61,365 nt of DNA from a virus (Duplodnaviria > Caudoviricetes), in the IMG/VR virus record IMGVR_UViG_3300032218_000733, positions 1-61,365 of that record; one strand, 5' to 3'. Positions 1 through 61,365 of the stretch are shown piece by piece. The stretch's first letter is position 1. Each line of letters opens with the position of its first letter. The notes beneath the pieces are model-generated. The model worked only from the letters and a program-made list of their open reading frames with translations. It was not told the origin of the DNA and searched no databases. The position numbers and the translations under genes were made by a program.

Positions 1-203
1 CCTGCCATTGTAGATACGGTGTTGGGAATAGTTACGCCAGCGGCATTTGCTACCCACATACAGAAACTTCCGCACCATGGGAGAAAGTTAGCCTTTGTAA
101 AAGCGCCGTATTTAGTTTCGTTATCTTTTGGTCCTTCTACATAACCAATTTCAGCTAATGCAACTTCTACCATACGAGCTGCTGTGCCTTTTGCTGCTGC
201 CAT
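1..203 (-). CDS. Endolysin, CHAP-domain amidase/peptidase (5' part; runs off the window)
   Basis: Not in the ORF track; translated by hand: MAAAKGTAARMVEVALAEIGYVEGPKDNETKYGAFTKANFLPWCGSFCMWV. The 'EIGYVEG..N.TKYG....PWC' pattern is typical of CHAP lysins. ATG overlaps the upstream stop (TAATG). Confidence 0.8.
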   Translation of the reverse strand, partial: MAAAKGTAARMVEVALAEIGYVEGPKDNETKYGAFTKANFLPWCGSFCMWVANAAGVTIPNTVSTMA

Positions 204-388
204 TATTTATCTCCTTTTAAAATTGATTTCTTAATTTTCTTGCTATCTGCTTCTGATGCATATAATGCTCTTAGATGAGCAGTAGCCGCTGACTTACTTG
301 GATGGCATCCAACTAAGGATCCATCAGATTCTTTTACTACAGCATAACCTTTGCATCCTGAAGCGCCATGCTTAATTTGCCAAGGCAT
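203..388 (-). CDS. Small hypothetical protein (GCH motif)
   Basis: 61 aa, coupled to both neighbours by TAATG overlaps. Confidence 0.7.
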   Translation of the reverse strand: MPWQIKHGASGCKGYAVVKESDGSLVGCHPSKSAATAHLRALYASEADSKKIKKSILKGDK

Positions 389-843
389 TATGCAACAACC
401 ATTGATTTAAGAGATGCTGTAATCTTCCATCTAAACTTTTCGTGTGCAGTAATTCTATCTGCAAAGAAGTTTGCAACTCCTTGTTCACCCGTAGATGTTG
501 CAGTATTGAAAGCAACCTTGTAATCTGTAATTAATTGTTCATTTGATTTCAATAGGGATTGAAGCATTTGAATTGGGTTATTTGCATTTAGGTCTAGATC
601 GTAAGTAACATTTGATACCGCCGCAATCTTTCCTACCTGAAATTCTGCAAATTGTGCGAATGATCTCTGCCACTCTGCAAGAGTGTCTACAGCGTCAAAT
701 GCATCTGTGTAGATATCTGAAAACATTTCATGGAATTGATCAAATAGAATGCCTTCGACATTCCAGTGATATCCATGTGCTTTTGTGTAATAAATAAAGG
801 TGCTGGCCTGTAAGGTTCTCAGCTGTGCGATTAATTCTTCCAT
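388..843 (-). CDS. dps: Dps / ferritin-like DNA-protecting protein
   Basis: Ferroxidase motifs HGYHWNVEG..F.QFHEMF and D.LAE, C-terminal HEK..W. Confidence 0.9.
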   Translation of the reverse strand: MEELIAQLRTLQASTFIYYTKAHGYHWNVEGILFDQFHEMFSDIYTDAFDAVDTLAEWQRSFAQFAEFQVGKIAAVSNVTYDLDLNANNPIQMLQSLLKSNEQLITDYKVAFNTATSTGEQGVANFFADRITAHEKFRWKITASLKSMVVA

Positions 844-849
844 ACACCC

Positions 850-858
850 ATTATACCA
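850..858 (-). promoter_or_regulatory. Extended -10 promoter (TGGTATAAT), leaderless dps transcript
   Basis: TGnTATAAT 6 nt upstream of the ATG at 843; no SD. Confidence 0.7.
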
Positions 859-872
859 TTTCTATTTTGTAG

Positions 873-947
873 TCTCTCCGACACGATTCGAACGTGCATA
901 GATCCATTATGCGCCTAGTGGGTAGAAACCACTGCCAATACGGAGAG
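873..947 (-). tRNA. Atypical tRNA-Arg (anticodon UCU) lacking a canonical D-arm
   Basis: Acceptor CTCTCCG/CGGAGAG plus A73; anticodon arm AGTGG-TTTCTAC-CCACT; T arm GCACG-TTCGAAT-CGTGT. Only 7 nt between acceptor and anticodon stems, 19-nt variable region, no encoded CCA. Confidence 0.75.
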
Positions 948-973
948 GTAGCGTTAAAAATTTGAGATATCTG

Positions 974-1303
974 TCAATTATCTGAAATATCTTCTTCCTC
1001 TAAATCTACATCAATTAATCCATATTCAACTGCTATTTCATATCCTTCTTCTGTTAAACTAATTAAAGCATCTAGATTTTCATCATATTCAACACTCAAT
1101 AAACCCTTTTCATATAAATCTAATAACTTATTATCTACATACTGTAAATGAGATTCCCATAATTCTGGTGCTAGATGCTCAGCTTCTTCTGTAATTTCAT
1201 AAATAATTTCTCCGTCTTTATTTACACCAATTAGTTCAACAGCGCCTATTTCAAGATAGTATTCTAACTTCATGTTTTCATCCATATTATCAAAATCATC
1301 CAT
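974..1303 (-). CDS. Highly acidic hypothetical protein
   Basis: 109 aa, D/E-rich, SD AAGGAG upstream. Confidence 0.75.
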   Translation of the reverse strand: MDDFDNMDENMKLEYYLEIGAVELIGVNKDGEIIYEITEEAEHLAPELWESHLQYVDNKLLDLYEKGLLSVEYDENLDALISLTEEGYEIAVEYGLIDVDLEEEDISDN

Positions 1304-1367
1304 TAGATCTCCTTTGTTTTATCAGCAGGAAGGCTACTGACCAATTAATCTATCGCCCTTTACTAAC

Positions 1368-1619
1368 CTATTGTAAACTACCATCTTCATTTTTGTCAAT
1401 GGTCTCTTCTACTATTTGCTGTACATATTCTGAAAAATGCTTTCTAATATTACCCTGTGGCCTAACACCTAATGACTTCCATATTCTTTTATATTCAATT
1501 ACATTAGCAAATGTAGTCGGACAAAGCATGACACTATTATACTCTTTCAAAACAGTTGGAAGCGGGACATGCTTTGTGCAGCATTTGCAGTCTTTTGCTC
1601 TTAATTGGTATTCGCTCAT
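1368..1619 (-). CDS. Hypothetical Cys-motif (putative Zn-binding) protein
   Basis: CKCC...CP motif; ATGA overlap with the terminase stop. Confidence 0.7.
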   Translation of the reverse strand: MSEYQLRAKDCKCCTKHVPLPTVLKEYNSVMLCPTTFANVIEYKRIWKSLGVRPQGNIRKHFSEYVQQIVEETIDKNEDGSLQ

Positions 1620-3403
1620 ATTGTCATCATTCTCTCTAATGCATCTTCTATGCCCTTGGGCATTTGGGGTGCTCTAATAACTCCCATTTGAAATGTATCA
1701 TCTAGTTTATTGTCTACCGTCATTGAATCATATGTATGAATTTCAACTTCTCTATTTACTTCTGGTCGTGTTTTACTAATTGAATTAAATACTGCACCAC
1801 ATACAGCATCAGCTAAGTCTTTAGATCCCTTTCTAGGGTGATCTACTTTATCTCTCATAATTTTAAGCTGAAGTAATTCATCAATTAGTAACGGTATATG
1901 TGGACCGTTTAATCTTTCTTCCAAAACAATCATAGCCATATCATCATAATGTTTTTTAGCCACCGACAAAATTTCTGTATTAATTCCATAAGCCTGAAGT
2001 TGTTGCATCATATCATGTGAATTCCATCTGTCAAATGTACACATACGAATTTTAAATCCACGAGTTCTTAATGCTAAAATATGATCTTTAACTTCACTAA
2101 AGTCTACAGACTTATCTGGTGTTGGAGTCCAGTATCTAACTGAATCAACATTTACAATTGGTGCTGGCTGTGAATAATCATTAGTTATTTTAACATTTAC
2201 CCAACGATCAACGTGTGCCATTGATACTGCACAATGGTCATGTTTTTGCGCTAAGTCAACGTGAATAAAATACTCTTTACCTTCTTCTGGCTGGAACCAC
2301 TCTTCTAATCTACCAAATTGATCTATGGCCAATGCTGGTTTATTAAAAGCCTTTTCAATTTTCTCTCTTGACTTAAAAAATGCATCTACCGCTTCTGATG
2401 GCATGCATGCAAATCTTCCTAGAGCATCAACCATATTTTTATGAAATGCTACAGTAAAATCTTCAATCTTTTTAGTTGGATTAACTTCCCATGTCGGTCT
2501 TTTTAATGCAAATGTCTTTGGGTAGACGTATGACTTGATATGGTCTTCTTCCCACTGAACTTCAAATTCATTTCCCTCTATGCCATCTGGAAGTTCATCA
2601 TTAAGTTTTAACTTTTTAACTCTTGCAACCACTTCTTTCTCTGCAATCACAGCCTCGTATCTTTGCTGAATATAGTCATTTTTAAAACGTGGAAAAGAAA
2701 GCAATATTACTTTACCAAAATCTGGAAAACGAGAATCAACTGATGCCCTATACATATCATAAATTGCATCACCTGTTTTTGCCTGATCATGTCCAGTAGT
2801 ACTTTCAATAGCAAAACCTGAAATTTCATCAAGGATAACAACAATAACGTTATAGCCTTCCCAAGCTTCACGTTCTGAGTGACCTGAGTGAACTGTTATA
2901 GCTTTATTAAATTTAATTTCAGATGCTTTATCTGTATATTTACCAATAAACCATGGAGAGCGATCAATACGTGTTTTAAATCCTTTAAAGAAAACGTTGC
3001 TTGCCTGTTGTGCGTTAATAGCAATATTGATAATATCAATTGAATCTCCAGGAGGTTTACCATAATAAGTTGCTGGATCTTTTAAGCACAAAAGTAAATG
3101 TACTATGTAGGCTACAGAAATGGTAGAACAATAATCTTTTCCACTTCCTTTTCCTAGTTGAGCAACAACTTCATTACAAGTTTGCTTGTACATTCTTTTG
3201 CCTTCTTGCTCGCCAAAAAGCTTTGTTAAGGTAGATTCTTTATATATTTGAGAACTTTTTTCAATAAGTGTATATTGGTGATCGGATAATGGGGGCAAGC
3301 CAAGATAGTCTGGGCTTGTTACAAATGTCCGAAGATCAACTGGACGTTCTTCAAATTCTTCGCCGTCAAGCATATCGATGAGATCATTAAAATCAAACGA
3401 CAT
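1616..3403 (-). CDS. terL: Terminase large subunit
   Basis: Walker A-like GKGSGKD, Walker B VILDE, C-terminal RNase H-like nuclease (HVDLA, DH...KDLADA). Start placed at MSFDF after a GAGG SD. Confidence 0.9.
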   Translation of the reverse strand: MSFDFNDLIDMLDGEEFEERPVDLRTFVTSPDYLGLPPLSDHQYTLIEKSSQIYKESTLTKLFGEQEGKRMYKQTCNEVVAQLGKGSGKDYCSTISVAYIVHLLLCLKDPATYYGKPPGDSIDIINIAINAQQASNVFFKGFKTRIDRSPWFIGKYTDKASEIKFNKAITVHSGHSEREAWEGYNVIVVILDEISGFAIESTTGHDQAKTGDAIYDMYRASVDSRFPDFGKVILLSFPRFKNDYIQQRYEAVIAEKEVVARVKKLKLNDELPDGIEGNEFEVQWEEDHIKSYVYPKTFALKRPTWEVNPTKKIEDFTVAFHKNMVDALGRFACMPSEAVDAFFKSREKIEKAFNKPALAIDQFGRLEEWFQPEEGKEYFIHVDLAQKHDHCAVSMAHVDRWVNVKITNDYSQPAPIVNVDSVRYWTPTPDKSVDFSEVKDHILALRTRGFKIRMCTFDRWNSHDMMQQLQAYGINTEILSVAKKHYDDMAMIVLEERLNGPHIPLLIDELLQLKIMRDKVDHPRKGSKDLADAVCGAVFNSISKTRPEVNREVEIHTYDSMTVDNKLDDTFQMGVIRAPQMPKGIEDALERMMTI

Positions 3404-3935
3404 CTGCTTCCTCAACTACAACTGATTCAACTACTCCAGTAATTTGCGATAGTCTTCGTGCAACATCCATTTTGCATTTAGGGCATGAGGCTGTAACTTC
3501 TTTTAAAATTCCAACAAGTATCTCCTGCTTACGCTCTGTATCGGCAATTTGTGTAGCAAGTTCTACATTGTCTAGTAGTCCAACCTGCTGTAGCATTCCA
3601 ATTCTTTTTGTTTCAATATCTGCAATTAATTTTAAAGCTGTATTTTTATTATTAAGTTGACCCTGTTGATCGGAATCTCTAACAACTTTCCAAGCTTCTT
3701 GTATTAGCATAGAGTAATGTTGGTCTGCACCAGAGATTGCTTCTTTAGCTCTGTCTCTAGCCGCTGTATCATTTTTTACAACGCCCTTCCATTCATCTAT
3801 GAGTTCTAATACTTCTGCCCTCTTTAAACCAGTTAGAGAGGCTATCTGAGTTGGATTACTACCTTTGAGCAACTCAGACACCACTTGGTTCATGCGATCA
3901 AAATGATCTGCTAATTCAATTTCTATTGTAATCAT
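3393..3935 (-). CDS. HTH protein, probable terminase small subunit
   Basis: N-terminal HTH (NPTQIASLTGLKRAEV), helical body, immediately upstream of terL. Confidence 0.6.
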   Translation of the reverse strand: MITIEIELADHFDRMNQVVSELLKGSNPTQIASLTGLKRAEVLELIDEWKGVVKNDTAARDRAKEAISGADQHYSMLIQEAWKVVRDSDQQGQLNNKNTALKLIADIETKRIGMLQQVGLLDNVELATQIADTERKQEILVGILKEVTASCPKCKMDVARRLSQITGVVESVVVEEADVV

Positions 3936-4254
3936 CCTCTATTCTTTGAATATCATCTTCGCCAAAATAGGTTCCTGTTTGAACTTCAATAAATTCAACT
4001 GGATCTGATTGAGATTCTATTCTATGAAGGTCCCCCGCCTTTATATCTATGGAGTGACCTGGTGACATTACACGGCTGGTACCATTTATAGTTACATATG
4101 GATGTCCAGAAACTATAAACCAGTGCTCATGTCTCTTTTCATGTCTTTGGTAGGATAGTCTTTTTCCAGCCTCAACATATATATATTTTGTTTTATGATT
4201 ACTAGATTCATCAAGAATTGTATAATATCCCCATGGTCTATTTTCTGTACTCAT
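3916..4254 (-). CDS. Cupin, mannose-6-phosphate isomerase type II C-terminal-like
   Basis: RPWG, LSYQRH..R.EHW, HRI, IEVQTG.YFGEDDI.R motifs. Confidence 0.88.
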   Translation of the reverse strand: MSTENRPWGYYTILDESSNHKTKYIYVEAGKRLSYQRHEKRHEHWFIVSGHPYVTINGTSRVMSPGHSIDIKAGDLHRIESQSDPVEFIEVQTGTYFGEDDIQRIEDDYNRN

Positions 4255-4269
4255 TACATTATTATACTT

Positions 4270-4611
4270 CTAGTTGACTGAAATAGCAAGTTTCTTAGCA
4301 ATTTTAAGTAAGATTAAATAACCAATCATGTCGTCAATATCATTATCTCCCGCAAACCCTTGGCCATTTTTAATTCTATTAATCTTATCATCAATACGAA
4401 TTTTAATTTGTTCTTGATTGTCCGCCTGAGAAAATATTCTAATAGGACTTAATGCTGAATCCCCATAAGAAATATTTTTATTAATAAGCATCTCTGCAAT
4501 TTCAAGACACTCTATAATTATTTTATTACCTGATGGTGCATCTGTAGCTATTAGTTGTAGATCAGTGATCCACATTTGATATCCTTTATCTTTTTCTGGA
4601 TAACCCGCCAT
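4270..4611 (-). CDS. Nucleotide-modification-associated domain 1 (Nmad1/DUF1599)-like protein
   Basis: KN..YGDS, RI.DKI.RI, D..DD..GY motifs. Confidence 0.75.
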   Translation of the reverse strand: MAGYPEKDKGYQMWITDLQLIATDAPSGNKIIIECLEIAEMLINKNISYGDSALSPIRIFSQADNQEQIKIRIDDKINRIKNGQGFAGDNDIDDMIGYLILLKIAKKLAISVN

Positions 4612-5270
4612 TATTCCATCTCCTTATATAATTGTTTAAGACCCTTTAGTGTGCCTATATCCATATATTTACCGCCTGGTCTTACCGCCCTGATATCTAA
4701 ATTCATATCAATCCATTCTTGTATTTGTTTTCCTGGATGATCCAACTCAACATCTATATATCTTATCAAATTTTTTCGGAATAGCATAGTGCCCCACATA
4801 TATGGATACTCGCAACTAGCTTCTTTATCCATAGAAGAAAGAACTTTATCTCCAGATAATAATACCTGTCCAACTCTTCCCTTTAAATCTTCTGTACATT
4901 CCCAGGTTCCAAGAACAAGATCTCCTGGGGTATTAATCATTTCTTTATAAATATTTTTATATGTATTATGAATATATGTATCTGGCATTCCAATAAGTAC
5001 TGTATCATTATAATCCCCAATCATATACTTTACTGCATCTGACATTGTAGATGGCTCACGTACCATTATTTTAACATTCATGTCCATGTTTTGAATTATT
5101 GGAACCCATTCTGAACGTGTAGAAATTCTAACCTCATCACATACTTCAAGCATTTGTTCTACATGCCATTGTATTAAAGATCTTTCATCAGATACTGGTA
5201 AACAAAATTTGGGTATGCCGCCAACCCTTGAAGCCTTTCCAGATGCTGGTAAAACTCCTATAATAGCCAT
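4611..5270 (-). CDS. Sugar-1-phosphate nucleotidyltransferase (NTP_transferase family)
   Basis: PASGKASRVGGIPKFCLP signature, GMPDT, YMDIGT. Confidence 0.85.
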   Translation of the reverse strand: MAIIGVLPASGKASRVGGIPKFCLPVSDERSLIQWHVEQMLEVCDEVRISTRSEWVPIIQNMDMNVKIMVREPSTMSDAVKYMIGDYNDTVLIGMPDTYIHNTYKNIYKEMINTPGDLVLGTWECTEDLKGRVGQVLLSGDKVLSSMDKEASCEYPYMWGTMLFRKNLIRYIDVELDHPGKQIQEWIDMNLDIRAVRPGGKYMDIGTLKGLKQLYKEME

Positions 5271-5911
5271 TCATGTTCCCTTCTTTTATTTATATTCCAC
5301 CCTCTATTATATGAAAAATTTGATTGTTGTTTTTCTGTAAAATATTCTCTATTTTTAATAAAAGTTTCGTTATTCTTATCACGAAGTTTTTCATCACTAT
5401 GTATAGTTTGAGATGCTCCGTGTGGTGCATTAACTTGAATTATTCCATGAACATAGCCGTCTTTAAGTGATGAACGCATTACTCTTTCGTAGTAATCATT
5501 GTCCTCAAAGTAAATGGGATAAAAGTATTCATCAAATAATCCTACTTCTTTTACAATATTTTCTCCTAATGTAAATGCACTCCATGCCTCAGTTGTTAAA
5601 ATTAATTTATCGGATCCACTTTCATTATGTAATTTTTCTAGTGACCCTTCTATCCAATGCGTGTCAGCGGAAGAAAACATCCAGTATTTTTCATGAGGAT
5701 ATAGCTTAATCGTTAAATTCCAAGAACCAGACATTCCTAAATTAGATGGAAGATTTAGCACCCTAACGTTCAGATCTTGTCGCTTGGGAATATAGTTTTC
5801 TTTACCATTATTAATAATTAAAATTTCTTTTACTGGATAGTCAATAGTATCTAAATTATCATCTAGTAAATCATATCTATTTAATACTGGTATGGCTAAT
5901 ACGGGAATCAT
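5258..5911 (-). CDS. Glycosyltransferase family 2
   Basis: IPVLNR, IINNG, NLG..GSWN, VGLFDE.F..YFEDNDY. Confidence 0.85.
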   Translation of the reverse strand: MIPVLAIPVLNRYDLLDDNLDTIDYPVKEILIINNGKENYIPKRQDLNVRVLNLPSNLGMSGSWNLTIKLYPHEKYWMFSSADTHWIEGSLEKLHNESGSDKLILTTEAWSAFTLGENIVKEVGLFDEYFYPIYFEDNDYYERVMRSSLKDGYVHGIIQVNAPHGASQTIHSDEKLRDKNNETFIKNREYFTEKQQSNFSYNRGWNINKRREHEWLL

Positions 5912-6054
5912 CTTTTTTTAATTAATCCAAACTGCTCTAAGTATCTTTGTATAGTCATAGCAGATACTCCACACTCTTTACCTATTTCTGTTACCGTCTT
6001 TTTTTGAACTATATATCTTCTATATAACCACTCACGACTTTGATATAACTTCAT
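5908..6054 (-). CDS. Small HTH DNA-binding protein (48 aa)
   Basis: Hand translation MKLYQSREWLYRRYIVQKKTVTEIGKECGVSAMTIQRYLEQFGLIKKR; ATGA overlaps on both sides. Confidence 0.8.
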   Translation of the reverse strand: MKLYQSREWLYRRYIVQKKTVTEIGKECGVSAMTIQRYLEQFGLIKKR

Positions 6055-6617
6055 CGTTCTGTTAATACCTTATTCGCATAATGTGCAATTCCAAATGAAT
6101 CTGCAACATCATAATCATTTAGTGCTAACCCGTACTTATTATTAAAATAGTCTACAGTTCTTTGTTTACGCATATTCCTTAATTGTGTCTTATACCATGA
6201 ATCTGCATATCCTGGATTTTTAATTCTTATTGCTTCCTTTTCCGCTTTTGTTGGATTACTATTCTTTATATATGCCTGCCAAGCTGAGGGAGAAATTGTT
6301 ATAACCTTAGTTCCCGTGGACATAAGTTCTGCAATTACTACTCCATACACATATGATAATTTTATCACAGCATCGGGGGATCTGACAAGGATAGCTCCCT
6401 CTACAGCGATATAATCAGCCTTTAATTCATTTAACATAGCATGTGTTTTTACTTTAGCATCATACATTTTTTCATATATATCTAATCCAGCTAAATTTAT
6501 TTTGCCCCATTTTAATGGAACATCATTTTCCATTAAGCAGAATGCTATAGAATTTGTTGAAGCATCTATTCCCAAAACACGATGTGCTTTAGATTTAATT
6601 AACTCACCCAATTTCAT
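6051..6617 (-). CDS. RuvC-like Holliday junction resolvase
   Basis: VLGIDAS, IAVEG, W....K, D.ADS.GIA catalytic pattern. Confidence 0.82.
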   Translation of the reverse strand: MKLGELIKSKAHRVLGIDASTNSIAFCLMENDVPLKWGKINLAGLDIYEKMYDAKVKTHAMLNELKADYIAVEGAILVRSPDAVIKLSYVYGVVIAELMSTGTKVITISPSAWQAYIKNSNPTKAEKEAIRIKNPGYADSWYKTQLRNMRKQRTVDYFNNKYGLALNDYDVADSFGIAHYANKVLTER

Positions 6618-6882
6618 TTATAATCCCCAACAGTTTATTCTTTGTAGATGTACTAATATTTTTTTCACATGATGAACATACTGCTGATTGATTATATCTA
6701 CTTAACTTAATACCACATTTTTTACAGATCCTATGTGCGCCATTTCGAATAGCTTTCTTTTCATAATATTTTTCCATGATGCGTCTATTTGTTGCAACAC
6801 GGCAACATTCATCAGAACAGTATTTTTGATTATGTGTTTTAGCATCAAAATCTTTAGCGCATTCTTTATTGGCACAGATCAT
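6604..6882 (-). CDS. Cys-rich zinc-finger protein
   Basis: Multiple Cys pairs (CANKEC, CSDECC, CKKC, CSSC). Confidence 0.75.
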   Translation of the reverse strand: MICANKECAKDFDAKTHNQKYCSDECCRVATNRRIMEKYYEKKAIRNGAHRICKKCGIKLSRYNQSAVCSSCEKNISTSTKNKLLGIINEIG

Positions 6883-7661
6883 AGATTTGGAACCTCAAAT
6901 GCTTCAATTTGAACTGTTCCTATGTCAGCATCTTTTGCCCAACATGCTTTTTTAACTGGACAATATTTGCAGGCAGACTGAGATTTAGTATATGGCCTCA
7001 TTGGAATATCTCCATCTTTAAAATTATCATATACTTCACATAACCAAATAAAGGTGTCTTCAATGATCTTAGTGTTACGCTCATTCATTTGAATTGGAAT
7101 AATTAATATCTCTTGAGTGTTCTTATTCTCATACAAGAAGAATCCTTCTTTGGCCCCTCGCAATTTCATATAAGTTAAAAGCTGAAGCATATGATTAGCT
7201 GATGGCTTCATTTCTGACTGTCGGGTATCCCAAACCTCCTGTTTAGCAGTTTTGATTTCACCAATTACCTGCTCACCATTCCAATCAATTACAAGGTCTA
7301 TGAAACCCCTAATTGGAGGGTATTCATTTTTAATTTCAATTTCTTCCTGAGCTGGTATGCCCATTTTAGAAATTAATCCCTGTAATCTTTCGTGAGCTTG
7401 GGTGCCCTGAGCCATGTTGGCAATAGCAATAGAATCATTATCGTCTATAAAAACTACTCCACTAAATGCCATATACCAGTATCTTGGGCATTTACCATGA
7501 CCGTAACCAATTGTACTTGGGCTGAATGAAGTTTTTGTCATTTGTCCATCTGCACGTTTAGTTTCCAGATATGATTTATCAAGCATGTCTGCAAACGTTT
7601 GTGGATCAAATGCGCCTGTATATTTTTTAAACTTTAAATTCTTTACTATATCTCTTGCCAT
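6879..7661 (-). CDS. Cas4-like PD-(D/E)XK exonuclease
   Basis: N-terminal CPR, G...H, GFID, EIKT, QLLTY, C-terminal C..C.....C Fe-S pattern. Confidence 0.85.
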   Translation of the reverse strand: MARDIVKNLKFKKYTGAFDPQTFADMLDKSYLETKRADGQMTKTSFSPSTIGYGHGKCPRYWYMAFSGVVFIDDNDSIAIANMAQGTQAHERLQGLISKMGIPAQEEIEIKNEYPPIRGFIDLVIDWNGEQVIGEIKTAKQEVWDTRQSEMKPSANHMLQLLTYMKLRGAKEGFFLYENKNTQEILIIPIQMNERNTKIIEDTFIWLCEVYDNFKDGDIPMRPYTKSQSACKYCPVKKACWAKDADIGTVQIEAFEVPNL

Positions 7662-7996
7662 TATGAATTATATCGAACCACATATTTGAGACTATCAACT
7701 AGGCGATCCAACGACTCCTTTACTGAATAATATATATTCTTCTTATTATTATTTGCAGTACCCGCTTTGTCTTTTGCAATAGTTGAATAATAAGATGCTA
7801 ACATTGCAAATTTTGCAGAGATAGCCTGCAACTCAATTATTAGTTGAGGTGCTTTTGCAGCTGGAACGTCTGGATTCATTAAAAGTTTAATTATTACAAC
7901 CATAGCACGATCTAATTGTTCATCCTTCATGTAGTCATGAAGATCATTAAATTCTGTGATATCGCTAATTAACTCTAAACTACTCTTGTCCGTCAC
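7661..7996 (-). CDS. Hypothetical helical protein
   Basis: 111 aa ORF, coupled to the downstream gene by TAATG. Confidence 0.7.
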   Translation of the reverse strand: MTDKSSLELISDITEFNDLHDYMKDEQLDRAMVVIIKLLMNPDVPAAKAPQLIIELQAISAKFAMLASYYSTIAKDKAGTANNNKKNIYYSVKESLDRLVDSLKYVVRYNS

Positions 7997-8090
7997 GCTC
8001 TTTAATTTCCTTATCTAATTTCATTACTTGCCAGTCTACAATTACACCGATCAAGAACCCCATCATTAAGCCAAATGTAAAGTTAGCCAT
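7980..8090 (-). CDS. Small membrane peptide (36 aa)
   Basis: Hand translation MANFTFGLMMGFLIGVIVDWQVMKLDKEIKERDGQE; TAATG overlap with the upstream gene. Confidence 0.6.
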   Translation of the reverse strand: MANFTFGLMMGFLIGVIVDWQVMKLDKEIKERDGQE

Positions 8091-8245
8091 TATATAAATC
8101 TCCCAACTAAGCCGTATCCAAGCCACAACCCAAAGATTCCCATTAAACCAGCAAATACTGGAGGAGCTGGAACTGGAAGCTTAAATAAAGCAAAAACTAT
8201 TCCGACACCCATTCCCGTAATAGTTGTCATTAAAATTTCTTTCAT
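8090..8245 (-). CDS. XapX-domain (DUF1427) small membrane protein (51 aa)
   Basis: Hand translation MKEILMTTITGMGVGIVFALFKLPVPAPPVFAGLMGIFGLWLGYGLVGRFI; two hydrophobic helices around LPVPAPP. Confidence 0.75.
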   Translation of the reverse strand: MKEILMTTITGMGVGIVFALFKLPVPAPPVFAGLMGIFGLWLGYGLVGRFI

Positions 8246-8640
8246 TAGAAAGGAACCTCTACATCATCCATATGCCAATCTTTTATTCCTTCAAAAGACT
8301 TTTCTTGATTTTTATTTAAGCTATATGTTGTTACCGCAATTGTATCTGCATTAACTTCGTATGTAGTTCTATTGTTTCCTTCTTTATCTGCCCAGGTTTC
8401 CTCATATATCTTACCCATGATTACAACCTCTTGTCCCTTTTTAAGGGTATTAACTGCTTGCTCTGCAAGACTTTTCCAAGCCTTTACTGTCCACCAGGAA
8501 GTATTCTTATCATCCCAGTTTCCAGTTGCATCATTTTTTACACGGTCATTAGATACAACACGCAATCTAATTCCCCCGCCATTTAACTTAATTGGATCTT
8601 GTCCTACACGACCAACTATTGTTATTGTTGGATTAGCCAT
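8245..8640 (-). CDS. ssb: Single-stranded DNA-binding protein, bacterial OB-fold type
   Basis: ITIVGRVGQDP, W..LAE....LKKG..V...G, acidic tail ending VPF. Confidence 0.9.
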   Translation of the reverse strand: MANPTITIVGRVGQDPIKLNGGGIRLRVVSNDRVKNDATGNWDDKNTSWWTVKAWKSLAEQAVNTLKKGQEVVIMGKIYEETWADKEGNNRTTYEVNADTIAVTTYSLNKNQEKSFEGIKDWHMDDVEVPF

Positions 8641-8944
8641 TTTTGTTTTCCTCCCAAAATGCGATCAAGTCTTCTAAGACTGACCACTCAATGATTCCAA
8701 GACGAACCTTAGAATCCTCACCGATTATAATTTTAAGAGCGGGATGCATATCACGACTTACCTTAAAAGTATCTGTACAGATTTTAGCCCATACATCTTT
8801 ATTTAAATTAAATGATGCTTTGGCTTCTTTATAGTCCACAAGGAACTGATTCCACTTTGCATCACCTTTTTGATAGTCGCCACGACCACTATTTTTTTGT
8901 GCCTTAGCGCCATCACGTTTAACTTCAGATCTTTCAGACATCAA
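8633..8944 (-). CDS. PD-(D/E)XK Holliday-junction-resolvase-like nuclease
   Basis: E.....G....NSGRG...KGD......VDYK pattern. Confidence 0.65.
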   Translation of the reverse strand: MMSERSEVKRDGAKAQKNSGRGDYQKGDAKWNQFLVDYKEAKASFNLNKDVWAKICTDTFKVSRDMHPALKIIIGEDSKVRLGIIEWSVLEDLIAFWEENKNG

Positions 8945-9132
8945 TCAACCTGAAACTTATTCTCATGTTTATTAGAACATGTCCAATACATTATTCTATT
9001 ATCGGAATCCCACCACCCACCAACAACGTCAAGCTCACAGTACATACACGATCTTATTCCGCTAAGCTCTTCAAACGTTGTATTAATTTGCTTAGTTTCT
9101 TTTTTATCAAAAAATTCATTAAGATCTGGCAT
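8941..9132 (-). CDS. Small Zn-ribbon-like hypothetical protein
   Basis: CxxC...CxxxH. Confidence 0.65.
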   Translation of the reverse strand: MPDLNEFFDKKETKQINTTFEELSGIRSCMYCELDVVGGWWDSDNRIMYWTCSNKHENKFQVD

Positions 9133-10123
9133 TTATTTCTCCTATTAAGTTGTCTACAACATCTGGATTTTCTTTTAAATATGCTACAGCCTTTGCACGT
9201 CCTTGAAAACGTTCTCCATTCACTGTATACCATGCACCACCCTTTTCAATAATTCCACACATTTCTGCAACATCTAGAGTCTCTCCAACCCTATCTACAC
9301 CCAGAGTTTCCCCTTGGTAGTAAAAGTCATACTGTCCTGATAAATTTGGGGGACCGAGTTTGTTGTAATCAATAATCCAATTAACTGGTCTTCCAACCCT
9401 TTGTTCAATGATTTTGTCGCCAACTTTAATCCCAGCCTTAATAGCATTCGCCTCAGCTTCAGACGACCAGAGTTTAATGACAGTGGAAGAAAAGAACTTG
9501 ACTGCCATGCCACCTGTTGGGATATGACTAGCATGCATAGATCCAAATTGATTTCGTTGTTGTGAGATGAGAACAAGTAATGTGTTTTTGTTTGCATAGT
9601 TTAACATCTTGACTGCGTGGGTCATATCCTTTGCTTCTGCGCCGATTTGCTTAGTATCTTGCAAATCCTTCATTTCATTTCCGTCTTTTTCAAAATAAAT
9701 TCCTGGTAAAAGTGCTGATATTGAGTCAACTACTATTAGGTCTACTCCAGCCTCCATAAGCTTTACTCCAACATCTACCATATCATTTACTGTTTTTGCT
9801 GATGAATAAATTAATGCAGATGAATCTACACCTAATGACTCTGCCCACGATTGATCATATGATGCTTCTGCATCAATCCATGCACAGGTTTTACCTTCTT
9901 TTTGTGCTAAAGCAATCATTTGTAAACAGAAAGATGACTTACCAGCAGACTTATTGCCCCAAACAAGTACTTGTCTGCCATAGCCTAGCCCACCTTTGAG
10001 TGACATGTTAAGTCCAATTGAAGGTGTTAATTGTTTTTCTACTTTTACATTTTGTGCAGACTGAACTCTTGCTCTTGTTTTTGGATCTAATTTTGCTAGT
10101 ATATTATCTAACTCAGTTGTCAT
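9119..10123 (-). CDS. recA: RecA/UvsX-like recombinase
   Basis: GNKSAGKS, WIDAE, VVDSISAL, GGMAVKF, KGGAWY, RFQG. Confidence 0.92.
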   Translation of the reverse strand: MTTELDNILAKLDPKTRARVQSAQNVKVEKQLTPSIGLNMSLKGGLGYGRQVLVWGNKSAGKSSFCLQMIALAQKEGKTCAWIDAEASYDQSWAESLGVDSSALIYSSAKTVNDMVDVGVKLMEAGVDLIVVDSISALLPGIYFEKDGNEMKDLQDTKQIGAEAKDMTHAVKMLNYANKNTLLVLISQQRNQFGSMHASHIPTGGMAVKFFSSTVIKLWSSEAEANAIKAGIKVGDKIIEQRVGRPVNWIIDYNKLGPPNLSGQYDFYYQGETLGVDRVGETLDVAEMCGIIEKGGAWYTVNGERFQGRAKAVAYLKENPDVVDNLIGEINARS

Positions 10124-10156
10124 TTATATTCTTTCTTCTCTCTGTTTAGTATAGCA

Positions 10157-10504
10157 TTAAAATAAATTTCCGTGAAGCTTTGGACGGTCTTTATTTATAT
10201 TCATTTTTTTATTTAAAATTTCATCTAAACTATGAAGTACCGCTTCTTCATTTCTCATTGCTGCGTATATATCAAGCAGTCGAATAATAACATCTGCCAT
10301 TTCTTCTACAACCTTTTCAGATCCATGATTTTTTCTGATAGCCTCTAAAACTTCAGTTACTTCTGAATGGACAAGGGCAAGCTTATTTCCAACTTTGTCA
10401 TGTGTATATTCTCCATCCCAAAATCCCTTTTCTTTTGCTGTCTCATGTAGTAGTGCCGCAAGAGCATCTAGTCCATAATCAGTAACTAATTCATTCTGTT
10501 CCAT
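10157..10504 (-). CDS. MazG-like NTP pyrophosphohydrolase
   Basis: HSEVTEVLEA, EEMADVIIR, KM..N..RP. Confidence 0.85.
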   Translation of the reverse strand: MEQNELVTDYGLDALAALLHETAKEKGFWDGEYTHDKVGNKLALVHSEVTEVLEAIRKNHGSEKVVEEMADVIIRLLDIYAAMRNEEAVLHSLDEILNKKMNINKDRPKLHGNLF

Positions 10505-10691
10505 CTTGATCCTTTAATTTAAAGATAAATGATTCTGCATCACCATCATATTGAATTTCTAATTCTCTGTCTATATTTGTTTCATCTAAAAATAAACTAC
10601 TTGGAACTTCAACCTGCTTATAATGAAGTAGTATTGAAGTTAGTATCTTTGAAACATCTATCTGAACAGATACTTTTTCTTCTTCTGTCAT
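10491..10691 (-). CDS. Hypothetical protein
   Basis: 66 aa, ATGA overlap with the dnaE stop. Confidence 0.65.
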   Translation of the reverse strand: MTEEEKVSVQIDVSKILTSILLHYKQVEVPSSLFLDETNIDRELEIQYDGDAESFIFKLKDQDGTE

Positions 10692-13600
10692 TTTACTTCC
10701 TTAACCATTAATGTTCCATCATCCAATTTAGATAGAACTGGCTTACAAATCATGCCCTCTCGCATTTTGCCTAAAGCCATTTTATATAAAGTAGAAAATA
10801 CAATTGCTCTGGTAAGATTTTTATCCTTATCGGTCATAACAATATGAGCCATTGTTTTGCCTGCCTTAGTTTTATAATTAGTAAAATCAACTACTAATTG
10901 TTCTTCTGCATCCATACTGTATTCTTTTGTATATAAATATTTAACAAACGGGTCTTCGCTATTAGGATTAATATCTGAAACCTTAACATATCTAGAAATT
11001 CTATTATCTCCGACAAGGATGAAGTACATTTGATTTGTTTCAATGGGTGTATCCTCATTATGGAACAGCCCAATTGATCCAGTTTCATCTACTAACTCTA
11101 CTCGTGCCCAGCCTTTTCCAGTTCCACGTTTAATTGATTTAACCATTCCAAACATAACAAACGAACCTAGATCATCAAAATCTTCAATTGGTTTACATTG
11201 TGCTTTAATGCGTGGGGGCAAATCTAAGTTAAATGTTGGTATTCCTAAGTATTCGTAGTAGTTGTCTTTTTCTTGTCCCGACCTAGGATTATCTTCGAAG
11301 GCAGCGCCACCAATTGAATTAAGGGCAGTAACAGCTCTACTATTAATACCGCTACCTTTTTTAGAAGACTTTTCAATAAATTCTGCATAATCTTTAAATG
11401 GTCTCTTCTCTATAATTTTGTTTGCAATACTATCTGAAATAAATTTTACCTCAGCTAGCCCAAACCTAATTGCATCTTTCTGTAAAGAAAAATATAAACT
11501 TGATTCATTTACATGTGGAAGTAATACTTTAAGACCTAAACGCTTCGCCTCAATTAAATACTCCGTTCTCGCATCTTTATCATTTTCATTTTTAAGAATC
11601 GAAAACATGAATTCAAGAGGATAATACTTTTTAAGCCAAGCAGTGTAATAAGACAAAAGGGAATAAGCAACAGCATGGCTGCGATTAAAGGAATAGCCAG
11701 CGTGAGCCTCAAACATATGCCATAAAGCCTCAGCTTGTTTCTTTGATATATGCTTTGAGGCGCCTTCAACAAACTGGTCTTTGAACTGGTCAAATTCTTT
11801 TGCATCTTTCTTCTTTCCAATAATCTTGCGGACCTTATCAGCCTCTGACCAAGACATTCCACCTAAGTGGACGCAAGCTTGCATAACTTGCTCTTGATAA
11901 ATGATAACACCATATGTATTTTCTGTAAAGGGCTTCATAATTGGGTGAACAAACTCAACGGCTTCACGACCATGCTTTCTTCCAATATAGCTTGCGCCTA
12001 CTGTATTCATTGCTCCTGGACGAACAAGGGCGTTAGAAGCTGCAAGATCTTCAAAATTACTTACACCCATTTTCATCAATAAATTTGTGTAAGGGGTTGC
12101 TTCTGCTTGGAACACACCCTTGGTATATCCTTCGCTTAATGTTTTAAATACTCCATCATCATTTAATGGTAATTCAGATAAAGTAATACCTTTGCTATGT
12201 CTTTTTTGAATTGATTCTAAAGTATCTGAGATTACAGATAAAGTCTTAAGCCCTAGCGCATCTAATTTAATAAGACCTATATCTGCAACCGTATCCATAT
12301 CGTATGCGACGACTGGAATTCTTCCCGATACTGCATCACTTGCATCAGCCCTTGATTCTACTGGAGCATATTTACGCAAATCATCTTTTGCAACAACAAC
12401 TCCTGCAGCGTGTACGCCAACAGATCTAATTTTTCCACGAAGTTTATCTGCAAGCCATACTACCTCTGGGTATTTAGTTCTAAACTCTTTAGTATTCGGT
12501 GAATCCATAAAGTCTTCGAAAGTATCGACAGACTTTAGGGCTTTATTAACATCTGAAAGGGGAACCATAAATACACGAGCAGCATCACGAACAACACCTT
12601 TATCCTTAAAATAAGTAAATGTAGAAATAGATGCTACATGCTTAAACTTCTTTTTTAAATAATCTTTAACTTCTTTTCGTCGACGATCCTCAAAGTCTGT
12701 ATCAATATCTGGAAAGTCATTTCGTTCAGGGTTAATAAATCGAAAAAACAAAAGGTCATATTTAATAGGATCCACATCTGTAATACCTAATGTATAACAA
12801 ACTAAGGATCCAGCAGCTGAACCACGGCCTGGACCAACCATAATATTATTAGTTTTTGCCCAATTAATCATATCTCCTACAACAAGGAAATAAGATGCAA
12901 AATTTTTATCCTTAATAACCTTTAGCTCTTCATCTAGGCGAGCCTTATAGACCTCATCAGAAGCCTTCCCAAGGCTCTCTAAGCCTGCTTCAGCCATTTC
13001 TCTAAGCTTCTTATCAGCATTAGTTTTTGGGACTGGCAGAAGGTCTAACCCTTGATTAAAATCATATTCAGATACCTTATTTGCAATTTCCATTGTATTT
13101 TCATAAATGTCTATTCGATTAATTCCAGCCTTATTAAAATCTGCTTCAATTTCTGAGCGGGACTGAATAAATAAATTATAATCTTGAAATGAAATTCTGC
13201 GGTCTGGATAAAGATAATTAAATCTAGCTAACATGTCCTTCATTTGACGAGACATTTCAAAGTCTGCATCTTTGTCTGCCTTAGGAGATGTTGATAAAAT
13301 AAGCATGGCTTCTTCTAATACAGCATCTTCCCCTTTAGCAAAGTGGGCATCGCCTGTGGCTACCGCTTTAATTTTTAATTCATCAGCCAATTCAAGTAAC
13401 TTTGAATTTATTTCTTTTGGATTGTGTGATTGAACCTCAATGTAAAAATCATTACCGAAAGTTTTTTGAAAATCTTTAAGAACCAATTTAGCTTCATCAA
13501 ATTCGCCCCTTTCGATAGCCTTAGAAATAAGACCATTAAGGCATCCAGACAATACAATAATACCTTCAGCATATTCCTTTAGCGCCTCTCTATCAATACG

Positions 13601-13960
13601 TGGCTTATGATAAAACCCTTCATTCCACGCAAGTTCCTGCAAAATATTAATATTCTCTAAACCATTTTTATTTTTAGCAAGCAAGATTATATGATTATAT
13701 GCCTGAATTGATTTATCGGTTTTAGATGAGCGGTCAAATCTATCTGTTGGAGATATATATGCTTCAACTCCAAGGATTGGCTTAATGCCAATTTCTTTAC
13801 ATGCAATTTGCATATCACGATGTGAAGACAATGTTCCATGATCTGTAATTGCTAATGCAGTTTGTCCTGCATCCTTTGCTGCCTGTGCTAGTTCGGCAGG
13901 AGAATTAAGCCCATCCATTAAAGAATAGTAGCTATGCACATGTAAATGTGTGAATGACAA
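10688..13960 (-). CDS. dnaE: DNA polymerase III alpha subunit (family C)
   Basis: PHP domain (HLHVHS, TDHG, DAH), GPGRGSAAGS, PDIDTDF, GYSFNRSHA, C-terminal OB folds. TTG start. Confidence 0.96.
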   Translation of the reverse strand: MSFTHLHVHSYYSLMDGLNSPAELAQAAKDAGQTALAITDHGTLSSHRDMQIACKEIGIKPILGVEAYISPTDRFDRSSKTDKSIQAYNHIILLAKNKNGLENINILQELAWNEGFYHKPRIDREALKEYAEGIIVLSGCLNGLISKAIERGEFDEAKLVLKDFQKTFGNDFYIEVQSHNPKEINSKLLELADELKIKAVATGDAHFAKGEDAVLEEAMLILSTSPKADKDADFEMSRQMKDMLARFNYLYPDRRISFQDYNLFIQSRSEIEADFNKAGINRIDIYENTMEIANKVSEYDFNQGLDLLPVPKTNADKKLREMAEAGLESLGKASDEVYKARLDEELKVIKDKNFASYFLVVGDMINWAKTNNIMVGPGRGSAAGSLVCYTLGITDVDPIKYDLLFFRFINPERNDFPDIDTDFEDRRRKEVKDYLKKKFKHVASISTFTYFKDKGVVRDAARVFMVPLSDVNKALKSVDTFEDFMDSPNTKEFRTKYPEVVWLADKLRGKIRSVGVHAAGVVVAKDDLRKYAPVESRADASDAVSGRIPVVAYDMDTVADIGLIKLDALGLKTLSVISDTLESIQKRHSKGITLSELPLNDDGVFKTLSEGYTKGVFQAEATPYTNLLMKMGVSNFEDLAASNALVRPGAMNTVGASYIGRKHGREAVEFVHPIMKPFTENTYGVIIYQEQVMQACVHLGGMSWSEADKVRKIIGKKKDAKEFDQFKDQFVEGASKHISKKQAEALWHMFEAHAGYSFNRSHAVAYSLLSYYTAWLKKYYPLEFMFSILKNENDKDARTEYLIEAKRLGLKVLLPHVNESSLYFSLQKDAIRFGLAEVKFISDSIANKIIEKRPFKDYAEFIEKSSKKGSGINSRAVTALNSIGGAAFEDNPRSGQEKDNYYEYLGIPTFNLDLPPRIKAQCKPIEDFDDLGSFVMFGMVKSIKRGTGKGWARVELVDETGSIGLFHNEDTPIETNQMYFILVGDNRISRYVKVSDINPNSEDPFVKYLYTKEYSMDAEEQLVVDFTNYKTKAGKTMAHIVMTDKDKNLTRAIVFSTLYKMALGKMREGMICKPVLSKLDDGTLMVKEVK

Positions 13961-13985
13961 CTTAATTCTCCGCCTTAACTAACTA

Positions 13986-14657
13986 TTACCAGCTTACATC
14001 AGATGATGTAGGCGATGTAGACTCTTCATGTCCATTTTGACCAGAGAAAAATCCTTCTTGATCTGTGTAAGGCATATCACGAACTGCAACTTTTTCTAAT
14101 TCATACAGCTCAACTGCTGATGAATCAAATGGTGCCTCATCTTTTGCCAATGGAATAATTGTGTAACTTGTGTCTGTCTTTGTTCCAGAACGCTTGATAC
14201 GCCATACTAAGTTAGAAATACTTCCAACTTCTCCAGCGTACTCAATAAGTGTTGGTGTAACTGCTTTACCGCTTGCGCCTTGAGAAAGAATTGCAACATA
14301 TGGATCTTCTTTACCGTCTTCAACTAAAACATTAATGTATAGACGAGCACGAGCCTTCCAGCCTGCTTTAAAATCTTTGCGATGTTGTTCGCAACCCCAA
14401 CACTTACCCTGATCATCCATTGAACACAAAGCCTTACGACGGTAATCCCCTGGGTTTGTATGCTCATTAGCAATAAAACCAAGTCCGTTTTCTTTATTAT
14501 AGTGTGGTGAATCAGGATCTAATTCCTGTAAAAATCTAATCTTAACGCTCTCGCCATCTTCAAGCTTAACCCAACGAGCTTTTGTTCCATCACCTTCTGA
14601 ATAAGAAGGCTTATCAATTGCTTTATTTAATTCTTTTAATCCTTTTGCAATACCCAT
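13986..14657 (-). CDS. Phage ssDNA-binding protein, T4 gp32-like
   Basis: GESVKIRFL, H...C...CxxC Zn site, R.YINV, IKRSG...DT.Y, acidic aromatic C-terminus. Confidence 0.7.
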   Translation of the reverse strand: MGIAKGLKELNKAIDKPSYSEGDGTKARWVKLEDGESVKIRFLQELDPDSPHYNKENGLGFIANEHTNPGDYRRKALCSMDDQGKCWGCEQHRKDFKAGWKARARLYINVLVEDGKEDPYVAILSQGASGKAVTPTLIEYAGEVGSISNLVWRIKRSGTKTDTSYTIIPLAKDEAPFDSSAVELYELEKVAVRDMPYTDQEGFFSGQNGHEESTSPTSSDVSW

Positions 14658-14707
14658 TTGTATCTCCTTGTTTATATAGTTGATGGTATATATCCATCTG
14701 TATGTTT

Positions 14708-14716
14708 ATTATATCA
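14708..14716 (-). promoter_or_regulatory. Extended -10 promoter (TGATATAAT) for the SSB-dnaE unit
   Basis: The primase stop TGA doubles as the TGn; ~45-nt leader with a hairpin and SD AAGGAG follows. Confidence 0.6.
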
Positions 14717-15712
14717 CAGTGTCCAAGATCTGTATTCTATATCGGATACAGAGTTTTTAATACAAGCCTTTATTTCCTCATCGGTCAAATCGCCTGCATC
14801 TTTTGCATTATGTGGATATATCTTACCATATTCGTAAGAAGCCCACAAGAGGTCCTTATTTCTTAATTTACTAGCTATTGAGTATCCCAGTTCCCTTCCC
14901 GCCTTATCAGTATCAGTCATAATAGTTATATGATTAAAATATCTATTTAATAAATGATGTTGATCTGGAGACAAGAATCCTCCAAGAGTTGCAACAACAT
15001 TTGGAAAACCTGCTTGATGAATTCTAATTGCATCAAAATTAGACTCAACAATAATTACATGGTCACCAATTTTTTTGGCACGATGAATATTAAATAATGT
15101 TTTGCTTTTTGGCAGATTAGTACTATTTTTAAAAGACTTACCCTCAATTGATCTTCCAACTAATCCAATTGGAATTCCATCTGGACTATGAACTGGTGTT
15201 ATAATCATATTCATATTTTCAGAATAACCTAGTTTAAAATACTTCATTGATTCTTCATTGATTCCACGACTATTTAAATATGTTCTGGGAGCTTCAATAC
15301 TCCCCAACTTATTATAAAGCTGGTCTAATGCTTCTTGTGAGAATTCCTCAAATACTGGCTTTTCTTCAAATAAACTTTGAAGCGTTTCATCAAAATTATT
15401 TAATGATTCAGTTTCTTTTGTGGCAATAAAACGCAACGCCTCATAGTCATTTTTATTAAGAACACGTTTAATTAAATCTAATAATGTGCCAGCTTCGCCA
15501 CATGCTGGATTAAAACAAATAAATTTACCGTATTCTTTGCTTACACTAAATGAAGATGTATGCCTATTAGAATGAAATGGACAATAGCATAGATAATCGT
15601 TGCCTGTTTCACCAGTTACTTCCAGCCCAATTCCTTTTACAATTGCTTTAATGTGGCTGGGGGCGTAACTCGTGGGATCAGTTTTCCCTGTGATGCTCCC
15701 TCGTATTGCCAT
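14714..15712 (-). CDS. dnaG: DNA primase (CHC2 Zn finger + TOPRIM)
   Basis: CPFH, CFNPAC, YL.SRGI, VES.FDA, DTDKAG, KDAGD. Confidence 0.9.
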   Translation of the reverse strand: MAIRGSITGKTDPTSYAPSHIKAIVKGIGLEVTGETGNDYLCYCPFHSNRHTSSFSVSKEYGKFICFNPACGEAGTLLDLIKRVLNKNDYEALRFIATKETESLNNFDETLQSLFEEKPVFEEFSQEALDQLYNKLGSIEAPRTYLNSRGINEESMKYFKLGYSENMNMIITPVHSPDGIPIGLVGRSIEGKSFKNSTNLPKSKTLFNIHRAKKIGDHVIIVESNFDAIRIHQAGFPNVVATLGGFLSPDQHHLLNRYFNHITIMTDTDKAGRELGYSIASKLRNKDLLWASYEYGKIYPHNAKDAGDLTDEEIKACIKNSVSDIEYRSWTL

Positions 15713-15954
15713 GACTTCCTCTTTCCCACATAGAATCCATAAATGGACATTTTAAATCTCCACTCATCTTGCATAGGATTATACTCTGTTGTCCAAGCTG
15801 GGTCAATATCTAGTGCTTTTATATAACCCATATCACGCATTTGAACATCAAGAATTCTTTCGTTTAGTGCTTTTATATCCGCCGTTAATGAATCATTTAA
15901 GAACTGACCCTCAATAGAGAAATGTTTAATTTTTCGGTGCAGGGTTGTAGTCAT
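15637..15954 (-). CDS. Hypothetical protein
   Basis: Start moved to MTTTLHRK (SD TAAGGA); the longer track ORF overlaps the helicase. Confidence 0.65.
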   Translation of the reverse strand: MTTTLHRKIKHFSIEGQFLNDSLTADIKALNERILDVQMRDMGYIKALDIDPAWTTEYNPMQDEWRFKMSIYGFYVGKRKSWQYEGASQGKLIPRVTPPATLKQL

Positions 15955-17164
15955 ATAATTCCTTAATAACTCCTCGGTTGATATCCCAATCAAGGTAGAA
16001 AGCAAAATCGCTTCCGTGTCTGTTCTTTCGTGATACAACCTCAATTAAATTTGTATCTGGGTATCTATGAATAGCAATAGCCATGTCTGCATCATACTCA
16101 ATTGCTTTAGACCATGCCACCTGTGATAGTACTGGAGGACCATCTTGATCTGATACATCGTCCATAGTTGCAGCAGTAATATCAATGACTGGAATATTGT
16201 TAGTCATAGCAAGCATCTTAAATTCACGAGAGATATTCATATTTCTTTCAGTTGCACCATTACTACGTTTTGTATCTGTAAATAGCTGATGATAATCAAG
16301 AATAACAAGATCTGGTTTATGTTGATCTATTTTTGCCTGAACAGTATTAGCATTAACATCTGACATCCCCTCACTCGATACAAGAACAAATCCGTTTTTA
16401 TCTTCAAACTTCTTTTTACCCCAAGAATTAAAATCTTCAATATTAATATCTCCACGAGCAAAATCTGATGCTCTAAATAATCCTGAACCCATCATTGTAT
16501 AGATACGGTTACGCATATCTTCTGGTGACATTTCAAGGGATACAATCATTGGTTTAAATCCTTGCTCCCATGCTTTACATGCAAGATAAGACGTGAACCA
16601 GGTTTTACCTCGTCCTGGCCAACCAATAGCAACAATTAAATGTCCTGGGGCCATTCCAGTTGGATATGCTTTATCAATAGCTTCAAACCCAGTTAAAATT
16701 CCTGGTGCGCCACCCATTAATGCCGAACGTTCTTTAACTGCTTGAAAATGTTTTCCTGCTGATTCAAAGTCTGTGACATCTACGTCACGAACATTATTAG
16801 TAAATTTAGAAAGAGATGAAAGTTGTACTTGCATATTTGCTATAACTCTAGATGCTGCATCTTCTTTTAATGCGGATCCAGATTGAATAATAATTCCTTT
16901 TAATTTAGAAGTTAAATATTCATTCTTTAGTTTATCTAAATAAAATCCAGTTTCTGCAGAAACTTTTGGATCAGGATCAAAATCTTTAAACTTATCCTGT
17001 AATATCCCAATCTCTGGAACTGCTTTAAATTTTGCATAATAAGACTTTAGGCCATCCCAAACATCTCTATGTGATATAAATAACTCATCAACATTTTCTG
17101 CAAGCAGGGTGCTGATGTCTTTGTTTTTACAGACCGCCGAAATTAATGTTGCTTCTGTATTCAC
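15926..17164 (-). CDS. dnaB: DnaB-like replicative helicase
   Basis: GWPGRGKT, SLEM, ILDYHQL, IEYDAD, KNRHG. Confidence 0.92.
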   Translation of the reverse strand: MNTEATLISAVCKNKDISTLLAENVDELFISHRDVWDGLKSYYAKFKAVPEIGILQDKFKDFDPDPKVSAETGFYLDKLKNEYLTSKLKGIIIQSGSALKEDAASRVIANMQVQLSSLSKFTNNVRDVDVTDFESAGKHFQAVKERSALMGGAPGILTGFEAIDKAYPTGMAPGHLIVAIGWPGRGKTWFTSYLACKAWEQGFKPMIVSLEMSPEDMRNRIYTMMGSGLFRASDFARGDINIEDFNSWGKKKFEDKNGFVLVSSEGMSDVNANTVQAKIDQHKPDLVILDYHQLFTDTKRSNGATERNMNISREFKMLAMTNNIPVIDITAATMDDVSDQDGPPVLSQVAWSKAIEYDADMAIAIHRYPDTNLIEVVSRKNRHGSDFAFYLDWDINRGVIKELYDYNPAPKN

Positions 17165-17481
17165 TCTTCACCCTCAACTAACCTCTTTGTAGCCTCTCGC
17201 AATTTGCGACGAACTTCTTTATCCTTTTCTGCATTCTCCATGAATGCATCCATTCTATCAAAATTATTATAGAAGAAATTAAGCGGGTGACCAGACTTAG
17301 CTGTATGAAAATAATATTTTAATAACTCGCTAGCCTTATTAAACCCAACACTATCTATAACATCCTGCATAGCCCATTTTTCTCTAAACTTATTTACAAC
17401 TAGGGCTTTACCATATTTCTCCTTATAGAGATTTTGATACTCTGTTAGAAGAATATAAGGTTCTTTTGGATTACTTGCCAC
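17161..17481 (-). CDS. Hypothetical protein (replication-module)
   Basis: 106 aa, overlaps the dnaB start. Confidence 0.7.
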   Translation of the reverse strand: MASNPKEPYILLTEYQNLYKEKYGKALVVNKFREKWAMQDVIDSVGFNKASELLKYYFHTAKSGHPLNFFYNNFDRMDAFMENAEKDKEVRRKLREATKRLVEGEE

Positions 17482-17680
17482 CCTTTAATTCCTCTTCCAC
17501 TTCACGAGTTTTTTCAATAAGCTTTTCTTCTACAAACTTATACACTCTCTCTGTGGCAGTATCGACATTCTCTCCATGGCGAACGTCATCTTCAATGCCA
17601 ATTCCAATTTTGATACTTTCATAATTTCCAAGGTTGCGTGTAAACGATAGGTCTACCTTAACTCTAGTTTCTGACATCAT
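17471..17680 (-). CDS. Hypothetical protein (TRNLGNYES motif)
   Basis: 69 aa, coupled to neighbours. Confidence 0.7.
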   Translation of the reverse strand: MMSETRVKVDLSFTRNLGNYESIKIGIGIEDDVRHGENVDTATERVYKFVEEKLIEKTREVEEELKGGK

Positions 17681-18159
17681 TCCGCCTTCCAGACTGGTAC
17701 AAATTTTCCTGATTCTGTCTTAGTATACAATATAAAGCTGTGTTTGAGAAGAGCCTGCAATTCTGTTTTAGAGGGCAGCTCTCTTAAATATCCAGCATCT
17801 AAAATAAATTGATGAATGTCCATAATGTCTGATTCGCTTAACATAAATTTAGACCATGAACTTTCTGGATTACCAATTGGATAAACTCTTTGAGGCTCTT
17901 TAATTTTGCCTTGAAGAATATATTCCTCTAGTGTAACCTTGTGTCTGTTTAATAACTTGGCGGCCTCTGTAATAGAATACGCATTTTGCATATATTTATC
18001 TACCTGAGTATATGAGTACATTACTCTTTTTTTATCAGGGTAACACCAAGCAATCATCTCATCCCTTGCTCTAGATCTCTTTATGACTTTATGAACTTTG
18101 TCATTTAAGAAGAAATAGAGAAACTTTTTTGATGCTGTGTTTCTCTTTTTTCCAGCCAT
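17677..18159 (-). CDS. DNA-binding protein with MerR/excisionase-like HTH
   Basis: YSITEAAKLLNRHKVTLEEYILQGKIKEP. Confidence 0.7.
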   Translation of the reverse strand: MAGKKRNTASKKFLYFFLNDKVHKVIKRSRARDEMIAWCYPDKKRVMYSYTQVDKYMQNAYSITEAAKLLNRHKVTLEEYILQGKIKEPQRVYPIGNPESSWSKFMLSESDIMDIHQFILDAGYLRELPSKTELQALLKHSFILYTKTESGKFVPVWKAE

Positions 18160-18290
18160 TTTGCCAACTCATTCGTTTCTTTATTAATCATCCATCGTTT
18201 TCCGCACATAACGCAAAACAATTCCATATGTAATTTTTGAGAGAATACTCTATCAATAAATACTCTGCCTGAACATCTTTGACACCACAT
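18105..18290 (-). CDS. Zn-ribbon protein
   Basis: CQRC.G...CVMCG. Confidence 0.7.
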   Translation of the reverse strand: MWCQRCSGRVFIDRVFSQKLHMELFCVMCGKRWMINKETNELAKWLEKRETQHQKSFSISS

Positions 18291-19093
18291 TATAGAGTAA
18301 ACATCTTTCCATCAACTACACAGCTATAATCTGGAGATACGTGAATCATCTGTACGTGAGGATACTCTCCATTTTCAATATGTGCAATGGCAAAACCTTT
18401 TTGCCAATCGTGGTGCTGAGTATATTTCATTCCTGGACCCTTTTCATCACACATGTGACCAATTTCATATCCACGAAGTGTTTCTCCAGCTCCGTTATTT
18501 CTAAGTTCATAAGTTACCATATGAGAAGCAATTCTATGTGAATGTCCTCTAATTAAAGATACTTGCATATCTTCCATATCTTTTCTAACAGATCCAGTTG
18601 CTGAAATTGATAAACCATGATGAACATGAATATCACCAAATCTTTTCTTCGGTAATTCGTTATAATAAATATATTCGTACCCTAAACTATCTAATGACCA
18701 CAAAGATTCTGGAGTTACGTCATTTAAATAATCTGGTAATTTAGCATCTACATAATTAAAGATACGCACATCATGATTACCTAATGCAGAAAATAACTGA
18801 GCTTCAGGTAGCATATCTCTTGTCTTTGCATAAAAATCTCTTGCTCCCTTTGCCTCATGCCTCATCATTGGAACAATTAAATCACGACTATCATCTTTAT
18901 GAAGTTGCATAAACTCTGCAGATCTTCCTTCTGTGTATTTACTATAGCAGGCCTGATCATCCGTATCTCCAAGATAGTCAACAACATCTGGCTTAAACCA
19001 TTTCATAACCTTAAACCATAGGGCAATCATCTTATCATCTTGATATGGAAACTGTTGATCGGATGAAAGCATCCATTTTAAATCGTTACTCAT
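18290..19093 (-). CDS. Calcineurin-like metallophosphoesterase
   Basis: SDQQ, GD..D, GNHD, HHG, GHSHR. Confidence 0.85.
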   Translation of the reverse strand: MSNDLKWMLSSDQQFPYQDDKMIALWFKVMKWFKPDVVDYLGDTDDQACYSKYTEGRSAEFMQLHKDDSRDLIVPMMRHEAKGARDFYAKTRDMLPEAQLFSALGNHDVRIFNYVDAKLPDYLNDVTPESLWSLDSLGYEYIYYNELPKKRFGDIHVHHGLSISATGSVRKDMEDMQVSLIRGHSHRIASHMVTYELRNNGAGETLRGYEIGHMCDEKGPGMKYTQHHDWQKGFAIAHIENGEYPHVQMIHVSPDYSCVVDGKMFTL

Positions 19094-19109
19094 TATCTAC
19101 CTTAATACG

Positions 19110-19133
19110 AAAAAAGCCACAATACGTGACTTT
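19110..19133 (-). terminator. Intrinsic terminator-like hairpin
   Basis: AAAGTCAC-GTATT-GTGGCTTT followed by TTT on the minus strand. Confidence 0.55.
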
Positions 19134-19145
19134 GATGTTACAGCA

Positions 19146-19173
19146 ATTGTAACATATTGATTTAGCTTGTCAA
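19146..19173 (-). promoter_or_regulatory. Sigma70-type promoter for the replication module
   Basis: TTGACA-16 nt-(TGT)TACAAT; the -10 is overlapped by an 8-bp inverted repeat ATGTTACA-N5-TGTAACAT. Confidence 0.75.
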
Positions 19174-19175
19174 CA

Positions 19176-19607
19176 CTATCCTACAGATTTTAGCTGGATA
19201 GCAATATAATTAATTGTAATCGTTGTTTTTAATGCTGCTTCTGTAAGAACTTCAACGATTCCTAAACCGTTTTCTACATATGAGGCAACAGTGATACCTT
19301 TATCTTTTTCTAATGCCTGTGCAACAGATGCAACTATTGTTATAGGCTTTGATGTATCAAATGAAGATGGAAAAGCTATAGACTTACTAGTTCTAACTTG
19401 ACCAGCTGTCCAATCTGTACTTGAAAACTTAATTGAATTGGCATAAACAATTGGAACAACAGATCCTTGAGAACCCTGTGTAGCATTGTATAATAAATTA
19501 GATGTTGCAAATGTATTTGTAATGTTTGACTGAAGAGTGTTTAAATCATTTGGATCTAGGGGAGCACCCTCTGCAAATGTTACTGTCTGAATTGAATTGT
19601 TAGCCAT
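19176..19607 (-). CDS. Hypothetical protein, probable virion/tail component
   Basis: TFAEGAPLDPNDLN N-terminus and beta-rich C-terminus; last gene of the tail operon. Confidence 0.6.
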   Translation of the reverse strand: MANNSIQTVTFAEGAPLDPNDLNTLQSNITNTFATSNLLYNATQGSQGSVVPIVYANSIKFSSTDWTAGQVRTSKSIAFPSSFDTSKPITIVASVAQALEKDKGITVASYVENGLGIVEVLTEAALKTTITINYIAIQLKSVG

Positions 19608-19999
19608 TATAAATTTTCCCCTAATTCTTGCATATCTATTTCTGCCTGACTGACTTCAATCATTACTGAACGATCTAATCCATATTTAATAAATGAATCA
19701 GGGTCTATAATATGTCGCCTTTTATTCTGTGAGACTAAATACATTTTACCATCTGCAATGTTCTTTATCAAAGTTCCATCACGAAATCCTAATTTGCCCA
19801 CTAATTTCATTCCCACCACCGCCGCCTCTGTTGCGTTCACGGTAGGAAAACACCAAGACGTGGCAGCACGATCAGATATAAGCTTAAATCGTTTGCCATC
19901 TTTAATCCAGTATGTTGCTTTGTCTGTCTTTACAGCCAAACCAGACGGGAATAGAGTGGGACTACTTACTATCTGTGCTAGTTGTTTCTTCTTGAACAT
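19607..19999 (-). CDS. Hypothetical protein with two internal repeats
   Basis: Start at MFKKK; two similar halves (YWIKDGKRFKL / YLVSQNKRRHI). Confidence 0.65.
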   Translation of the reverse strand: MFKKKQLAQIVSSPTLFPSGLAVKTDKATYWIKDGKRFKLISDRAATSWCFPTVNATEAAVVGMKLVGKLGFRDGTLIKNIADGKMYLVSQNKRRHIIDPDSFIKYGLDRSVMIEVSQAEIDMQELGENL

Positions 20000-20135
20000 C
20001 AGTATATCCCTTAATCTCTTCAGAAAGCATAGTAACTTCTGCACGTAAAATTGCAATTTGAGTTTCATAATTTGCGGACATTTGTCCGATTCTCTCCTGT
20101 AGGGCCTGTACTACTAATTCAATTTTTGTAGACAT
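19962..20135 (-). CDS. Small coiled-coil protein (57 aa)
   Basis: Hand translation MSTKIELVVQALQERIGQMSANYETQIAILRAEV...; absent from the ORF track. Confidence 0.65.
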   Translation of the reverse strand: MSTKIELVVQALQERIGQMSANYETQIAILRAEVTMLSEEIKGYTDVQEETTSTDSK

Positions 20136-20168
20136 TTTATTCCGTTCTGTTAGATTTAAAGGATACCA

Positions 20169-22772
20169 TTATCCTTCTAGGGCGTCAAGTCTCTGACTGA
20201 CTATATTTAATTTATTAGATAATTCCTGTATTGCTTTGACTATTGGCGAAACAAATTCATTATATACAAGTGCCTGGTGAGACTCTTCATCTTCTAGTCT
20301 GTCTACGGCCCATAAAGCTGCAGTATCATAAACTCCATGATTATCTAGAGTTTGTTTAACTTCTTGTGCAATAAATCCATAGTGATCTCTTACTCCAGGA
20401 TCACCCTCTTTATTTCTTTCTTTCCATTTAAATTTAATTGGTCTAAGGTCATTAATAAAGTTTAAGCCCAACGGAGACTCTTGTATGTCTTCCTTTAGTC
20501 TAAAGTCAGACGATACATTTGGATTATTAACTAAATATGTAGTTGTATATCTTAATGTTGACGGAGATATAACTCCAAGTGCTACATCGTTATTATAATA
20601 TGGGTACCAAGATGAAACCGTTCCTGCTGAGCTTTGAGAAATCATATTAATAGCATTAACTGCAAGGGCTGGTACAGATGTTCCTGTTCTTATAAAATTT
20701 GTTTTAAAATAATAAGAATCCGTTGATGATCCAACTGTTATATTTGGTGTTGAAATAGATACAGAAGATGTTATTGTTCCAGCATTAATTTTATCCGCTG
20801 AAATATACCCAGCATATACATATGCAGAATCAATTTCTGTTGCCGTAATTGTTCCTGCAGCAATCTTTGAAGCCGTAATAGCGTTAGCAGAAATTTTATC
20901 TGCAGTAATAGCATTGGCAGAAATTTTATCTGCCGTAATTGCATTAGCATTAATTTTATCTGCAGTAATAGCATTAGTTGCTATCTTATCTGCAATAATG
21001 GCACCTGCTTGAATTAATTCTGATGTAATTGCTAGAGCCGCAATTTTTCCAGTTGTAATTGATCCTCCTGCAATTGTTGTTTCTGTAACAGCATTTGCAG
21101 CAATTTTAGTTGCTATTACAGAACCAGTGGCCAAGTATGCTGATGTTATGCCACCCGATCCAATATCTGCAAGGGATCCTCCTGAAGAAACTTTTCCAGA
21201 TAAGCCAGACGATAAAGATGATGTTGTTGCATACCCAGATAAATCTGATGACGTTAATGCTGTTCCACCAGTAACAGTAATAGAACCAGATAAGGTAAGA
21301 GAGCCAGACGAACCAGTTGTTAAACTAAATTTACCGCTTGCTGTTCCATCTGCATTTCTATGAACAATACCTGATGGAGATATGTCTAAGTATGGAGCTG
21401 TTGTTGTTCCAACTGTTATTCCAGATGTATCGATTTTAATTGTTGGACTTGACGATGCATTTTGAAAATATGTAGTTCCTAATGCCCAACCACCTATTGT
21501 TCCAGAATTGGCTTTTATTACACCATTATTTGAAACGCTAAATGGAGCGCTTGCATATGTTGCATTTCCCAACCAAATTCCAGTTGCTGGCTCCGCCTTA
21601 AATATTGCATTGCTTGAACCAACTGATAAATTACCAGTAAATGTTCCACTTCCATTTATTGATAATGTTCCTGCATCTGTATCTAAATTAAATATTTCAG
21701 TTCCGCCACTTGAATATGCAACCATACCCTTTTGAACAGTATACCCAGAATTAGTAAAATCATTAACTGCACTTAATTCAATTCTAGATCCGCCAGAACT
21801 ACTTCCCACCCTCATCCATGAAGCAAAATTTCCACTACCCGCAACCAAATTTTCAATAGAAATTACTCCGCTTACAAGATCTACAAAGTTAGCCTTAGTG
21901 GGGATGACCGATGAAGAATTAATTCTAGTATAAGTTGGAGAACCATATTTTGTTCCATTTTTATTTACTGAATTGTAGTAATAAAAAATACTGGCCGAAT
22001 ACACATCTGAATTTGTAGAAAGACTTAATGCTTGTCTTAAGTTATCTAATCCAATATTTGTTTTATTTGATGTATCTTGAACTGTTAAACTTGCAACTAA
22101 ATTAGTAGAAGATATTCCAGAAGTGATACTGGAGCCCAGGTCTGATCCAACTGCATATATATCAATTGATTTAAATCCAGTAAATGTTGATGATGAATAT
22201 GTGCCTGGCCAATTAACAGAAACTGAAAATGGTGCTGTTGTAACTGATAACCCACTAGGAAGCGTAGGTGATTGAATTATTTCTCCTACCGCAAGAACCG
22301 TTTTTGTTACAGCAGAACTCACTGGAGACTTAACTCCACTTTTTGATATTGCATACAAAACAATTTGATATGTTCCAGCTGGGGCAGCAATTGTTGTTGT
22401 TCCAGGAGAATTAAAACTATATGCAGCTTTTGACCCATCAAATGGCGCTCCATCGATATAAACATCTATACGATCATAATTGATCATAGTTGAACTATCG
22501 TCTGATTTACCATCCCATGTAATGATTATTTTTTCTGGGCTAGTTACATCTATATTGCCTGAAGTAAAATTTGGAGTATTTGGTTCAGATTCTGCTGGTG
22601 TTACAATAATTTTTGCTGGGGACCATGTTGTATTAGATGTTTTATCTTTATATGTCCATTTAAATTGAATTGGATATGATTGATTTGGTTGAAGATCTGT
22701 TACTGTTACAACAAAATAATTACCGTCTTCATAAGAAACGGAAATATCTTTTAATAAATCTTCATTGGCCAT
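20169..22772 (-). CDS. Tail fibre/spike with FN3-like N-terminus and C-terminal peptidase S74 intramolecular chaperone
   Basis: SDFRLKEDI...GFIAQEV...KAIQEL; ITADKI.ANA repeats. Confidence 0.85.
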   Translation of the reverse strand: MANEDLLKDISVSYEDGNYFVVTVTDLQPNQSYPIQFKWTYKDKTSNTTWSPAKIIVTPAESEPNTPNFTSGNIDVTSPEKIIITWDGKSDDSSTMINYDRIDVYIDGAPFDGSKAAYSFNSPGTTTIAAPAGTYQIVLYAISKSGVKSPVSSAVTKTVLAVGEIIQSPTLPSGLSVTTAPFSVSVNWPGTYSSSTFTGFKSIDIYAVGSDLGSSITSGISSTNLVASLTVQDTSNKTNIGLDNLRQALSLSTNSDVYSASIFYYYNSVNKNGTKYGSPTYTRINSSSVIPTKANFVDLVSGVISIENLVAGSGNFASWMRVGSSSGGSRIELSAVNDFTNSGYTVQKGMVAYSSGGTEIFNLDTDAGTLSINGSGTFTGNLSVGSSNAIFKAEPATGIWLGNATYASAPFSVSNNGVIKANSGTIGGWALGTTYFQNASSSPTIKIDTSGITVGTTTAPYLDISPSGIVHRNADGTASGKFSLTTGSSGSLTLSGSITVTGGTALTSSDLSGYATTSSLSSGLSGKVSSGGSLADIGSGGITSAYLATGSVIATKIAANAVTETTIAGGSITTGKIAALAITSELIQAGAIIADKIATNAITADKINANAITADKISANAITADKISANAITASKIAAGTITATEIDSAYVYAGYISADKINAGTITSSVSISTPNITVGSSTDSYYFKTNFIRTGTSVPALAVNAINMISQSSAGTVSSWYPYYNNDVALGVISPSTLRYTTTYLVNNPNVSSDFRLKEDIQESPLGLNFINDLRPIKFKWKERNKEGDPGVRDHYGFIAQEVKQTLDNHGVYDTAALWAVDRLEDEESHQALVYNEFVSPIVKAIQELSNKLNIVSQRLDALEG
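20862..21120 (-). repeat. 30-nt (10-aa) coding tandem repeats, (A)NAITADKI(S/N/A)
   Basis: Visible in protein and DNA; boundaries approximate. Confidence 0.8.
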
Positions 22773-22773
22773 A

Positions 22774-23712
22774 CTAGAAGCCTAAATCTAATCTATATTC
22801 TACATCTACTGTTCTACCAGCAGACTTATTTAATGTAGTCTCGAGAACGGCTCTGCTAATCAGTCCAAATGTCGGATCGAATGTATCCTCATCATTTATT
22901 CTTAATCCGTCCATATTTACAGAAGTATTATTACCAGATGTTGGAGTAATTACAATTCCAACTTTATTAATCTGTGACTTAACTGGGGAACCAGTAGGAT
23001 TTGAAAATACATCATTTAATAATATATTATCTGAAATATAATATCCAGATGAAACTGGCGTTGGAATTATTGTTGAATAATAATCTGTATCTGAACTATA
23101 AAATTTAATTTCTATGCTAGATAGATGTGAATCATTTACATAATATGCTAATCTAACTGAATCATTTACGCTATATCCCGCCAAATTTAATCCAGTTACT
23201 GTTGCAGTATATTCATTTGCTGATTGATTTGAAGAACTCATAGTTAAAGAACTTGATCCAATATTAGTTCCTGTTGTGGATGTTGCAGGATTATATCCAT
23301 TTGAGTCTGTCCAATCAATAAGATAACTAAAATCTGTAATCATTTTACTATCGTAATCATTTTGAGATGTTCTATTTGATGGATATAATCCAATTTCATT
23401 AATTTGTGCAGCCACATCTTGTGGAATAGTTGTTTTATATATAATAGAATATGTTGTTATATTTCCAGAAGTTTGAATATCTGTTGTTCCAATTTTAATT
23501 GGCAATCGATAAAACTCAAACCCTAATCGTGAATCATTTCCATCGGCATCGACTGCTGTTGTATCAATACCAAATGCCATGTCTTTTTGAGACGAGCCTA
23601 TATTTCCAGCCAAAAAGTTAGTTAAAAACCTTCTACCAAATTTAGTTATAATATTTGAGGCACGATAAATTTCTTTACCGTCTTCATAGAATATATATGT
23701 ACCTTTAATCAT
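22774..23712 (-). CDS. Minor tail/baseplate protein
   Basis: NIITKFG...EIGLYP...VEYRL; position in the tail operon. Confidence 0.65.
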   Translation of the reverse strand: MIKGTYIFYEDGKEIYRASNIITKFGRRFLTNFLAGNIGSSQKDMAFGIDTTAVDADGNDSRLGFEFYRLPIKIGTTDIQTSGNITTYSIIYKTTIPQDVAAQINEIGLYPSNRTSQNDYDSKMITDFSYLIDWTDSNGYNPATSTTGTNIGSSSLTMSSSNQSANEYTATVTGLNLAGYSVNDSVRLAYYVNDSHLSSIEIKFYSSDTDYYSTIIPTPVSSGYYISDNILLNDVFSNPTGSPVKSQINKVGIVITPTSGNNTSVNMDGLRINDEDTFDPTFGLISRAVLETTLNKSAGRTVDVEYRLDLGF

Positions 23713-24146
23713 TATGCGAAAGGATTGTAAATCCTTGCGTCCACCCCCTCAACATTATTTTTATTTTTACTTGAATTTCTAATTTTAATAAAACATTTAT
23801 ATTTTGCAACTCCGCTTTCATAATACTCTTCATAAGTAACACTCTCTATATCAGTTAAACTAACAACATCTAATTTTGTAACATCCCATTCAGCACCAGG
23901 TTTGGCTGGATTTGGAATGGTTATTTCAACCGTCGGTATAGTTTCATTTGGAGTACCAGATGATATAACGCCATCTCCAGAAACTCCTGATGGAAACCCA
24001 GACATATATTTTGTTTGAAGTGATCCCCCTTTAATTCCGATATAAGAAGATGGGTCCATAAACAAAGCATCGGTGCTGTTGACATCAAGGATTATAGGGG
24101 CACCCTTGACTATCTTTTGAGCTGGAATTCTATTTTCTATAGCCAT
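23712..24146 (-). CDS. Hypothetical tail-region protein (leaderless)
   Basis: TGGTATAAT 7 nt upstream of the ATG. Confidence 0.65.
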   Translation of the reverse strand: MAIENRIPAQKIVKGAPIILDVNSTDALFMDPSSYIGIKGGSLQTKYMSGFPSGVSGDGVISSGTPNETIPTVEITIPNPAKPGAEWDVTKLDVVSLTDIESVTYEEYYESGVAKYKCFIKIRNSSKNKNNVEGVDARIYNPFA

Positions 24147-24171
24147 AATTTTTATTATACCATTTAGTTGC

Positions 24172-25875
24172 CTAAAGAGTTCGGCAAACTAGTGTGGTCT
24201 CCAATCCTTGATTATAAGACTGTGTAATGCTCACAACAATTAATTTTTCAGTTCCATGAAATCCAACATATTCATGTCTTGCTGTAATAATATCACCAAC
24301 TGAAATAAGAGGGTTTCCAAATACTGGTATATTAATAACCTTGCCCCTATTTACAACATGGTCCTTAATCCAATTTGCTAAACTCTTTACATCATTTTCA
24401 TTTTGTAACCAGCTAGATTCAAAGATTACTGGCTCTTTTGTAACAAATTCTCCTAGGTCGTCTGTTGTATATTCTAAGGTTCCAGAATCTCCCAAAGTAT
24501 TACCATACATAAAAAAGGTATTTGCTCCGCCATCTGCTAAAGGTATAGTCGTTGAAGAATTATTTAAAACATATGCTTCCATGCCAAAATTAGAAACCTT
24601 TGAACCTAAAAGATTAACTAGTTTATTAGATCCAGTTGTTAAATTTACTGGATACACTGGCTTATCAAATTTAGTATTAACATAAAGAATTTCTCTAGCC
24701 ACTGTTCCAAATTCATCTAGGGCAACTTTTTTCCAGTTTATATCTTCTTGTGCAGATAAATTATTATAAAGAATATTACCATATGCAACATCTACTAAAT
24801 CATTTGAAAATTGACCTTCATAAATATTTAATTGATAATCTTGTTTTTCATATTTTGCTTGATCAATTGCAAGTCCATAAATATAGTCAAAGTACGCTGT
24901 GCCTTGTCCGCATATTAAGCCAACTGTTTGAGTTGGGGGCAGTATCTCTTGTATACCATTAGCTGGATTATTATCATATTGATCTGTAGCTGTAATTTTA
25001 AAACCATTAATATATGCAACTATTTCTAATGCAGTACCAGTAACTTTTACCTTTACATCAATATTATAAGACTTTCCTGCAAATACACCTTGTAGCGCAG
25101 AGCTTTCTGTTTTTTGTGTATCTGACAAAAGTCTCATTTGCTTGCCTTTTGTTTTTATAATTCTGACAGCTTTTCTATCTTTAGATGCAGCAGATGCTAA
25201 ATTTTCAATTAAAATTGCATATCCATCACATCCCTGCCCAGCCACAAAAAATGACATGCCTGCTTCTTGATTTAAATTATCTATATTTGAAGACATAAAG
25301 ATTGATGTTCCAAATGAATAATATTTTGTATTAGTGTAGTTTTTAATTGTCTGAGTTACGTCACCATTCTGTATAGCAACATCTGTACTGGCAGATAAAT
25401 CAATCGCATTAAATGTTCTATAAGCAGTTGAATATGTTCCTTTGATTGATGATTTTTGAGATAATGTTAAATAAGATTTTCCAGAAGTTAGTTGTGCTGG
25501 AGTAGATGTGCCTCCAACAATTCCTATACTAGTATTTGTTTTTGACATGGTATATGCATCTAAAATTGCATTACCATATGTTATGCCAACAAAAGCCTTT
25601 GTAGTAAACTCATATTTAGCACCAGAAGTTAATCCAGTTACTAAAACGGGCAATGAGTAACTAGTAACAGTTCCATAAGAACCATAACTTGTATCTGGTG
25701 CTCCATTAGATAGAAGTTTTTGGTATGAAACAGAATAAGAATCTGGTTGCTGTGTCATATTTATAACTTGAACATTTATTGAAACAGACGTTGTAGATGG
25801 CTGACTTATCTGTGTGCTATATTGTAAATTGATGGCAGAATTATTTCCACTAGAGATGATATCTGGGTCACGCAT
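24172..25875 (-). CDS. Minor tail protein; FN3-like and beta-sandwich regions plus baseplate-hub C-terminal part
   Basis: VTGLTSGAKYEF FN3 motif; C-terminal GNPLISVGDII...ITQSY. Start set at the TAATG overlap, SD GAGGTGG. Confidence 0.65.
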   Translation of the reverse strand: MRDPDIISSGNNSAINLQYSTQISQPSTTSVSINVQVINMTQQPDSYSVSYQKLLSNGAPDTSYGSYGTVTSYSLPVLVTGLTSGAKYEFTTKAFVGITYGNAILDAYTMSKTNTSIGIVGGTSTPAQLTSGKSYLTLSQKSSIKGTYSTAYRTFNAIDLSASTDVAIQNGDVTQTIKNYTNTKYYSFGTSIFMSSNIDNLNQEAGMSFFVAGQGCDGYAILIENLASAASKDRKAVRIIKTKGKQMRLLSDTQKTESSALQGVFAGKSYNIDVKVKVTGTALEIVAYINGFKITATDQYDNNPANGIQEILPPTQTVGLICGQGTAYFDYIYGLAIDQAKYEKQDYQLNIYEGQFSNDLVDVAYGNILYNNLSAQEDINWKKVALDEFGTVAREILYVNTKFDKPVYPVNLTTGSNKLVNLLGSKVSNFGMEAYVLNNSSTTIPLADGGANTFFMYGNTLGDSGTLEYTTDDLGEFVTKEPVIFESSWLQNENDVKSLANWIKDHVVNRGKVINIPVFGNPLISVGDIITARHEYVGFHGTEKLIVVSITQSYNQGLETTLVCRTL

Positions 25876-27839
25876 TAGTTCCACACCACCTCTCTTGCAT
25901 ACCAGTCAGTTAATTTATTCTCTGGTACTGCAAAGTGATTTGTTTTAGTTGTTCCAAGTGCGCCTCTAGTCTTAACCTTATAGAAACCTGTTGGTTTTAT
26001 ATATGCAGTTTGAGATGGAAGTTTAGGATCTGAATATCCAGGCTTAGACAAATAATAATACTTATTTAAATCAGAAGAATTATAAACCCATACTGTTTGA
26101 TCTGCGCTATTATCCTTCGGAGTATATTTATATTGTATTGCTTCATATTCAATAATTTCTGAATCAATTAATAGATAGCCTGCAAAATTAAATAGGGATT
26201 GGTATCCGCTATAATCTTCTACAGTATTTGTATTTAATTTTAAAGATGTGTCTTCTGCCGATTGTGATTCCAATATATCTGCGCCTAATCCGCCTGCGCT
26301 TAAAAATGTAATTGGAGACTTCCACAGATCTGTTGATGCTCCAACATATTGAGATGCAATTGGAGTTTTCCAAAGTACTTTAACTTGATTAGCTGAAGCA
26401 ACATCCTGTTGAGAAAAATCAATTATATTTGGCAGCTGTGTATCTCCATCATCTCCATAAAAGAATTGCCAATTAACATCTGTTCTTCCATACATATAGT
26501 CCCTACTATAAAACTGTAGAACATTATCATCATCAAAATAGGCGTTCATTTGAATATCTCTGCATAGGTCTTGAATTGATTGCCATACTGTTTGATTTCC
26601 ATCCGTCCAAAAATAATTAATAAACGGAATAGAGGTATCATCTGTATTTATATTAAATGCATAATTAGTAAACCCAATTGAGTCAAGTAGTCTTCTTAAT
26701 ATTGCTGTAACTGGGTATGCTTCGCATAAAATTTGTGGGGCAATCATTTCCATTAAATATTTAGATCCATCTAGGGCATTAATTGTTATTTCTCCATATA
26801 TAGATATGTCTGATGTATCTAAAAAGTATGTTCCTTGTGAGACCTTATCATATTTTATACTGCCGCTTGTTATTGCTCCATCTGCATGATATACAATAAT
26901 ATATGGTTTAATCTCTGCATTCTTAACCATATAAGTAAGGCTGGTATCAATTGATGTATCTGCACGATTGTATGACTTAACTTTAATAAATTCTTGATCA
27001 TACTTAACCATTTCTAATGTTAAGCTATTTGAAGTAACATTGCCTACAGGTAATATATCTGTTTGACTAGATGAAGATTCTTTATTAATATTAAATGTAA
27101 CTATGTCTGAAGATATATCTTTAATCCATCTAGCTGATATTTCTATTACTCCTACAATCCCGCCTGGATTTACCGCCGTTAAATGAATTGATTTGATTAA
27201 AATTGGATCTGCATAGGAAACGGTCTCAGAGGGTGCTGTGTTGGACCAAGAAGTTCCGTTGTAGTAAAGAGCTGCACGTCCATCTGAAGAAGGCGCATAT
27301 GGCCCTACAGTGACCGTAGAGTCGTCTGATTTAGTAATAATTGCAGTATATGTGGACGGCAGAGTATGATACTTTTCAAAAGATATAGCTATCTTATTAG
27401 TCACAGCATATTTAGTTCCAGTCTTAACATAATTAACTGTAAGATCAACATTTGAATTTACTGGAGTAACCCAATATTTATATACTGTAGATACGCCTGG
27501 ATAATAAATTCTTGGCTGAGTATTTGGATATTGTAATGTTTTAAAGCCCGAAAAACTATTTACTGTTGTATCACTTGGCACCATAATAAAATACTTAACG
27601 CCAGAATTTAATGGCCTAAATGCCTTAACAACTGAATCTACTGGGAATAATTTTTTAAAAGGGTTGGGCCTAGTTGAAGGCCAATTACTTATTTGATCCG
27701 TATATACTGTATCAGCAATTGTTGATGTGACATCAATTTCATCTAACATCAAATTCATATTATATTCAATAGTTGCAGCAACACCAGTTTTTACAGTTGT
27801 GCTGTTTTTAAATATATTTTTTAACGCCTCGCTTGCCAT
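25875..27839 (-). CDS. Minor tail protein, baseplate hub (Tal-like) N-terminal part
   Basis: Follows the Dit-like gene; TVWQSIQDL....YFDDDNVLQF hub-like pattern. Start MASEAL at a TAATG overlap. Confidence 0.65.
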   Translation of the reverse strand: MASEALKNIFKNSTTVKTGVAATIEYNMNLMLDEIDVTSTIADTVYTDQISNWPSTRPNPFKKLFPVDSVVKAFRPLNSGVKYFIMVPSDTTVNSFSGFKTLQYPNTQPRIYYPGVSTVYKYWVTPVNSNVDLTVNYVKTGTKYAVTNKIAISFEKYHTLPSTYTAIITKSDDSTVTVGPYAPSSDGRAALYYNGTSWSNTAPSETVSYADPILIKSIHLTAVNPGGIVGVIEISARWIKDISSDIVTFNINKESSSSQTDILPVGNVTSNSLTLEMVKYDQEFIKVKSYNRADTSIDTSLTYMVKNAEIKPYIIVYHADGAITSGSIKYDKVSQGTYFLDTSDISIYGEITINALDGSKYLMEMIAPQILCEAYPVTAILRRLLDSIGFTNYAFNINTDDTSIPFINYFWTDGNQTVWQSIQDLCRDIQMNAYFDDDNVLQFYSRDYMYGRTDVNWQFFYGDDGDTQLPNIIDFSQQDVASANQVKVLWKTPIASQYVGASTDLWKSPITFLSAGGLGADILESQSAEDTSLKLNTNTVEDYSGYQSLFNFAGYLLIDSEIIEYEAIQYKYTPKDNSADQTVWVYNSSDLNKYYYLSKPGYSDPKLPSQTAYIKPTGFYKVKTRGALGTTKTNHFAVPENKLTDWYAREVVWN

Positions 27840-28309
27840 TATACCTCTTCCAGTGAAAGAGATACATTCCAAAATGGTTGTAGTCCACGTTTTAAAACAA
27901 CAAACGAAGCATCTGTTATTGAAACTGTGTATTCTTCATATCCGCTAGATTCTTGATTGGATCCAGCCTTTGCAAGATTTACTCTAATTCCAAATGTTGT
28001 GCCTTGATTAGCATTATAAAACGCTCTTATATCCTCAGCTCCCCATGCACCATCAACAGTTAATGTTCTGTATGAAGGAAGCATATTCCATGAAAGACCA
28101 AATTTTTGTTTATCCACATTCCAATATTTACGCAGTGCTCCATTTGCCATTCTCTGGGTTTTTTCAATACGCATTGGAGTAATATTAAATTCAGAACGAT
28201 TATGCTCTGTTACTTTATTCCATTTTGCCGTCCCATCTCCGCCATTAGCAGAAAGGTCGGTGGCATAAATCTGAAGTATAGAACCTCTAGGCATTACCAT
28301 AGCTGTCAT
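27839..28309 (-). CDS. Distal tail (Dit-like) protein
   Basis: Directly after the tape measure; RMANGALR..., ends VSLSLEEV. Confidence 0.6.
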   Translation of the reverse strand: MTAMVMPRGSILQIYATDLSANGGDGTAKWNKVTEHNRSEFNITPMRIEKTQRMANGALRKYWNVDKQKFGLSWNMLPSYRTLTVDGAWGAEDIRAFYNANQGTTFGIRVNLAKAGSNQESSGYEEYTVSITDASFVVLKRGLQPFWNVSLSLEEV

Positions 28310-31300
28310 TTTGTTCTATCCCTTCCATTCATAGCATCACGTAATTGCATTTCTTTTCTAATTGCATAGGCTATATCTTTAGCATCAGCATTTGATCCAT
28401 TTACATTAACATTAATATTATACAGGGAATTTGAATTATTAGCCATACCCATATTACCTGTATTTACTTTTCCACCAAATGCCATCTTAGGAATATCGTA
28501 CTTGGTAGCAACTCCACCTGCCGCCATTTTATTAATTTGATCAAGGTTTGTGTACCCAAATTTAGATGCTGATGCAGCATTTACTACATATTCGCCATGT
28601 GAAAGCATTGCAGGAATTGAATCAGATGTTGCAGTCCCTGAACCAAATATGGCTCCACCAGACGCCCTTGTTACAACATGAGCATCATCTATTGTTGAAA
28701 ATGGCTTAGTCATTGCGCCATCCCCATAATCTACCTGATAAGTTTTACCAGCATAATTAAAATATTGTCCTTTTTTAAGTTTATTTGTAATAATTACATC
28801 TGTAATACCTCTTGCTGTTAGTGTTCCGTCTTTATTTAAATTAGCAGCACTTATTAATGATCTTCCCTTAGAGCTAGCTCCAACTGGTGCAACTGTAAAT
28901 GGATCAGCTTTTGTTCCAGAACCCGTTCCTATATCTGATCTATTTTTTAATATAGTTTGAATTGCTACAAGCTCTTTTACTGTTTGTCCAGTATTTTTTA
29001 TTACTTGATCATTTGATTGTGCAGCTAATGATTGCAGATCTTGTGTTGCATTTAGTGTTGGTTTCATTCCTCCGCCACTATATGTAGATCCACCACCACT
29101 TGGGTTTAATTGTTTTAATACGCTTGCTGATGCACCAGCTTTTTTCAATCTTTCAATAATGTCATTGAATGCAATTGTGTCACCTTCTGTTGCAGATCCA
29201 CCATGTAAATCAATTGATTGTGTTAATTGATTTAATTCATCATATAATGCCTTTAGCTTTGTTGCAGCATTTGTTTGAGTTGTTGATGTATTAGATGCTG
29301 TTGTTGTAGTTGTATCGGACTTAGCTTGTAGTTTTTCAATTTCAGCCTGTAATTTATCAACTTTACTTTGTGCCATTTTATCAATTGCATCTGATGCTGT
29401 ATTTAATTGTTGCTGCCCAACCAATTTTTGTATTGCTAATTGTGCTTGTGCTGCAGAAGCCATGTCTCCAGAAGTTAAAGCATTCTGATAGTTTAATTGC
29501 TCTTGTTGAATTTGAAGTTTAGTATCTTCTATTGTTTGTTGATCTTGAAGAGCTTTCTTTCTTGCAGAAGCTTCATCTTGAATTTGCTGAATCTGCTTTT
29601 GCTTAAGCTTAATTTGATCCTGTAAAGATGTTTGTATACTTGAAGATATCTTAGAAGATGTAGCAGATGCTTTATTAAGAGTATCAATTTGTTTTGCCAG
29701 TCCGCCAAATATACCTGACTGAGCTGCCTTACTTGAAACATCTGATAATGAATTAAAGTAACCAGAAACTTCTGATGTATATTTAGCAAGATTCTGTAGC
29801 TCTCCGCTAGTTAATCCACTTAGGTCTTTACTTACTCCTGATAAAATTATTCTCCATTTAGCATAGGCATCTCCAATTGAATCTGATGTGCTTAAAATTG
29901 AAGATAGCTGTGGATTGGTTTTAGATAATTCTTTTAATTGATCTTTAGTTAATTTAAGATTTTTGCTTTGTGAAGAATTAATAGCCTCAAATTGTTTTGA
30001 TACACCTGATATTTTATCTTTGCTATTGGAAACAGCTGCATCTAATCCAGTAAATGTTTGCAGTAGTTGTCCCACAAAACCTGCATTACCCAATGATTGT
30101 GCCTTAGAAAGATTATTTAGTGAAAATTTATTTGCTCCCGCTAAATCATTCATTGAATTAAATGAACTTGAAGATAAAGCTGTGCCTACATTTGATGCTT
30201 TATTAGAAGATGTTAATAATGCTAAAACTTTTTTATTTGCAACATCTGCTGCATCGCCCGCTTGAATAAATTGGGCTTTTAATCCAGCTGCTGTATCTTT
30301 CAATCCTGCCATAGATGTTTGATTTAGCATTTTAATTATTTCTGGATAACTTTTTTTCATCTCCACTTGTAAATCTTTTAATTCTTTTACTGTTATTTGA
30401 ATTCCAGAAACTCCAGCCGAAGTCTTGGTTGCAAGGAATGCTTCTCTGGCTTGGTTTGCTGCAACTATATTTTTTCTAATTTCTTTAATTTGAGAATCAA
30501 AATCTTTTATTGGCTTTATTCCGCCAGCAAATGCAAGTCTATTTAGCCTATCGGATTCTTTTTGTGCAGCGTGTAATTTATTCCAAATAACTAGTGCGGC
30601 AGTTATTGTTAATGTAATACCTTTTACATATGGATTTAAATTTGCTATAAATCCAGTTAATTTTCTTACAGTTCCAGCAAGTTTACCTACTGAACCTTCT
30701 GCCTTATTTGCAGAATTTCCAAATCCCATGAACATGGCTGCAAAAGCAGCAACCTGTCCAATTCCAGATCCAACTGATGCACCAGTTTGTCCTCCAACTG
30801 CGCTGCCTATTTTGCTTCCAATTGATGGAGCAAGCATTTGCATTCCAATTGGTAATGCCAAGCTTTTTACCATTCCTCCAACACCGTAGTTCGATGTGTT
30901 TGACCCCAAAACTCTTCCGCCGTTTGCATAGTGTGGAATATTTCCCCCTGGAATTATTCCTCCTTTATTTCTAAATATATGTGGAGTTCTACGATTTTCT
31001 AAAGCAGTAATCCCAGCATTAAATAATCTTTTTAAAAGTGGTGCAGGTGTTGCAGTATGTGCAAAAAATCCTTGTATTTTTTTTGCCTTTAAAGGATCTA
31101 GTGTTATTGTTTTACCATTGTGAGTAATTGATCTTAATTCCATACTTGGACTTCTCATTGGCTCACCGCTACTTCTTAAATTTTCTGAAACAGCATAAGC
31201 TGGTTCTGATGAGAATTTATCCCAAAATCCTAAAGCATCTGAGTTATTAAATAAATGTCTTTTTATAACAGTATTTGATGCAGCCCAATATGGATTTGAA

Positions 31301-34300
31301 GCATCTTTTACTTTTGCAGAATTATTTAAATGTCTGAGGTATAGTGAATCAATTTCTTTTTGTAATCCAACTGCGTCTTTTTCATTAATTATGCCAGATT
31401 TTGAAAGGGCAGATAAAAATTGATCGGTGGAACCAACATGTTGATGTTTAGATGCTGCCATGGCTGCCTTATAAACTTCGGTTGGCAAACCATTTCCCGC
31501 TAATTCTAAATTTAATTTAGATTTTGAAATTTTTCCATTTTTAACTAATTCTGGATATTTTTTTAATATAGATGGATCTGTAATTTCATTTAAATAAACT
31601 CCTGCAGTTCCTCTTAATCTATATGATCCCTTACCTCCAGCAAATCTTTCTGGGAATAAAGATGACATTTCTTGATTTGTTACTCCAGACATTCTAGGAA
31701 CTGTTGTTGGAGACATTGGTGCAAAATCAACTGCTCCAGATGAACCAGTATTATAACCTGGTCCATTGCTTCCCGCTCCATTAATTGCTTGAAGAAGTGG
31801 TAAATTTGCTCTAGTTGCTCCTGCATTTACAACAAATTCTCCAGGAGTAAGCATTGCTGGAACTGTATCTTGATTACCAGTTCCTGGAACAAGACTTCCT
31901 GTAGCCAATCTTTTTGGCATTGTTGTTTCTGTTGAATAGCCGCCACCCCAAGTTTTAACTCCCAGGGCGCTTGCAATTTTATCAATTATTGTCTTAGAGC
32001 CTCTACCCTTTTTAAATAATTCTTTAATATTTGATTTACCAGTTGAACTAACAATAGGCTGATTGATTAATGGAACAGTTGTTAGATTTGCTGTTCTGCC
32101 TAAATCTGCTGCAACTTGTTGTGTTGCTTGTGCCATAAGAGTTTCAAGCTTAGCATTCTCAGCCATAATTGCTGCTCTACCCTGCTGAACATTAAGTTCA
32201 CCAGCTTGAACTTGTTTAACAATTAATGCAGATGCTTCTGCAGCATTTTGAGTAACTGCTTCCATTGATGGAAGCAATTGAGAATAGCTTTGCATAAATT
32301 CTGCACTTACTGTTCCCGTTTGAGCAATTTCTTTTTTAAGTGCAGCAACTTCTGTTTTTGTCTGCATTGAAAGAACACCCATCATGGTATGCCATTTAGC
32401 TGCTTCTTGTGCAACAATTCCTACTGATGCTCCTCTTGAAGTTGTTAGGCCTTCAACCTTTGGCATATCGCCAGTTGCAAATATTTGTGGGACTGCACCA
32501 ATTTTTTGATTTAATGGAATTGGTGTTGGAGTTACTGAGTGAATTGTTTGTGAAAGTTTTTCTGTTTCAGTCATCATTGATCTTGGATTATGATGTCCTG
32601 CAGCTCGTGTATCAATTGCACCAATCAGTGGGCTATTTGGATTTGCAATTCTTCCATTTGCAATAATTGGGTTACCAGCAACAGTAGATACTCCTGGAGC
32701 AACTGGAACGGCAGCCATGGCTGCTTTCTCTGCAACGTTTTGATAACTTGCAGCCAGTCCGCTTAATGCTTGTTGTAAAATTGATGCTGCTTTTGCATCA
32801 CTATAAAATGTTTGTTCTACTAGTCCTGCCGCTTTATTTGCTGCTAATATTTCTGGAGTTAATAACTTCCATCCTTCTCCGCCTTTGAAAAGAGATTTCA
32901 TATGGAATATACCCTTTACAACATATCCAAAGAAGTTTGCAAGAACACCAGTCAACATAATTAATGGACCAGCTGCTGCAGTTAATAATCCAAGGAATCC
33001 TAGGACATCTTTGAGCGGCTTAGGAAGCTTGCTTGTAAATTTAATTATTCCATCTACAACATTTATTAACGTTGTATTAATTTTTAAGAACTGTTCACCA
33101 ATTGATGCTAAGTCTGCCTTTAATCCTTCTACTGCACGACGATATTTACCAGAAGCAGATTCTGTTACCTGTGCTAATTCTCGCCCAGCTATATTTGCAA
33201 GATCCTGTGAACTTGCCTTCATTAAGTCCATTACCTGTAATGTCTGGGAACCCTGCTTGCCTAAGTTGGCAAATAGTGCATTCATACGAGCAAATTGGAA
33301 CTTACCAAATAGCTGTTCGATTGCCTGTTGTTTTTGTAGTGGGTTTAATTTATCTAATGCGCCTTGTAGTTCTAAAATAGTTCCTGTCAGGTTTCCAGCA
33401 TTTTTTGTAACTATATCTTTTAAATTAATTCCAAATCCTTGGAACATATTGACTGCAACTTTAGTAGGATTGATTAATGATGCTAGTGCTGACTTAAGAG
33501 CATTTGCCCCAGTTGTAGCATCAATTCCTCCTTCTTTCATTGCTACTAGCATTAATGCTAGATCTTTTACGCTTCCGCCCATAGCATTGATAACTGGACC
33601 AGCTTTTGGAATTGCAGTAATCAAATCACCCATTGTAGTTGAAGTTTGGTTTTCAACAGCGTTGAGGAAATCAATTGATTGTGTTAACTCATCCGTACTT
33701 TGCTTAAATGTATTTTGAATAGAAAGCGTAGCCTTCATAGCATCTTGTACATTTGTTTCTCCAAGAATTGCTAGTCTGCTTGTCTGTCTAGTTGAATTTA
33801 AAAGTTCATTACCAGTTTTGCCCGTTGCTGCAATATCTGCAGCTAAAGAAATAGTATCTTTGTATGCTTGTCCATATGACTTTGCAATATCTGCAGCAGT
33901 TGCTGAAACATCTTTTCTTACCTTTAATAACTCTGAAGCTGAAGTTGCAGATAGTCCACCATAAACTTTAGTAAGTCTAACTAACTGTTGATCTGCTTGA
34001 TTAAACGCATCCGCTGCTGCTTTACCAAATGCTGCCATTGGAACTGTTAATCCGACAGTTAACTGACGACCAGCCCACTGTGTATTTTTACCCCAATTAA
34101 TTAATGAGTTCGCACCCTCTTGAACAACTTTATTCATTATCTGAAGTTCTTGTCGTGCAATTGCAGCCTTGTTTTTAATCATGTCTAATCCTCTAGGGAT
34201 TTGAACATTGTATTGCATTAAGCCTTCAGCATTTCTACCTAGTGGTTGCAATATTGCATTTTGTAATTGTACTTGTTGTTTAGCAAGGTCTCTTACGAGT

Positions 34301-34617
34301 CCGCCTGATGTCTTAGTATGTTGATTAAATGTACGGAAAAACTGACCAAGCTTCATTTGGCCAGCGTCTAATTGTCTTCCAAATTTATCTACGTCTGAAG
34401 AAAGGCTAACAAAGTGTGTAGAGAACTGTCCAGTACTTCTTAATGTTTCAGAAAATGTGCGATTCATCGCACTTATCTGAGAAGCCAAAGTCTTATTTGT
34501 TACATTAAGTTGTTCCTTTAAATTCATTAATGACGAAGAAACTTTATTCAGGTCTGCAATTAGACTTGTAAAGTTTGAGTTAACAACTATATTGGTCGTT
34601 ATGTTTTCTTCGGCCAT
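28306..34617 (-). CDS. Tape measure protein
   Basis: 2103 aa, Ala/Gly/Gln-rich helical protein with a TP901-like core, after the tail chaperone genes. Confidence 0.92.
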   Translation of the reverse strand: MAEENITTNIVVNSNFTSLIADLNKVSSSLMNLKEQLNVTNKTLASQISAMNRTFSETLRSTGQFSTHFVSLSSDVDKFGRQLDAGQMKLGQFFRTFNQHTKTSGGLVRDLAKQQVQLQNAILQPLGRNAEGLMQYNVQIPRGLDMIKNKAAIARQELQIMNKVVQEGANSLINWGKNTQWAGRQLTVGLTVPMAAFGKAAADAFNQADQQLVRLTKVYGGLSATSASELLKVRKDVSATAADIAKSYGQAYKDTISLAADIAATGKTGNELLNSTRQTSRLAILGETNVQDAMKATLSIQNTFKQSTDELTQSIDFLNAVENQTSTTMGDLITAIPKAGPVINAMGGSVKDLALMLVAMKEGGIDATTGANALKSALASLINPTKVAVNMFQGFGINLKDIVTKNAGNLTGTILELQGALDKLNPLQKQQAIEQLFGKFQFARMNALFANLGKQGSQTLQVMDLMKASSQDLANIAGRELAQVTESASGKYRRAVEGLKADLASIGEQFLKINTTLINVVDGIIKFTSKLPKPLKDVLGFLGLLTAAAGPLIMLTGVLANFFGYVVKGIFHMKSLFKGGEGWKLLTPEILAANKAAGLVEQTFYSDAKAASILQQALSGLAASYQNVAEKAAMAAVPVAPGVSTVAGNPIIANGRIANPNSPLIGAIDTRAAGHHNPRSMMTETEKLSQTIHSVTPTPIPLNQKIGAVPQIFATGDMPKVEGLTTSRGASVGIVAQEAAKWHTMMGVLSMQTKTEVAALKKEIAQTGTVSAEFMQSYSQLLPSMEAVTQNAAEASALIVKQVQAGELNVQQGRAAIMAENAKLETLMAQATQQVAADLGRTANLTTVPLINQPIVSSTGKSNIKELFKKGRGSKTIIDKIASALGVKTWGGGYSTETTMPKRLATGSLVPGTGNQDTVPAMLTPGEFVVNAGATRANLPLLQAINGAGSNGPGYNTGSSGAVDFAPMSPTTVPRMSGVTNQEMSSLFPERFAGGKGSYRLRGTAGVYLNEITDPSILKKYPELVKNGKISKSKLNLELAGNGLPTEVYKAAMAASKHQHVGSTDQFLSALSKSGIINEKDAVGLQKEIDSLYLRHLNNSAKVKDASNPYWAASNTVIKRHLFNNSDALGFWDKFSSEPAYAVSENLRSSGEPMRSPSMELRSITHNGKTITLDPLKAKKIQGFFAHTATPAPLLKRLFNAGITALENRRTPHIFRNKGGIIPGGNIPHYANGGRVLGSNTSNYGVGGMVKSLALPIGMQMLAPSIGSKIGSAVGGQTGASVGSGIGQVAAFAAMFMGFGNSANKAEGSVGKLAGTVRKLTGFIANLNPYVKGITLTITAALVIWNKLHAAQKESDRLNRLAFAGGIKPIKDFDSQIKEIRKNIVAANQAREAFLATKTSAGVSGIQITVKELKDLQVEMKKSYPEIIKMLNQTSMAGLKDTAAGLKAQFIQAGDAADVANKKVLALLTSSNKASNVGTALSSSSFNSMNDLAGANKFSLNNLSKAQSLGNAGFVGQLLQTFTGLDAAVSNSKDKISGVSKQFEAINSSQSKNLKLTKDQLKELSKTNPQLSSILSTSDSIGDAYAKWRIILSGVSKDLSGLTSGELQNLAKYTSEVSGYFNSLSDVSSKAAQSGIFGGLAKQIDTLNKASATSSKISSSIQTSLQDQIKLKQKQIQQIQDEASARKKALQDQQTIEDTKLQIQQEQLNYQNALTSGDMASAAQAQLAIQKLVGQQQLNTASDAIDKMAQSKVDKLQAEIEKLQAKSDTTTTTASNTSTTQTNAATKLKALYDELNQLTQSIDLHGGSATEGDTIAFNDIIERLKKAGASASVLKQLNPSGGGSTYSGGGMKPTLNATQDLQSLAAQSNDQVIKNTGQTVKELVAIQTILKNRSDIGTGSGTKADPFTVAPVGASSKGRSLISAANLNKDGTLTARGITDVIITNKLKKGQYFNYAGKTYQVDYGDGAMTKPFSTIDDAHVVTRASGGAIFGSGTATSDSIPAMLSHGEYVVNAASASKFGYTNLDQINKMAAGGVATKYDIPKMAFGGKVNTGNMGMANNSNSLYNINVNVNGSNADAKDIAYAIRKEMQLRDAMNGRDRTK

Positions 34618-34626
34618 TTATCTATA

Positions 34627-34989
34627 TTACTCCTTAAAGTATCCTAGTCCTGCTCCGATTCCGAATCCAGCTTCTCCAGCAAGTTGACCCTGTAATGAAA
34701 CAATGTCATCTTTGCTTGCAGTAATACCCATAGCTTTCATTCGTACATCTTCAAAGGACGGACCTTCTTTTTCTTCTTCTAGATTTATGCCTTTAAGCGA
34801 AGCTTGAAATTTTCTTCTTCCCTCTTCTGCTTTATGCATTGCATCTAAAGTCTTTATTAACTCTGGCATTGATAAATTTTCTTCTAGTTCTTGGTAATTT
34901 TTCCAATGTCCTAGAAGAAAAAGTTCTGCTTCTAATGCGGCAAGGTCTAGTTCTGTCCAGCCAGAACCGCCGCCGCTAGAAGGTTTGGG
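34627..34989 (-). CDS. Tail assembly chaperone, -1 frameshift extension (lambda GT-like)
   Basis: The -1 frame is open from the slippery site: KPSSGGGSGWTELDLAALEAELFLLGHWKNYQELEENLSMPELIKTL... Confidence 0.8.
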   Translation of the reverse strand, partial: PKPSSGGGSGWTELDLAALEAELFLLGHWKNYQELEENLSMPELIKTLDAMHKAEEGRRKFQASLKGINLEEEKEGPSFEDVRMKAMGITASKDDIVSLQGQLAGEAGFGIGAGLGYFKE

Positions 34990-35279
34990 TCGTCCAACTT
35001 AATTCCACCACATACTTCTAGGATTCGATTAATAGTTGGAATGTCCAATGCGTCTTCTAGTTTATCTCTGTCCGCCACCAAAGATGGGAGCTGCTTTTCT
35101 AATGCTACTGCACATGCGTCAATGAGGACATTTAATGTTTCGTCTTCTGTTGCTGCGTCTTGTGTCTTTTGAATTGCTATCATAAACTTACGTAATTCTT
35201 TAATTGATAAAGGCTTCAAATTTACTGTGGAGCCATCCTGTAACGTAATTTGTTCTACGTCATATACTGTAGTTGCCAA
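34947..35279 (-). CDS. Tail assembly chaperone (G-like)
   Basis: Between major tail and tape measure; TTG start with GGAGGA SD. Confidence 0.85.
   Translation of the reverse strand: MATTVYDVEQITLQDGSTVNLKPLSIKELRKFMIAIQKTQDAATEDETLNVLIDACAVALEKQLPSLVADRDKLEDALDIPTINRILEVCGGIKLDDPNLLAAAVLAGQN
34983..34989 (-). other. -1 ribosomal frameshift slippery heptamer C CCA AAC
   Basis: X XXY YYZ in the correct frame near the 3' end of the chaperone gene. Confidence 0.75.
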
Positions 35280-35337
35280 TTTAATCCTCCTAGGATCTAG
35301 TCTAAATCATTATAACAAAACAATTTTACTAATACAA

Positions 35338-35368
35338 GCAGAAACCCCCATATTTCTATGGGGGATTC
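35338..35368 (-). terminator. Intrinsic terminator after the major tail gene
   Basis: CCCCCATA-GAAA-TATGGGGG then TTTCTGCTT. Confidence 0.75.
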
Positions 35369-35389
35369 TATTAATTTAATTGTATTAAA

Positions 35390-36088
35390 TTATGATGCTA
35401 TTGTTAGCACACGGTCAATAATCTTACCGTATTCCTGTCCAGCATAGGCTGAAACGCCTGATGGAAGAAGACGGAATGTTACTGGGAATGTAGTTGGTGT
35501 GTTACGAGCAAGTGAGAACTGTGACTGTTGTACAGACAAAACTCTACGTGCATAATATACACGCTCTGCTGAAGTAACTCCAGTTACTGCTGTTGGCGCT
35601 TGTCCAACTGCAATTAGTTGACGCTCTGTTGGAGCAATTCCAAGAGCACCTGCCGCTAGGCCAAGTGTCTGTGTTGAGCTTGTTGAAGCTGTCAATGATG
35701 CTGATAGAGTATCTGATGCCTGTCCAAATACAGTTAGAACGTTTTCTAGAGTTCCTTCTGACATTTCTGTTGCGATCATAACTTCCATTGCTGACTTGAA
35801 CAGCTTAGCTGTATCAAGCAACTGATCTACTGTTACTGCATCGTATGTTGGGTTATAAGTGATCTGAAGACCATTATTTGTATAACCTACGTTACGGTAA
35901 TAAAAAGTTCCTGATGAAACTGCATTAAGAGTAGTTGTATAAGATGTTCCTGTTGCGAATGCACCAGCACCTGCAGAACCTGGTTCTGCATCTGCTGTAT
36001 AGTTTGCTGATGTTACGTCGACATTTGAAATAAATAGCGGCGAAGCACCAACAAGAATATTTTTGGCATTACCTGTGTTTTGTGCCAT
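35390..36088 (-). CDS. Major tail (tube) protein
   Basis: NILVGA, VGYTNNGL, VDQLLD, TFPVTFRLLP; strong SD, own promoter and terminator. Confidence 0.85.
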   Translation of the reverse strand: MAQNTGNAKNILVGASPLFISNVDVTSANYTADAEPGSAGAGAFATGTSYTTTLNAVSSGTFYYRNVGYTNNGLQITYNPTYDAVTVDQLLDTAKLFKSAMEVMIATEMSEGTLENVLTVFGQASDTLSASLTASTSSTQTLGLAAGALGIAPTERQLIAVGQAPTAVTGVTSAERVYYARRVLSVQQSQFSLARNTPTTFPVTFRLLPSGVSAYAGQEYGKIIDRVLTIAS

Positions 36089-36168
36089 GTTGTTAAACCT
36101 CCTGTTATAAATATATATATTTAGTTGTAAAAAAATAGTAAGCTGGCTAGGCTCTTTCCTCTAGTCCA

Positions 36169-36197
36169 ATTTTAGACTATAAAGGGCTATAAGGCAA
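36169..36197 (-). promoter_or_regulatory. Promoter TTGCCT-17-TAAAAT for the major tail gene
   Basis: Same -35/-10 pair and spacing as upstream of the prohead protease. Confidence 0.65.
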
Positions 36198-36199
36198 AT

Positions 36200-36712
36200 C
36201 TATAAGAATCTGCCCACAGAGTCTGTAATTCTAGAATATTTAACATCTAGGACTACATCTGCAGACAAGAAACCTTTTATTTCATCCGATGGGACAGTAG
36301 GGGATATATCTGCAATATAAATGCTATGGAATTTAAATAGGCTTGAAAGGTTTTCAAACATATTAACATCATGTGCGGCTTCATCCATTCGGCGGAATAG
36401 ATCAACCATCACATTTCTAATTTCATTAATCTCTGTATAATCTGTGGCATAAATAGTAAATAGGAATTGCTCATTGCAAATGAGCCAGTTAGTATCATAT
36501 GCCATTGATATCTTGTCATAGATTATATGCTTCTTGCCGTTTAAAAATTGATCCATTTCTGGAGACTGCTGGATTGGAATAATAGGAACAATTGTCTGAT
36601 TTATATTATCAGCATAGTAATCTTGTTCATCAAATACTGATAAATTGACTAGGACATCCCAAAGATATTTCCTAATTTCAAATATTGCATCTACTTTATA
36701 GTTTGTTGTCAT
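36200..36712 (-). CDS. Tail terminator/completion protein
   Basis: Size and position immediately upstream of the major tail gene. Confidence 0.6.
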   Translation of the reverse strand: MTTNYKVDAIFEIRKYLWDVLVNLSVFDEQDYYADNINQTIVPIIPIQQSPEMDQFLNGKKHIIYDKISMAYDTNWLICNEQFLFTIYATDYTEINEIRNVMVDLFRRMDEAAHDVNMFENLSSLFKFHSIYIADISPTVPSDEIKGFLSADVVLDVKYSRITDSVGRFL

Positions 36713-37497
36713 ATGAGAGCTCCTCCAAATGCTGCTTGCAAATTGGCATCAGCCATATTTCTAATTGCATTTGGTGCAAATGAATATTTAACCCTTGCAA
36801 TACTTGTTGGCGTTCTTAGTGCTTTTGACATAGATGAATTAAATACTTGTTGGAATCCCGATTTTTTAATAGATTCATTTACTAGTTGTCCGCTAAACCA
36901 TCTACTGTAATGTAATCTAAATTGATTTTTAACCCCGCTTCCGCCTGGTCTTTTAACAGTAACAGATCTACCTGCTGGCATAAATACAACTCCAGCCATT
37001 CCTTCAAATACTAAACGTTTCCCATTCTTTGGAGAAATAATAACAGGCAGTCCAGCATCCATAACTGAAGCCTTTTTAATAAATACATGTCTGCGTCTGC
37101 CACGCTTGGATGGAACAGATGACTTGGAATTCAAAAACTCAAAATCAATTTTAAATGAAATTCCTTCGCTATCTTTTGCCTTTAACTTAAATAGTCTAGC
37201 AGATTCTACGCCAACCTTTTTCCATTCATAAACATGGTGAAGCGATTTTGGCTTAGTTCTGGCCTGTGCATCTATATAATTACCAAAATCTTTTTCAATC
37301 TGAGTATATATAATAGTCTTAAATTTATTTTTAAATGCTGTATTGCTCGTAAGTTTTGCTACAACATGTGCTTTATAATAAATAGCAGCAGAAATTTGTG
37401 CTACTGTACTATCCTTCATCATAGGGTTATCACGATTGCCAACCATTAATCCTTCTAATCCGCTGGCTGCAGAAATAAGCATAGAGCTAGAGTCCAA
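36709..37497 (-). CDS. Basic neck/tail-completion-region protein
   Basis: LHHVYEW motif; probable TTG start at 37497 (the track extends to 37539). Confidence 0.6.
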   Translation of the reverse strand: MDSSSMLISAASGLEGLMVGNRDNPMMKDSTVAQISAAIYYKAHVVAKLTSNTAFKNKFKTIIYTQIEKDFGNYIDAQARTKPKSLHHVYEWKKVGVESARLFKLKAKDSEGISFKIDFEFLNSKSSVPSKRGRRRHVFIKKASVMDAGLPVIISPKNGKRLVFEGMAGVVFMPAGRSVTVKRPGGSGVKNQFRLHYSRWFSGQLVNESIKKSGFQQVFNSSMSKALRTPTSIARVKYSFAPNAIRNMADANLQAAFGGALI

Positions 37498-37912
37498 TTT
37501 GCTGATTCTCCGATCTCTTTGCATTTGTATTCCATGCAATGATTGTTCCGAATGGGTCGGTAATTGGTGTTGAACTTACTGGTTCAAATACTGTTGGAGT
37601 TTCAGTTGGATAATTTAATTCTGTCCAAACTGGGATTCCTTTTGAATTTCTAATATTAGTTATCTTATGTCTAATATTAATTCTTTGTACTGTTCTAATT
37701 TCTATGTATTGTTCATTATGATATCTAGTATCAATTTTTTGCTGGTCTCCGCCTCTGCGAGAGCTAGAATTTGTAATTACACCCTTAGCAGAACAATTTG
37801 CTGTCCCTGCAAAATTCCATTCTTTTCTGAGAGCACCAGTATCTGGATCTTGTTCATCTGACTGAACATATACATCCAGTTGCATCGGCATAACTGATGC
37901 AATTATATCCAT
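37487..37912 (-). CDS. Head-closure (stopper) protein
   Basis: QDPDTGAL.KEW N-terminus, beta-rich, position after the adaptor. Confidence 0.6.
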   Translation of the reverse strand: MDIIASVMPMQLDVYVQSDEQDPDTGALRKEWNFAGTANCSAKGVITNSSSRRGGDQQKIDTRYHNEQYIEIRTVQRINIRHKITNIRNSKGIPVWTELNYPTETPTVFEPVSSTPITDPFGTIIAWNTNAKRSENQQIGL

Positions 37913-38902
37913 TTAGAATGCTACCATTCCATTTATGACATAAGGTTGTAGAAGCTGATCTGCATAAAGATTTCCTGTTCCTCTATGTGCATCTTCCATA
38001 AAATCAAATTTCCAGTCAAATGTACTTATACTCTTGACATATTTATTGCGCCATTCTTTATCTTTCTCAAAGAATTGCTGTATTAAAATAATACATGCTT
38101 CTTCTACGTTATCTGGAACGGACTTCCATCCAAATCTTCCTCCGACAACATATCTATAATCTTTCTTAAATGAATACATTGGACCCCAGTCATTAACTGT
38201 TGGGGGAACCATGCCGTTAGCAACATAAATCATATTATCATTAAGTAATTGTTTATTAACTCTAATTCCAAATCCTGACTCAGAAACCTGTGGAGTGTAC
38301 AACCAATTATTTTCATCTGTGATAGTGCTTACAAGCAAAACATCATTTTCATAAAGTTCGTGTATTTGTGAAATTCTAAATGGGAGGGGAAGAATATCTG
38401 ATCCTGATCCATATACAACCTGCTTATCATCATATTCATAAAAGAACTGTGCTGTATAAATTTCAATTAATTTACGTGCATATTTTTCAGCCATTTGAAT
38501 TTCATGATATGTTTTATAATTAGGATCTGATACGTCTGTCCCTAACCCTAAATCATCATATACATCTGCAAGGTTTGCGTAAGGTGTTACTACATCAATA
38601 TAGTAACTATGTGATGCTTCATTGCCATCAATTACGTAATCCCAAATAATTTTAAACTTGCGATTTCTTCGACAATATTCCAGTGGAACTACTACCTGAT
38701 ATGTTCCCCCATCGTTATCCAACTTTGTCCCATTTAAAGTTAAAATAGGCATGGTTGGATCTACCGTTGGGTTGATAGTTTCATCTTCTGTAATATCGTA
38801 AAGGGTAGCAGTAATTTCATCATTATCAACATCGACGATTTCACCACCCCAAAAGATTTTTGTCTTAATAGGTGATGTTTGATCTTTATAAATTTCTGCC
38901 AT
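37913..38902 (-). CDS. Head-tail adaptor
   Basis: A..LIE.YT.Q.F, GRFGW..VP..VEEA, TGN...DQLL.PY. Confidence 0.7.
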   Translation of the reverse strand: MAEIYKDQTSPIKTKIFWGGEIVDVDNDEITATLYDITEDETINPTVDPTMPILTLNGTKLDNDGGTYQVVVPLEYCRRNRKFKIIWDYVIDGNEASHSYYIDVVTPYANLADVYDDLGLGTDVSDPNYKTYHEIQMAEKYARKLIEIYTAQFFYEYDDKQVVYGSGSDILPLPFRISQIHELYENDVLLVSTITDENNWLYTPQVSESGFGIRVNKQLLNDNMIYVANGMVPPTVNDWGPMYSFKKDYRYVVGGRFGWKSVPDNVEEACIILIQQFFEKDKEWRNKYVKSISTFDWKFDFMEDAHRGTGNLYADQLLQPYVINGMVAF

Positions 38903-38912
38903 TTAATTGATT

Positions 38913-39308
38913 TTAGCTATAGAACTCTTGAACTTCCTTTGGAGTTGCTATTCTAAAACCTTCCTCCTTGTCGAAAATTGCTTGTGCATCATCTTCTTTC
39001 ATTGCAACAAACGGGTGTTCCTTAGTAAATGTATGACCCATAATATCGTATCGATAGTTATGTCTTGTCATTCTTACCAAGATTGTATCCTTAGCCCGCT
39101 CCTTTTTAGGATCAAATCTAGGAAGAATTTCTACTTCATCTTTATTGTCTTCAATATCCTGTGTGGTCTTTTGATATACCGACCATGTTACGCCTTCTTC
39201 AGCAAGGGCTGCAATTACGCTTGGCTTGCCTTTTAGACCTTCAATGTCTACGCCGAAATCTTCAGCAATTTGTTTTAGCTCTGCAATTTTTAACGTGTCA
39301 AATGACAT
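38913..39308 (-). CDS. Hypothetical protein with Rho-N/HeH-like N-terminal domain
   Basis: LKIAELKQIAEDFGVDIEGLKGK..IAAL. Confidence 0.6.
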   Translation of the reverse strand: MSFDTLKIAELKQIAEDFGVDIEGLKGKPSVIAALAEEGVTWSVYQKTTQDIEDNKDEVEILPRFDPKKERAKDTILVRMTRHNYRYDIMGHTFTKEHPFVAMKEDDAQAIFDKEEGFRIATPKEVQEFYS

Positions 39309-39354
39309 GTAATCTCCTTTTTCTAGGTATTTAATTATAGCATTGTTAAATTTA

Positions 39355-39388
39355 AATGAAAAGCCCCCAAAATTAATTGGGGGCCTTT
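39355..39388 (-). terminator. Intrinsic terminator after the major capsid gene
   Basis: GCCCCCAA-TTAATT-TTGGGGGC then TTTTCATTT. Confidence 0.8.
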
Positions 39389-39413
39389 CTTTGCAGTTCG
39401 CTTATAAATTAAA

Positions 39414-40439
39414 TTATGAAGCTACCTTAACGTTCTTTACAACCACCCAGGCATCAGCCTGTTCGATCTGGACGCCAACACGAGTATACATTGTGTACTC
39501 AATTGAGTCCTTACGTGGCCAGAAGAATCGGTAAACAGTTACATCACGCTTAATACCGATAACTACGTTATTTGGGAATGTCAAGTGAACATCACCGTGG
39601 TATCCTGCATGTCCTGAATAGTCTCCAGCTTGTGTTTCTGGAAGTAGTGGAACTTCAACAATTGGAATACCGTATGCGAATGGCGCTACGAATCCTGCTG
39701 GTCCACCCAAACCTGCTGACTCTCCACGGATTAAGCTAGAAGCAATATCCTGTGGTGTCGCAAAGTTTGTAGAATTTGATGATGTGTAAAGGAAATCCTG
39801 GATCAAGTTTGATCCTGCAAGGAAGCGAAGGTCTGTACGACGTTGCTTGTACTTACGTGGAAGAGCCTTAAGTGCACTGTTGAAAGTTGCACGAGAGATT
39901 GCTGCACCAGCTGCATCGACAACGTGACCGTATGTCTTTGCCTTCTTAACAGCACCATCGAATGCAGTCATAAGTCCTGAACCTGTTGTATCTCCATTGA
40001 GAACAACATCTTCAATATCATTACCTGCCTGTGTTGCCATTAAACGTGCAATATGATCTTCTAGATCTGGACCCTCAATATTGTCTTCTAGAGACTCTGT
40101 TGAGATTTCCCAATCCATACGAAGCTTACGAGTTGTCAAGTTAATTTTTGAGAAAGTGACAGCTGCATTTGATGCAGAGTCTGTGGCCTCAGAAGCAACA
40201 GTCATAAGTCTTTCGCCTACACCAATACGATCAATTTCTGTGGTGTCTGCTTTCATGCGAACAGTACGTGCTACTTTTCCAATTACAGTTGCATCGAACA
40301 TGTAATCTAGGAAACGAGCTGACTGCTCTGGGTTTAGTAAACCACCCTTATCGGCTGCGCCAACGTGAATACCTGATTCCGAATTGGAACCAGAAAATCC
40401 GCTAGTCTCTACAGCTTTTTCTAATGTTTCATTACTCAT
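39414..40439 (-). CDS. Major capsid protein (HK97 fold)
   Basis: GGLLNPEQ, ISTESLEDNIEG, VLNGD, GIPIVEVP; follows protease/scaffold; terminator downstream. Confidence 0.92.
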   Translation of the reverse strand: MSNETLEKAVETSGFSGSNSESGIHVGAADKGGLLNPEQSARFLDYMFDATVIGKVARTVRMKADTTEIDRIGVGERLMTVASEATDSASNAAVTFSKINLTTRKLRMDWEISTESLEDNIEGPDLEDHIARLMATQAGNDIEDVVLNGDTTGSGLMTAFDGAVKKAKTYGHVVDAAGAAISRATFNSALKALPRKYKQRRTDLRFLAGSNLIQDFLYTSSNSTNFATPQDIASSLIRGESAGLGGPAGFVAPFAYGIPIVEVPLLPETQAGDYSGHAGYHGDVHLTFPNNVVIGIKRDVTVYRFFWPRKDSIEYTMYTRVGVQIEQADAWVVVKNVKVAS

Positions 40440-40454
40440 TTATTTTCACCTACC

Positions 40455-41768
40455 TTATTTAATTAATTCTGATACGGAACCGAGGAAAGAACCGTTCCAT
40501 TTAGATTTTTTGATTGTTACTTCCTGAGACCCGCCAAGGTCTGAGGACTTCTTAAATGCAGTCTCTGATTCGACTGCGTCAACACGCTTTTCAACGCCGT
40601 TGATTGTGTTGCGGATTTCGCTTACAGCATTGCTCAAAGCTGAATGCTGCTCTGCCAATTCTGTAATTCTGCTATCTACGCTCTTGCTAAAAGTCTCGAC
40701 GGTATCTTTGATTGATGATACCTGCGCTGCATTTGATTCAGTAGCCTTGTCTAGAGTTTCTGAGAAGAAACCTTTCAAGTCCCCTAGCATCTTTGCAAAA
40801 TCAGGTTCAATTACATCAACCTCTGATACATCGGCTGCCTTTTCAAGAGTTTCAGCAGAAGCGTCTGCTACTGCATCTTCTGCAGGAGCTTCAGCTGGTG
40901 CTTCTTCAGCAGCAACTGGTGTTTCTTCAACTGCATTAGTTGTTTCTTCAACTACTACATTTTCTGTGTTTTCTGACACTTCATTACCTCCTTCTACGTT
41001 GGCCTGTTTTGCTATTTTTTGTGAATCAGGCAACGATAATCTTGACTTCTTAAATGAATCAAGAATGCTATCTATTTCTTTCGCTTTGTTTACATCATTT
41101 TTTTCGACCCACCCGATCAATGATGTTTGCTTTCCTGTGATTGGAGATGTGTATGTCTTTTCAGATGACACAAATACTGAATCACTATCTTCGCAATAAA
41201 AAATGTTTTCTGTTATAACTTCTGCTGCCATTCCTTTAAATACCAATTGGCCATTAGCCTTTGAAATAGAAAGAATGTTGCAAAGTTCATTTGCTGGAGA
41301 ATCTACAATTGAAAGTTCTACTAGGTCATAGCCTTTAATAAATCTTACTGATTCACCGCTTGACTTATTTACTTCATTGTCTGATTCTGTAATTCTTCCG
41401 CCGATTGAAAATCCTTGAAGGGTTCCGTCAAGAATCTTTTCCCAGGTATCTTGTGCACCCTTAGAAACATATGTCTCTACATAAACTCCGTTATAGAAAG
41501 ACTTTGAAACTGGATCGTAAAAAGATTCTGGCTTAAATGAAAGAAGCTTTCCAACTGCTAATGGTTGGTGCATTTCACGGATATTTCCACGGAAGTTTTC
41601 AAACGCTTTCATGCTTGCTTCCATAGTAACCACATCATTTGTTTGATCAACATTATCTAATGTTGCAAAGCCTGAGACAGTTCTTTTTTCACGATTAACT
41701 TTAGTAAAAGGAACCGCAAGGCTGACAGTATCGCCATGTGAAATCCATTGAGACTTTTCAATATTCAT
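40455..41768 (-). CDS. Prohead protease (HK97-type) fused to an acidic scaffolding region
   Basis: VSGFAT..NVD..ND, REMHQ, GFSIGG, ELSIVDSPAN; Glu/Ala-rich linker and coiled coil. Start at MNIEK. Confidence 0.88.
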   Translation of the reverse strand: MNIEKSQWISHGDTVSLAVPFTKVNREKRTVSGFATLDNVDQTNDVVTMEASMKAFENFRGNIREMHQPLAVGKLLSFKPESFYDPVSKSFYNGVYVETYVSKGAQDTWEKILDGTLQGFSIGGRITESDNEVNKSSGESVRFIKGYDLVELSIVDSPANELCNILSISKANGQLVFKGMAAEVITENIFYCEDSDSVFVSSEKTYTSPITGKQTSLIGWVEKNDVNKAKEIDSILDSFKKSRLSLPDSQKIAKQANVEGGNEVSENTENVVVEETTNAVEETPVAAEEAPAEAPAEDAVADASAETLEKAADVSEVDVIEPDFAKMLGDLKGFFSETLDKATESNAAQVSSIKDTVETFSKSVDSRITELAEQHSALSNAVSEIRNTINGVEKRVDAVESETAFKKSSDLGGSQEVTIKKSKWNGSFLGSVSELIK

Positions 41769-41775
41769 ATGCTTT

Positions 41776-41804
41776 ATTTTATCTTTGTATACATCAAAAG
41801 GCAA
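41776..41804 (-). promoter_or_regulatory. Promoter TTGCCT-17-TAAAAT, leaderless protease/capsid transcript
   Basis: ATG 7 nt after the -10; the -35 is one arm of AGGCAA-N8-TTGCCT. Confidence 0.65.
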
Positions 41805-41823
41805 ATAACTGGTTGCCTAATAA

Positions 41824-43413
41824 TTAAGCAGTTACTCTACCGTCACCCTTTGGATTTCTTGCTTCCCCAGAAACATCTGGAGAATTAGCATCTCTTTGTT
41901 GGGTTCTTTGTCTAGTATTTCCAGCTTGGGCCTGTTGTTCTGCCGCCTGCTGTGGCTTTAATTCGACGACTTTATCCCCGCCATCAATTGGAGCCTTACC
42001 CATTCTAATTCTAACTTCATTAGGGGTAATTACCTGCATTCTTAAATATCTTTCATCAATTTTAGACTGAGTATCCTCATCAGTTAAAGTTAATTCATTA
42101 AACTTTAAAATAAGGGCATCTGTCATTTCAGCAATAATTCTATTTAATTTCTTTTCTAAAATATCCTGTGCTGGCTTACATACTTGCTCTCTAAATGTTT
42201 TATCAGCATCTCGTGCCGCCCCTAAATTAATTCCCTCTGGAATTCCAATCTTATTAATTGGGGTTCTATGAGACAAAAGAATTTCATCACGGTTTGCTTT
42301 TCTATATGCATTAAACGATGCATCTTGGACTCCAGCCTCAACTGGCTCCATCTTAAATTCAACCTTTTGATCTGGGCTATCTGCTGGGAGCGGAATATAA
42401 AGAGATCTATGATTCTTACCCTTTAAGCCTACCTGGAAAAACTCAAGCAATTTCTGTTCTGCAACTGGAGAAAGCTTAGCTCCTTTAACTGTAATAATAT
42501 ATCTTGGGACAGCCTTATTTTCAAAGTAGTCTAGATTATATCTTCCAGCAAATTCATTTCCCGTCATTGAATTCTGTGAGGAAATAATGTCTGGGATTCC
42601 ATAATAGTTATTCATTGGAGTATACTTCTTCAAATGGATAACTTCGTTTGGACGATCTGTTCCGCCTGAAATTGGATTTTCAGTTTCAGTATCCCCGAAG
42701 TTGCGGAAGTAAACAGCCTTGCCATAAAGTAATTGAATAAATCCATCACGTAGGCGACGAACACGCATAGTCTTTGAAGGAATATGTCCCAGATAACCAA
42801 TCTTTCCAGATGTAGTTCTACCAATTTCAATAAAACCATTTCCTGTTGCTTCTAAATCTACATAAGCTTTTTTAAGGGTTTCAATAAATGTTTCTTCATC
42901 GTTACAATCTTCAAGCCATTGTTCTAGGCCGTCACGAATTCTATCTAATTTTCTACGAGCAAAATCTAATTTGTCTGGAGTATCCTGTAAATCTTGCATA
43001 GTCATTTTTGTTGCTCTTGACTCTGTGAACTGATATCCTAGCCCAACAATATTTTCAACCTTCGCATTAATTGCAGCATAGTTATATGGTGAAATTTCAT
43101 AAATACGTGCAAGGTACTCCAAGTTATACATTGGCTGAATAAGATCGAACATTGCATAACCAGTGATTGCTTGTGCAAGCAAATTCTGCTGTGTTGCTGT
43201 TCCATCAATACCTGTGTAGGCTTTTGAAAATTCTCTTCCCATCTTGCGGCGGAATGCTGGGCTTAGCCCAGTAACCTTTTTTAATTCTTCGCCTTCAATT
43301 TTAAATGGATCATTTTCTCTGGTAACTTCTGGACTATTAAATTTCATCCAATCGCCGACATTTGAAATCTCTATTGAATCTTGATTTTCTAATTCATCTG
43401 GCATAAATTCCAT
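41824..43413 (-). CDS. Portal protein
   Basis: TGNGFIEIGR, NEVIHLK...YYGIP, YFENKAVP, ITPNEVR..MG..P. Confidence 0.92.
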   Translation of the reverse strand: MEFMPDELENQDSIEISNVGDWMKFNSPEVTRENDPFKIEGEELKKVTGLSPAFRRKMGREFSKAYTGIDGTATQQNLLAQAITGYAMFDLIQPMYNLEYLARIYEISPYNYAAINAKVENIVGLGYQFTESRATKMTMQDLQDTPDKLDFARRKLDRIRDGLEQWLEDCNDEETFIETLKKAYVDLEATGNGFIEIGRTTSGKIGYLGHIPSKTMRVRRLRDGFIQLLYGKAVYFRNFGDTETENPISGGTDRPNEVIHLKKYTPMNNYYGIPDIISSQNSMTGNEFAGRYNLDYFENKAVPRYIITVKGAKLSPVAEQKLLEFFQVGLKGKNHRSLYIPLPADSPDQKVEFKMEPVEAGVQDASFNAYRKANRDEILLSHRTPINKIGIPEGINLGAARDADKTFREQVCKPAQDILEKKLNRIIAEMTDALILKFNELTLTDEDTQSKIDERYLRMQVITPNEVRIRMGKAPIDGGDKVVELKPQQAAEQQAQAGNTRQRTQQRDANSPDVSGEARNPKGDGRVTA

Positions 43414-43784
43414 TAGTATCCTCTTCCTCCGATTGCATCGCTTCCCGTTGTAATCTTTTTCATTTCATCTTTATGATTTCCAATATCTAGTGGATCTGGT
43501 ATCATTCCCCATTTTAATCTTTGATTCTGGTGTTCAAATTCTTCATCATCAATTTTTCTACGACCAGAAAGAAACTTTGGCTGGCCATCATAAATACCAA
43601 AAGATCTGACTTCCTTTATAAGGGCATCTATTTTGGCCTTATTATCTTTCATAGAAGTTACAGATAAGAAATTCCCTTCGTCATCGCCAATCCATCTGCC
43701 GTCTGGCATTTCCCACACATAGATTCCTAGCCTAGTCTCTTCGGCTATTTCAGTCTTTTTTAATTTACCTAAATCCATTACCAT
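43413..43784 (-). CDS. Hypothetical protein upstream of portal
   Basis: YVWEMPDGRW motif; start moved to the ATG 7 nt after TGGTAAAAT. Confidence 0.7.
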   Translation of the reverse strand: MVMDLGKLKKTEIAEETRLGIYVWEMPDGRWIGDDEGNFLSVTSMKDNKAKIDALIKEVRSFGIYDGQPKFLSGRRKIDDEEFEHQNQRLKWGMIPDPLDIGNHKDEMKKITTGSDAIGGRGY

Positions 43785-43846
43785 AGATTTTATTTTACCA
43801 TTCTTTGCAACTAAAGTCCAGGATTTTGTCAAGCATCGTGACAAAA

Positions 43847-45685
43847 TTATGTGTTTTGTATTACAAGCCAGTCATTATTGTAAGGAGTAAAGGAGTTTTC
43901 TGTCAGGCTCAATGACGCATTTTCCAAGTCTGTTACTGTAGAAATTGATCCCCTTGTATAAAGGTTATAATGACTTGTAGCCATTGTGCTATCAAAAGCT
44001 GACGGATAGAAGGTTATATTTTGATAAAGCCCCTTTGTATCCCCTGTAGATAAACTATTAAATGAAACTAATCCTATTAATGTAGAATCTAAAACCATAA
44101 TAATGTGATTTAATTGATTTAACTTAAATACATTATCAACTGATGGCTCTGAAGATTTTTCAATTCCATTTACCCAAATTGCATCTATTCCAGCATAATC
44201 CATATTCCCGCCCGAATCCCATGATACCTCTATGCCATCAGCGACCACTAGAAGGCCGTCAGAATCCCCTGAGAGGCGTGTATAGAACAGTTCAATGGTC
44301 TGGTAGCCTTCTAGTAAGTCAATGTCGAATCCAGAGGCTTCAGGGCATAGGATGCCGTTTCTAGCGTCTCTGCTTAAAATATTATATTTATTATTTCCCA
44401 TTGTTGCTAATGAATTTTCCTGCATAACTATTTTTTCACCAGAATTTACAGCATACAAAATCGGGTTATTATAAAAACTTAATCCTAGGTTATATAATTT
44501 AGGTATATAAATTGATGAGTCTGTTGAAGATAATGTTATTCTTAAATAAAGATTCCTTGATGAATCAAATCCATCTAAATTATATTGAGGGATTGATTCT
44601 CTATTACTACAAGGTATCCAAGTTATTCCGTCAATACTTGTTTCAACTGTAACTCCATTTGTTCCATACCATTCAATTTTTGAAGTATTCATATCTAGTC
44701 CCGCTGGAATTGTAATAAAATCTTCAATTACAACATCTTCTGTTGCCCCGCTTAAAAGAGAAATTGAATCCTCTAGGCCATTGTAATAAATGTTAGTTTG
44801 ATCAAACCAACTCCATGGCTTATTTGCTGGATATGAATAGTAATATGTTTTACTAATATTATTGTCATAAATTTCAAATAGGCTACCAGAATCTGGATTA
44901 GCAATTTGAATTGGCGGAAGTCCTAATGCTTCTTGATAATGTGATCTTATTTGGCTTTCAGATAATGCATATCTATATGCCGCAAAACTATTGCATAAAA
45001 TCCAGTCTGAAACATTTGTTGTTGGCCCACATTCTAACGATAAAGATGTATTAATAAATGTAAAATCAGATAAAGATAGATTGCTTTGTAAAGTGCCATC
45101 TACATATAAATATGCAGCATCTTTTTTATATATTGCAACAATGTGCATAGACCTATCTAAATATGGCGCAGTCCAAGAAATTTTGTGGGAGTTTAATTTA
45201 AATACTATGTTTCCGTTTTTATAGAATAAGCCAACATTATTTGTTGGATCACCAAAAATTGCAAATTCGGTAGCCGTAGTAATGTGAGGATATATCCAGG
45301 CTTCTAATGTAAAATCATTATCTGATGAATTTAATGTGCCAAATTGGCTGGTGGTAGGAACTGCAGTATAATCATTTGGAAAAGCATATAATATTGAATT
45401 GCTACTAGTTATCTTGGTTGATCTTGAATTACCTAATACTATAGAAAGAATATCTACTTCTGGATCCCCCGCATAAAATGCATGATTATTTGATCCAGAA
45501 TGATCATATGCAATATCTCCATGTAAGTTTGCATAAGCAGATAAAAGAGGATCATCTAAAATGTCTTGATATGTTGGATAGTGTTCTACAATATATGTAT
45601 AGTCAGAAAGATCAACGGTAGTCAAATCATCTAGTGGGAAATAGCCTACTGGATAGTCTGACAGAATTGTTGATCTATATGACAT
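43847..45685 (-). CDS. LamG/concanavalin A-like lectin domain virion protein
   Basis: D.P.GYFPLDD, FTLEAWI, HIVAIY...LYVDG, Y.YALS..QI..HY. Confidence 0.8.
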   Translation of the reverse strand: MSYRSTILSDYPVGYFPLDDLTTVDLSDYTYIVEHYPTYQDILDDPLLSAYANLHGDIAYDHSGSNNHAFYAGDPEVDILSIVLGNSRSTKITSSNSILYAFPNDYTAVPTTSQFGTLNSSDNDFTLEAWIYPHITTATEFAIFGDPTNNVGLFYKNGNIVFKLNSHKISWTAPYLDRSMHIVAIYKKDAAYLYVDGTLQSNLSLSDFTFINTSLSLECGPTTNVSDWILCNSFAAYRYALSESQIRSHYQEALGLPPIQIANPDSGSLFEIYDNNISKTYYYSYPANKPWSWFDQTNIYYNGLEDSISLLSGATEDVVIEDFITIPAGLDMNTSKIEWYGTNGVTVETSIDGITWIPCSNRESIPQYNLDGFDSSRNLYLRITLSSTDSSIYIPKLYNLGLSFYNNPILYAVNSGEKIVMQENSLATMGNNKYNILSRDARNGILCPEASGFDIDLLEGYQTIELFYTRLSGDSDGLLVVADGIEVSWDSGGNMDYAGIDAIWVNGIEKSSEPSVDNVFKLNQLNHIIMVLDSTLIGLVSFNSLSTGDTKGLYQNITFYPSAFDSTMATSHYNLYTRGSISTVTDLENASLSLTENSFTPYNNDWLVIQNT

Positions 45686-46896
45686 TATCCACCTACCGCA
45701 GATTTAAGATATCTAACAATTACTATACCAGAGCCACCTGCTCCCGCAAGTGTGGAGTAGTATCCCGTTGCTCCGCCCCCGCCTCCAGTATTAATTGTAC
45801 CACCAGAGCCGCTTGAACTATAACGTCCTATTCCTCCGCCGCCAGAACCTCCTGAAGTTGAAAGTGAAATAGATCCACTAGTTGAATATCCTCCAGATCC
45901 TCCACCGCCACCTGCATAATAATAAGTTGAAGAAACATTTTGTCCTGTTGATGTTGCTGCGCCCCATGAAGAGTATGTTGCTGTTCCTGCTCCACCATTT
46001 CCAGCATTTGGACCATCGCTACCAGCTGCTCCTGCTCCTCCGCCACCTCCAGAACCAATTCCTGCTCCAGCTGGATTAGAAGCATTTCTATAACCTCTTC
46101 CTCCTGCGTTACCTTGTCCAGAAACTGCGTCTCCTCCAACGCTATAACCACTTGTGCTTGATGCACCTCCGCCTCCACCAGATCCACCATTTCTTCCTTT
46201 TTCTGGAGTACCAATTTGTGCAGTCCATCCTCCTCCACCTCCAGTTGATGATGTACTTGCAAATGATGAATTTGTGCCATTTGGTGCTAAACTATTTGAA
46301 TCACTAATTGCAGCTCCTCCTCCACCAACTATAATTGATGTGTCACCAAGCAGTCCTGTAGGAGAATAAAGAACAACTCCACCTGCTCCTCCTCCACCAC
46401 CGAATCCTGTTCCTCCTGCCCCACCTCCTGCAATAATTAAAACGCTAGCATCCATTGCAACATTTGAAACTGCAAGGGTTCCATTAGCAGTAAATGTTCT
46501 ATAGTAATATGTAGCATCTGAAGATAGTGTTCCACCAGTTACAGTTGCTGCGGCAAGCGGTGTGAGTGAACTAGATGCAGAACTTGAATCGCTTGTGCCA
46601 AAAGCATTTATTGATGTCATTGTAAATGTATATGCCTGATTTGCTACAAATGTTCCAGAGACTGTTAAGGATCCATCTAAATCTGTATTTGTGTAAGTAA
46701 GCGCTATTGATGGTGATGAAGTAATTGCAATTGTTGTTATTGGAGAGCCATTAGCATTTCCGAGTGTATAGTTTAATGTTATTGAAGTAGAATTTATTGT
46801 TAATACGGAAGTAATTGATGGTGCTGATGGCTTAATTGCTCCCACCTTTACTAAACCTCTTGCGGATAAACTAGCTAGCGATTGGAATAATGGCAT
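45685..46896 (-). CDS. FN3 + glycine-rich-domain fibre/adhesin
   Basis: FN3 (GSPIT...YTFTMTSINAFG) then IAGGGAGG...GGSGIVIVRY. Confidence 0.75.
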   Translation of the reverse strand: MPLFQSLASLSARGLVKVGAIKPSAPSITSVLTINSTSITLNYTLGNANGSPITTIAITSSPSIALTYTNTDLDGSLTVSGTFVANQAYTFTMTSINAFGTSDSSSASSSLTPLAAATVTGGTLSSDATYYYRTFTANGTLAVSNVAMDASVLIIAGGGAGGTGFGGGGGAGGVVLYSPTGLLGDTSIIVGGGGAAISDSNSLAPNGTNSSFASTSSTGGGGGWTAQIGTPEKGRNGGSGGGGGASSTSGYSVGGDAVSGQGNAGGRGYRNASNPAGAGIGSGGGGGAGAAGSDGPNAGNGGAGTATYSSWGAATSTGQNVSSTYYYAGGGGGSGGYSTSGSISLSTSGGSGGGGIGRYSSSGSGGTINTGGGGGATGYYSTLAGAGGSGIVIVRYLKSAVGG

Positions 46897-46910
46897 TTAT
46901 TTTCCGCCCC

Positions 46911-48287
46911 CTATGCGTATTTAGTTTGTGATCCGAATACAGTATATGTTGCAGATGCTGTTTTAAGTATTGTGTAAATATAAGAATCTATTGATGAAGC
47001 ATTGCCAACTGTTGGTGCCGTTCCGTTTAACCACTTAATGCTCCCTTGGGTAGATCCATCAATTTGAAATGTTGACGGATAAGATGCTGTTGAAGCTCCA
47101 GTTGTATTTAAAAATGCAATAGTTATTGATTGTCCAGTAGCTAATAATGAATTAAGGCTTGTTCCTGAGCTTCCTCTAACATTTAAAGTAAATGCACTTG
47201 TTGAGCCTGTTGTATAATACCAAACGCTTGAGGTAGTAACATCCATATTTATTGTAGATGATGTTGCTGCTGCAACTACATTTGCTGTTTCAATTAATCC
47301 AATTACTGCTGAGTTTGTTTGTATTGTACCTTGGGTTCCAGTTGTGCCTTGAGTTCCAGTAGTACCCTGTGTTCCAGTTGAGCCTTGTGAGCCAGTCGTA
47401 CCTTGTGCACCAGTTGTACCTTGTGTTCCAGTTGTGCCAGTTGTACCCTGTGTTCCAGTCGCACCTTGTGCACCAGTTGTACCAGTAGTTCCTTGTGCAC
47501 CAGTAGTTCCTTGTGCTCCAGTTGTTCCGTTTGTACCCTGTGTGCCTGTTGTACCCTGTGTTCCAGTCGCACCTTGTGTACCAGTTGTACCAGTAGTTCC
47601 TTGTGCACCAGTAGTTCCGTTTGTACCCTGTGTGCCTGTTGTACCCTGTGTTCCAGTCGCACCTTGTGTACCAGTTGTACCAGTAGTTCCTTGTGCACCA
47701 GTAGTTCCTTGTGAACCAGTTGTACCTTGTGAACCTTGAATTGGACCAACATTTGTCCATTCTGCTCCAGTCCAAACATATAAGTTCCCAGAAATTGTAT
47801 AAGCATCTCCAAGTGTTCCTGTTGGATGTGCTGCCTGTAATGCACCTAAGTTTGCATATGTTCCAAGTATATTAACGCCAGTTCCAGCAATTCCCTGTAC
47901 TCCAGTAGAACCTTGTGTTCCTGTTGTACCCTGGGTGCCCGTTGTGCCTTGAGCACCAGTTGTTCCTTGCGCTCCTATTGTTCCTTGAGCACCAGTTGTT
48001 CCTTGACTACCAGTTGTACCTTGAGTTCCTTGTAAACCAGTTGTGCCTTGAGAACCAGTTGTTCCTTGCGCTCCAGTTGTACCTTGCGCTCCAGTTGTAC
48101 CTTGAGTGCCAGTTGTTCCTTGACGACCTTGTATACCTTGAGTTCCTTGTGTACCTGTTGCGCCTTGTGCTCCAGGATTTGCTGTTAAATATGTATCTAC
48201 ATTTTGTGCAAGTAATTGAATGTCCGCAGGAATATCTGGCGGATCTGAATAAGCGGGGAAACTAAAACCCTTTGATGTTGAACCCAT
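46911..48287 (-). CDS. Collagen-like (G-X-Y) fibre protein
   Basis: Two long GTQ/GTT/GAQ tracts around a short spacer; C-terminal beta domain ([10 protein letters not shown]...D.Y.Y). Confidence 0.85.
47524..47703. repeat. Exact 90-bp tandem duplication inside the collagen tract
   Basis: 47524-47613 equals 47614-47703; a partial third copy lies near 47440-47510. Confidence 0.85.
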
Positions 48288-48333
48288 TTTAAAATTATAC
48301 CACCTTAAATGTTATGACAATCACCTATAAAAC

Positions 48334-49629
48334 TTACTGAATATAAACCTTTTCTGAGACCCATAGCTGGTATCCCATAAACGTAATAAGTTCAATTCCA
48401 AATTCGCTTCTTGCGACTGTATTTAAATACTTTTGGTGATAGGGATATTTACACAAGAAAAGTTTATTGTGTCCTATGGCAAATGGGACCAGAGTAGGGA
48501 ATGTTCGTAGATATTCTACTAGACCATCCATTACTCCAAGCCAGTGGGGGTGGGTAATATCATCTAAAATTACTATACCTGTGTCGCTAACATATTTTTC
48601 TGCCAGCTTTAAATCATTTAATGTATGTGTCTTTGTGTGCCCGCCATCTATAGAAAAATATCTAATAGATCCTGGCTTTATTAAAGAAGAAATTTCTGAC
48701 TGTGTTTTGCCTGAAGTTGAATCTCCTTTAATTATATTAACTTTTTTGCCTTTAAAATTATCGTAGTTATTTAAATTTTCTTTAAATATATCAGTAGAAC
48801 CTTGCCCACCATTAGAATCACTATTAAGATGTTGATCTTCAAAGATATCTATGGCATATGAATTTTCTTCGGTATCAATCATATTTCTAAGAAGAAGGAA
48901 GAAGCGACCCATATAAACTCCAATTTCTGCTACCCCTCCTTCTTTATTCCAATCAACATTAAGTGTTTTCATAAATTCTGGAAGTGTTCTTACAACCCAT
49001 CCAGGAACTTTAGTAAAACCATCATTGAGATATTTATCGTAATCTGACTCAATGATATCTTTACCAATCCCCATAAAATCTAAGTTTGTTTTAACTGATG
49101 AAGAATACATTTTAGGCATTGCTATCTTAGAAAGTTTAGTAAATAATTCTTGGCTTTCATCTTGTCTTCCTACCCACCAAGCACATACAGCTTTTTGAAA
49201 TGTTAAACAAAAATCTCCTGGGTAATCAACACCTACTGGAAGTGGTGCATGGTTTCCTGATAATTTATAAAGACCAACTTCTGCATAGGTATATGCTTGT
49301 TGCCAATTCTTATTTCGTTCACTATAACGAGAAAGTAAGAACCATGCTTCAGGTCTTCCTGGTTGATATGCCGCAGCTTTTAGAAAAAGATTTTCTACTG
49401 TTGCTTGTCTATTTTTTTGATTTTCAAAACAATTTGCTGACTTCAATAATGATGCATATACATATTCTGGATGTGAATAGTAACCATATTCTGCCGCCCT
49501 TAAATAAAATGAAATAGCAGCAGCTGTTTGTCCTACAAGTTCATACTCTGTAGCAATGCTAAAACAAAGCTTTGGGTCAAAAGGGTCTTTGCTTAGTTTT
49601 TCAACTAATTCATTTATAACCTCAAACAT
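48334..49629 (-). CDS. TPR-repeat protein fused to a class I SAM methyltransferase (Methyltransf_24-like)
   Basis: N-terminal TPR-like helices (YLRAAE, P.RPEA.F.L); C-terminal EIGVYMG, AIDIF, SIDGGH, ILDD. Confidence 0.8.
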   Translation of the reverse strand: MFEVINELVEKLSKDPFDPKLCFSIATEYELVGQTAAAISFYLRAAEYGYYSHPEYVYASLLKSANCFENQKNRQATVENLFLKAAAYQPGRPEAWFLLSRYSERNKNWQQAYTYAEVGLYKLSGNHAPLPVGVDYPGDFCLTFQKAVCAWWVGRQDESQELFTKLSKIAMPKMYSSSVKTNLDFMGIGKDIIESDYDKYLNDGFTKVPGWVVRTLPEFMKTLNVDWNKEGGVAEIGVYMGRFFLLLRNMIDTEENSYAIDIFEDQHLNSDSNGGQGSTDIFKENLNNYDNFKGKKVNIIKGDSTSGKTQSEISSLIKPGSIRYFSIDGGHTKTHTLNDLKLAEKYVSDTGIVILDDITHPHWLGVMDGLVEYLRTFPTLVPFAIGHNKLFLCKYPYHQKYLNTVARSEFGIELITFMGYQLWVSEKVYIQ

Positions 49630-50620
49630 TTATAGCCTCTGCAATCATACTATCTATTACATCTCCTGGAACCCTTAGAACAAAAGCTGCATTGTCTACA
49701 TAGCCAAATGTGACGAGAAGGTCATTTTCTAATTCTGCGGCGCCAGCACAGAATTCTATTTGCCCATCTAGAAAAGACCAGCATTCTGGAGACATTCCTT
49801 GAAGAATAAACTTATCATCCCATACACATAATCTATGTCTATATGTAGCATTTTTCTGCTTCATATAATTTTTATATAAAACAACTTCATGTGTAATAGC
49901 GATGTATTTATCTTTCCATTTAATAACTTGGGATCCACCACGTTGATCAGAATTAATAGCATTGCCTTCTTCGTGAGAAACTTGTTCACATTTAGATTCT
50001 TTAGGATATGCTTTAACTACCTCTGTAGGAGATGTCCATTTAATATATTGAAATTCTCTATCTAAAATAGGCATCCAATTTTTTTCACAATAAGATGTTT
50101 CATCTATTGGTGCTGGAATTCTAATACGAGATATTTCTTCTGCCGTCCAATTTTCTTTATCAATCTTTAATTCTGATAATTCCATACGACCAACTCCGTT
50201 GGTTGTTGTATCTCTGCGAACTCCTGTAGCATAATATTTGCCATCCCATTTAACAAGTCTTGCATCTTCTAATCCAACAAATGTCCATATTGGGGCAACA
50301 TCTAATTTAGTAGTATCAATCAATGTCCAGTTAATTATATTTAAATCTTTATCAAGTCGGCAAAGGTAGTTGGAAGTTATTAATCTTTGATCTTCTTCTG
50401 GATGTAAATATGCTAATGGTCCCCATACGCTAGGAAATCTTTGATCATTTTCAGAATGATATAAAGTATAGTTTATGTGTCTTAATATACATAGGATATC
50501 TCCATCATCATCTATAAAGATAGAGGGATTCATTAATCCTGTCCCGCCCGTTTCTTCGGAAGGAATAATAAGTGGAACTAAATTGCCCCCATTAGATATT
50601 GATTTTTGTACTAGATTCAT
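49622..50620 (-). CDS. Beta-propeller glycoside hydrolase/phosphorylase-like protein (GH43/GH130-like fold)
   Basis: NPSI, GLEDARL, EKNWMP, RGGSQ, IEFCAG, FG..D. Confidence 0.65.
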   Translation of the reverse strand: MNLVQKSISNGGNLVPLIIPSEETGGTGLMNPSIFIDDDGDILCILRHINYTLYHSENDQRFPSVWGPLAYLHPEEDQRLITSNYLCRLDKDLNIINWTLIDTTKLDVAPIWTFVGLEDARLVKWDGKYYATGVRRDTTTNGVGRMELSELKIDKENWTAEEISRIRIPAPIDETSYCEKNWMPILDREFQYIKWTSPTEVVKAYPKESKCEQVSHEEGNAINSDQRGGSQVIKWKDKYIAITHEVVLYKNYMKQKNATYRHRLCVWDDKFILQGMSPECWSFLDGQIEFCAGAAELENDLLVTFGYVDNAAFVLRVPGDVIDSMIAEAINV

Positions 50621-50659
50621 AGTATCTATTCTACTATTTAAAGCAATTATTGTAAATGC

Positions 50660-51004
50660 TTATTCTACTTTATTCCAAGATGTTGTTTCTTCATTCCACA
50701 AATATAGATCTCCGTCTGATGGATAAGGTATTGGTGAATTCCAGCCACATGTTTCTTCATTTAAAAGCCATGATTCAAACATTTTTGGTGGGATAAAAGC
50801 ATCACGAGACTCATCATACGTATAACCTATTCCAGCATAATTTTTACGAATATTATGATTATATGATGTGCGTAAACATCTTTGTCCACGGAAATTTCCA
50901 TACCAGGTTTCAGTATCTAAGCCCTCAATAAGTTCAGTCTCGTCAATACCAGTAATAACTTCTGTTACTATATTATTATTATCTAAAAATGCATAATGTG
51001 CCAT
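50660..51004 (-). CDS. Small partner of Gly-rich fibre (MAHYA family)
   Basis: MAHYAFLD.NNIV, RKNYAGIGYTYD..RDAFIPP; paralogous to 53342..53701. Confidence 0.7.
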   Translation of the reverse strand: MAHYAFLDNNNIVTEVITGIDETELIEGLDTETWYGNFRGQRCLRTSYNHNIRKNYAGIGYTYDESRDAFIPPKMFESWLLNEETCGWNSPIPYPSDGDLYLWNEETTSWNKVE

Positions 51005-53307
51005 TACCAAGTCACCGTTCCTGTTCCACCAGTAAATCTGTATACTCTATATCCAGATCTTGAAGGTTCTGTATAACTTAATCCACCGCTAATTGTAGGT
51101 GCTGCAAACGAGTTTGAGTATGCAATTATTACTACTCCAGATCCTCCACCACCATTTGGTGCTGCTGCACCAACGTTTATCCCGCCGCCACCACCGCCGC
51201 CAGTATTAGCAGAACCAGAAACAGCTGCTCTTAGAGTATTTAAACTATTAGCATTTCCATTTGCGCCAGCTCCTCCGCCTCCAGAGCCTCCAGCTGCTGT
51301 TGACGCTCCTTGATAAACAGATCCACCACCACCACCTGCATATGTTACAGAAGATCCTGTAATTGATGAGTCGCCACCTGCTCCACCATTACCAACTGTT
51401 GTGTTTGTTCCATCAGTTCCAACTGCGCCTTTTCCTCCGCCGCCACCAGAACCTATAATGCCACCTGCGTATGATCCAGTTGCATCTCCACCCTTATTTC
51501 CTTGCCCAGATATTCCAGCTGCTCCAGTAGCTCTTCCAGGGGTTCCGTCTGAGTTACTACCGCCACCACCAGAACCACCAGAGTTTGCATTTCCAACAGC
51601 ATTACCTGCTCCACCACCTCCACCAGTTGATGTTATTGATGAAAATGTTGAATTGCTTCCGCTTGCTCCAACTGCTGCTGTTGAACTATTTTGTGCGCCT
51701 CCGCCACCGACCGTGACAGTGTAAGATCCACTATTTACTGATGTAGTTCCAGTTAACATTCCTCCTGCGCCTCCACCACCACCCCAACCATTACCGTTTG
51801 CCGCAAATCCAGCAGCACCTCCAGCAACAACAAGATACTCTACTGATGTTGGCCCTAAATATGGTTTTGGAGTCATAGAGTTTGATTCGGAAGATGTTGT
51901 AGATGTGCCATTAGCATTTGTAGCAGACATTGTAAAAGTGTATGCTTGGTTTGTTGCAAAAGTACCAGTCACTGTAAATGGTGATGATGTTCCAGAATAA
52001 GTTAAAGCAACTGAAGGACTACTTGTAATTGTATAAGATGTAATTGTAGATCCGCCAGTTGCTCCTGCTGTAAATGGAATAGAAACTGTAGTGTCATTTG
52101 TTCTTGTAACTGTACCAATAGTTGGTGCTTGTGGAACGGTTGTTGCAGTTACTCCAGATGATGCAGGGCTTGACGTAGATGTTCCATTAGCATTTGTTGC
52201 TGTAGCTGTATATGTATACTGAGTAGAAGATTGAAGTCCAGTAACTATAAGTGGAGATGATGAGCCTGATGCTGTGTATGAACCAGGAGAAGATGTAATT
52301 GTATATCCTGTAATAGCAGATCCTCCTGTAGAAGGTGCAGTAAATGCTACAGATGCAGATCCATTGTTATATGCACGACTAGAAGGTGTATTTGTTGCAG
52401 TAGGCGCAGACATTGTTGCTGGTGCTGTTGAAGGTGTTAAAGAGGCAGATGCTGAACTTGCTGTTGAATTTCCATTAGCATTAGTTGCAACTGCGGTAAA
52501 AGTATAAGCTGTTCCAGAAGTTAGTCCAGCAACGGTTACAGGGCTTGTGCCTGAGCCAGTTAATGATCCTGGGCTAGATGTTACTGTAAATCCTGATACT
52601 GCCTTACCGCCTGTTGCGTTTGCTGTTACTGGAACAGAAGCAGAAGTAGTAGATCCAAATGCTACTCCAGTAATGTTTGTTGGAGTTCCAATTGTGGGCG
52701 CTTGTGGAACAGAAGTTGTTGTAACTGAAGATGAAGAGCTAGAGGCTAATGCATTTCCATATCCATTAGTTGCTGTGACTGTAAAAGTATATGCTGTTCC
52801 AAGTGCTAGTCCAGTTACTCTAACTGGCGATGAAGAGCCTGATGCGCTAATTGCTCCAGGAGATGAAAGTGCTGTAAATGAAGATGCTAATCCGCCCCCA
52901 GCTGCTGGCGTAAATGCAACATCTACTGCTCCTGAGTTATATGTAATATTAGTACCAACATCTGTGGCTGTTCCAATTGTTGCAGATAATGGAATTACAC
53001 CAAGTTGTGACCATCCTGCTGATGTGTAAACTTCAATATACCCTGTTTGTGTATTTGAATAAATGTCGCCTAATGCAGGTGATCCTGGTCTACTTGCTGT
53101 ATCACCTTTTTGAAATCCATTTGGTAATGTAACCCAAGATGTTGATGTTCCATCAGTTTGTAAAACTTTATTAGCGGAAGATGTTTGTAAAGGTAGTAAT
53201 GCATTTAGAGCATTATTAGCAGAAGTTTGTCCTGTTCCGCCCTCTGTGAGGGCAATAGGAGTAGGACTAGTTATGCTAGTCTTTACTTTAAAATTCTTAT
53301 CTGCCAA
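51004..53307 (-). CDS. Multi-FN3 + glycine-rich-domain fibre/adhesin
   Basis: Four FN3-like repeats (YTFT..ATN..G), then VEYLVVAGG...GGSGVVIIAY. TTG start. Confidence 0.8.
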   Translation of the reverse strand: MADKNFKVKTSITSPTPIALTEGGTGQTSANNALNALLPLQTSSANKVLQTDGTSTSWVTLPNGFQKGDTASRPGSPALGDIYSNTQTGYIEVYTSAGWSQLGVIPLSATIGTATDVGTNITYNSGAVDVAFTPAAGGGLASSFTALSSPGAISASGSSSPVRVTGLALGTAYTFTVTATNGYGNALASSSSSSVTTTSVPQAPTIGTPTNITGVAFGSTTSASVPVTANATGGKAVSGFTVTSSPGSLTGSGTSPVTVAGLTSGTAYTFTAVATNANGNSTASSASASLTPSTAPATMSAPTATNTPSSRAYNNGSASVAFTAPSTGGSAITGYTITSSPGSYTASGSSSPLIVTGLQSSTQYTYTATATNANGTSTSSPASSGVTATTVPQAPTIGTVTRTNDTTVSIPFTAGATGGSTITSYTITSSPSVALTYSGTSSPFTVTGTFATNQAYTFTMSATNANGTSTTSSESNSMTPKPYLGPTSVEYLVVAGGAAGFAANGNGWGGGGGAGGMLTGTTSVNSGSYTVTVGGGGAQNSSTAAVGASGSNSTFSSITSTGGGGGAGNAVGNANSGGSGGGGSNSDGTPGRATGAAGISGQGNKGGDATGSYAGGIIGSGGGGGKGAVGTDGTNTTVGNGGAGGDSSITGSSVTYAGGGGGSVYQGASTAAGGSGGGGAGANGNANSLNTLRAAVSGSANTGGGGGGGINVGAAAPNGGGGSGVVIIAYSNSFAAPTISGGLSYTEPSRSGYRVYRFTGGTGTVTW

Positions 53308-53341
53308 TTCGGTTCACATATCCCCTACTTAAATTATTTTA

Positions 53342-53701
53342 TTAAACTGCTATATCCCAATTACAAGTGTCTTCGTTAAGAGTCCAAGTAACTTCTTTTG
53401 TCTGCCCCTCGTTATCTGGATCTGGAATAGTAGTCGGCGGCATAGGTGGAATAAAAGCATCTCTTACTGAATCCCATGTATATCCAATACCTGCATAATT
53501 CTTTCTAAACCCTGCTTCATTTGTAATCTCATTTGTATCAGGATTTCTACGCTTTCCGCCAACTGCATTATATGAAGTCTTTACCCAAGTTCCGCCAAGG
53601 TTATCAATTAACCATTGATATCCTTCATCTGGATCATCGTTTGATCCAACAAGGACTCTTGTTACAATGTTGTTTTCATCTAATTCTGCCCAATGTGCCA
53701 T
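53342..53701 (-). CDS. Small partner of Gly-rich fibre (MAHWA family)
   Basis: MAHWAELDENNIV, TSYN, RKNYAGIGYTWD..RDAFIPP. Confidence 0.72.
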   Translation of the reverse strand: MAHWAELDENNIVTRVLVGSNDDPDEGYQWLIDNLGGTWVKTSYNAVGGKRRNPDTNEITNEAGFRKNYAGIGYTWDSVRDAFIPPMPPTTIPDPDNEGQTKEVTWTLNEDTCNWDIAV

Positions 53702-53731
53702 TTAATTTCTCCTTTGTTATTATATAATAGG

Positions 53732-53923
53732 TTATTCAATTATATCATTTGTTGGTGCTGAAGTACGCTCTACATCTTCCGCCAATATTGTTTCATTTAC
53801 AAGCACATAATTATTATTTCCACATGCATTACATGTTGGAAAAAACATAGGTTCATCTTTTCCACGTTGTTCTACATATGTATGTCCACAACATGCTGCT
53901 TTATATTCATATTTAACTGTCAT
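53732..53923 (-). CDS. Small Zn-ribbon-like protein
   Basis: CCGH...CNACG; SD GGAG upstream. Confidence 0.65.
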   Translation of the reverse strand: MTVKYEYKAACCGHTYVEQRGKDEPMFFPTCNACGNNNYVLVNETILAEDVERTSAPTNDIIE

Positions 53924-53939
53924 TTATTTATCTCCAATT

Positions 53940-54800
53940 TTAATAGTATAATAATATACATCCTGCGCCACCTGCACCACCAGAAGTAGCGCCATTAATA
54001 TTACCTCCGCCACCTCCGCCTCCACCAGAACCACCAGCACCACCTGTATAACCTGAAGCAGCACTACCTGCTGCTAGGAAACCTGCACCCCCACTGCCTG
54101 CTGAACCACCGCTACCTCCAGTATAAGTAGAACTTGCGCCACCAACACCGCCAGCAACGCCATTCCAGCCACCTCCACCTCCGCCTCCAGTATAAACACC
54201 AGCACCACCAGCACAACCTGAACCTGATGTAGAAGCACCACCGCCACCTCCGCCTCCACCTGAAAGACCAGATCCACCAACAGAAGTAGTTGCACCACTG
54301 CTATTAGCACCGCCGCCTCCACCTCCACCTGCTGTACCAGCAACACCAGTGGCTGTTCCACCAGTTCCGCCAGGAATTCCTGAATAACCTGTTGCACCAT
54401 TTGCTGCTGTTGATGCCCATGAACCACCACCACCTCCACCAATTTCTGGATTTGATGTAGTTGTTGGAGAAGTATTAAGTCCACCGCCACCTCCGCCTGC
54501 AAGAAGTCCGCCTATAGATGTTGTTCCACCTTTGTTGCCATTAGAAGCAGCAGCAACTGCTGTACCTCCTGCACCAATTGTAATTTGCGTAGTTGTAGAA
54601 GTTTTTGCCCAACCAATAGCAACACCACCTCCTCCACCACCGCCGCAAGAATGGCCTGCGCTTCCGCCACCACCTATTGCTATTGCCCATACCCAGGTAA
54701 CTCCTGCGGGAATAGTAACAGTTGTACCTGATGTAATTGTTTGCTGTAATGTTAACTTTGTTGGATTAAATCCTGCTAAACTTAATAAACTAACTGTCAT
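53940..54800 (-). CDS. Glycine-rich-domain adhesin
   Basis: TIPAGVTWVWAIAIGGGG...GAGCILLYY; start at a TAATG overlap. Confidence 0.75.
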   Translation of the reverse strand: MTVSLLSLAGFNPTKLTLQQTITSGTTVTIPAGVTWVWAIAIGGGGSAGHSCGGGGGGGVAIGWAKTSTTTQITIGAGGTAVAAASNGNKGGTTSIGGLLAGGGGGGLNTSPTTTSNPEIGGGGGGSWASTAANGATGYSGIPGGTGGTATGVAGTAGGGGGGGANSSGATTSVGGSGLSGGGGGGGGASTSGSGCAGGAGVYTGGGGGGGWNGVAGGVGGASSTYTGGSGGSAGSGGAGFLAAGSAASGYTGGAGGSGGGGGGGGNINGATSGGAGGAGCILLYY

Positions 54801-55312
54801 TATCCCATTCTCCATCCATATGTTGAGCCTGTATATACAAATATTGCTGCTCCGCCATTAACATCTATTATAGCATCTTGTACGCTTCCATTGATCTTTA
54901 AGCTATTTGATCCTACTGTAATATTATAGGTTCCCGCCGTTCCTGTTGCATCAAAAATTTCAATTGCTGCTCCTACAGAAGGGGCGGCAGGTAAAGTTAA
55001 AGTTCTTGCTGCTGTTGTATCTACTAAATATCTGTATGCTGAAACAAGTGTTTGATTTGTTGAGATAGCGCTAGATGTTACAGCTGCCGCTCCCGTAGTT
55101 CCAGTTGTTCCTTGCGCTCCAGTTGTTCCCTGAGAACCTGTAGTTCCTTGAGCGCCTGTTGTTCCTTGGGCACCAGTAGTCCCTTGTGGGCCCGTAGAGC
55201 CCTGTGTACCAGTTGCCCCTTGTGTTCCAGTGGTTCCTTGTACGCCAACAGTTGAGGCGGTGCCAACAGTCTGCCAAGCACTTCCATCCCATACTTTAAT
55301 TAATTTAGCCAT
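54800..55312 (-). CDS. Short collagen-containing fibre/adaptor protein
   Basis: [11 protein letters not shown] tract, YLVDTT....LTLPA.P.VG C-terminal module. Confidence 0.72.
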
Positions 55313-55316
55313 AATA

Positions 55317-55559
55317 TTATTCAGTTACCTCAACTATTGGGTTCATAATACCAATTGATATTAAATATTCCTGTGTTGGTGGTGTAAATGATGTTCCATC
55401 ATATGTTGACCACATTGCAGGAGCAGTTTCACCTACCCATACTGCATCGTCAAATCCATGTTCATGTGCTACAGCATCAGCTAGTTCCTCATCTTGTGAG
55501 GCGAATACTGCTACCTGCTGTACTATATTATTTTTAATAAATGCATAATGTTTTTCCAT
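55317..55559 (-). CDS. Small partner of Gly-rich fibre
   Basis: [10 protein letters not shown]...[10 protein letters not shown]; distant relative of the MAHYA proteins. Confidence 0.65.
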
Positions 55560-55561
55560 AA

Positions 55562-56317
55562 TTAACTCCAATAATTAACTATTGCGTAACCTGAACTGCC
55601 AGCAGTTGGATTTTGAGCATTATTATTGTTTCCATCTCCACCATTTCCAGTATTTGCAATAACTGATGCAGCACTTTGTTGTGTTGCAGTTAATCCATCA
55701 CCACCATGACCAAATCCATACAGGCCTTCGCCTCCGATACCATAGGCGGCTTGCCAATTTGAAGCATTAGTTGCGTTACCTCCACGTTTTGAGGCTCCAC
55801 CACCACCACCACCTGTTGCATCCCCAGCACTATTATTGCCAAACCCGCCGCCAGAACCACCTTGTCCTATACTTGCAGTTCTTAAATTTCCAACAGAAGT
55901 TCCACCATTTGTTCCTCCACCGCCAACAGAACCAGTATTTCCATTATTTCCACCTAGGGGTGTGCCAGTACCTCCAGCACCGCCTCCACCACCACCTGCT
56001 GTTAATAAAGCACCAAAAGTAGAATTGCCTCCATTTGTTCCAGCCCCATTTGGAGATGCTCCAGCAGCCCCTGCTGCACCAATTGTTACGGTATAAGTTG
56101 TACCTGCGGTTACAGTAATATATTTTTTAAGAACCTGACCACCACCACCGCCGCCAGCAGCCGATGAAGTTGCGTAACCTCCTCCACCACCGCCACCAAC
56201 GAGTAAAACTTCTACTGTTGTAACATTAGAAGGTGTTACAAATGAACCAGTTGCTGTAAATTCTTGAACTTTTTGAGTTACGCCGCTACTTGCGGCAACT
56301 GTGCTAGTTACTCCCAT
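55562..56317 (-). CDS. Glycine-rich-domain adhesin
   Basis: FTATGSFVTPSNVTTVEVLLVGGGGGG...GSSGYAIVNY. Confidence 0.75.
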   Translation of the reverse strand: MGVTSTVAASSGVTQKVQEFTATGSFVTPSNVTTVEVLLVGGGGGGGYATSSAAGGGGGGQVLKKYITVTAGTTYTVTIGAAGAAGASPNGAGTNGGNSTFGALLTAGGGGGGAGGTGTPLGGNNGNTGSVGGGGTNGGTSVGNLRTASIGQGGSGGGFGNNSAGDATGGGGGGASKRGGNATNASNWQAAYGIGGEGLYGFGHGGDGLTATQQSAASVIANTGNGGDGNNNNAQNPTAGSSGYAIVNYWS

Positions 56318-56646
56318 TATGTTAACTCGCTTCCAAATGCTGTAAATGTTAATGCTGCTGATGTTCCAGATGCAACTGTTATAATATCAGTTGTTGCTAA
56401 TGTTGCTCCAACTGTTAAAAATGTTGTGCTATTTGCAGCAATTGATGTTGCATACATTATAGCATTTCCTACGGCTGCTGTAGCACCCGCAATTCTTACA
56501 TAAATAGTAGCTGTTGCTGCTGTTGCAGTAACATTACATATTGCAATTGAACTAACTACTGCATTTGTTGATGATGGAACAGTGTAAAGATTTACATTTG
56601 CTCCTGCAGGTGCTCCCTGCCCTAAAACTTTTGGTGTAAAAGCCAT
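56317..56646 (-). CDS. Small beta-sandwich connector protein
   Basis: LYTVPSST.AVV..I.ICN; paralogue of 57810..58112. Confidence 0.7.
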   Translation of the reverse strand: MAFTPKVLGQGAPAGANVNLYTVPSSTNAVVSSIAICNVTATAATATIYVRIAGATAAVGNAIMYATSIAANSTTFLTVGATLATTDIITVASGTSAALTFTAFGSELT

Positions 56647-56647
56647 T

Positions 56648-56869
56648 TTATAATCCCCCTAGCATCAATGACATTGCAAATGCTACTTGTCTATCCCCGT
56701 GAGGATCTGTTGCAGCTGCATGCGTTGAAATCTGTGTTGTTGTATTTGCCCGATCTCCATGTGGATCTGTGGCGGCGGAATGATTAGAAACAGCAGTAGT
56801 TATTTCAACATCTGTCCCCAAAACTGAAGATGCTGTTAATATACTTGCTAAATCTCTAACTCTAGACAT
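56648..56869 (-). CDS. Short fibre anchor with two H.AATDPHGDR repeats
   Basis: MSRVRDLA N-terminus, duplicated His motif, hydrophobic C-terminus. Confidence 0.65.
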   Translation of the reverse strand: MSRVRDLASILTASSVLGTDVEITTAVSNHSAATDPHGDRANTTTQISTHAAATDPHGDRQVAFAMSLMLGGL

Positions 56870-56886
56870 TTATTTTATTCCCCTTT

Positions 56887-57810
56887 TTATAATGTAAATC
56901 TAACAATTACTAATCCACTTTTACCAGCGCCAGCGACATTATACCCTCCGCCACCACCAGAGCCATAAGAAATACCAGCAGTTGCTGTGTAACCACCCTG
57001 ACCTCCACCATTGCCAGTTCCTCCAGCACCACCACCGCCATTAGTTGAATCTCCACCACCACCGCCAGCTGCAATATAACCAGTACTAGATAAATCTGTA
57101 CTTGTTGCTGTTAAAAAAGTTGAATAAGTATTAATCCCTGCTCCACCAGTACCATTTATGTTTCCTGAACCACTGATTCCAGCGCCTCCAGCACCTGCTC
57201 CACCACCACCTCGTGAAGAGCCTGCTGTACCTCCTGATAGAAGTGATGCTGGAGTTCCTGTTGCTGAACCACCAGTTCCACCAGCAGGAGTAGAGCCACC
57301 TGCAGTTGTATTTGTACCATTACCCCCAGAACTTGAAATTGTACTAAGTGTTGATGCTCCGCCAGCATTTGAAGCTACACCACTTCCAGGTACTGTACCA
57401 CCTGCGCCTACGGTAACTGCATAAGAGCCAGCAGCCAATGAATGTGATGCTTTATAAGATATTGAACCAGCAGCGCCACCTCCAGGAGCAGTATTAACAT
57501 TTGAACCTGATGCGCCACCACCAACAACTAAAATATCGCAAGTAATCGCTGCAGAAACGCTAAATGTTCCATTGCTTGTAAAAGCAGTATAAAGATAACC
57601 TCCTGATGCTGTTTGTGTTCCACCACTTACAGACCAAGAATATGAACCGTCTGAAAGTTTACGCCAATAGGTACCATCATATATTTCTAGATAATTCCAA
57701 TATGTATTATATAGAACATAGCCTACAGTGTTTACCCTAGCTGAAGTTCCTCCAACGTTATAGTTTACTGCGCTGGATGCGCTAGGCGTTGGAAATACTG
57801 ATTGACCCAT
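56887..57810 (-). CDS. Glycine-rich-domain adhesin
   Basis: YNT....LEIYDG..W, CDILVVGGG...GKSGLVIVRF. Confidence 0.75.
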   Translation of the reverse strand: MGQSVFPTPSASSAVNYNVGGTSARVNTVGYVLYNTYWNYLEIYDGTYWRKLSDGSYSWSVSGGTQTASGGYLYTAFTSNGTFSVSAAITCDILVVGGGASGSNVNTAPGGGAAGSISYKASHSLAAGSYAVTVGAGGTVPGSGVASNAGGASTLSTISSSGGNGTNTTAGGSTPAGGTGGSATGTPASLLSGGTAGSSRGGGGAGAGGAGISGSGNINGTGGAGINTYSTFLTATSTDLSSTGYIAAGGGGGDSTNGGGGAGGTGNGGGQGGYTATAGISYGSGGGGGYNVAGAGKSGLVIVRFTL

Positions 57811-58112
57811 TATGAAATCTCCATTCCAGAAATATGAAATTTGACTGTAACTGCGCTAGCAAAGCCAGCAATAATTTTAGTTGTTGCTAATACTTGTTTT
57901 ATATCAAACATAGCAGTTGAATTTGCAGCAATTGCTGTTGTAGTAAATATGTCCACTCCATCAAAAGTTAATGTGAATGTGGCAGCTGTTGCTGCTGAAT
58001 TTGTTACTACAATATTTGTTACAACTGTAGTTGTTGATGCTGGAACTGTGTAAAGAGTTGCAGTTGATGTTCCTGCTGCTGCTCTTACCAGTGCTTTTGC
58101 TAGATTTGCCAT
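57810..58112 (-). CDS. Small beta-sandwich connector protein
   Basis: LYTVPASTTTVVTNIVVTN...SGMEIS. Confidence 0.7.
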   Translation of the reverse strand: MANLAKALVRAAAGTSTATLYTVPASTTTVVTNIVVTNSAATAATFTLTFDGVDIFTTTAIAANSTAMFDIKQVLATTKIIAGFASAVTVKFHISGMEIS

Positions 58113-58870
58113 TAGTATGCTCCCATTATATTTGCTATTTCTATATTGTTAACATTTGTAATTGTAGCATATGTTGATGCTGCAGTCGCTGATGCTAAAT
58201 ATGAAGATAAATCTATTGTAGCCCAAGATGAGATTGTGCCATTTGTTGTTAAATACTTGCCGCTATTCCCAGTTTGGGAAGGAACGGCAATTAAAATTGC
58301 TGAGTTAATTTCTGCTTGAGTATATGTATTTACTGAGTTTAAATTAGTTACTGTTACTACTTCTATAATATCGTTTACCGCCGCCCCAGATGCTAGGGTA
58401 ATTGTATTTGAATTAGAAGTTGTATAGTCGGTGGTACGAAGTAAAAGCATTCCATTAAAAAATACCTGCTCATATCCATCTATAAATGAGACGGTAGTAG
58501 TAAATACTGTTTGAGATGCAGTAGCAGTAAATGATTGTCTGCGAATAATATTTGTATCAAATGATGCATCTACTGATGATGAGTCTACCCAAATTTGTCC
58601 AGTTACTGGAGAACTTGGGGCTGAAGAAGAATAACTAGATCCCTTTACATCAAGAGTTGTTAATGTTGAGGGGGAATAAGTAGTACCTGCAGAAGAATAT
58701 AATATTTGCCCAGTTGTAGGAGAAGTTGTTGTTCCAGTTCCACCATATGCTGTAGTAATATAAGCAGTAGAATCAATTAATTTATTTGAGTCCGAAATAA
58801 GTGGGCCTGCCCCACCAGTTAATCCACTTAGAACAAGTTTATTTTTGACTTTAAAATCTTTATCTGACAA
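58112..58870 (-). CDS. Fibre anchor/shaft protein (DKDFKVK N-terminus)
   Basis: N-terminus shared with 51004..53307; AP....GQIWVD, FTATASQTVF...VFFNGMLL, PSQTGNSGKYLTTNG. Confidence 0.7.
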   Translation of the reverse strand: MSDKDFKVKNKLVLSGLTGGAGPLISDSNKLIDSTAYITTAYGGTGTTTSPTTGQILYSSAGTTYSPSTLTTLDVKGSSYSSSAPSSPVTGQIWVDSSSVDASFDTNIIRRQSFTATASQTVFTTTVSFIDGYEQVFFNGMLLLRTTDYTTSNSNTITLASGAAVNDIIEVVTVTNLNSVNTYTQAEINSAILIAVPSQTGNSGKYLTTNGTISSWATIDLSSYLASATAASTYATITNVNNIEIANIMGAY

Positions 58871-58931
58871 TTTGGTTCACTATCCCCTTATTGATATATG
58901 TATATTTTAGCATTGTTTAAATACAAATGCA

Positions 58932-60344
58932 TTAGAATGTTATAGTTCCATTTGCTGTCCAAGTATAATATCTATACCCGCCAGTTGTTATAACTGTTGG
59001 TGTAGCTCCTGTTGTTGAAACAGCTGCAGGATAAGTGCTTGAATAACGAATTATTACTATGCCTGAACCACCTGTACCGCTATTGCCTGAAGTATTACCA
59101 GCACCACCTCCGCCAGTATTTGCTGTTCCTGCGCCAGCATTGGCCGAACCACCGCCGCCAGCACCGCCTGCACCTCCACCAGCATTTCCAGCACCACCAC
59201 CGCCGCCAGCGTAATAACCGCTTGCACCTGTTGAAGTTGCTGTTGCCCATGTTGAATAAGTGTTAGAACCATCACCGCCATTTGCGCCAGTATTAGGCCC
59301 ATCAGATGCAGTACCACCTACGCCGCCAGCGCCACCACCACCACCGCCGCCAGCATTACCGCCGTTAGAATTTCCACCTGCAAAACCTTGTCCTGATGTT
59401 CCAGCGCCACCTGATGTACTTCCTGAACTAAACGAACCGCCGCCGCCTGAACCACCCGAGCCAGGAGAACCATTACCGCTACCTGCGCCGCCAGCGCCAC
59501 CACCAGTTGCAGTATTAGAACTAAATACGCTATTACTTCCAGGATTTCCTCTGAAATAAGCAGTAGTTCTAGAAGCGCCGCCCGCACCAACAGTTACGGT
59601 GTAAGCAACACCTGCTGTAATTGCAGTTGATGATGTGTATAACAAACCACCTGCACCACCACCGCCTGAACTGTTATATGTTCCACCACTTGCTCCACCC
59701 GCAACAACAACACTTTCAACTGTTGGAGTTACAAAAGTAAATGTTAATGATCCAGATGCGCTAGATGCGCTAGATGTACCATTAGCATTTGTAGCAGTAA
59801 CTGTATATGTATATGTACCGCCAACTGTTTCTGTAACAGAAATTGGACTGGAAGCGCCAGTATTACTAGCTCCGCTAGTAGATGTTACTGTGTATCCAGT
59901 AATTGCTGAACCGCCTGTTGCATTTGTAGTAAATGTAACTGATGCAGCAGATCCTGATTTTGTAGCAGTTCCAATTGTTGGTGCCTGCGGTACAGTTGTT
60001 GCTGTAATTGAACTTGATGCAGTACCTGCAGAAGATGTTCCTGATGCATTAGTTGCAGTACCTGCAAAAGTATAAGATGTATTTGATTGCAATCCAGTTA
60101 TTGTAAGTGGAGAGGATGCTCCTGTTGCTGTATAAGAACCTGGAGTAGAAGTAATTGTATATCCTGTTACTGTTCCGCCGCCTGTTGCGGCGGCAGTAAA
60201 GTTAATTGTTGCAGATCCATTATTAAATGCCCTACTTGTTCCTACATTTGAGGCGGAAGTAATAGTAGGTCCATCTGGTACATCACTAATAGGGGTAGCA
60301 TTATTTAATACCCCTAATTGGCTAATGTACTTATTATTGGCCAT
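58932..60344 (-). CDS. Two-FN3 + glycine-rich-domain fibre/adhesin
   Basis: FN3 repeats very similar to those of 51004..53307; VVVAGG...GGSGIVIIRY. Confidence 0.78.
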   Translation of the reverse strand: MANNKYISQLGVLNNATPISDVPDGPTITSASNVGTSRAFNNGSATINFTAAATGGGTVTGYTITSTPGSYTATGASSPLTITGLQSNTSYTFAGTATNASGTSSAGTASSSITATTVPQAPTIGTATKSGSAASVTFTTNATGGSAITGYTVTSTSGASNTGASSPISVTETVGGTYTYTVTATNANGTSSASSASGSLTFTFVTPTVESVVVAGGASGGTYNSSGGGGAGGLLYTSSTAITAGVAYTVTVGAGGASRTTAYFRGNPGSNSVFSSNTATGGGAGGAGSGNGSPGSGGSGGGGSFSSGSTSGGAGTSGQGFAGGNSNGGNAGGGGGGGAGGVGGTASDGPNTGANGGDGSNTYSTWATATSTGASGYYAGGGGGAGNAGGGAGGAGGGGSANAGAGTANTGGGGAGNTSGNSGTGGSGIVIIRYSSTYPAAVSTTGATPTVITTGGYRYYTWTANGTITF

Positions 60345-60345
60345 T

Positions 60346-60579
60346 TTACTTAGTAATAGCTAATATTTCTTCTTCAGTTAAACCAAGTGCTAGTAATTTA
60401 GCTTTTGCTGCTTCTTTTGCAGCCGCCGCAGATTCTTCTGCAGCAATTCTTGCTGCTTTTTCTTCTGCAAATATTACTGCATCTGCAGCACGTTGTGCAA
60501 TTTCTTCAGATGTTAATGGAATTTCAGCTGTTACTCCAGTTGAACAATCATGAACTATTTTAGTTAGTACTTCTGACAT
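60346..60579 (-). CDS. Small helical partner of Gly-rich fibre
   Basis: DCSTG....PLT.EEIA...AKAKL.ALGLTEEEI. Confidence 0.7.
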   Translation of the reverse strand: MSEVLTKIVHDCSTGVTAEIPLTSEEIAQRAADAVIFAEEKAARIAAEESAAAAKEAAKAKLLALGLTEEEILAITK

Positions 60580-60625
60580 TTTATTTCTCCTTTGTTTGTA
60601 TTATTATTTAAATTTATATAATAAC

Positions 60626-61365
60626 TCATACTGCATACCTCACAATTACGATACCTGAACCACCTGTGGAGCCTGCATAAGTTGCACCTGATAGATTGGT
60701 ACCGCCGCCACCATTACCTGTGTTAGCAGCACCCGCTCTAATTGTTCCATCTGTTCCACCTACACCACCTGCAGCATAGGTTACTGAACTTCCGCTAATT
60801 GAGTTTGCCGTTCCAACACCAGCAGTAGTTGTAGTTGTAGTTCCTCCAGAACCGCCACCACCGCCGCCAGAGTTTTTAGAAGCTCCATTTGCTGGACCAC
60901 CTGCGTACCCTTGAACAGGAGAAGTTACAGGGCTTGCCGCACCGCCTTGACCGTTTCCATTAGCACTACCGCCAGCACCTCCACCAGAACCTCCAGCAAG
61001 ACCATTATAGGAAGCACCACCGTCATTTCCCAAACTACCGCCACCGCCACCTGATGACAGCATGGTATTAAAAGAAGAGTCACTACCGTTAGTTCCACTA
61101 TAACTAGCAACGCCATTTGTTCCACCAGCGCCTATTACCACTGAATAATTAGAAGACGTTAATGCAACCGCAGAGGCTGTGCGATATCCGCCAGCACCTC
61201 CACCGCCACCAGTCATTGTTCCACCACCATTTAAGCGATTTCCACCACCTCCACCACCTGCAACTACAAGGTAATCACAAGTAATTGCTTTCTGTGGAGT
61301 AAATGTTCCTGATGAAACGAAGGTGTGGTACCAGTAAGTACCATCAGTCATAATGGTATCGCCAC
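60626..61365 (-). CDS. Glycine-rich-domain adhesin (3' part; starts outside the window)
   Basis: Frame open to the window edge; YWYHTF..SGTF, CDYLVVAGGGGGG...GGSGIVIVRY. Confidence 0.78.
   Translation of the reverse strand, partial: GDTIMTDGTYWYHTFVSSGTFTPQKAITCDYLVVAGGGGGGNRLNGGGTMTGGGGGAGGYRTASAVALTSSNYSVVIGAGGTNGVASYSGTNGSDSSFNTMLSSGGGGGSLGNDGGASYNGLAGGSGGGAGGSANGNGQGGAASPVTSPVQGYAGGPANGASKNSGGGGGGSGGTTTTTTAGVGTANSISGSSVTYAAGGVGGTDGTIRAGAANTGNGGGGTNLSGATYAGSTGGSGIVIVRYAV

Follow-up and report, generated by a model that had tools for sequence, protein, structure and literature searches.

A phage tRNA-Arg(UCU) gene with a probable segment-swapped core

The window, by which we mean the whole 61,365-nt stretch of DNA analysed here, very likely contains a working elongator tRNA-Arg(UCU) gene whose core has its segments swapped and whose product would decode AGA, as judged from its sequence and those of its relatives. 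An ordinary tRNA runs in the order U8-N9, 5' strand of the D-stem, D-loop, 3' strand of the D-stem, N26, anticodon arm, and short variable loop. Here, the 5' strand of the D-stem and the D-loop would have shifted to the position of the variable loop. The two strands of the D-stem would thereby flank the anticodon arm and form a short helix, which we call P2, that lengthens the anticodon stem, and the D-loop (UAAUGGA...) would run as a single strand from P2 into the T stem.

The element sits on a tailed-phage contig and its layout is given in Table 1. The initial annotation quoted letters in which all the elements are present, but its orientation had to be corrected: the quoted sequence is the reverse complement of window positions 873-947, and hence the gene lies on the minus strand, at 947..873, with its 5' end at 947. 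The fully paired acceptor, anticodon, and T arms and the length of 75 nt were each found as it had described them. So were the missing D-arm, with just a 7-nt linker and no D hairpin between the acceptor and anticodon stems, and the 19-nt segment 3' of the anticodon arm that includes UAAUGGA. The RNA starts with the pair C1-G72. The 5' strand of P2 would be the equivalent of a D-stem strand, running on into the anticodon stem, and the two connecting nucleotides A32-G33 may be the equivalents of tRNA positions 44 and 45.

Table 1. Elements of the rewired tRNA-Arg(UCU) gene in the window (RNA positions are numbered from the 5' end at 947)
Element	Window positions	Strand	Remarks
Acceptor stem, 5' strand, RNA positions 1-7, CUCUCCG	941..947	-	pairs with 880-874
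7-nt linker from acceptor stem to anticodon arm	934..940	-	from the sequence
U8, A9, U10	938..940	-	UA invariant in 160/160 family sequences
P2 helix, 5' strand, UGGC, positions 11-14	934..937	-	covariation of columns 11-45 and 12-44
Anticodon arm, 5-bp stem and 7-nt loop UUUCUAC	917..933	-	U33 and A37 present
Anticodon UCU	926-924	-	within the loop UUUCUAC
19-nt segment between anticodon and T arms, includes UAAUGGA	916-898	-	from the sequence
Connector A32-G33, anticodon stem to P2 3' strand	915..916	-	AG starts the connector in many class I members
P2 helix, 3' strand, GCGCA, positions 34-38, G36 bulged	910..914	-	covariation
Relocated D-loop strand, UAAUGGAUCUAU, positions 39-50 (putative)	898..909	-	UAA, GG spacing, 15/48 covariation
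T arm, stem GCACG/CGUGU (closing pair G.U), loop UUCGAAU	881..897	-	5-bp stem
Acceptor stem, 3' strand, CGGAGAG	874..880	-	pairs with 947-941, 7 bp
Discriminator A	873	-	CCA not encoded; 3' flank CUA

A family of rewired genes in phages

At least 159 distinct sequences share the rewired architecture. This set consists of the matches listed in three scans of viral contigs, two phage records, and the window, and the family counts given here are samples among the matches listed (about 120 per scan), from sequences that are related to one another. The homologues were collected with sequence patterns fixing parts of the motif; hence, that GG, the T loop, and, for most scans, UAA and AU are conserved is not independent evidence. 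The linker is 7 or 8 nt long in all 159 relatives and the D hairpin is absent throughout. The discriminator is G in 62 sequences, A in 61, U in 36, and C in one (n = 160), and 88 of the 160 genes encode CCA. Cultured phages of Streptomyces, Pseudomonas, Agrobacterium, Stenotrophomonas, and Limnohabitans are among the carriers. In bacterial and archaeal genomes, family members made up four of the first 120 pattern matches listed, which suggests that this is not a common cellular type of tRNA. A megablast search of window positions 1-4000 against the phage collection returned no match.

The wide distribution bears on the alternative that the gene is a decayed pseudogene or that it arose as an assembly artefact in this contig alone, which we regard as highly improbable. 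Such an origin would fit the absence of rewired genes from all 80 phages whose TerL is 73-81% identical, among which 45 carry a canonical tRNA-Arg(UCU) downstream of terL, on the same side as the window gene; it would also fit the negative ARAGORN and Rfam searches of the window (see below). It is contradicted by the recurrence of the same layout, with covarying stems, in at least 159 distinct sequences, by the members in cultured phages of five host genera, and by the occurrence of the window's own subtype of linker and P2 in 20 sequences, including Streptomyces phage LilMartin. Furthermore, a contig of 171 nt from an independent metagenome run (X3, of a study other than the probable source) covers window positions 800-969 with no differences, at a depth of only 2, and this identity argues against mis-assembly. 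Among the contigs of four DNA runs over window positions 500-1500, that short X3 contig alone spans the element exactly. Run X2 contains a relative that is about 89% identical. The run search found no RNA sequencing runs containing this sequence. The initial annotation had suggested that homologues be gathered into a covariance model and that the tRNA was rewired rather than decayed; the 159 relatives with the same architecture, covarying stems, and compensatory changes bear out this expectation.

The rewired genes are mostly overlooked. At 37 of the 39 phage places listed (some records recur) the gene is unannotated, and in the other two, both Mildred21 records, it is labeled tRNA-Phe. No description of such tRNAs was found in the open full-text literature, including the available parts of a pair of reviews on non-canonical tRNAs (PMC7609411 and PMC5389517).

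Covariation of P2 and of the classical stems

In an alignment of 126 sequences, 92.3% of the cells pair, compared with 58.0% in shuffles and 38-48% when the partners are slid. The columns of the acceptor stem are paired in 98.4% of cases and all seven pairs vary on both sides. The anticodon stem (columns 16-19 with 27-30) is 98.6% paired and covaries, and the T stem is 99.5% paired in the family alignment, with compensatory changes in three of its five pairs. In P2, pair 11-45 is formed in 126 of 126 sequences (CG 72, GC 23, UA 23, AU 8) and pair 12-44 in 125 of 126, with compensatory change; the third pair, 13-43, is present in 77 of 126 and the fourth, 10-46, in 23 of 126. In a mutual-information scan of all 2775 column pairs, 11-45 and 12-44 rank 6th and 8th, and the 17 top corrected scores belong to these two P2 pairs and to the 15 classical-stem pairs in which both sides vary. 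Applied to the same alignment, RNAalifold predicted the three classical stems only and not P2; the case for P2 was then built on explicit counts of pairs, compared with controls, and on the mutual-information scan.

Two further observations concern subtypes. The 20 sequences of the window's own subtype all pair G13 with C or U, and 19 of them pair C14 with G; the P2 pairs of the window copy are U11-A38, G12-C37, G13-C35, and C14-G34, with G36 bulged. In a second subclass, of 33 sequences, the linker pairs with the three bases that follow GGA, and compensatory changes are seen there. The helix between the linker and the 3' segment that was originally claimed to extend the anticodon stem is supported by the alignment, but the pairing proposed for it, UAUUGGC with GC(A)UAAUG, does not hold: the pairs supported by covariation (11-38, 12-37, 13-35, and 14-34) leave UAA unpaired for tertiary contacts.

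By folding energy alone, the window copy is no better than chance: its minimum free energy of -22.0 kcal/mol (z = -1.13) is matched by 30 of 200 shuffles. Evidence that the element is real comes from the comparison of sequences. Folded singly, the copy has a minimum-energy structure with a local hairpin, GCAU(A)/(U)AUGC, and a T stem of 3 bp, and enforcing P2 gives -21.4 kcal/mol compared with the minimum of -22.0. Across the alignment, 57.7% of the cells of this hairpin pair, four of its five pairs lack changes on both sides, and the remaining one does not form in 68 of 126 sequences. We rejected it for the lack of convincing compensatory change and for its conflict with the covarying pairs of the T stem.

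The covariation of P2 implies that selection acts on the swapped arrangement itself. This speaks against an otherwise conceivable route in which the RNA is a precursor, cut and rejoined into an ordinary cloverleaf in the manner of permuted or split tRNA genes. Permuted tRNA genes are known in a red alga, and some carrier phages, such as LilMartin, encode an RNA ligase and a polynucleotide kinase. However, two cuts and two ligations inside the molecule would be needed to restore the canonical order, the acceptor strands are already paired and in normal order, the 75 nt already equal the length of a mature tRNA, and no ligase or kinase was found among the 50 proteins of the window phage that were scanned. 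We give such processing a very small probability.

The relocated D-loop strand and its tertiary pairs

Directly after the acceptor stem, U8-A9 is present in 160 of 160 sequences, although no search pattern fixed it, and these invariant bases may correspond to U8 and to A21 (or A9) in the core of an ordinary tRNA. In the scan in which UAA was not fixed, all 95 listed sequences have it. The spacer before GG is 1-3 nt long, as in real D-loops. We infer that the strand supplies the equivalents of U13, A14, A15, U16/17, G18, G19, and A20, followed by A and U48. The equivalents of positions 15 and 48, which form the Levitt pair, covary as A/U or G/C, with mixed combinations essentially absent: A15 stands with U48 in all 159 family sequences and G15 with C48 in at least 26 family members (among 120 listed loci), whereas complete scans gave no G15 with U48 among 40 loci and three weak candidates for A15 with C48 among 107.

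The proposal that the D-loop function has moved to the 3' side of the anticodon arm therefore gains support from four sides: the P2 covariation, the 15/48 covariation, the spacer of 1-3 nt, and a base after GG that tracks the anticodon (see below). A related statement, that AAUGGAU is a common D-loop in bacterial tRNA-Arg, was not borne out: none of the 12 canonical phage tRNA-Arg(UCU) genes examined, which read AG(N)GGA..., contains this heptamer. They do share GG followed by A.

These tertiary pairs also help to weigh a simpler explanation: a working tRNA that merely lacks the D-arm and has a long, floppy variable region, comparable to mitochondrial tRNA-Ser, in which GG and UAA would have no structural role. 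Several results lean that way. RNAalifold did not call P2, which has just two pairs that always form, and the Rfam tRNA model aligns the relatives as a deletion of the D-arm plus an insertion of 16 nt in the variable region. Furthermore, a tRNA with no D-arm can be used by E. coli, according to the available part of PMC11551756. Still, we consider this explanation quite unlikely, since it would leave unexplained why covariation is as strong in the P2 pairs as it is in the classical stems, why the equivalents of 15 and 48 covary, why UAA(N1-3)GG and the invariant U8-A9 are kept in 159-160 sequences, why the base after GG follows the amino-acid identity of the anticodon, and why the 33 sequences of the second subclass pair the bases after GGA with the linker through compensatory changes.

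Arginine identity and supply of AGA codons

In a scan in which the anticodon was left free, 78 of the 79 anticodons among the matches listed were those of arginine (UCU, UCG, ACG, and CCU); U33 and A37 were present in 79 of 79 and C35 in 78 of 79. The base after GG tracks the anticodon, and A at this place goes with arginine anticodons. In the complete scan, members with another base there had an arginine anticodon in just 4 of 19 cases, 2 of them ambiguous in register, and the other 15 had the anticodons UAU, CAU, or GAU. The determinants of bacterial arginine identity are A20, C35, U/G36, and A/G73, as given in the available part of PMC9976931.

The codon usage of the phage suggests a use for such a tRNA. 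AGA is the commonest arginine codon of the window phage, whose G+C content is 37%, and accounts for 306 of its 553 arginine codons. Together with the canonical tRNA-Arg(UCU) that related phages carry downstream of terL, this usage supports the early suggestion that the gene could supply AGA decoding. In all 12 of the phage genomes or regions compared, the rewired genes and the canonical tRNA-Arg genes have different anticodons: 14 rewired and 13 canonical arginine genes have no anticodon in common (naive chance 0.016). For this comparison, canonical tRNAs were searched over 40 kb in each of G002, G004, and G005 and over about 3 kb in PAK_P2, SOVA965, and Amme-3. Rewired genes are found inside phage tRNA clusters, and HNH homing endonucleases adjoin them in SOVA965, Mildred21, and PAK_P2. 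In the window, Pfam and PHROGs scans of the flanking open reading frames (974-1303 and 1368-1619) matched no family.

Could the RNA nevertheless be a tRNA mimic that does not decode, such as a decoy or inhibitor of a defence nuclease, of ArgRS, or of another tRNA-binding factor, or a regulatory RNA? Some tRNA-shaped RNAs of phages have no decoding role. The unusual fold, the failure of standard tools to find the gene, and the lack of an encoded CCA in the window copy would also suit a mimic. However, the anticodon loop is canonical (U33, A37, and C35, in the proportions given above for the matches listed), four different arginine anticodons occur, and the rewired genes fill anticodons missing from the canonical sets in 12 of 12 cases. 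In addition, related phages have a canonical tRNA-Arg(UCU) on that side of terL where the window gene lies, and the acceptor/T branch and the discriminator suit charging and binding by EF-Tu. We therefore hold a non-decoding role to be unlikely. A tRNA-like domain of tmRNA and a Y-RNA-like mimic were dropped on their features, since an arginine anticodon arm is present and there is no Rfam match.

Gene finders and covariance models

With default settings, ARAGORN found no tRNA at the window copy. Relaxed thresholds and the mitochondrial mode gave forced misfolds only, for example with the true anticodon arm taken as a D-arm or with a shifted acceptor stem, and the program finds none of the rewired genes examined. 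The Rfam tRNA model RF00005 has no match in the window at the gathering score (29 bits) and none to the window copy at E values up to 10, in searches of 401 nt and 101 nt. Around the window copy, the Rfam matches at E values up to 10 are chance ones of snoRNA type. The same model scores four of five tested relatives at 30.7-38.7 bits, marginally above the 29-bit threshold, and the canonical tRNA neighbors of these relatives at 34-68 bits. By contrast, the family covariance model (R1) gives the window copy 72.6 bits, as the sole match in the window, a score that is partly so by construction because the window sequence is in the training alignment. Outside the training set, Mildred21, Atu_ph04, PAK_P2, and two copies in G004 score 63-81 bits.

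Compared with a canonical tRNA, the window copy has the 7-bp acceptor stem with its discriminator, the anticodon arm, and the T arm, and it lacks the 5' D hairpin, a short or self-paired variable region, and a score of 29 bits. Compared with the family, it has UA after the acceptor stem, the 3- or 4-nt P2 strand whose partners immediately precede UAR, and UAR(N1-3)GG with the matched base (A/U or G/C) before the T stem.

How the rewired tRNA may work and why it may be kept

If the segment-swapped tRNA is functional, the relocated strand would still supply bases of the tRNA core. Its A14 equivalent would pair with the invariant U8, its A15 equivalent and the U that precedes the T stem would form the Levitt pair, its G18-G19 would contact the T loop, and its A20 would be the main base recognized by ArgRS. 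An L-shape could thus still form with the swapped core. We infer that the RNA is transcribed, processed, folded in three dimensions, charged, and used in decoding: RNase P would cut the 5' end, a host enzyme would add CCA, host ArgRS would charge the molecule through A20, C35, U36, and A73, EF-Tu would carry it on a normal acceptor/T branch of 12 bp, and the tRNA would then read AGA codons.

A further possibility, which we advance tentatively and think doubtful, is that the swapped-core fold is a second natural tRNA architecture that phages keep as a counter-defence. All the contacts for ArgRS, for IleRS (in the members with UAU, GAU, or CAU), for EF-Tu, and for the ribosome may be kept, while the surface of D-arm and variable loop that is seen by tRNA-cleaving nucleases or by quality control may be removed or re-routed. 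Phage decoders of AGA (and of AUA) may in this way survive the destruction of host tRNAs. The rewired genes may also spread between unrelated phages with the adjoining HNH homing endonucleases.

To our knowledge, a cloverleaf that has its D-arm 5' of the anticodon arm is taken to be universal except in organelles. If the rewired tRNAs are charged and decode, the L-shape would have been solved in nature with a different strand topology, a D-loop could act as a strand rather than as a hairpin loop, and the identity of ArgRS at A20 would tolerate rewiring. Since tRNA finders miss or mislabel these genes, phage tRNA repertoires, analyses of codon supply, and host predictions are incomplete for AGA and other arginine codons. 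The presence of members in cultured, tractable phages (Pseudomonas putida phages, Pakpunavirus, Streptomyces phages, and Agrobacterium phage Atu_ph04) makes these ideas directly testable. The swapped fold could also be a natural scaffold for the engineering of orthogonal tRNAs.

Comparison with known systems

The closest comparison is with canonical tRNA-Arg (RF00005, and the relatives' genes L778-L853). The rewired genes share with it the 7-bp acceptor stem, an anticodon arm with U33 and A37, the 5-bp T stem with a loop of the UUCGAAU type, GG followed by A, a discriminator A or G (or U), and the length of 75 nt. They differ in having one D-stem strand on either side of the anticodon arm and the D-loop between this arm and the T arm. 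Class II tRNAs (Leu, Ser, Tyr, and Sec) also have extra sequence between these two arms, but they keep the D-arm and the extra sequence folds on itself as a hairpin, whereas the rewired segment pairs with the 5' linker.

The permuted tRNA genes of Cyanidioschyzon merolae have the 3' half before the 5' half and pass through a circular intermediate to give a normal mature tRNA. Like them, the rewired family has an order of segments that differs from the cloverleaf. Unlike them, its ends are normal, the swap is internal, and the covariation indicates that the swapped RNA is the folded product.

Mitochondrial tRNAs lacking the D-arm have lost the conserved contacts between D-loop and T-loop. The rewired genes resemble them in having no 5' D hairpin and a short connector between acceptor and anticodon, but the phage family is of full length, keeps a canonical T arm, GG, U8, and the 15/48 pair, has its D-loop moved and not lost, and belongs to phages rather than to organelles. 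The mitochondrial forms are described as miniaturised and flexible in the part of a review that is available, where the A. suum tRNA described also has a shortened T-arm.

Finally, an engineered tRNA with no D-arm, “mini HisT,” is used by an evolved E. coli (PMC11551756, from the part of that paper that is available). It is, like the rewired tRNAs, of bacterial type and devoid of a D hairpin, and that part of the paper has it accepted by its cognate synthetase, by EF-Tu, and by the ribosome. As presented there, however, mini HisT is artificial and the arm is simply missing, whereas the phage family is natural and widespread and keeps its D-loop elsewhere in the molecule.

A probable transfer RNA missed by gene finders

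Positions 873-947 on the minus strand, with the 5' end at 947, reproduce exactly the RNA proposed in the initial annotation, a tRNA-Arg(UCU). As that annotation had advised, we ran ARAGORN, which at default settings calls neither this element nor any other tRNA across the entire 61,365-base window and with relaxed or mitochondrial settings returns forced misfolds only. Rfam has no match to the element at gathering scores, and searches of the surrounding 401 nt and 101 nt with E up to 10 do not bring up its tRNA model either. With a minimum free energy of -22.0 kcal/mol (z = -1.13), the element is matched in stability by 30 of 200 shuffles. Since the single-sequence fold is no better than chance, the reality of the element rests on comparison. 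Window positions 800-969 are identical, at depth 2, in an independent lake-water run. A contig of about 89% identity in another metagenome run (X2) has about 450 additional bases adjoining the 5' side of the tRNA gene (window ~957-959) and also differs across 1098-1333.

Coordinates of the window element and of associated features
Feature	Record	Position	Strand	Details
Acceptor stem	window	within 873-947	minus	7 bp
Linker UAUUGGC	window	within 873-947	minus	7 nt
Anticodon arm	window		minus	5-bp stem, loop UUUCUAC, anticodon UCU, U33, A37
Segment between anticodon and T arms	window		minus	19 nt, includes UAAUGGA
T arm	window		minus	5-bp stem, loop UUCGAAU
3' end	window		minus	discriminator A; CCA not encoded
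Promoter-like site	window	1004-977	minus	30 nt upstream of tRNA
PF21722 genes	window	45685-61351		seven paralogous proteins, glycine-rich domain
Collagen-repeat genes	window	46911-48287, 54800-55312		among PF21722 genes
Rewired tRNA	Mildred21	L773:595-670 (NC_042008, 91367-91442)		anticodon UCG (Arg)
Rewired tRNA	LilMartin	L370:3464-3541 (MT684590, 73463-73540)		anticodon GAU (Ile)
HNH gene	SOVA965	L002:955-1491
HNH gene	Mildred21	L773:159-593
HNH gene	PAK_P2	L772:1587-1952
"tRNA-Pyl(cta)"	large phage contigs	L499:16522-16598, L502:2837-2909, G006		ARAGORN call

Extent of the rewired family

Compared by sensitive blastn with 50,697 phage records, the element matched unannotated spots in Streptomyces phage LilMartin and its relatives and in Stenotrophomonas phage SOVA965, in each case inside a tRNA cluster. 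The LilMartin and SOVA965 copies, both missed by ARAGORN, have the layout and the UCU anticodon of the window copy; their acceptor and anticodon stems differ in sequence, yet remain mutually complementary. We then scanned IMG/VR viral contigs with three patterns followed by a structural parser, the counts being those of the matches listed. With the anticodon loop and UAAUGGA fixed, a T loop lay downstream in 19 of the 122 matches listed. An anticodon-free pattern (UAAUGGA, AUG and T loop fixed) gave at least 82 parsed sequences, three loci (L196, L216 and L237) being judged false by eye and left out. With UAA free and the UCU loop, GGA, AUG and T loop fixed, the parser passed 95 of 103 distinct sequences among the matches listed. 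The three scans combined yield at least 159 distinct sequences, window included, that share this swapped architecture, in which the D-loop strand lies between the anticodon and T arms.

Cultured members include Agrobacterium phage Atu_ph04, Limnohabitans phage DC31, about a dozen Streptomyces phages and the Pseudomonas phages PAK_P2, JG003, phiPsa397 and five vB_PpuM phages. No annotation underlies the match at 37 of the 39 cultured-phage places listed, some records being counted more than once. In two records of Streptomyces phage Mildred21 the match is labelled tRNA-Phe(gaa), but its loop, CUUCGAA, reads UCG; this copy has the swapped architecture, scores 80.9 bits on our covariance model of the family and is not called by ARAGORN. 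The anticodon-free pattern found at least 79 distinct members in viral contigs (77 of them in the 119 loci listed), and four true members among the 120 matches listed for bacterial and archaeal genomes. The contigs of these four (L406, L438, L472 and L484) are filed as bacterial genomes or MAGs, one of them being 1.04 Mb long and from a Hoeflea MAG.

The rewired gene has an HNH (homing) endonuclease gene as a neighbor, about 20 nt away at most, in three cultured phages whose hosts are unrelated, and this may account for its movement between phages; no such neighbor adjoins the rewired copy in the window or in LilMartin. Three large phage contigs with a rewired tRNA-Arg also carry ARAGORN calls of "tRNA-Pyl(cta)", which resemble amber-suppressor tRNAs, a hint that stop codons are recoded in these phages.

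Secondary structure and covariation

We aligned with MAFFT the 126 sequences having a 7-nt linker, window included (89 columns), and tested a structure comprising the three classical stems and P2, a helix of linker positions 10-13 with the U of UAA and the three bases before it. This structure pairs 92.3% of cells, against 58.0% in 500 shuffles (none as high) and 38-48% when the partners are slid by 1-3 columns. Within P2, pair 11-45 is formed in 126/126 sequences (CG 72, GC 23, UA 23, AU 8) and pair 12-44 in 125/126 (GC 67, CG 42, UA 9, AU 7), while 13-43 is paired in 77 and 10-46 in 23 of the 126. In P2, a short helix, two pairs are thus obligatory and one or two more facultative. Counting against it, RNAalifold on the same alignment returns the three classical stems only, and we therefore ran an unbiased mutual-information scan over all column pairs. 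Of 2775 pairs, the 17 with the highest corrected mutual information are 15 classical stem pairs variable on both sides plus 11-45 (6th) and 12-44 (8th). The two obligatory P2 pairs thus covary as strongly as the classical stems. The initial annotation had suggested that UAUUGGC pairs with GC(A)UAAUG and had proposed a covariation check; it is P2 that the covariation supports.

A local hairpin taken from the single-sequence fold fared worse, at just 57.7% paired cells: of its five pairs, four lack two-sided change and the fifth (43-66) is unpaired in 68/126, and the hairpin clashes with two T-stem positions whose own pairs hold in 126 and 123 of the 126 sequences. In the window subtype (20 sequences, LilMartin included), P2 directly abuts the anticodon stem and consists of U-A, G-C, a bulged G, G-C/U (20/20) and C-G (19/20); on the window sequence the model containing it has -21.4 kcal/mol, 0.6 above the minimum. 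A second subclass (alignment A2; 33 viral-contig sequences) is marked by an 8-nt linker, whose positions 2-4 pair with the three bases that follow GGA in an added 3-bp helix, 93.9% paired and with two-sided changes in 13 and 10 of the 33. This helix makes the D-loop strand a large bulge, followed by GAAAAU and the T stem.

The relocated strand resembles a D-loop

Four observations favor the earlier proposal that the D-loop has moved 3' of the anticodon arm (positions are numbered by their canonical equivalents). First, U-A directly follows the acceptor stem in 160/160 sequences, at bases not fixed by any pattern; U8 pairs universally with A14. Second, UAA is followed by 1-3 variable bases and GG in 95/95 of the matches listed in the scan leaving UAA free, a layout mirroring the A14, R15, variable alpha region and G18-G19 of the canonical D-loop. 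Third, the Levitt pair 15/48 covaries. Position 15 is A and the base before the T stem U in all 159 sequences; G15 with C48 occurs in 27 parser-positive sequences among the 120 loci listed; complete scans gave G15 with U48 in 0/40 loci and A15 with C48 as three weak, doubtful candidates in 107. One locus of the G15/C48 set, L617, is a canonical long-arm tRNA and was left out.

Fourth, the base that comes after GG goes with the anticodon, though not absolutely. Where it is A, the matches listed in the anticodon-free scan carry UCU (38), UCG (16), ACG (14), CCU (10) and GAU (1), that is, arginine anticodons in 78/79, C35 in 78/79 and U or G36 in 79/79. A complete scan for other bases gave 20 parser-positive sequences (19 of 101 loci), or 19 sequences once the doubtful L933 was left out. 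Fifteen of these have UAU (9), CAU (5) or GAU (1), each having U after GG and A as discriminator; only four have arginine anticodons, two of them register-ambiguous. As an exception to the rule, the nine UAU members among the loci listed in the G15/C48 scan carry A. The pooled table (95/10 vs 4/15) gives a Fisher p of about 1e-9, which is not a true probability because the sequences are related and drawn from the matches listed. A published account names A20, C35, U/G36 and A/G73 as bacterial arginine determinants and U20 among those of isoleucine (PMC9976931).

This arrangement fits a transposition of the D-stem 5' strand and the D-loop segment into the place of the variable loop. The linker strand would stand in for 22-25, running into the anticodon stem via 26, and the strand before UAA would stand in for 10-13, running into A14.

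Anticodon repertoire

Among 12 genomes or regions, with canonical genes taken from ARAGORN or record annotation, the rewired (14 genes) and canonical (13 genes) arginine anticodons never overlap. The chance of this is 0.016 for the eight informative genomes, with five anticodons assumed equally likely. Two viral contigs, G006 and G010, have 39-40 canonical tRNAs, yet in both the rewired gene is the sole source of an AGA decoder.

Arginine anticodons of canonical and rewired tRNA genes (G numbers, viral contigs)
Genome	Extent	Canonical	Rewired
LilMartin	38 kb	CCU, UCG, ACG	UCU
G004	40 kb of 247 kb	UCG	CCU, ACG, UCU
G002	40 kb	UCG	ACG
G005	40 kb	none	UCU
vB_PpuM-Amme-3	3 kb	ACG	UCU
PAK_P2	3 kb	none	UCU
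SOVA965	3 kb	none	UCU
G006	whole contig	ACG	UCU
G007	whole contig	ACG, UCG	UCU
G008	whole contig	none	UCU
G009	whole contig	ACG	CCU
G010	whole contig	CCU, ACG, CCG	UCU

Isoleucine- or methionine-type anticodons also occur on the swapped architecture (the nine UAU among the loci listed in the G15/C48 scan, e.g., L558, L559 and L511; the 15 UAU, CAU and GAU with U after GG, e.g., L883, L866, L951 and L929; and one further GAU, L124), so the fold is not restricted to arginine, and further amino-acid classes may exist outside the reach of GG(A)-based patterns. LilMartin carries a second, unannotated gene of this kind, with loop strand UAG...GGU, C before the T stem and 50.6 bits on the family model, as well as a canonical tRNA-Ile(gat).

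The window phage and its relatives

We identified 80 viral contigs with TerL 73-81% identical to that of the window. The initial annotation had suggested seeking homologues between terL and dps in related phages; the rewired gene is present in 0/80 relatives (best family-model score 31 bits, from canonical tRNAs). Downstream of terL in the relatives (L778-L853), ARAGORN calls canonical tRNA-Met(CAU) in 63/80 and canonical tRNA-Arg(UCU) in 45/80, a conserved module of which the window phage has neither gene. Its rewired UCU gene, the only tRNA, lies 669 nt past terL, on the same side as the relatives' tRNAs. Because its stems are unlike those of their canonical tRNA-Arg(UCU), we read it as a probable replacement by an incoming gene rather than a rearrangement made locally.

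AGA is indeed frequent, being the main arginine codon (306/553 in 57 long ORFs, 37% G+C). The contig is that of a tailed phage, with terminase, portal, capsid, protease and tape measure genes, alongside Pol III alpha, primase, DnaB, RecA and SSB; a Dps-like gene lies immediately downstream of the tRNA. Since no tRNA-processing or charging enzymes are found among the window genes, this tRNA would depend on those of the host. All but one of the long ORFs (56/57) are on the minus strand, and the window also holds a group of PF21722 and collagen-repeat genes.

None of the RNA sequencing runs searched contains the window DNA. The promoter-like site upstream of the tRNA is of a kind no commoner than in shuffles, and a search for a terminator found none. 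According to an abstract, a tRNA that has no D-arm is accepted by E. coli HisS, its cognate synthetase, by EF-Tu and by the ribosome (PMC11551756), which supports the feasibility of function for the rewired tRNA. The swapped fold may have spread as a neutral alternative, or it may be an adaptation, e.g., against tRNA-cleaving defenses.

Comparison with known tRNAs

We rate the element as a tRNA with a new core topology. No description of the family turned up in the main text of the openly accessible articles searched or in passages from two reviews of non-canonical tRNAs, and an earlier description is possible outside that coverage. Its interest is high because members occur in easily handled phages. 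All known bacterial tRNAs are canonical cloverleaves, according to a 2024 abstract (PMC11551756). By Rfam score, four of five relatives tested are borderline tRNAs (30.7-38.7 bits vs a threshold of 29; the window copy fails), and some align to the model by deletion of the D-arm and a 16-nt insertion in the variable region. In class II tRNAs the extra segment is a hairpin, which it is not here. In contrast to the mitochondrial tRNAs without a D-arm, the rewired family retains the elbow elements and full length, and, in contrast to the permuted tRNA genes of algae, its swap is internal and selected as such.
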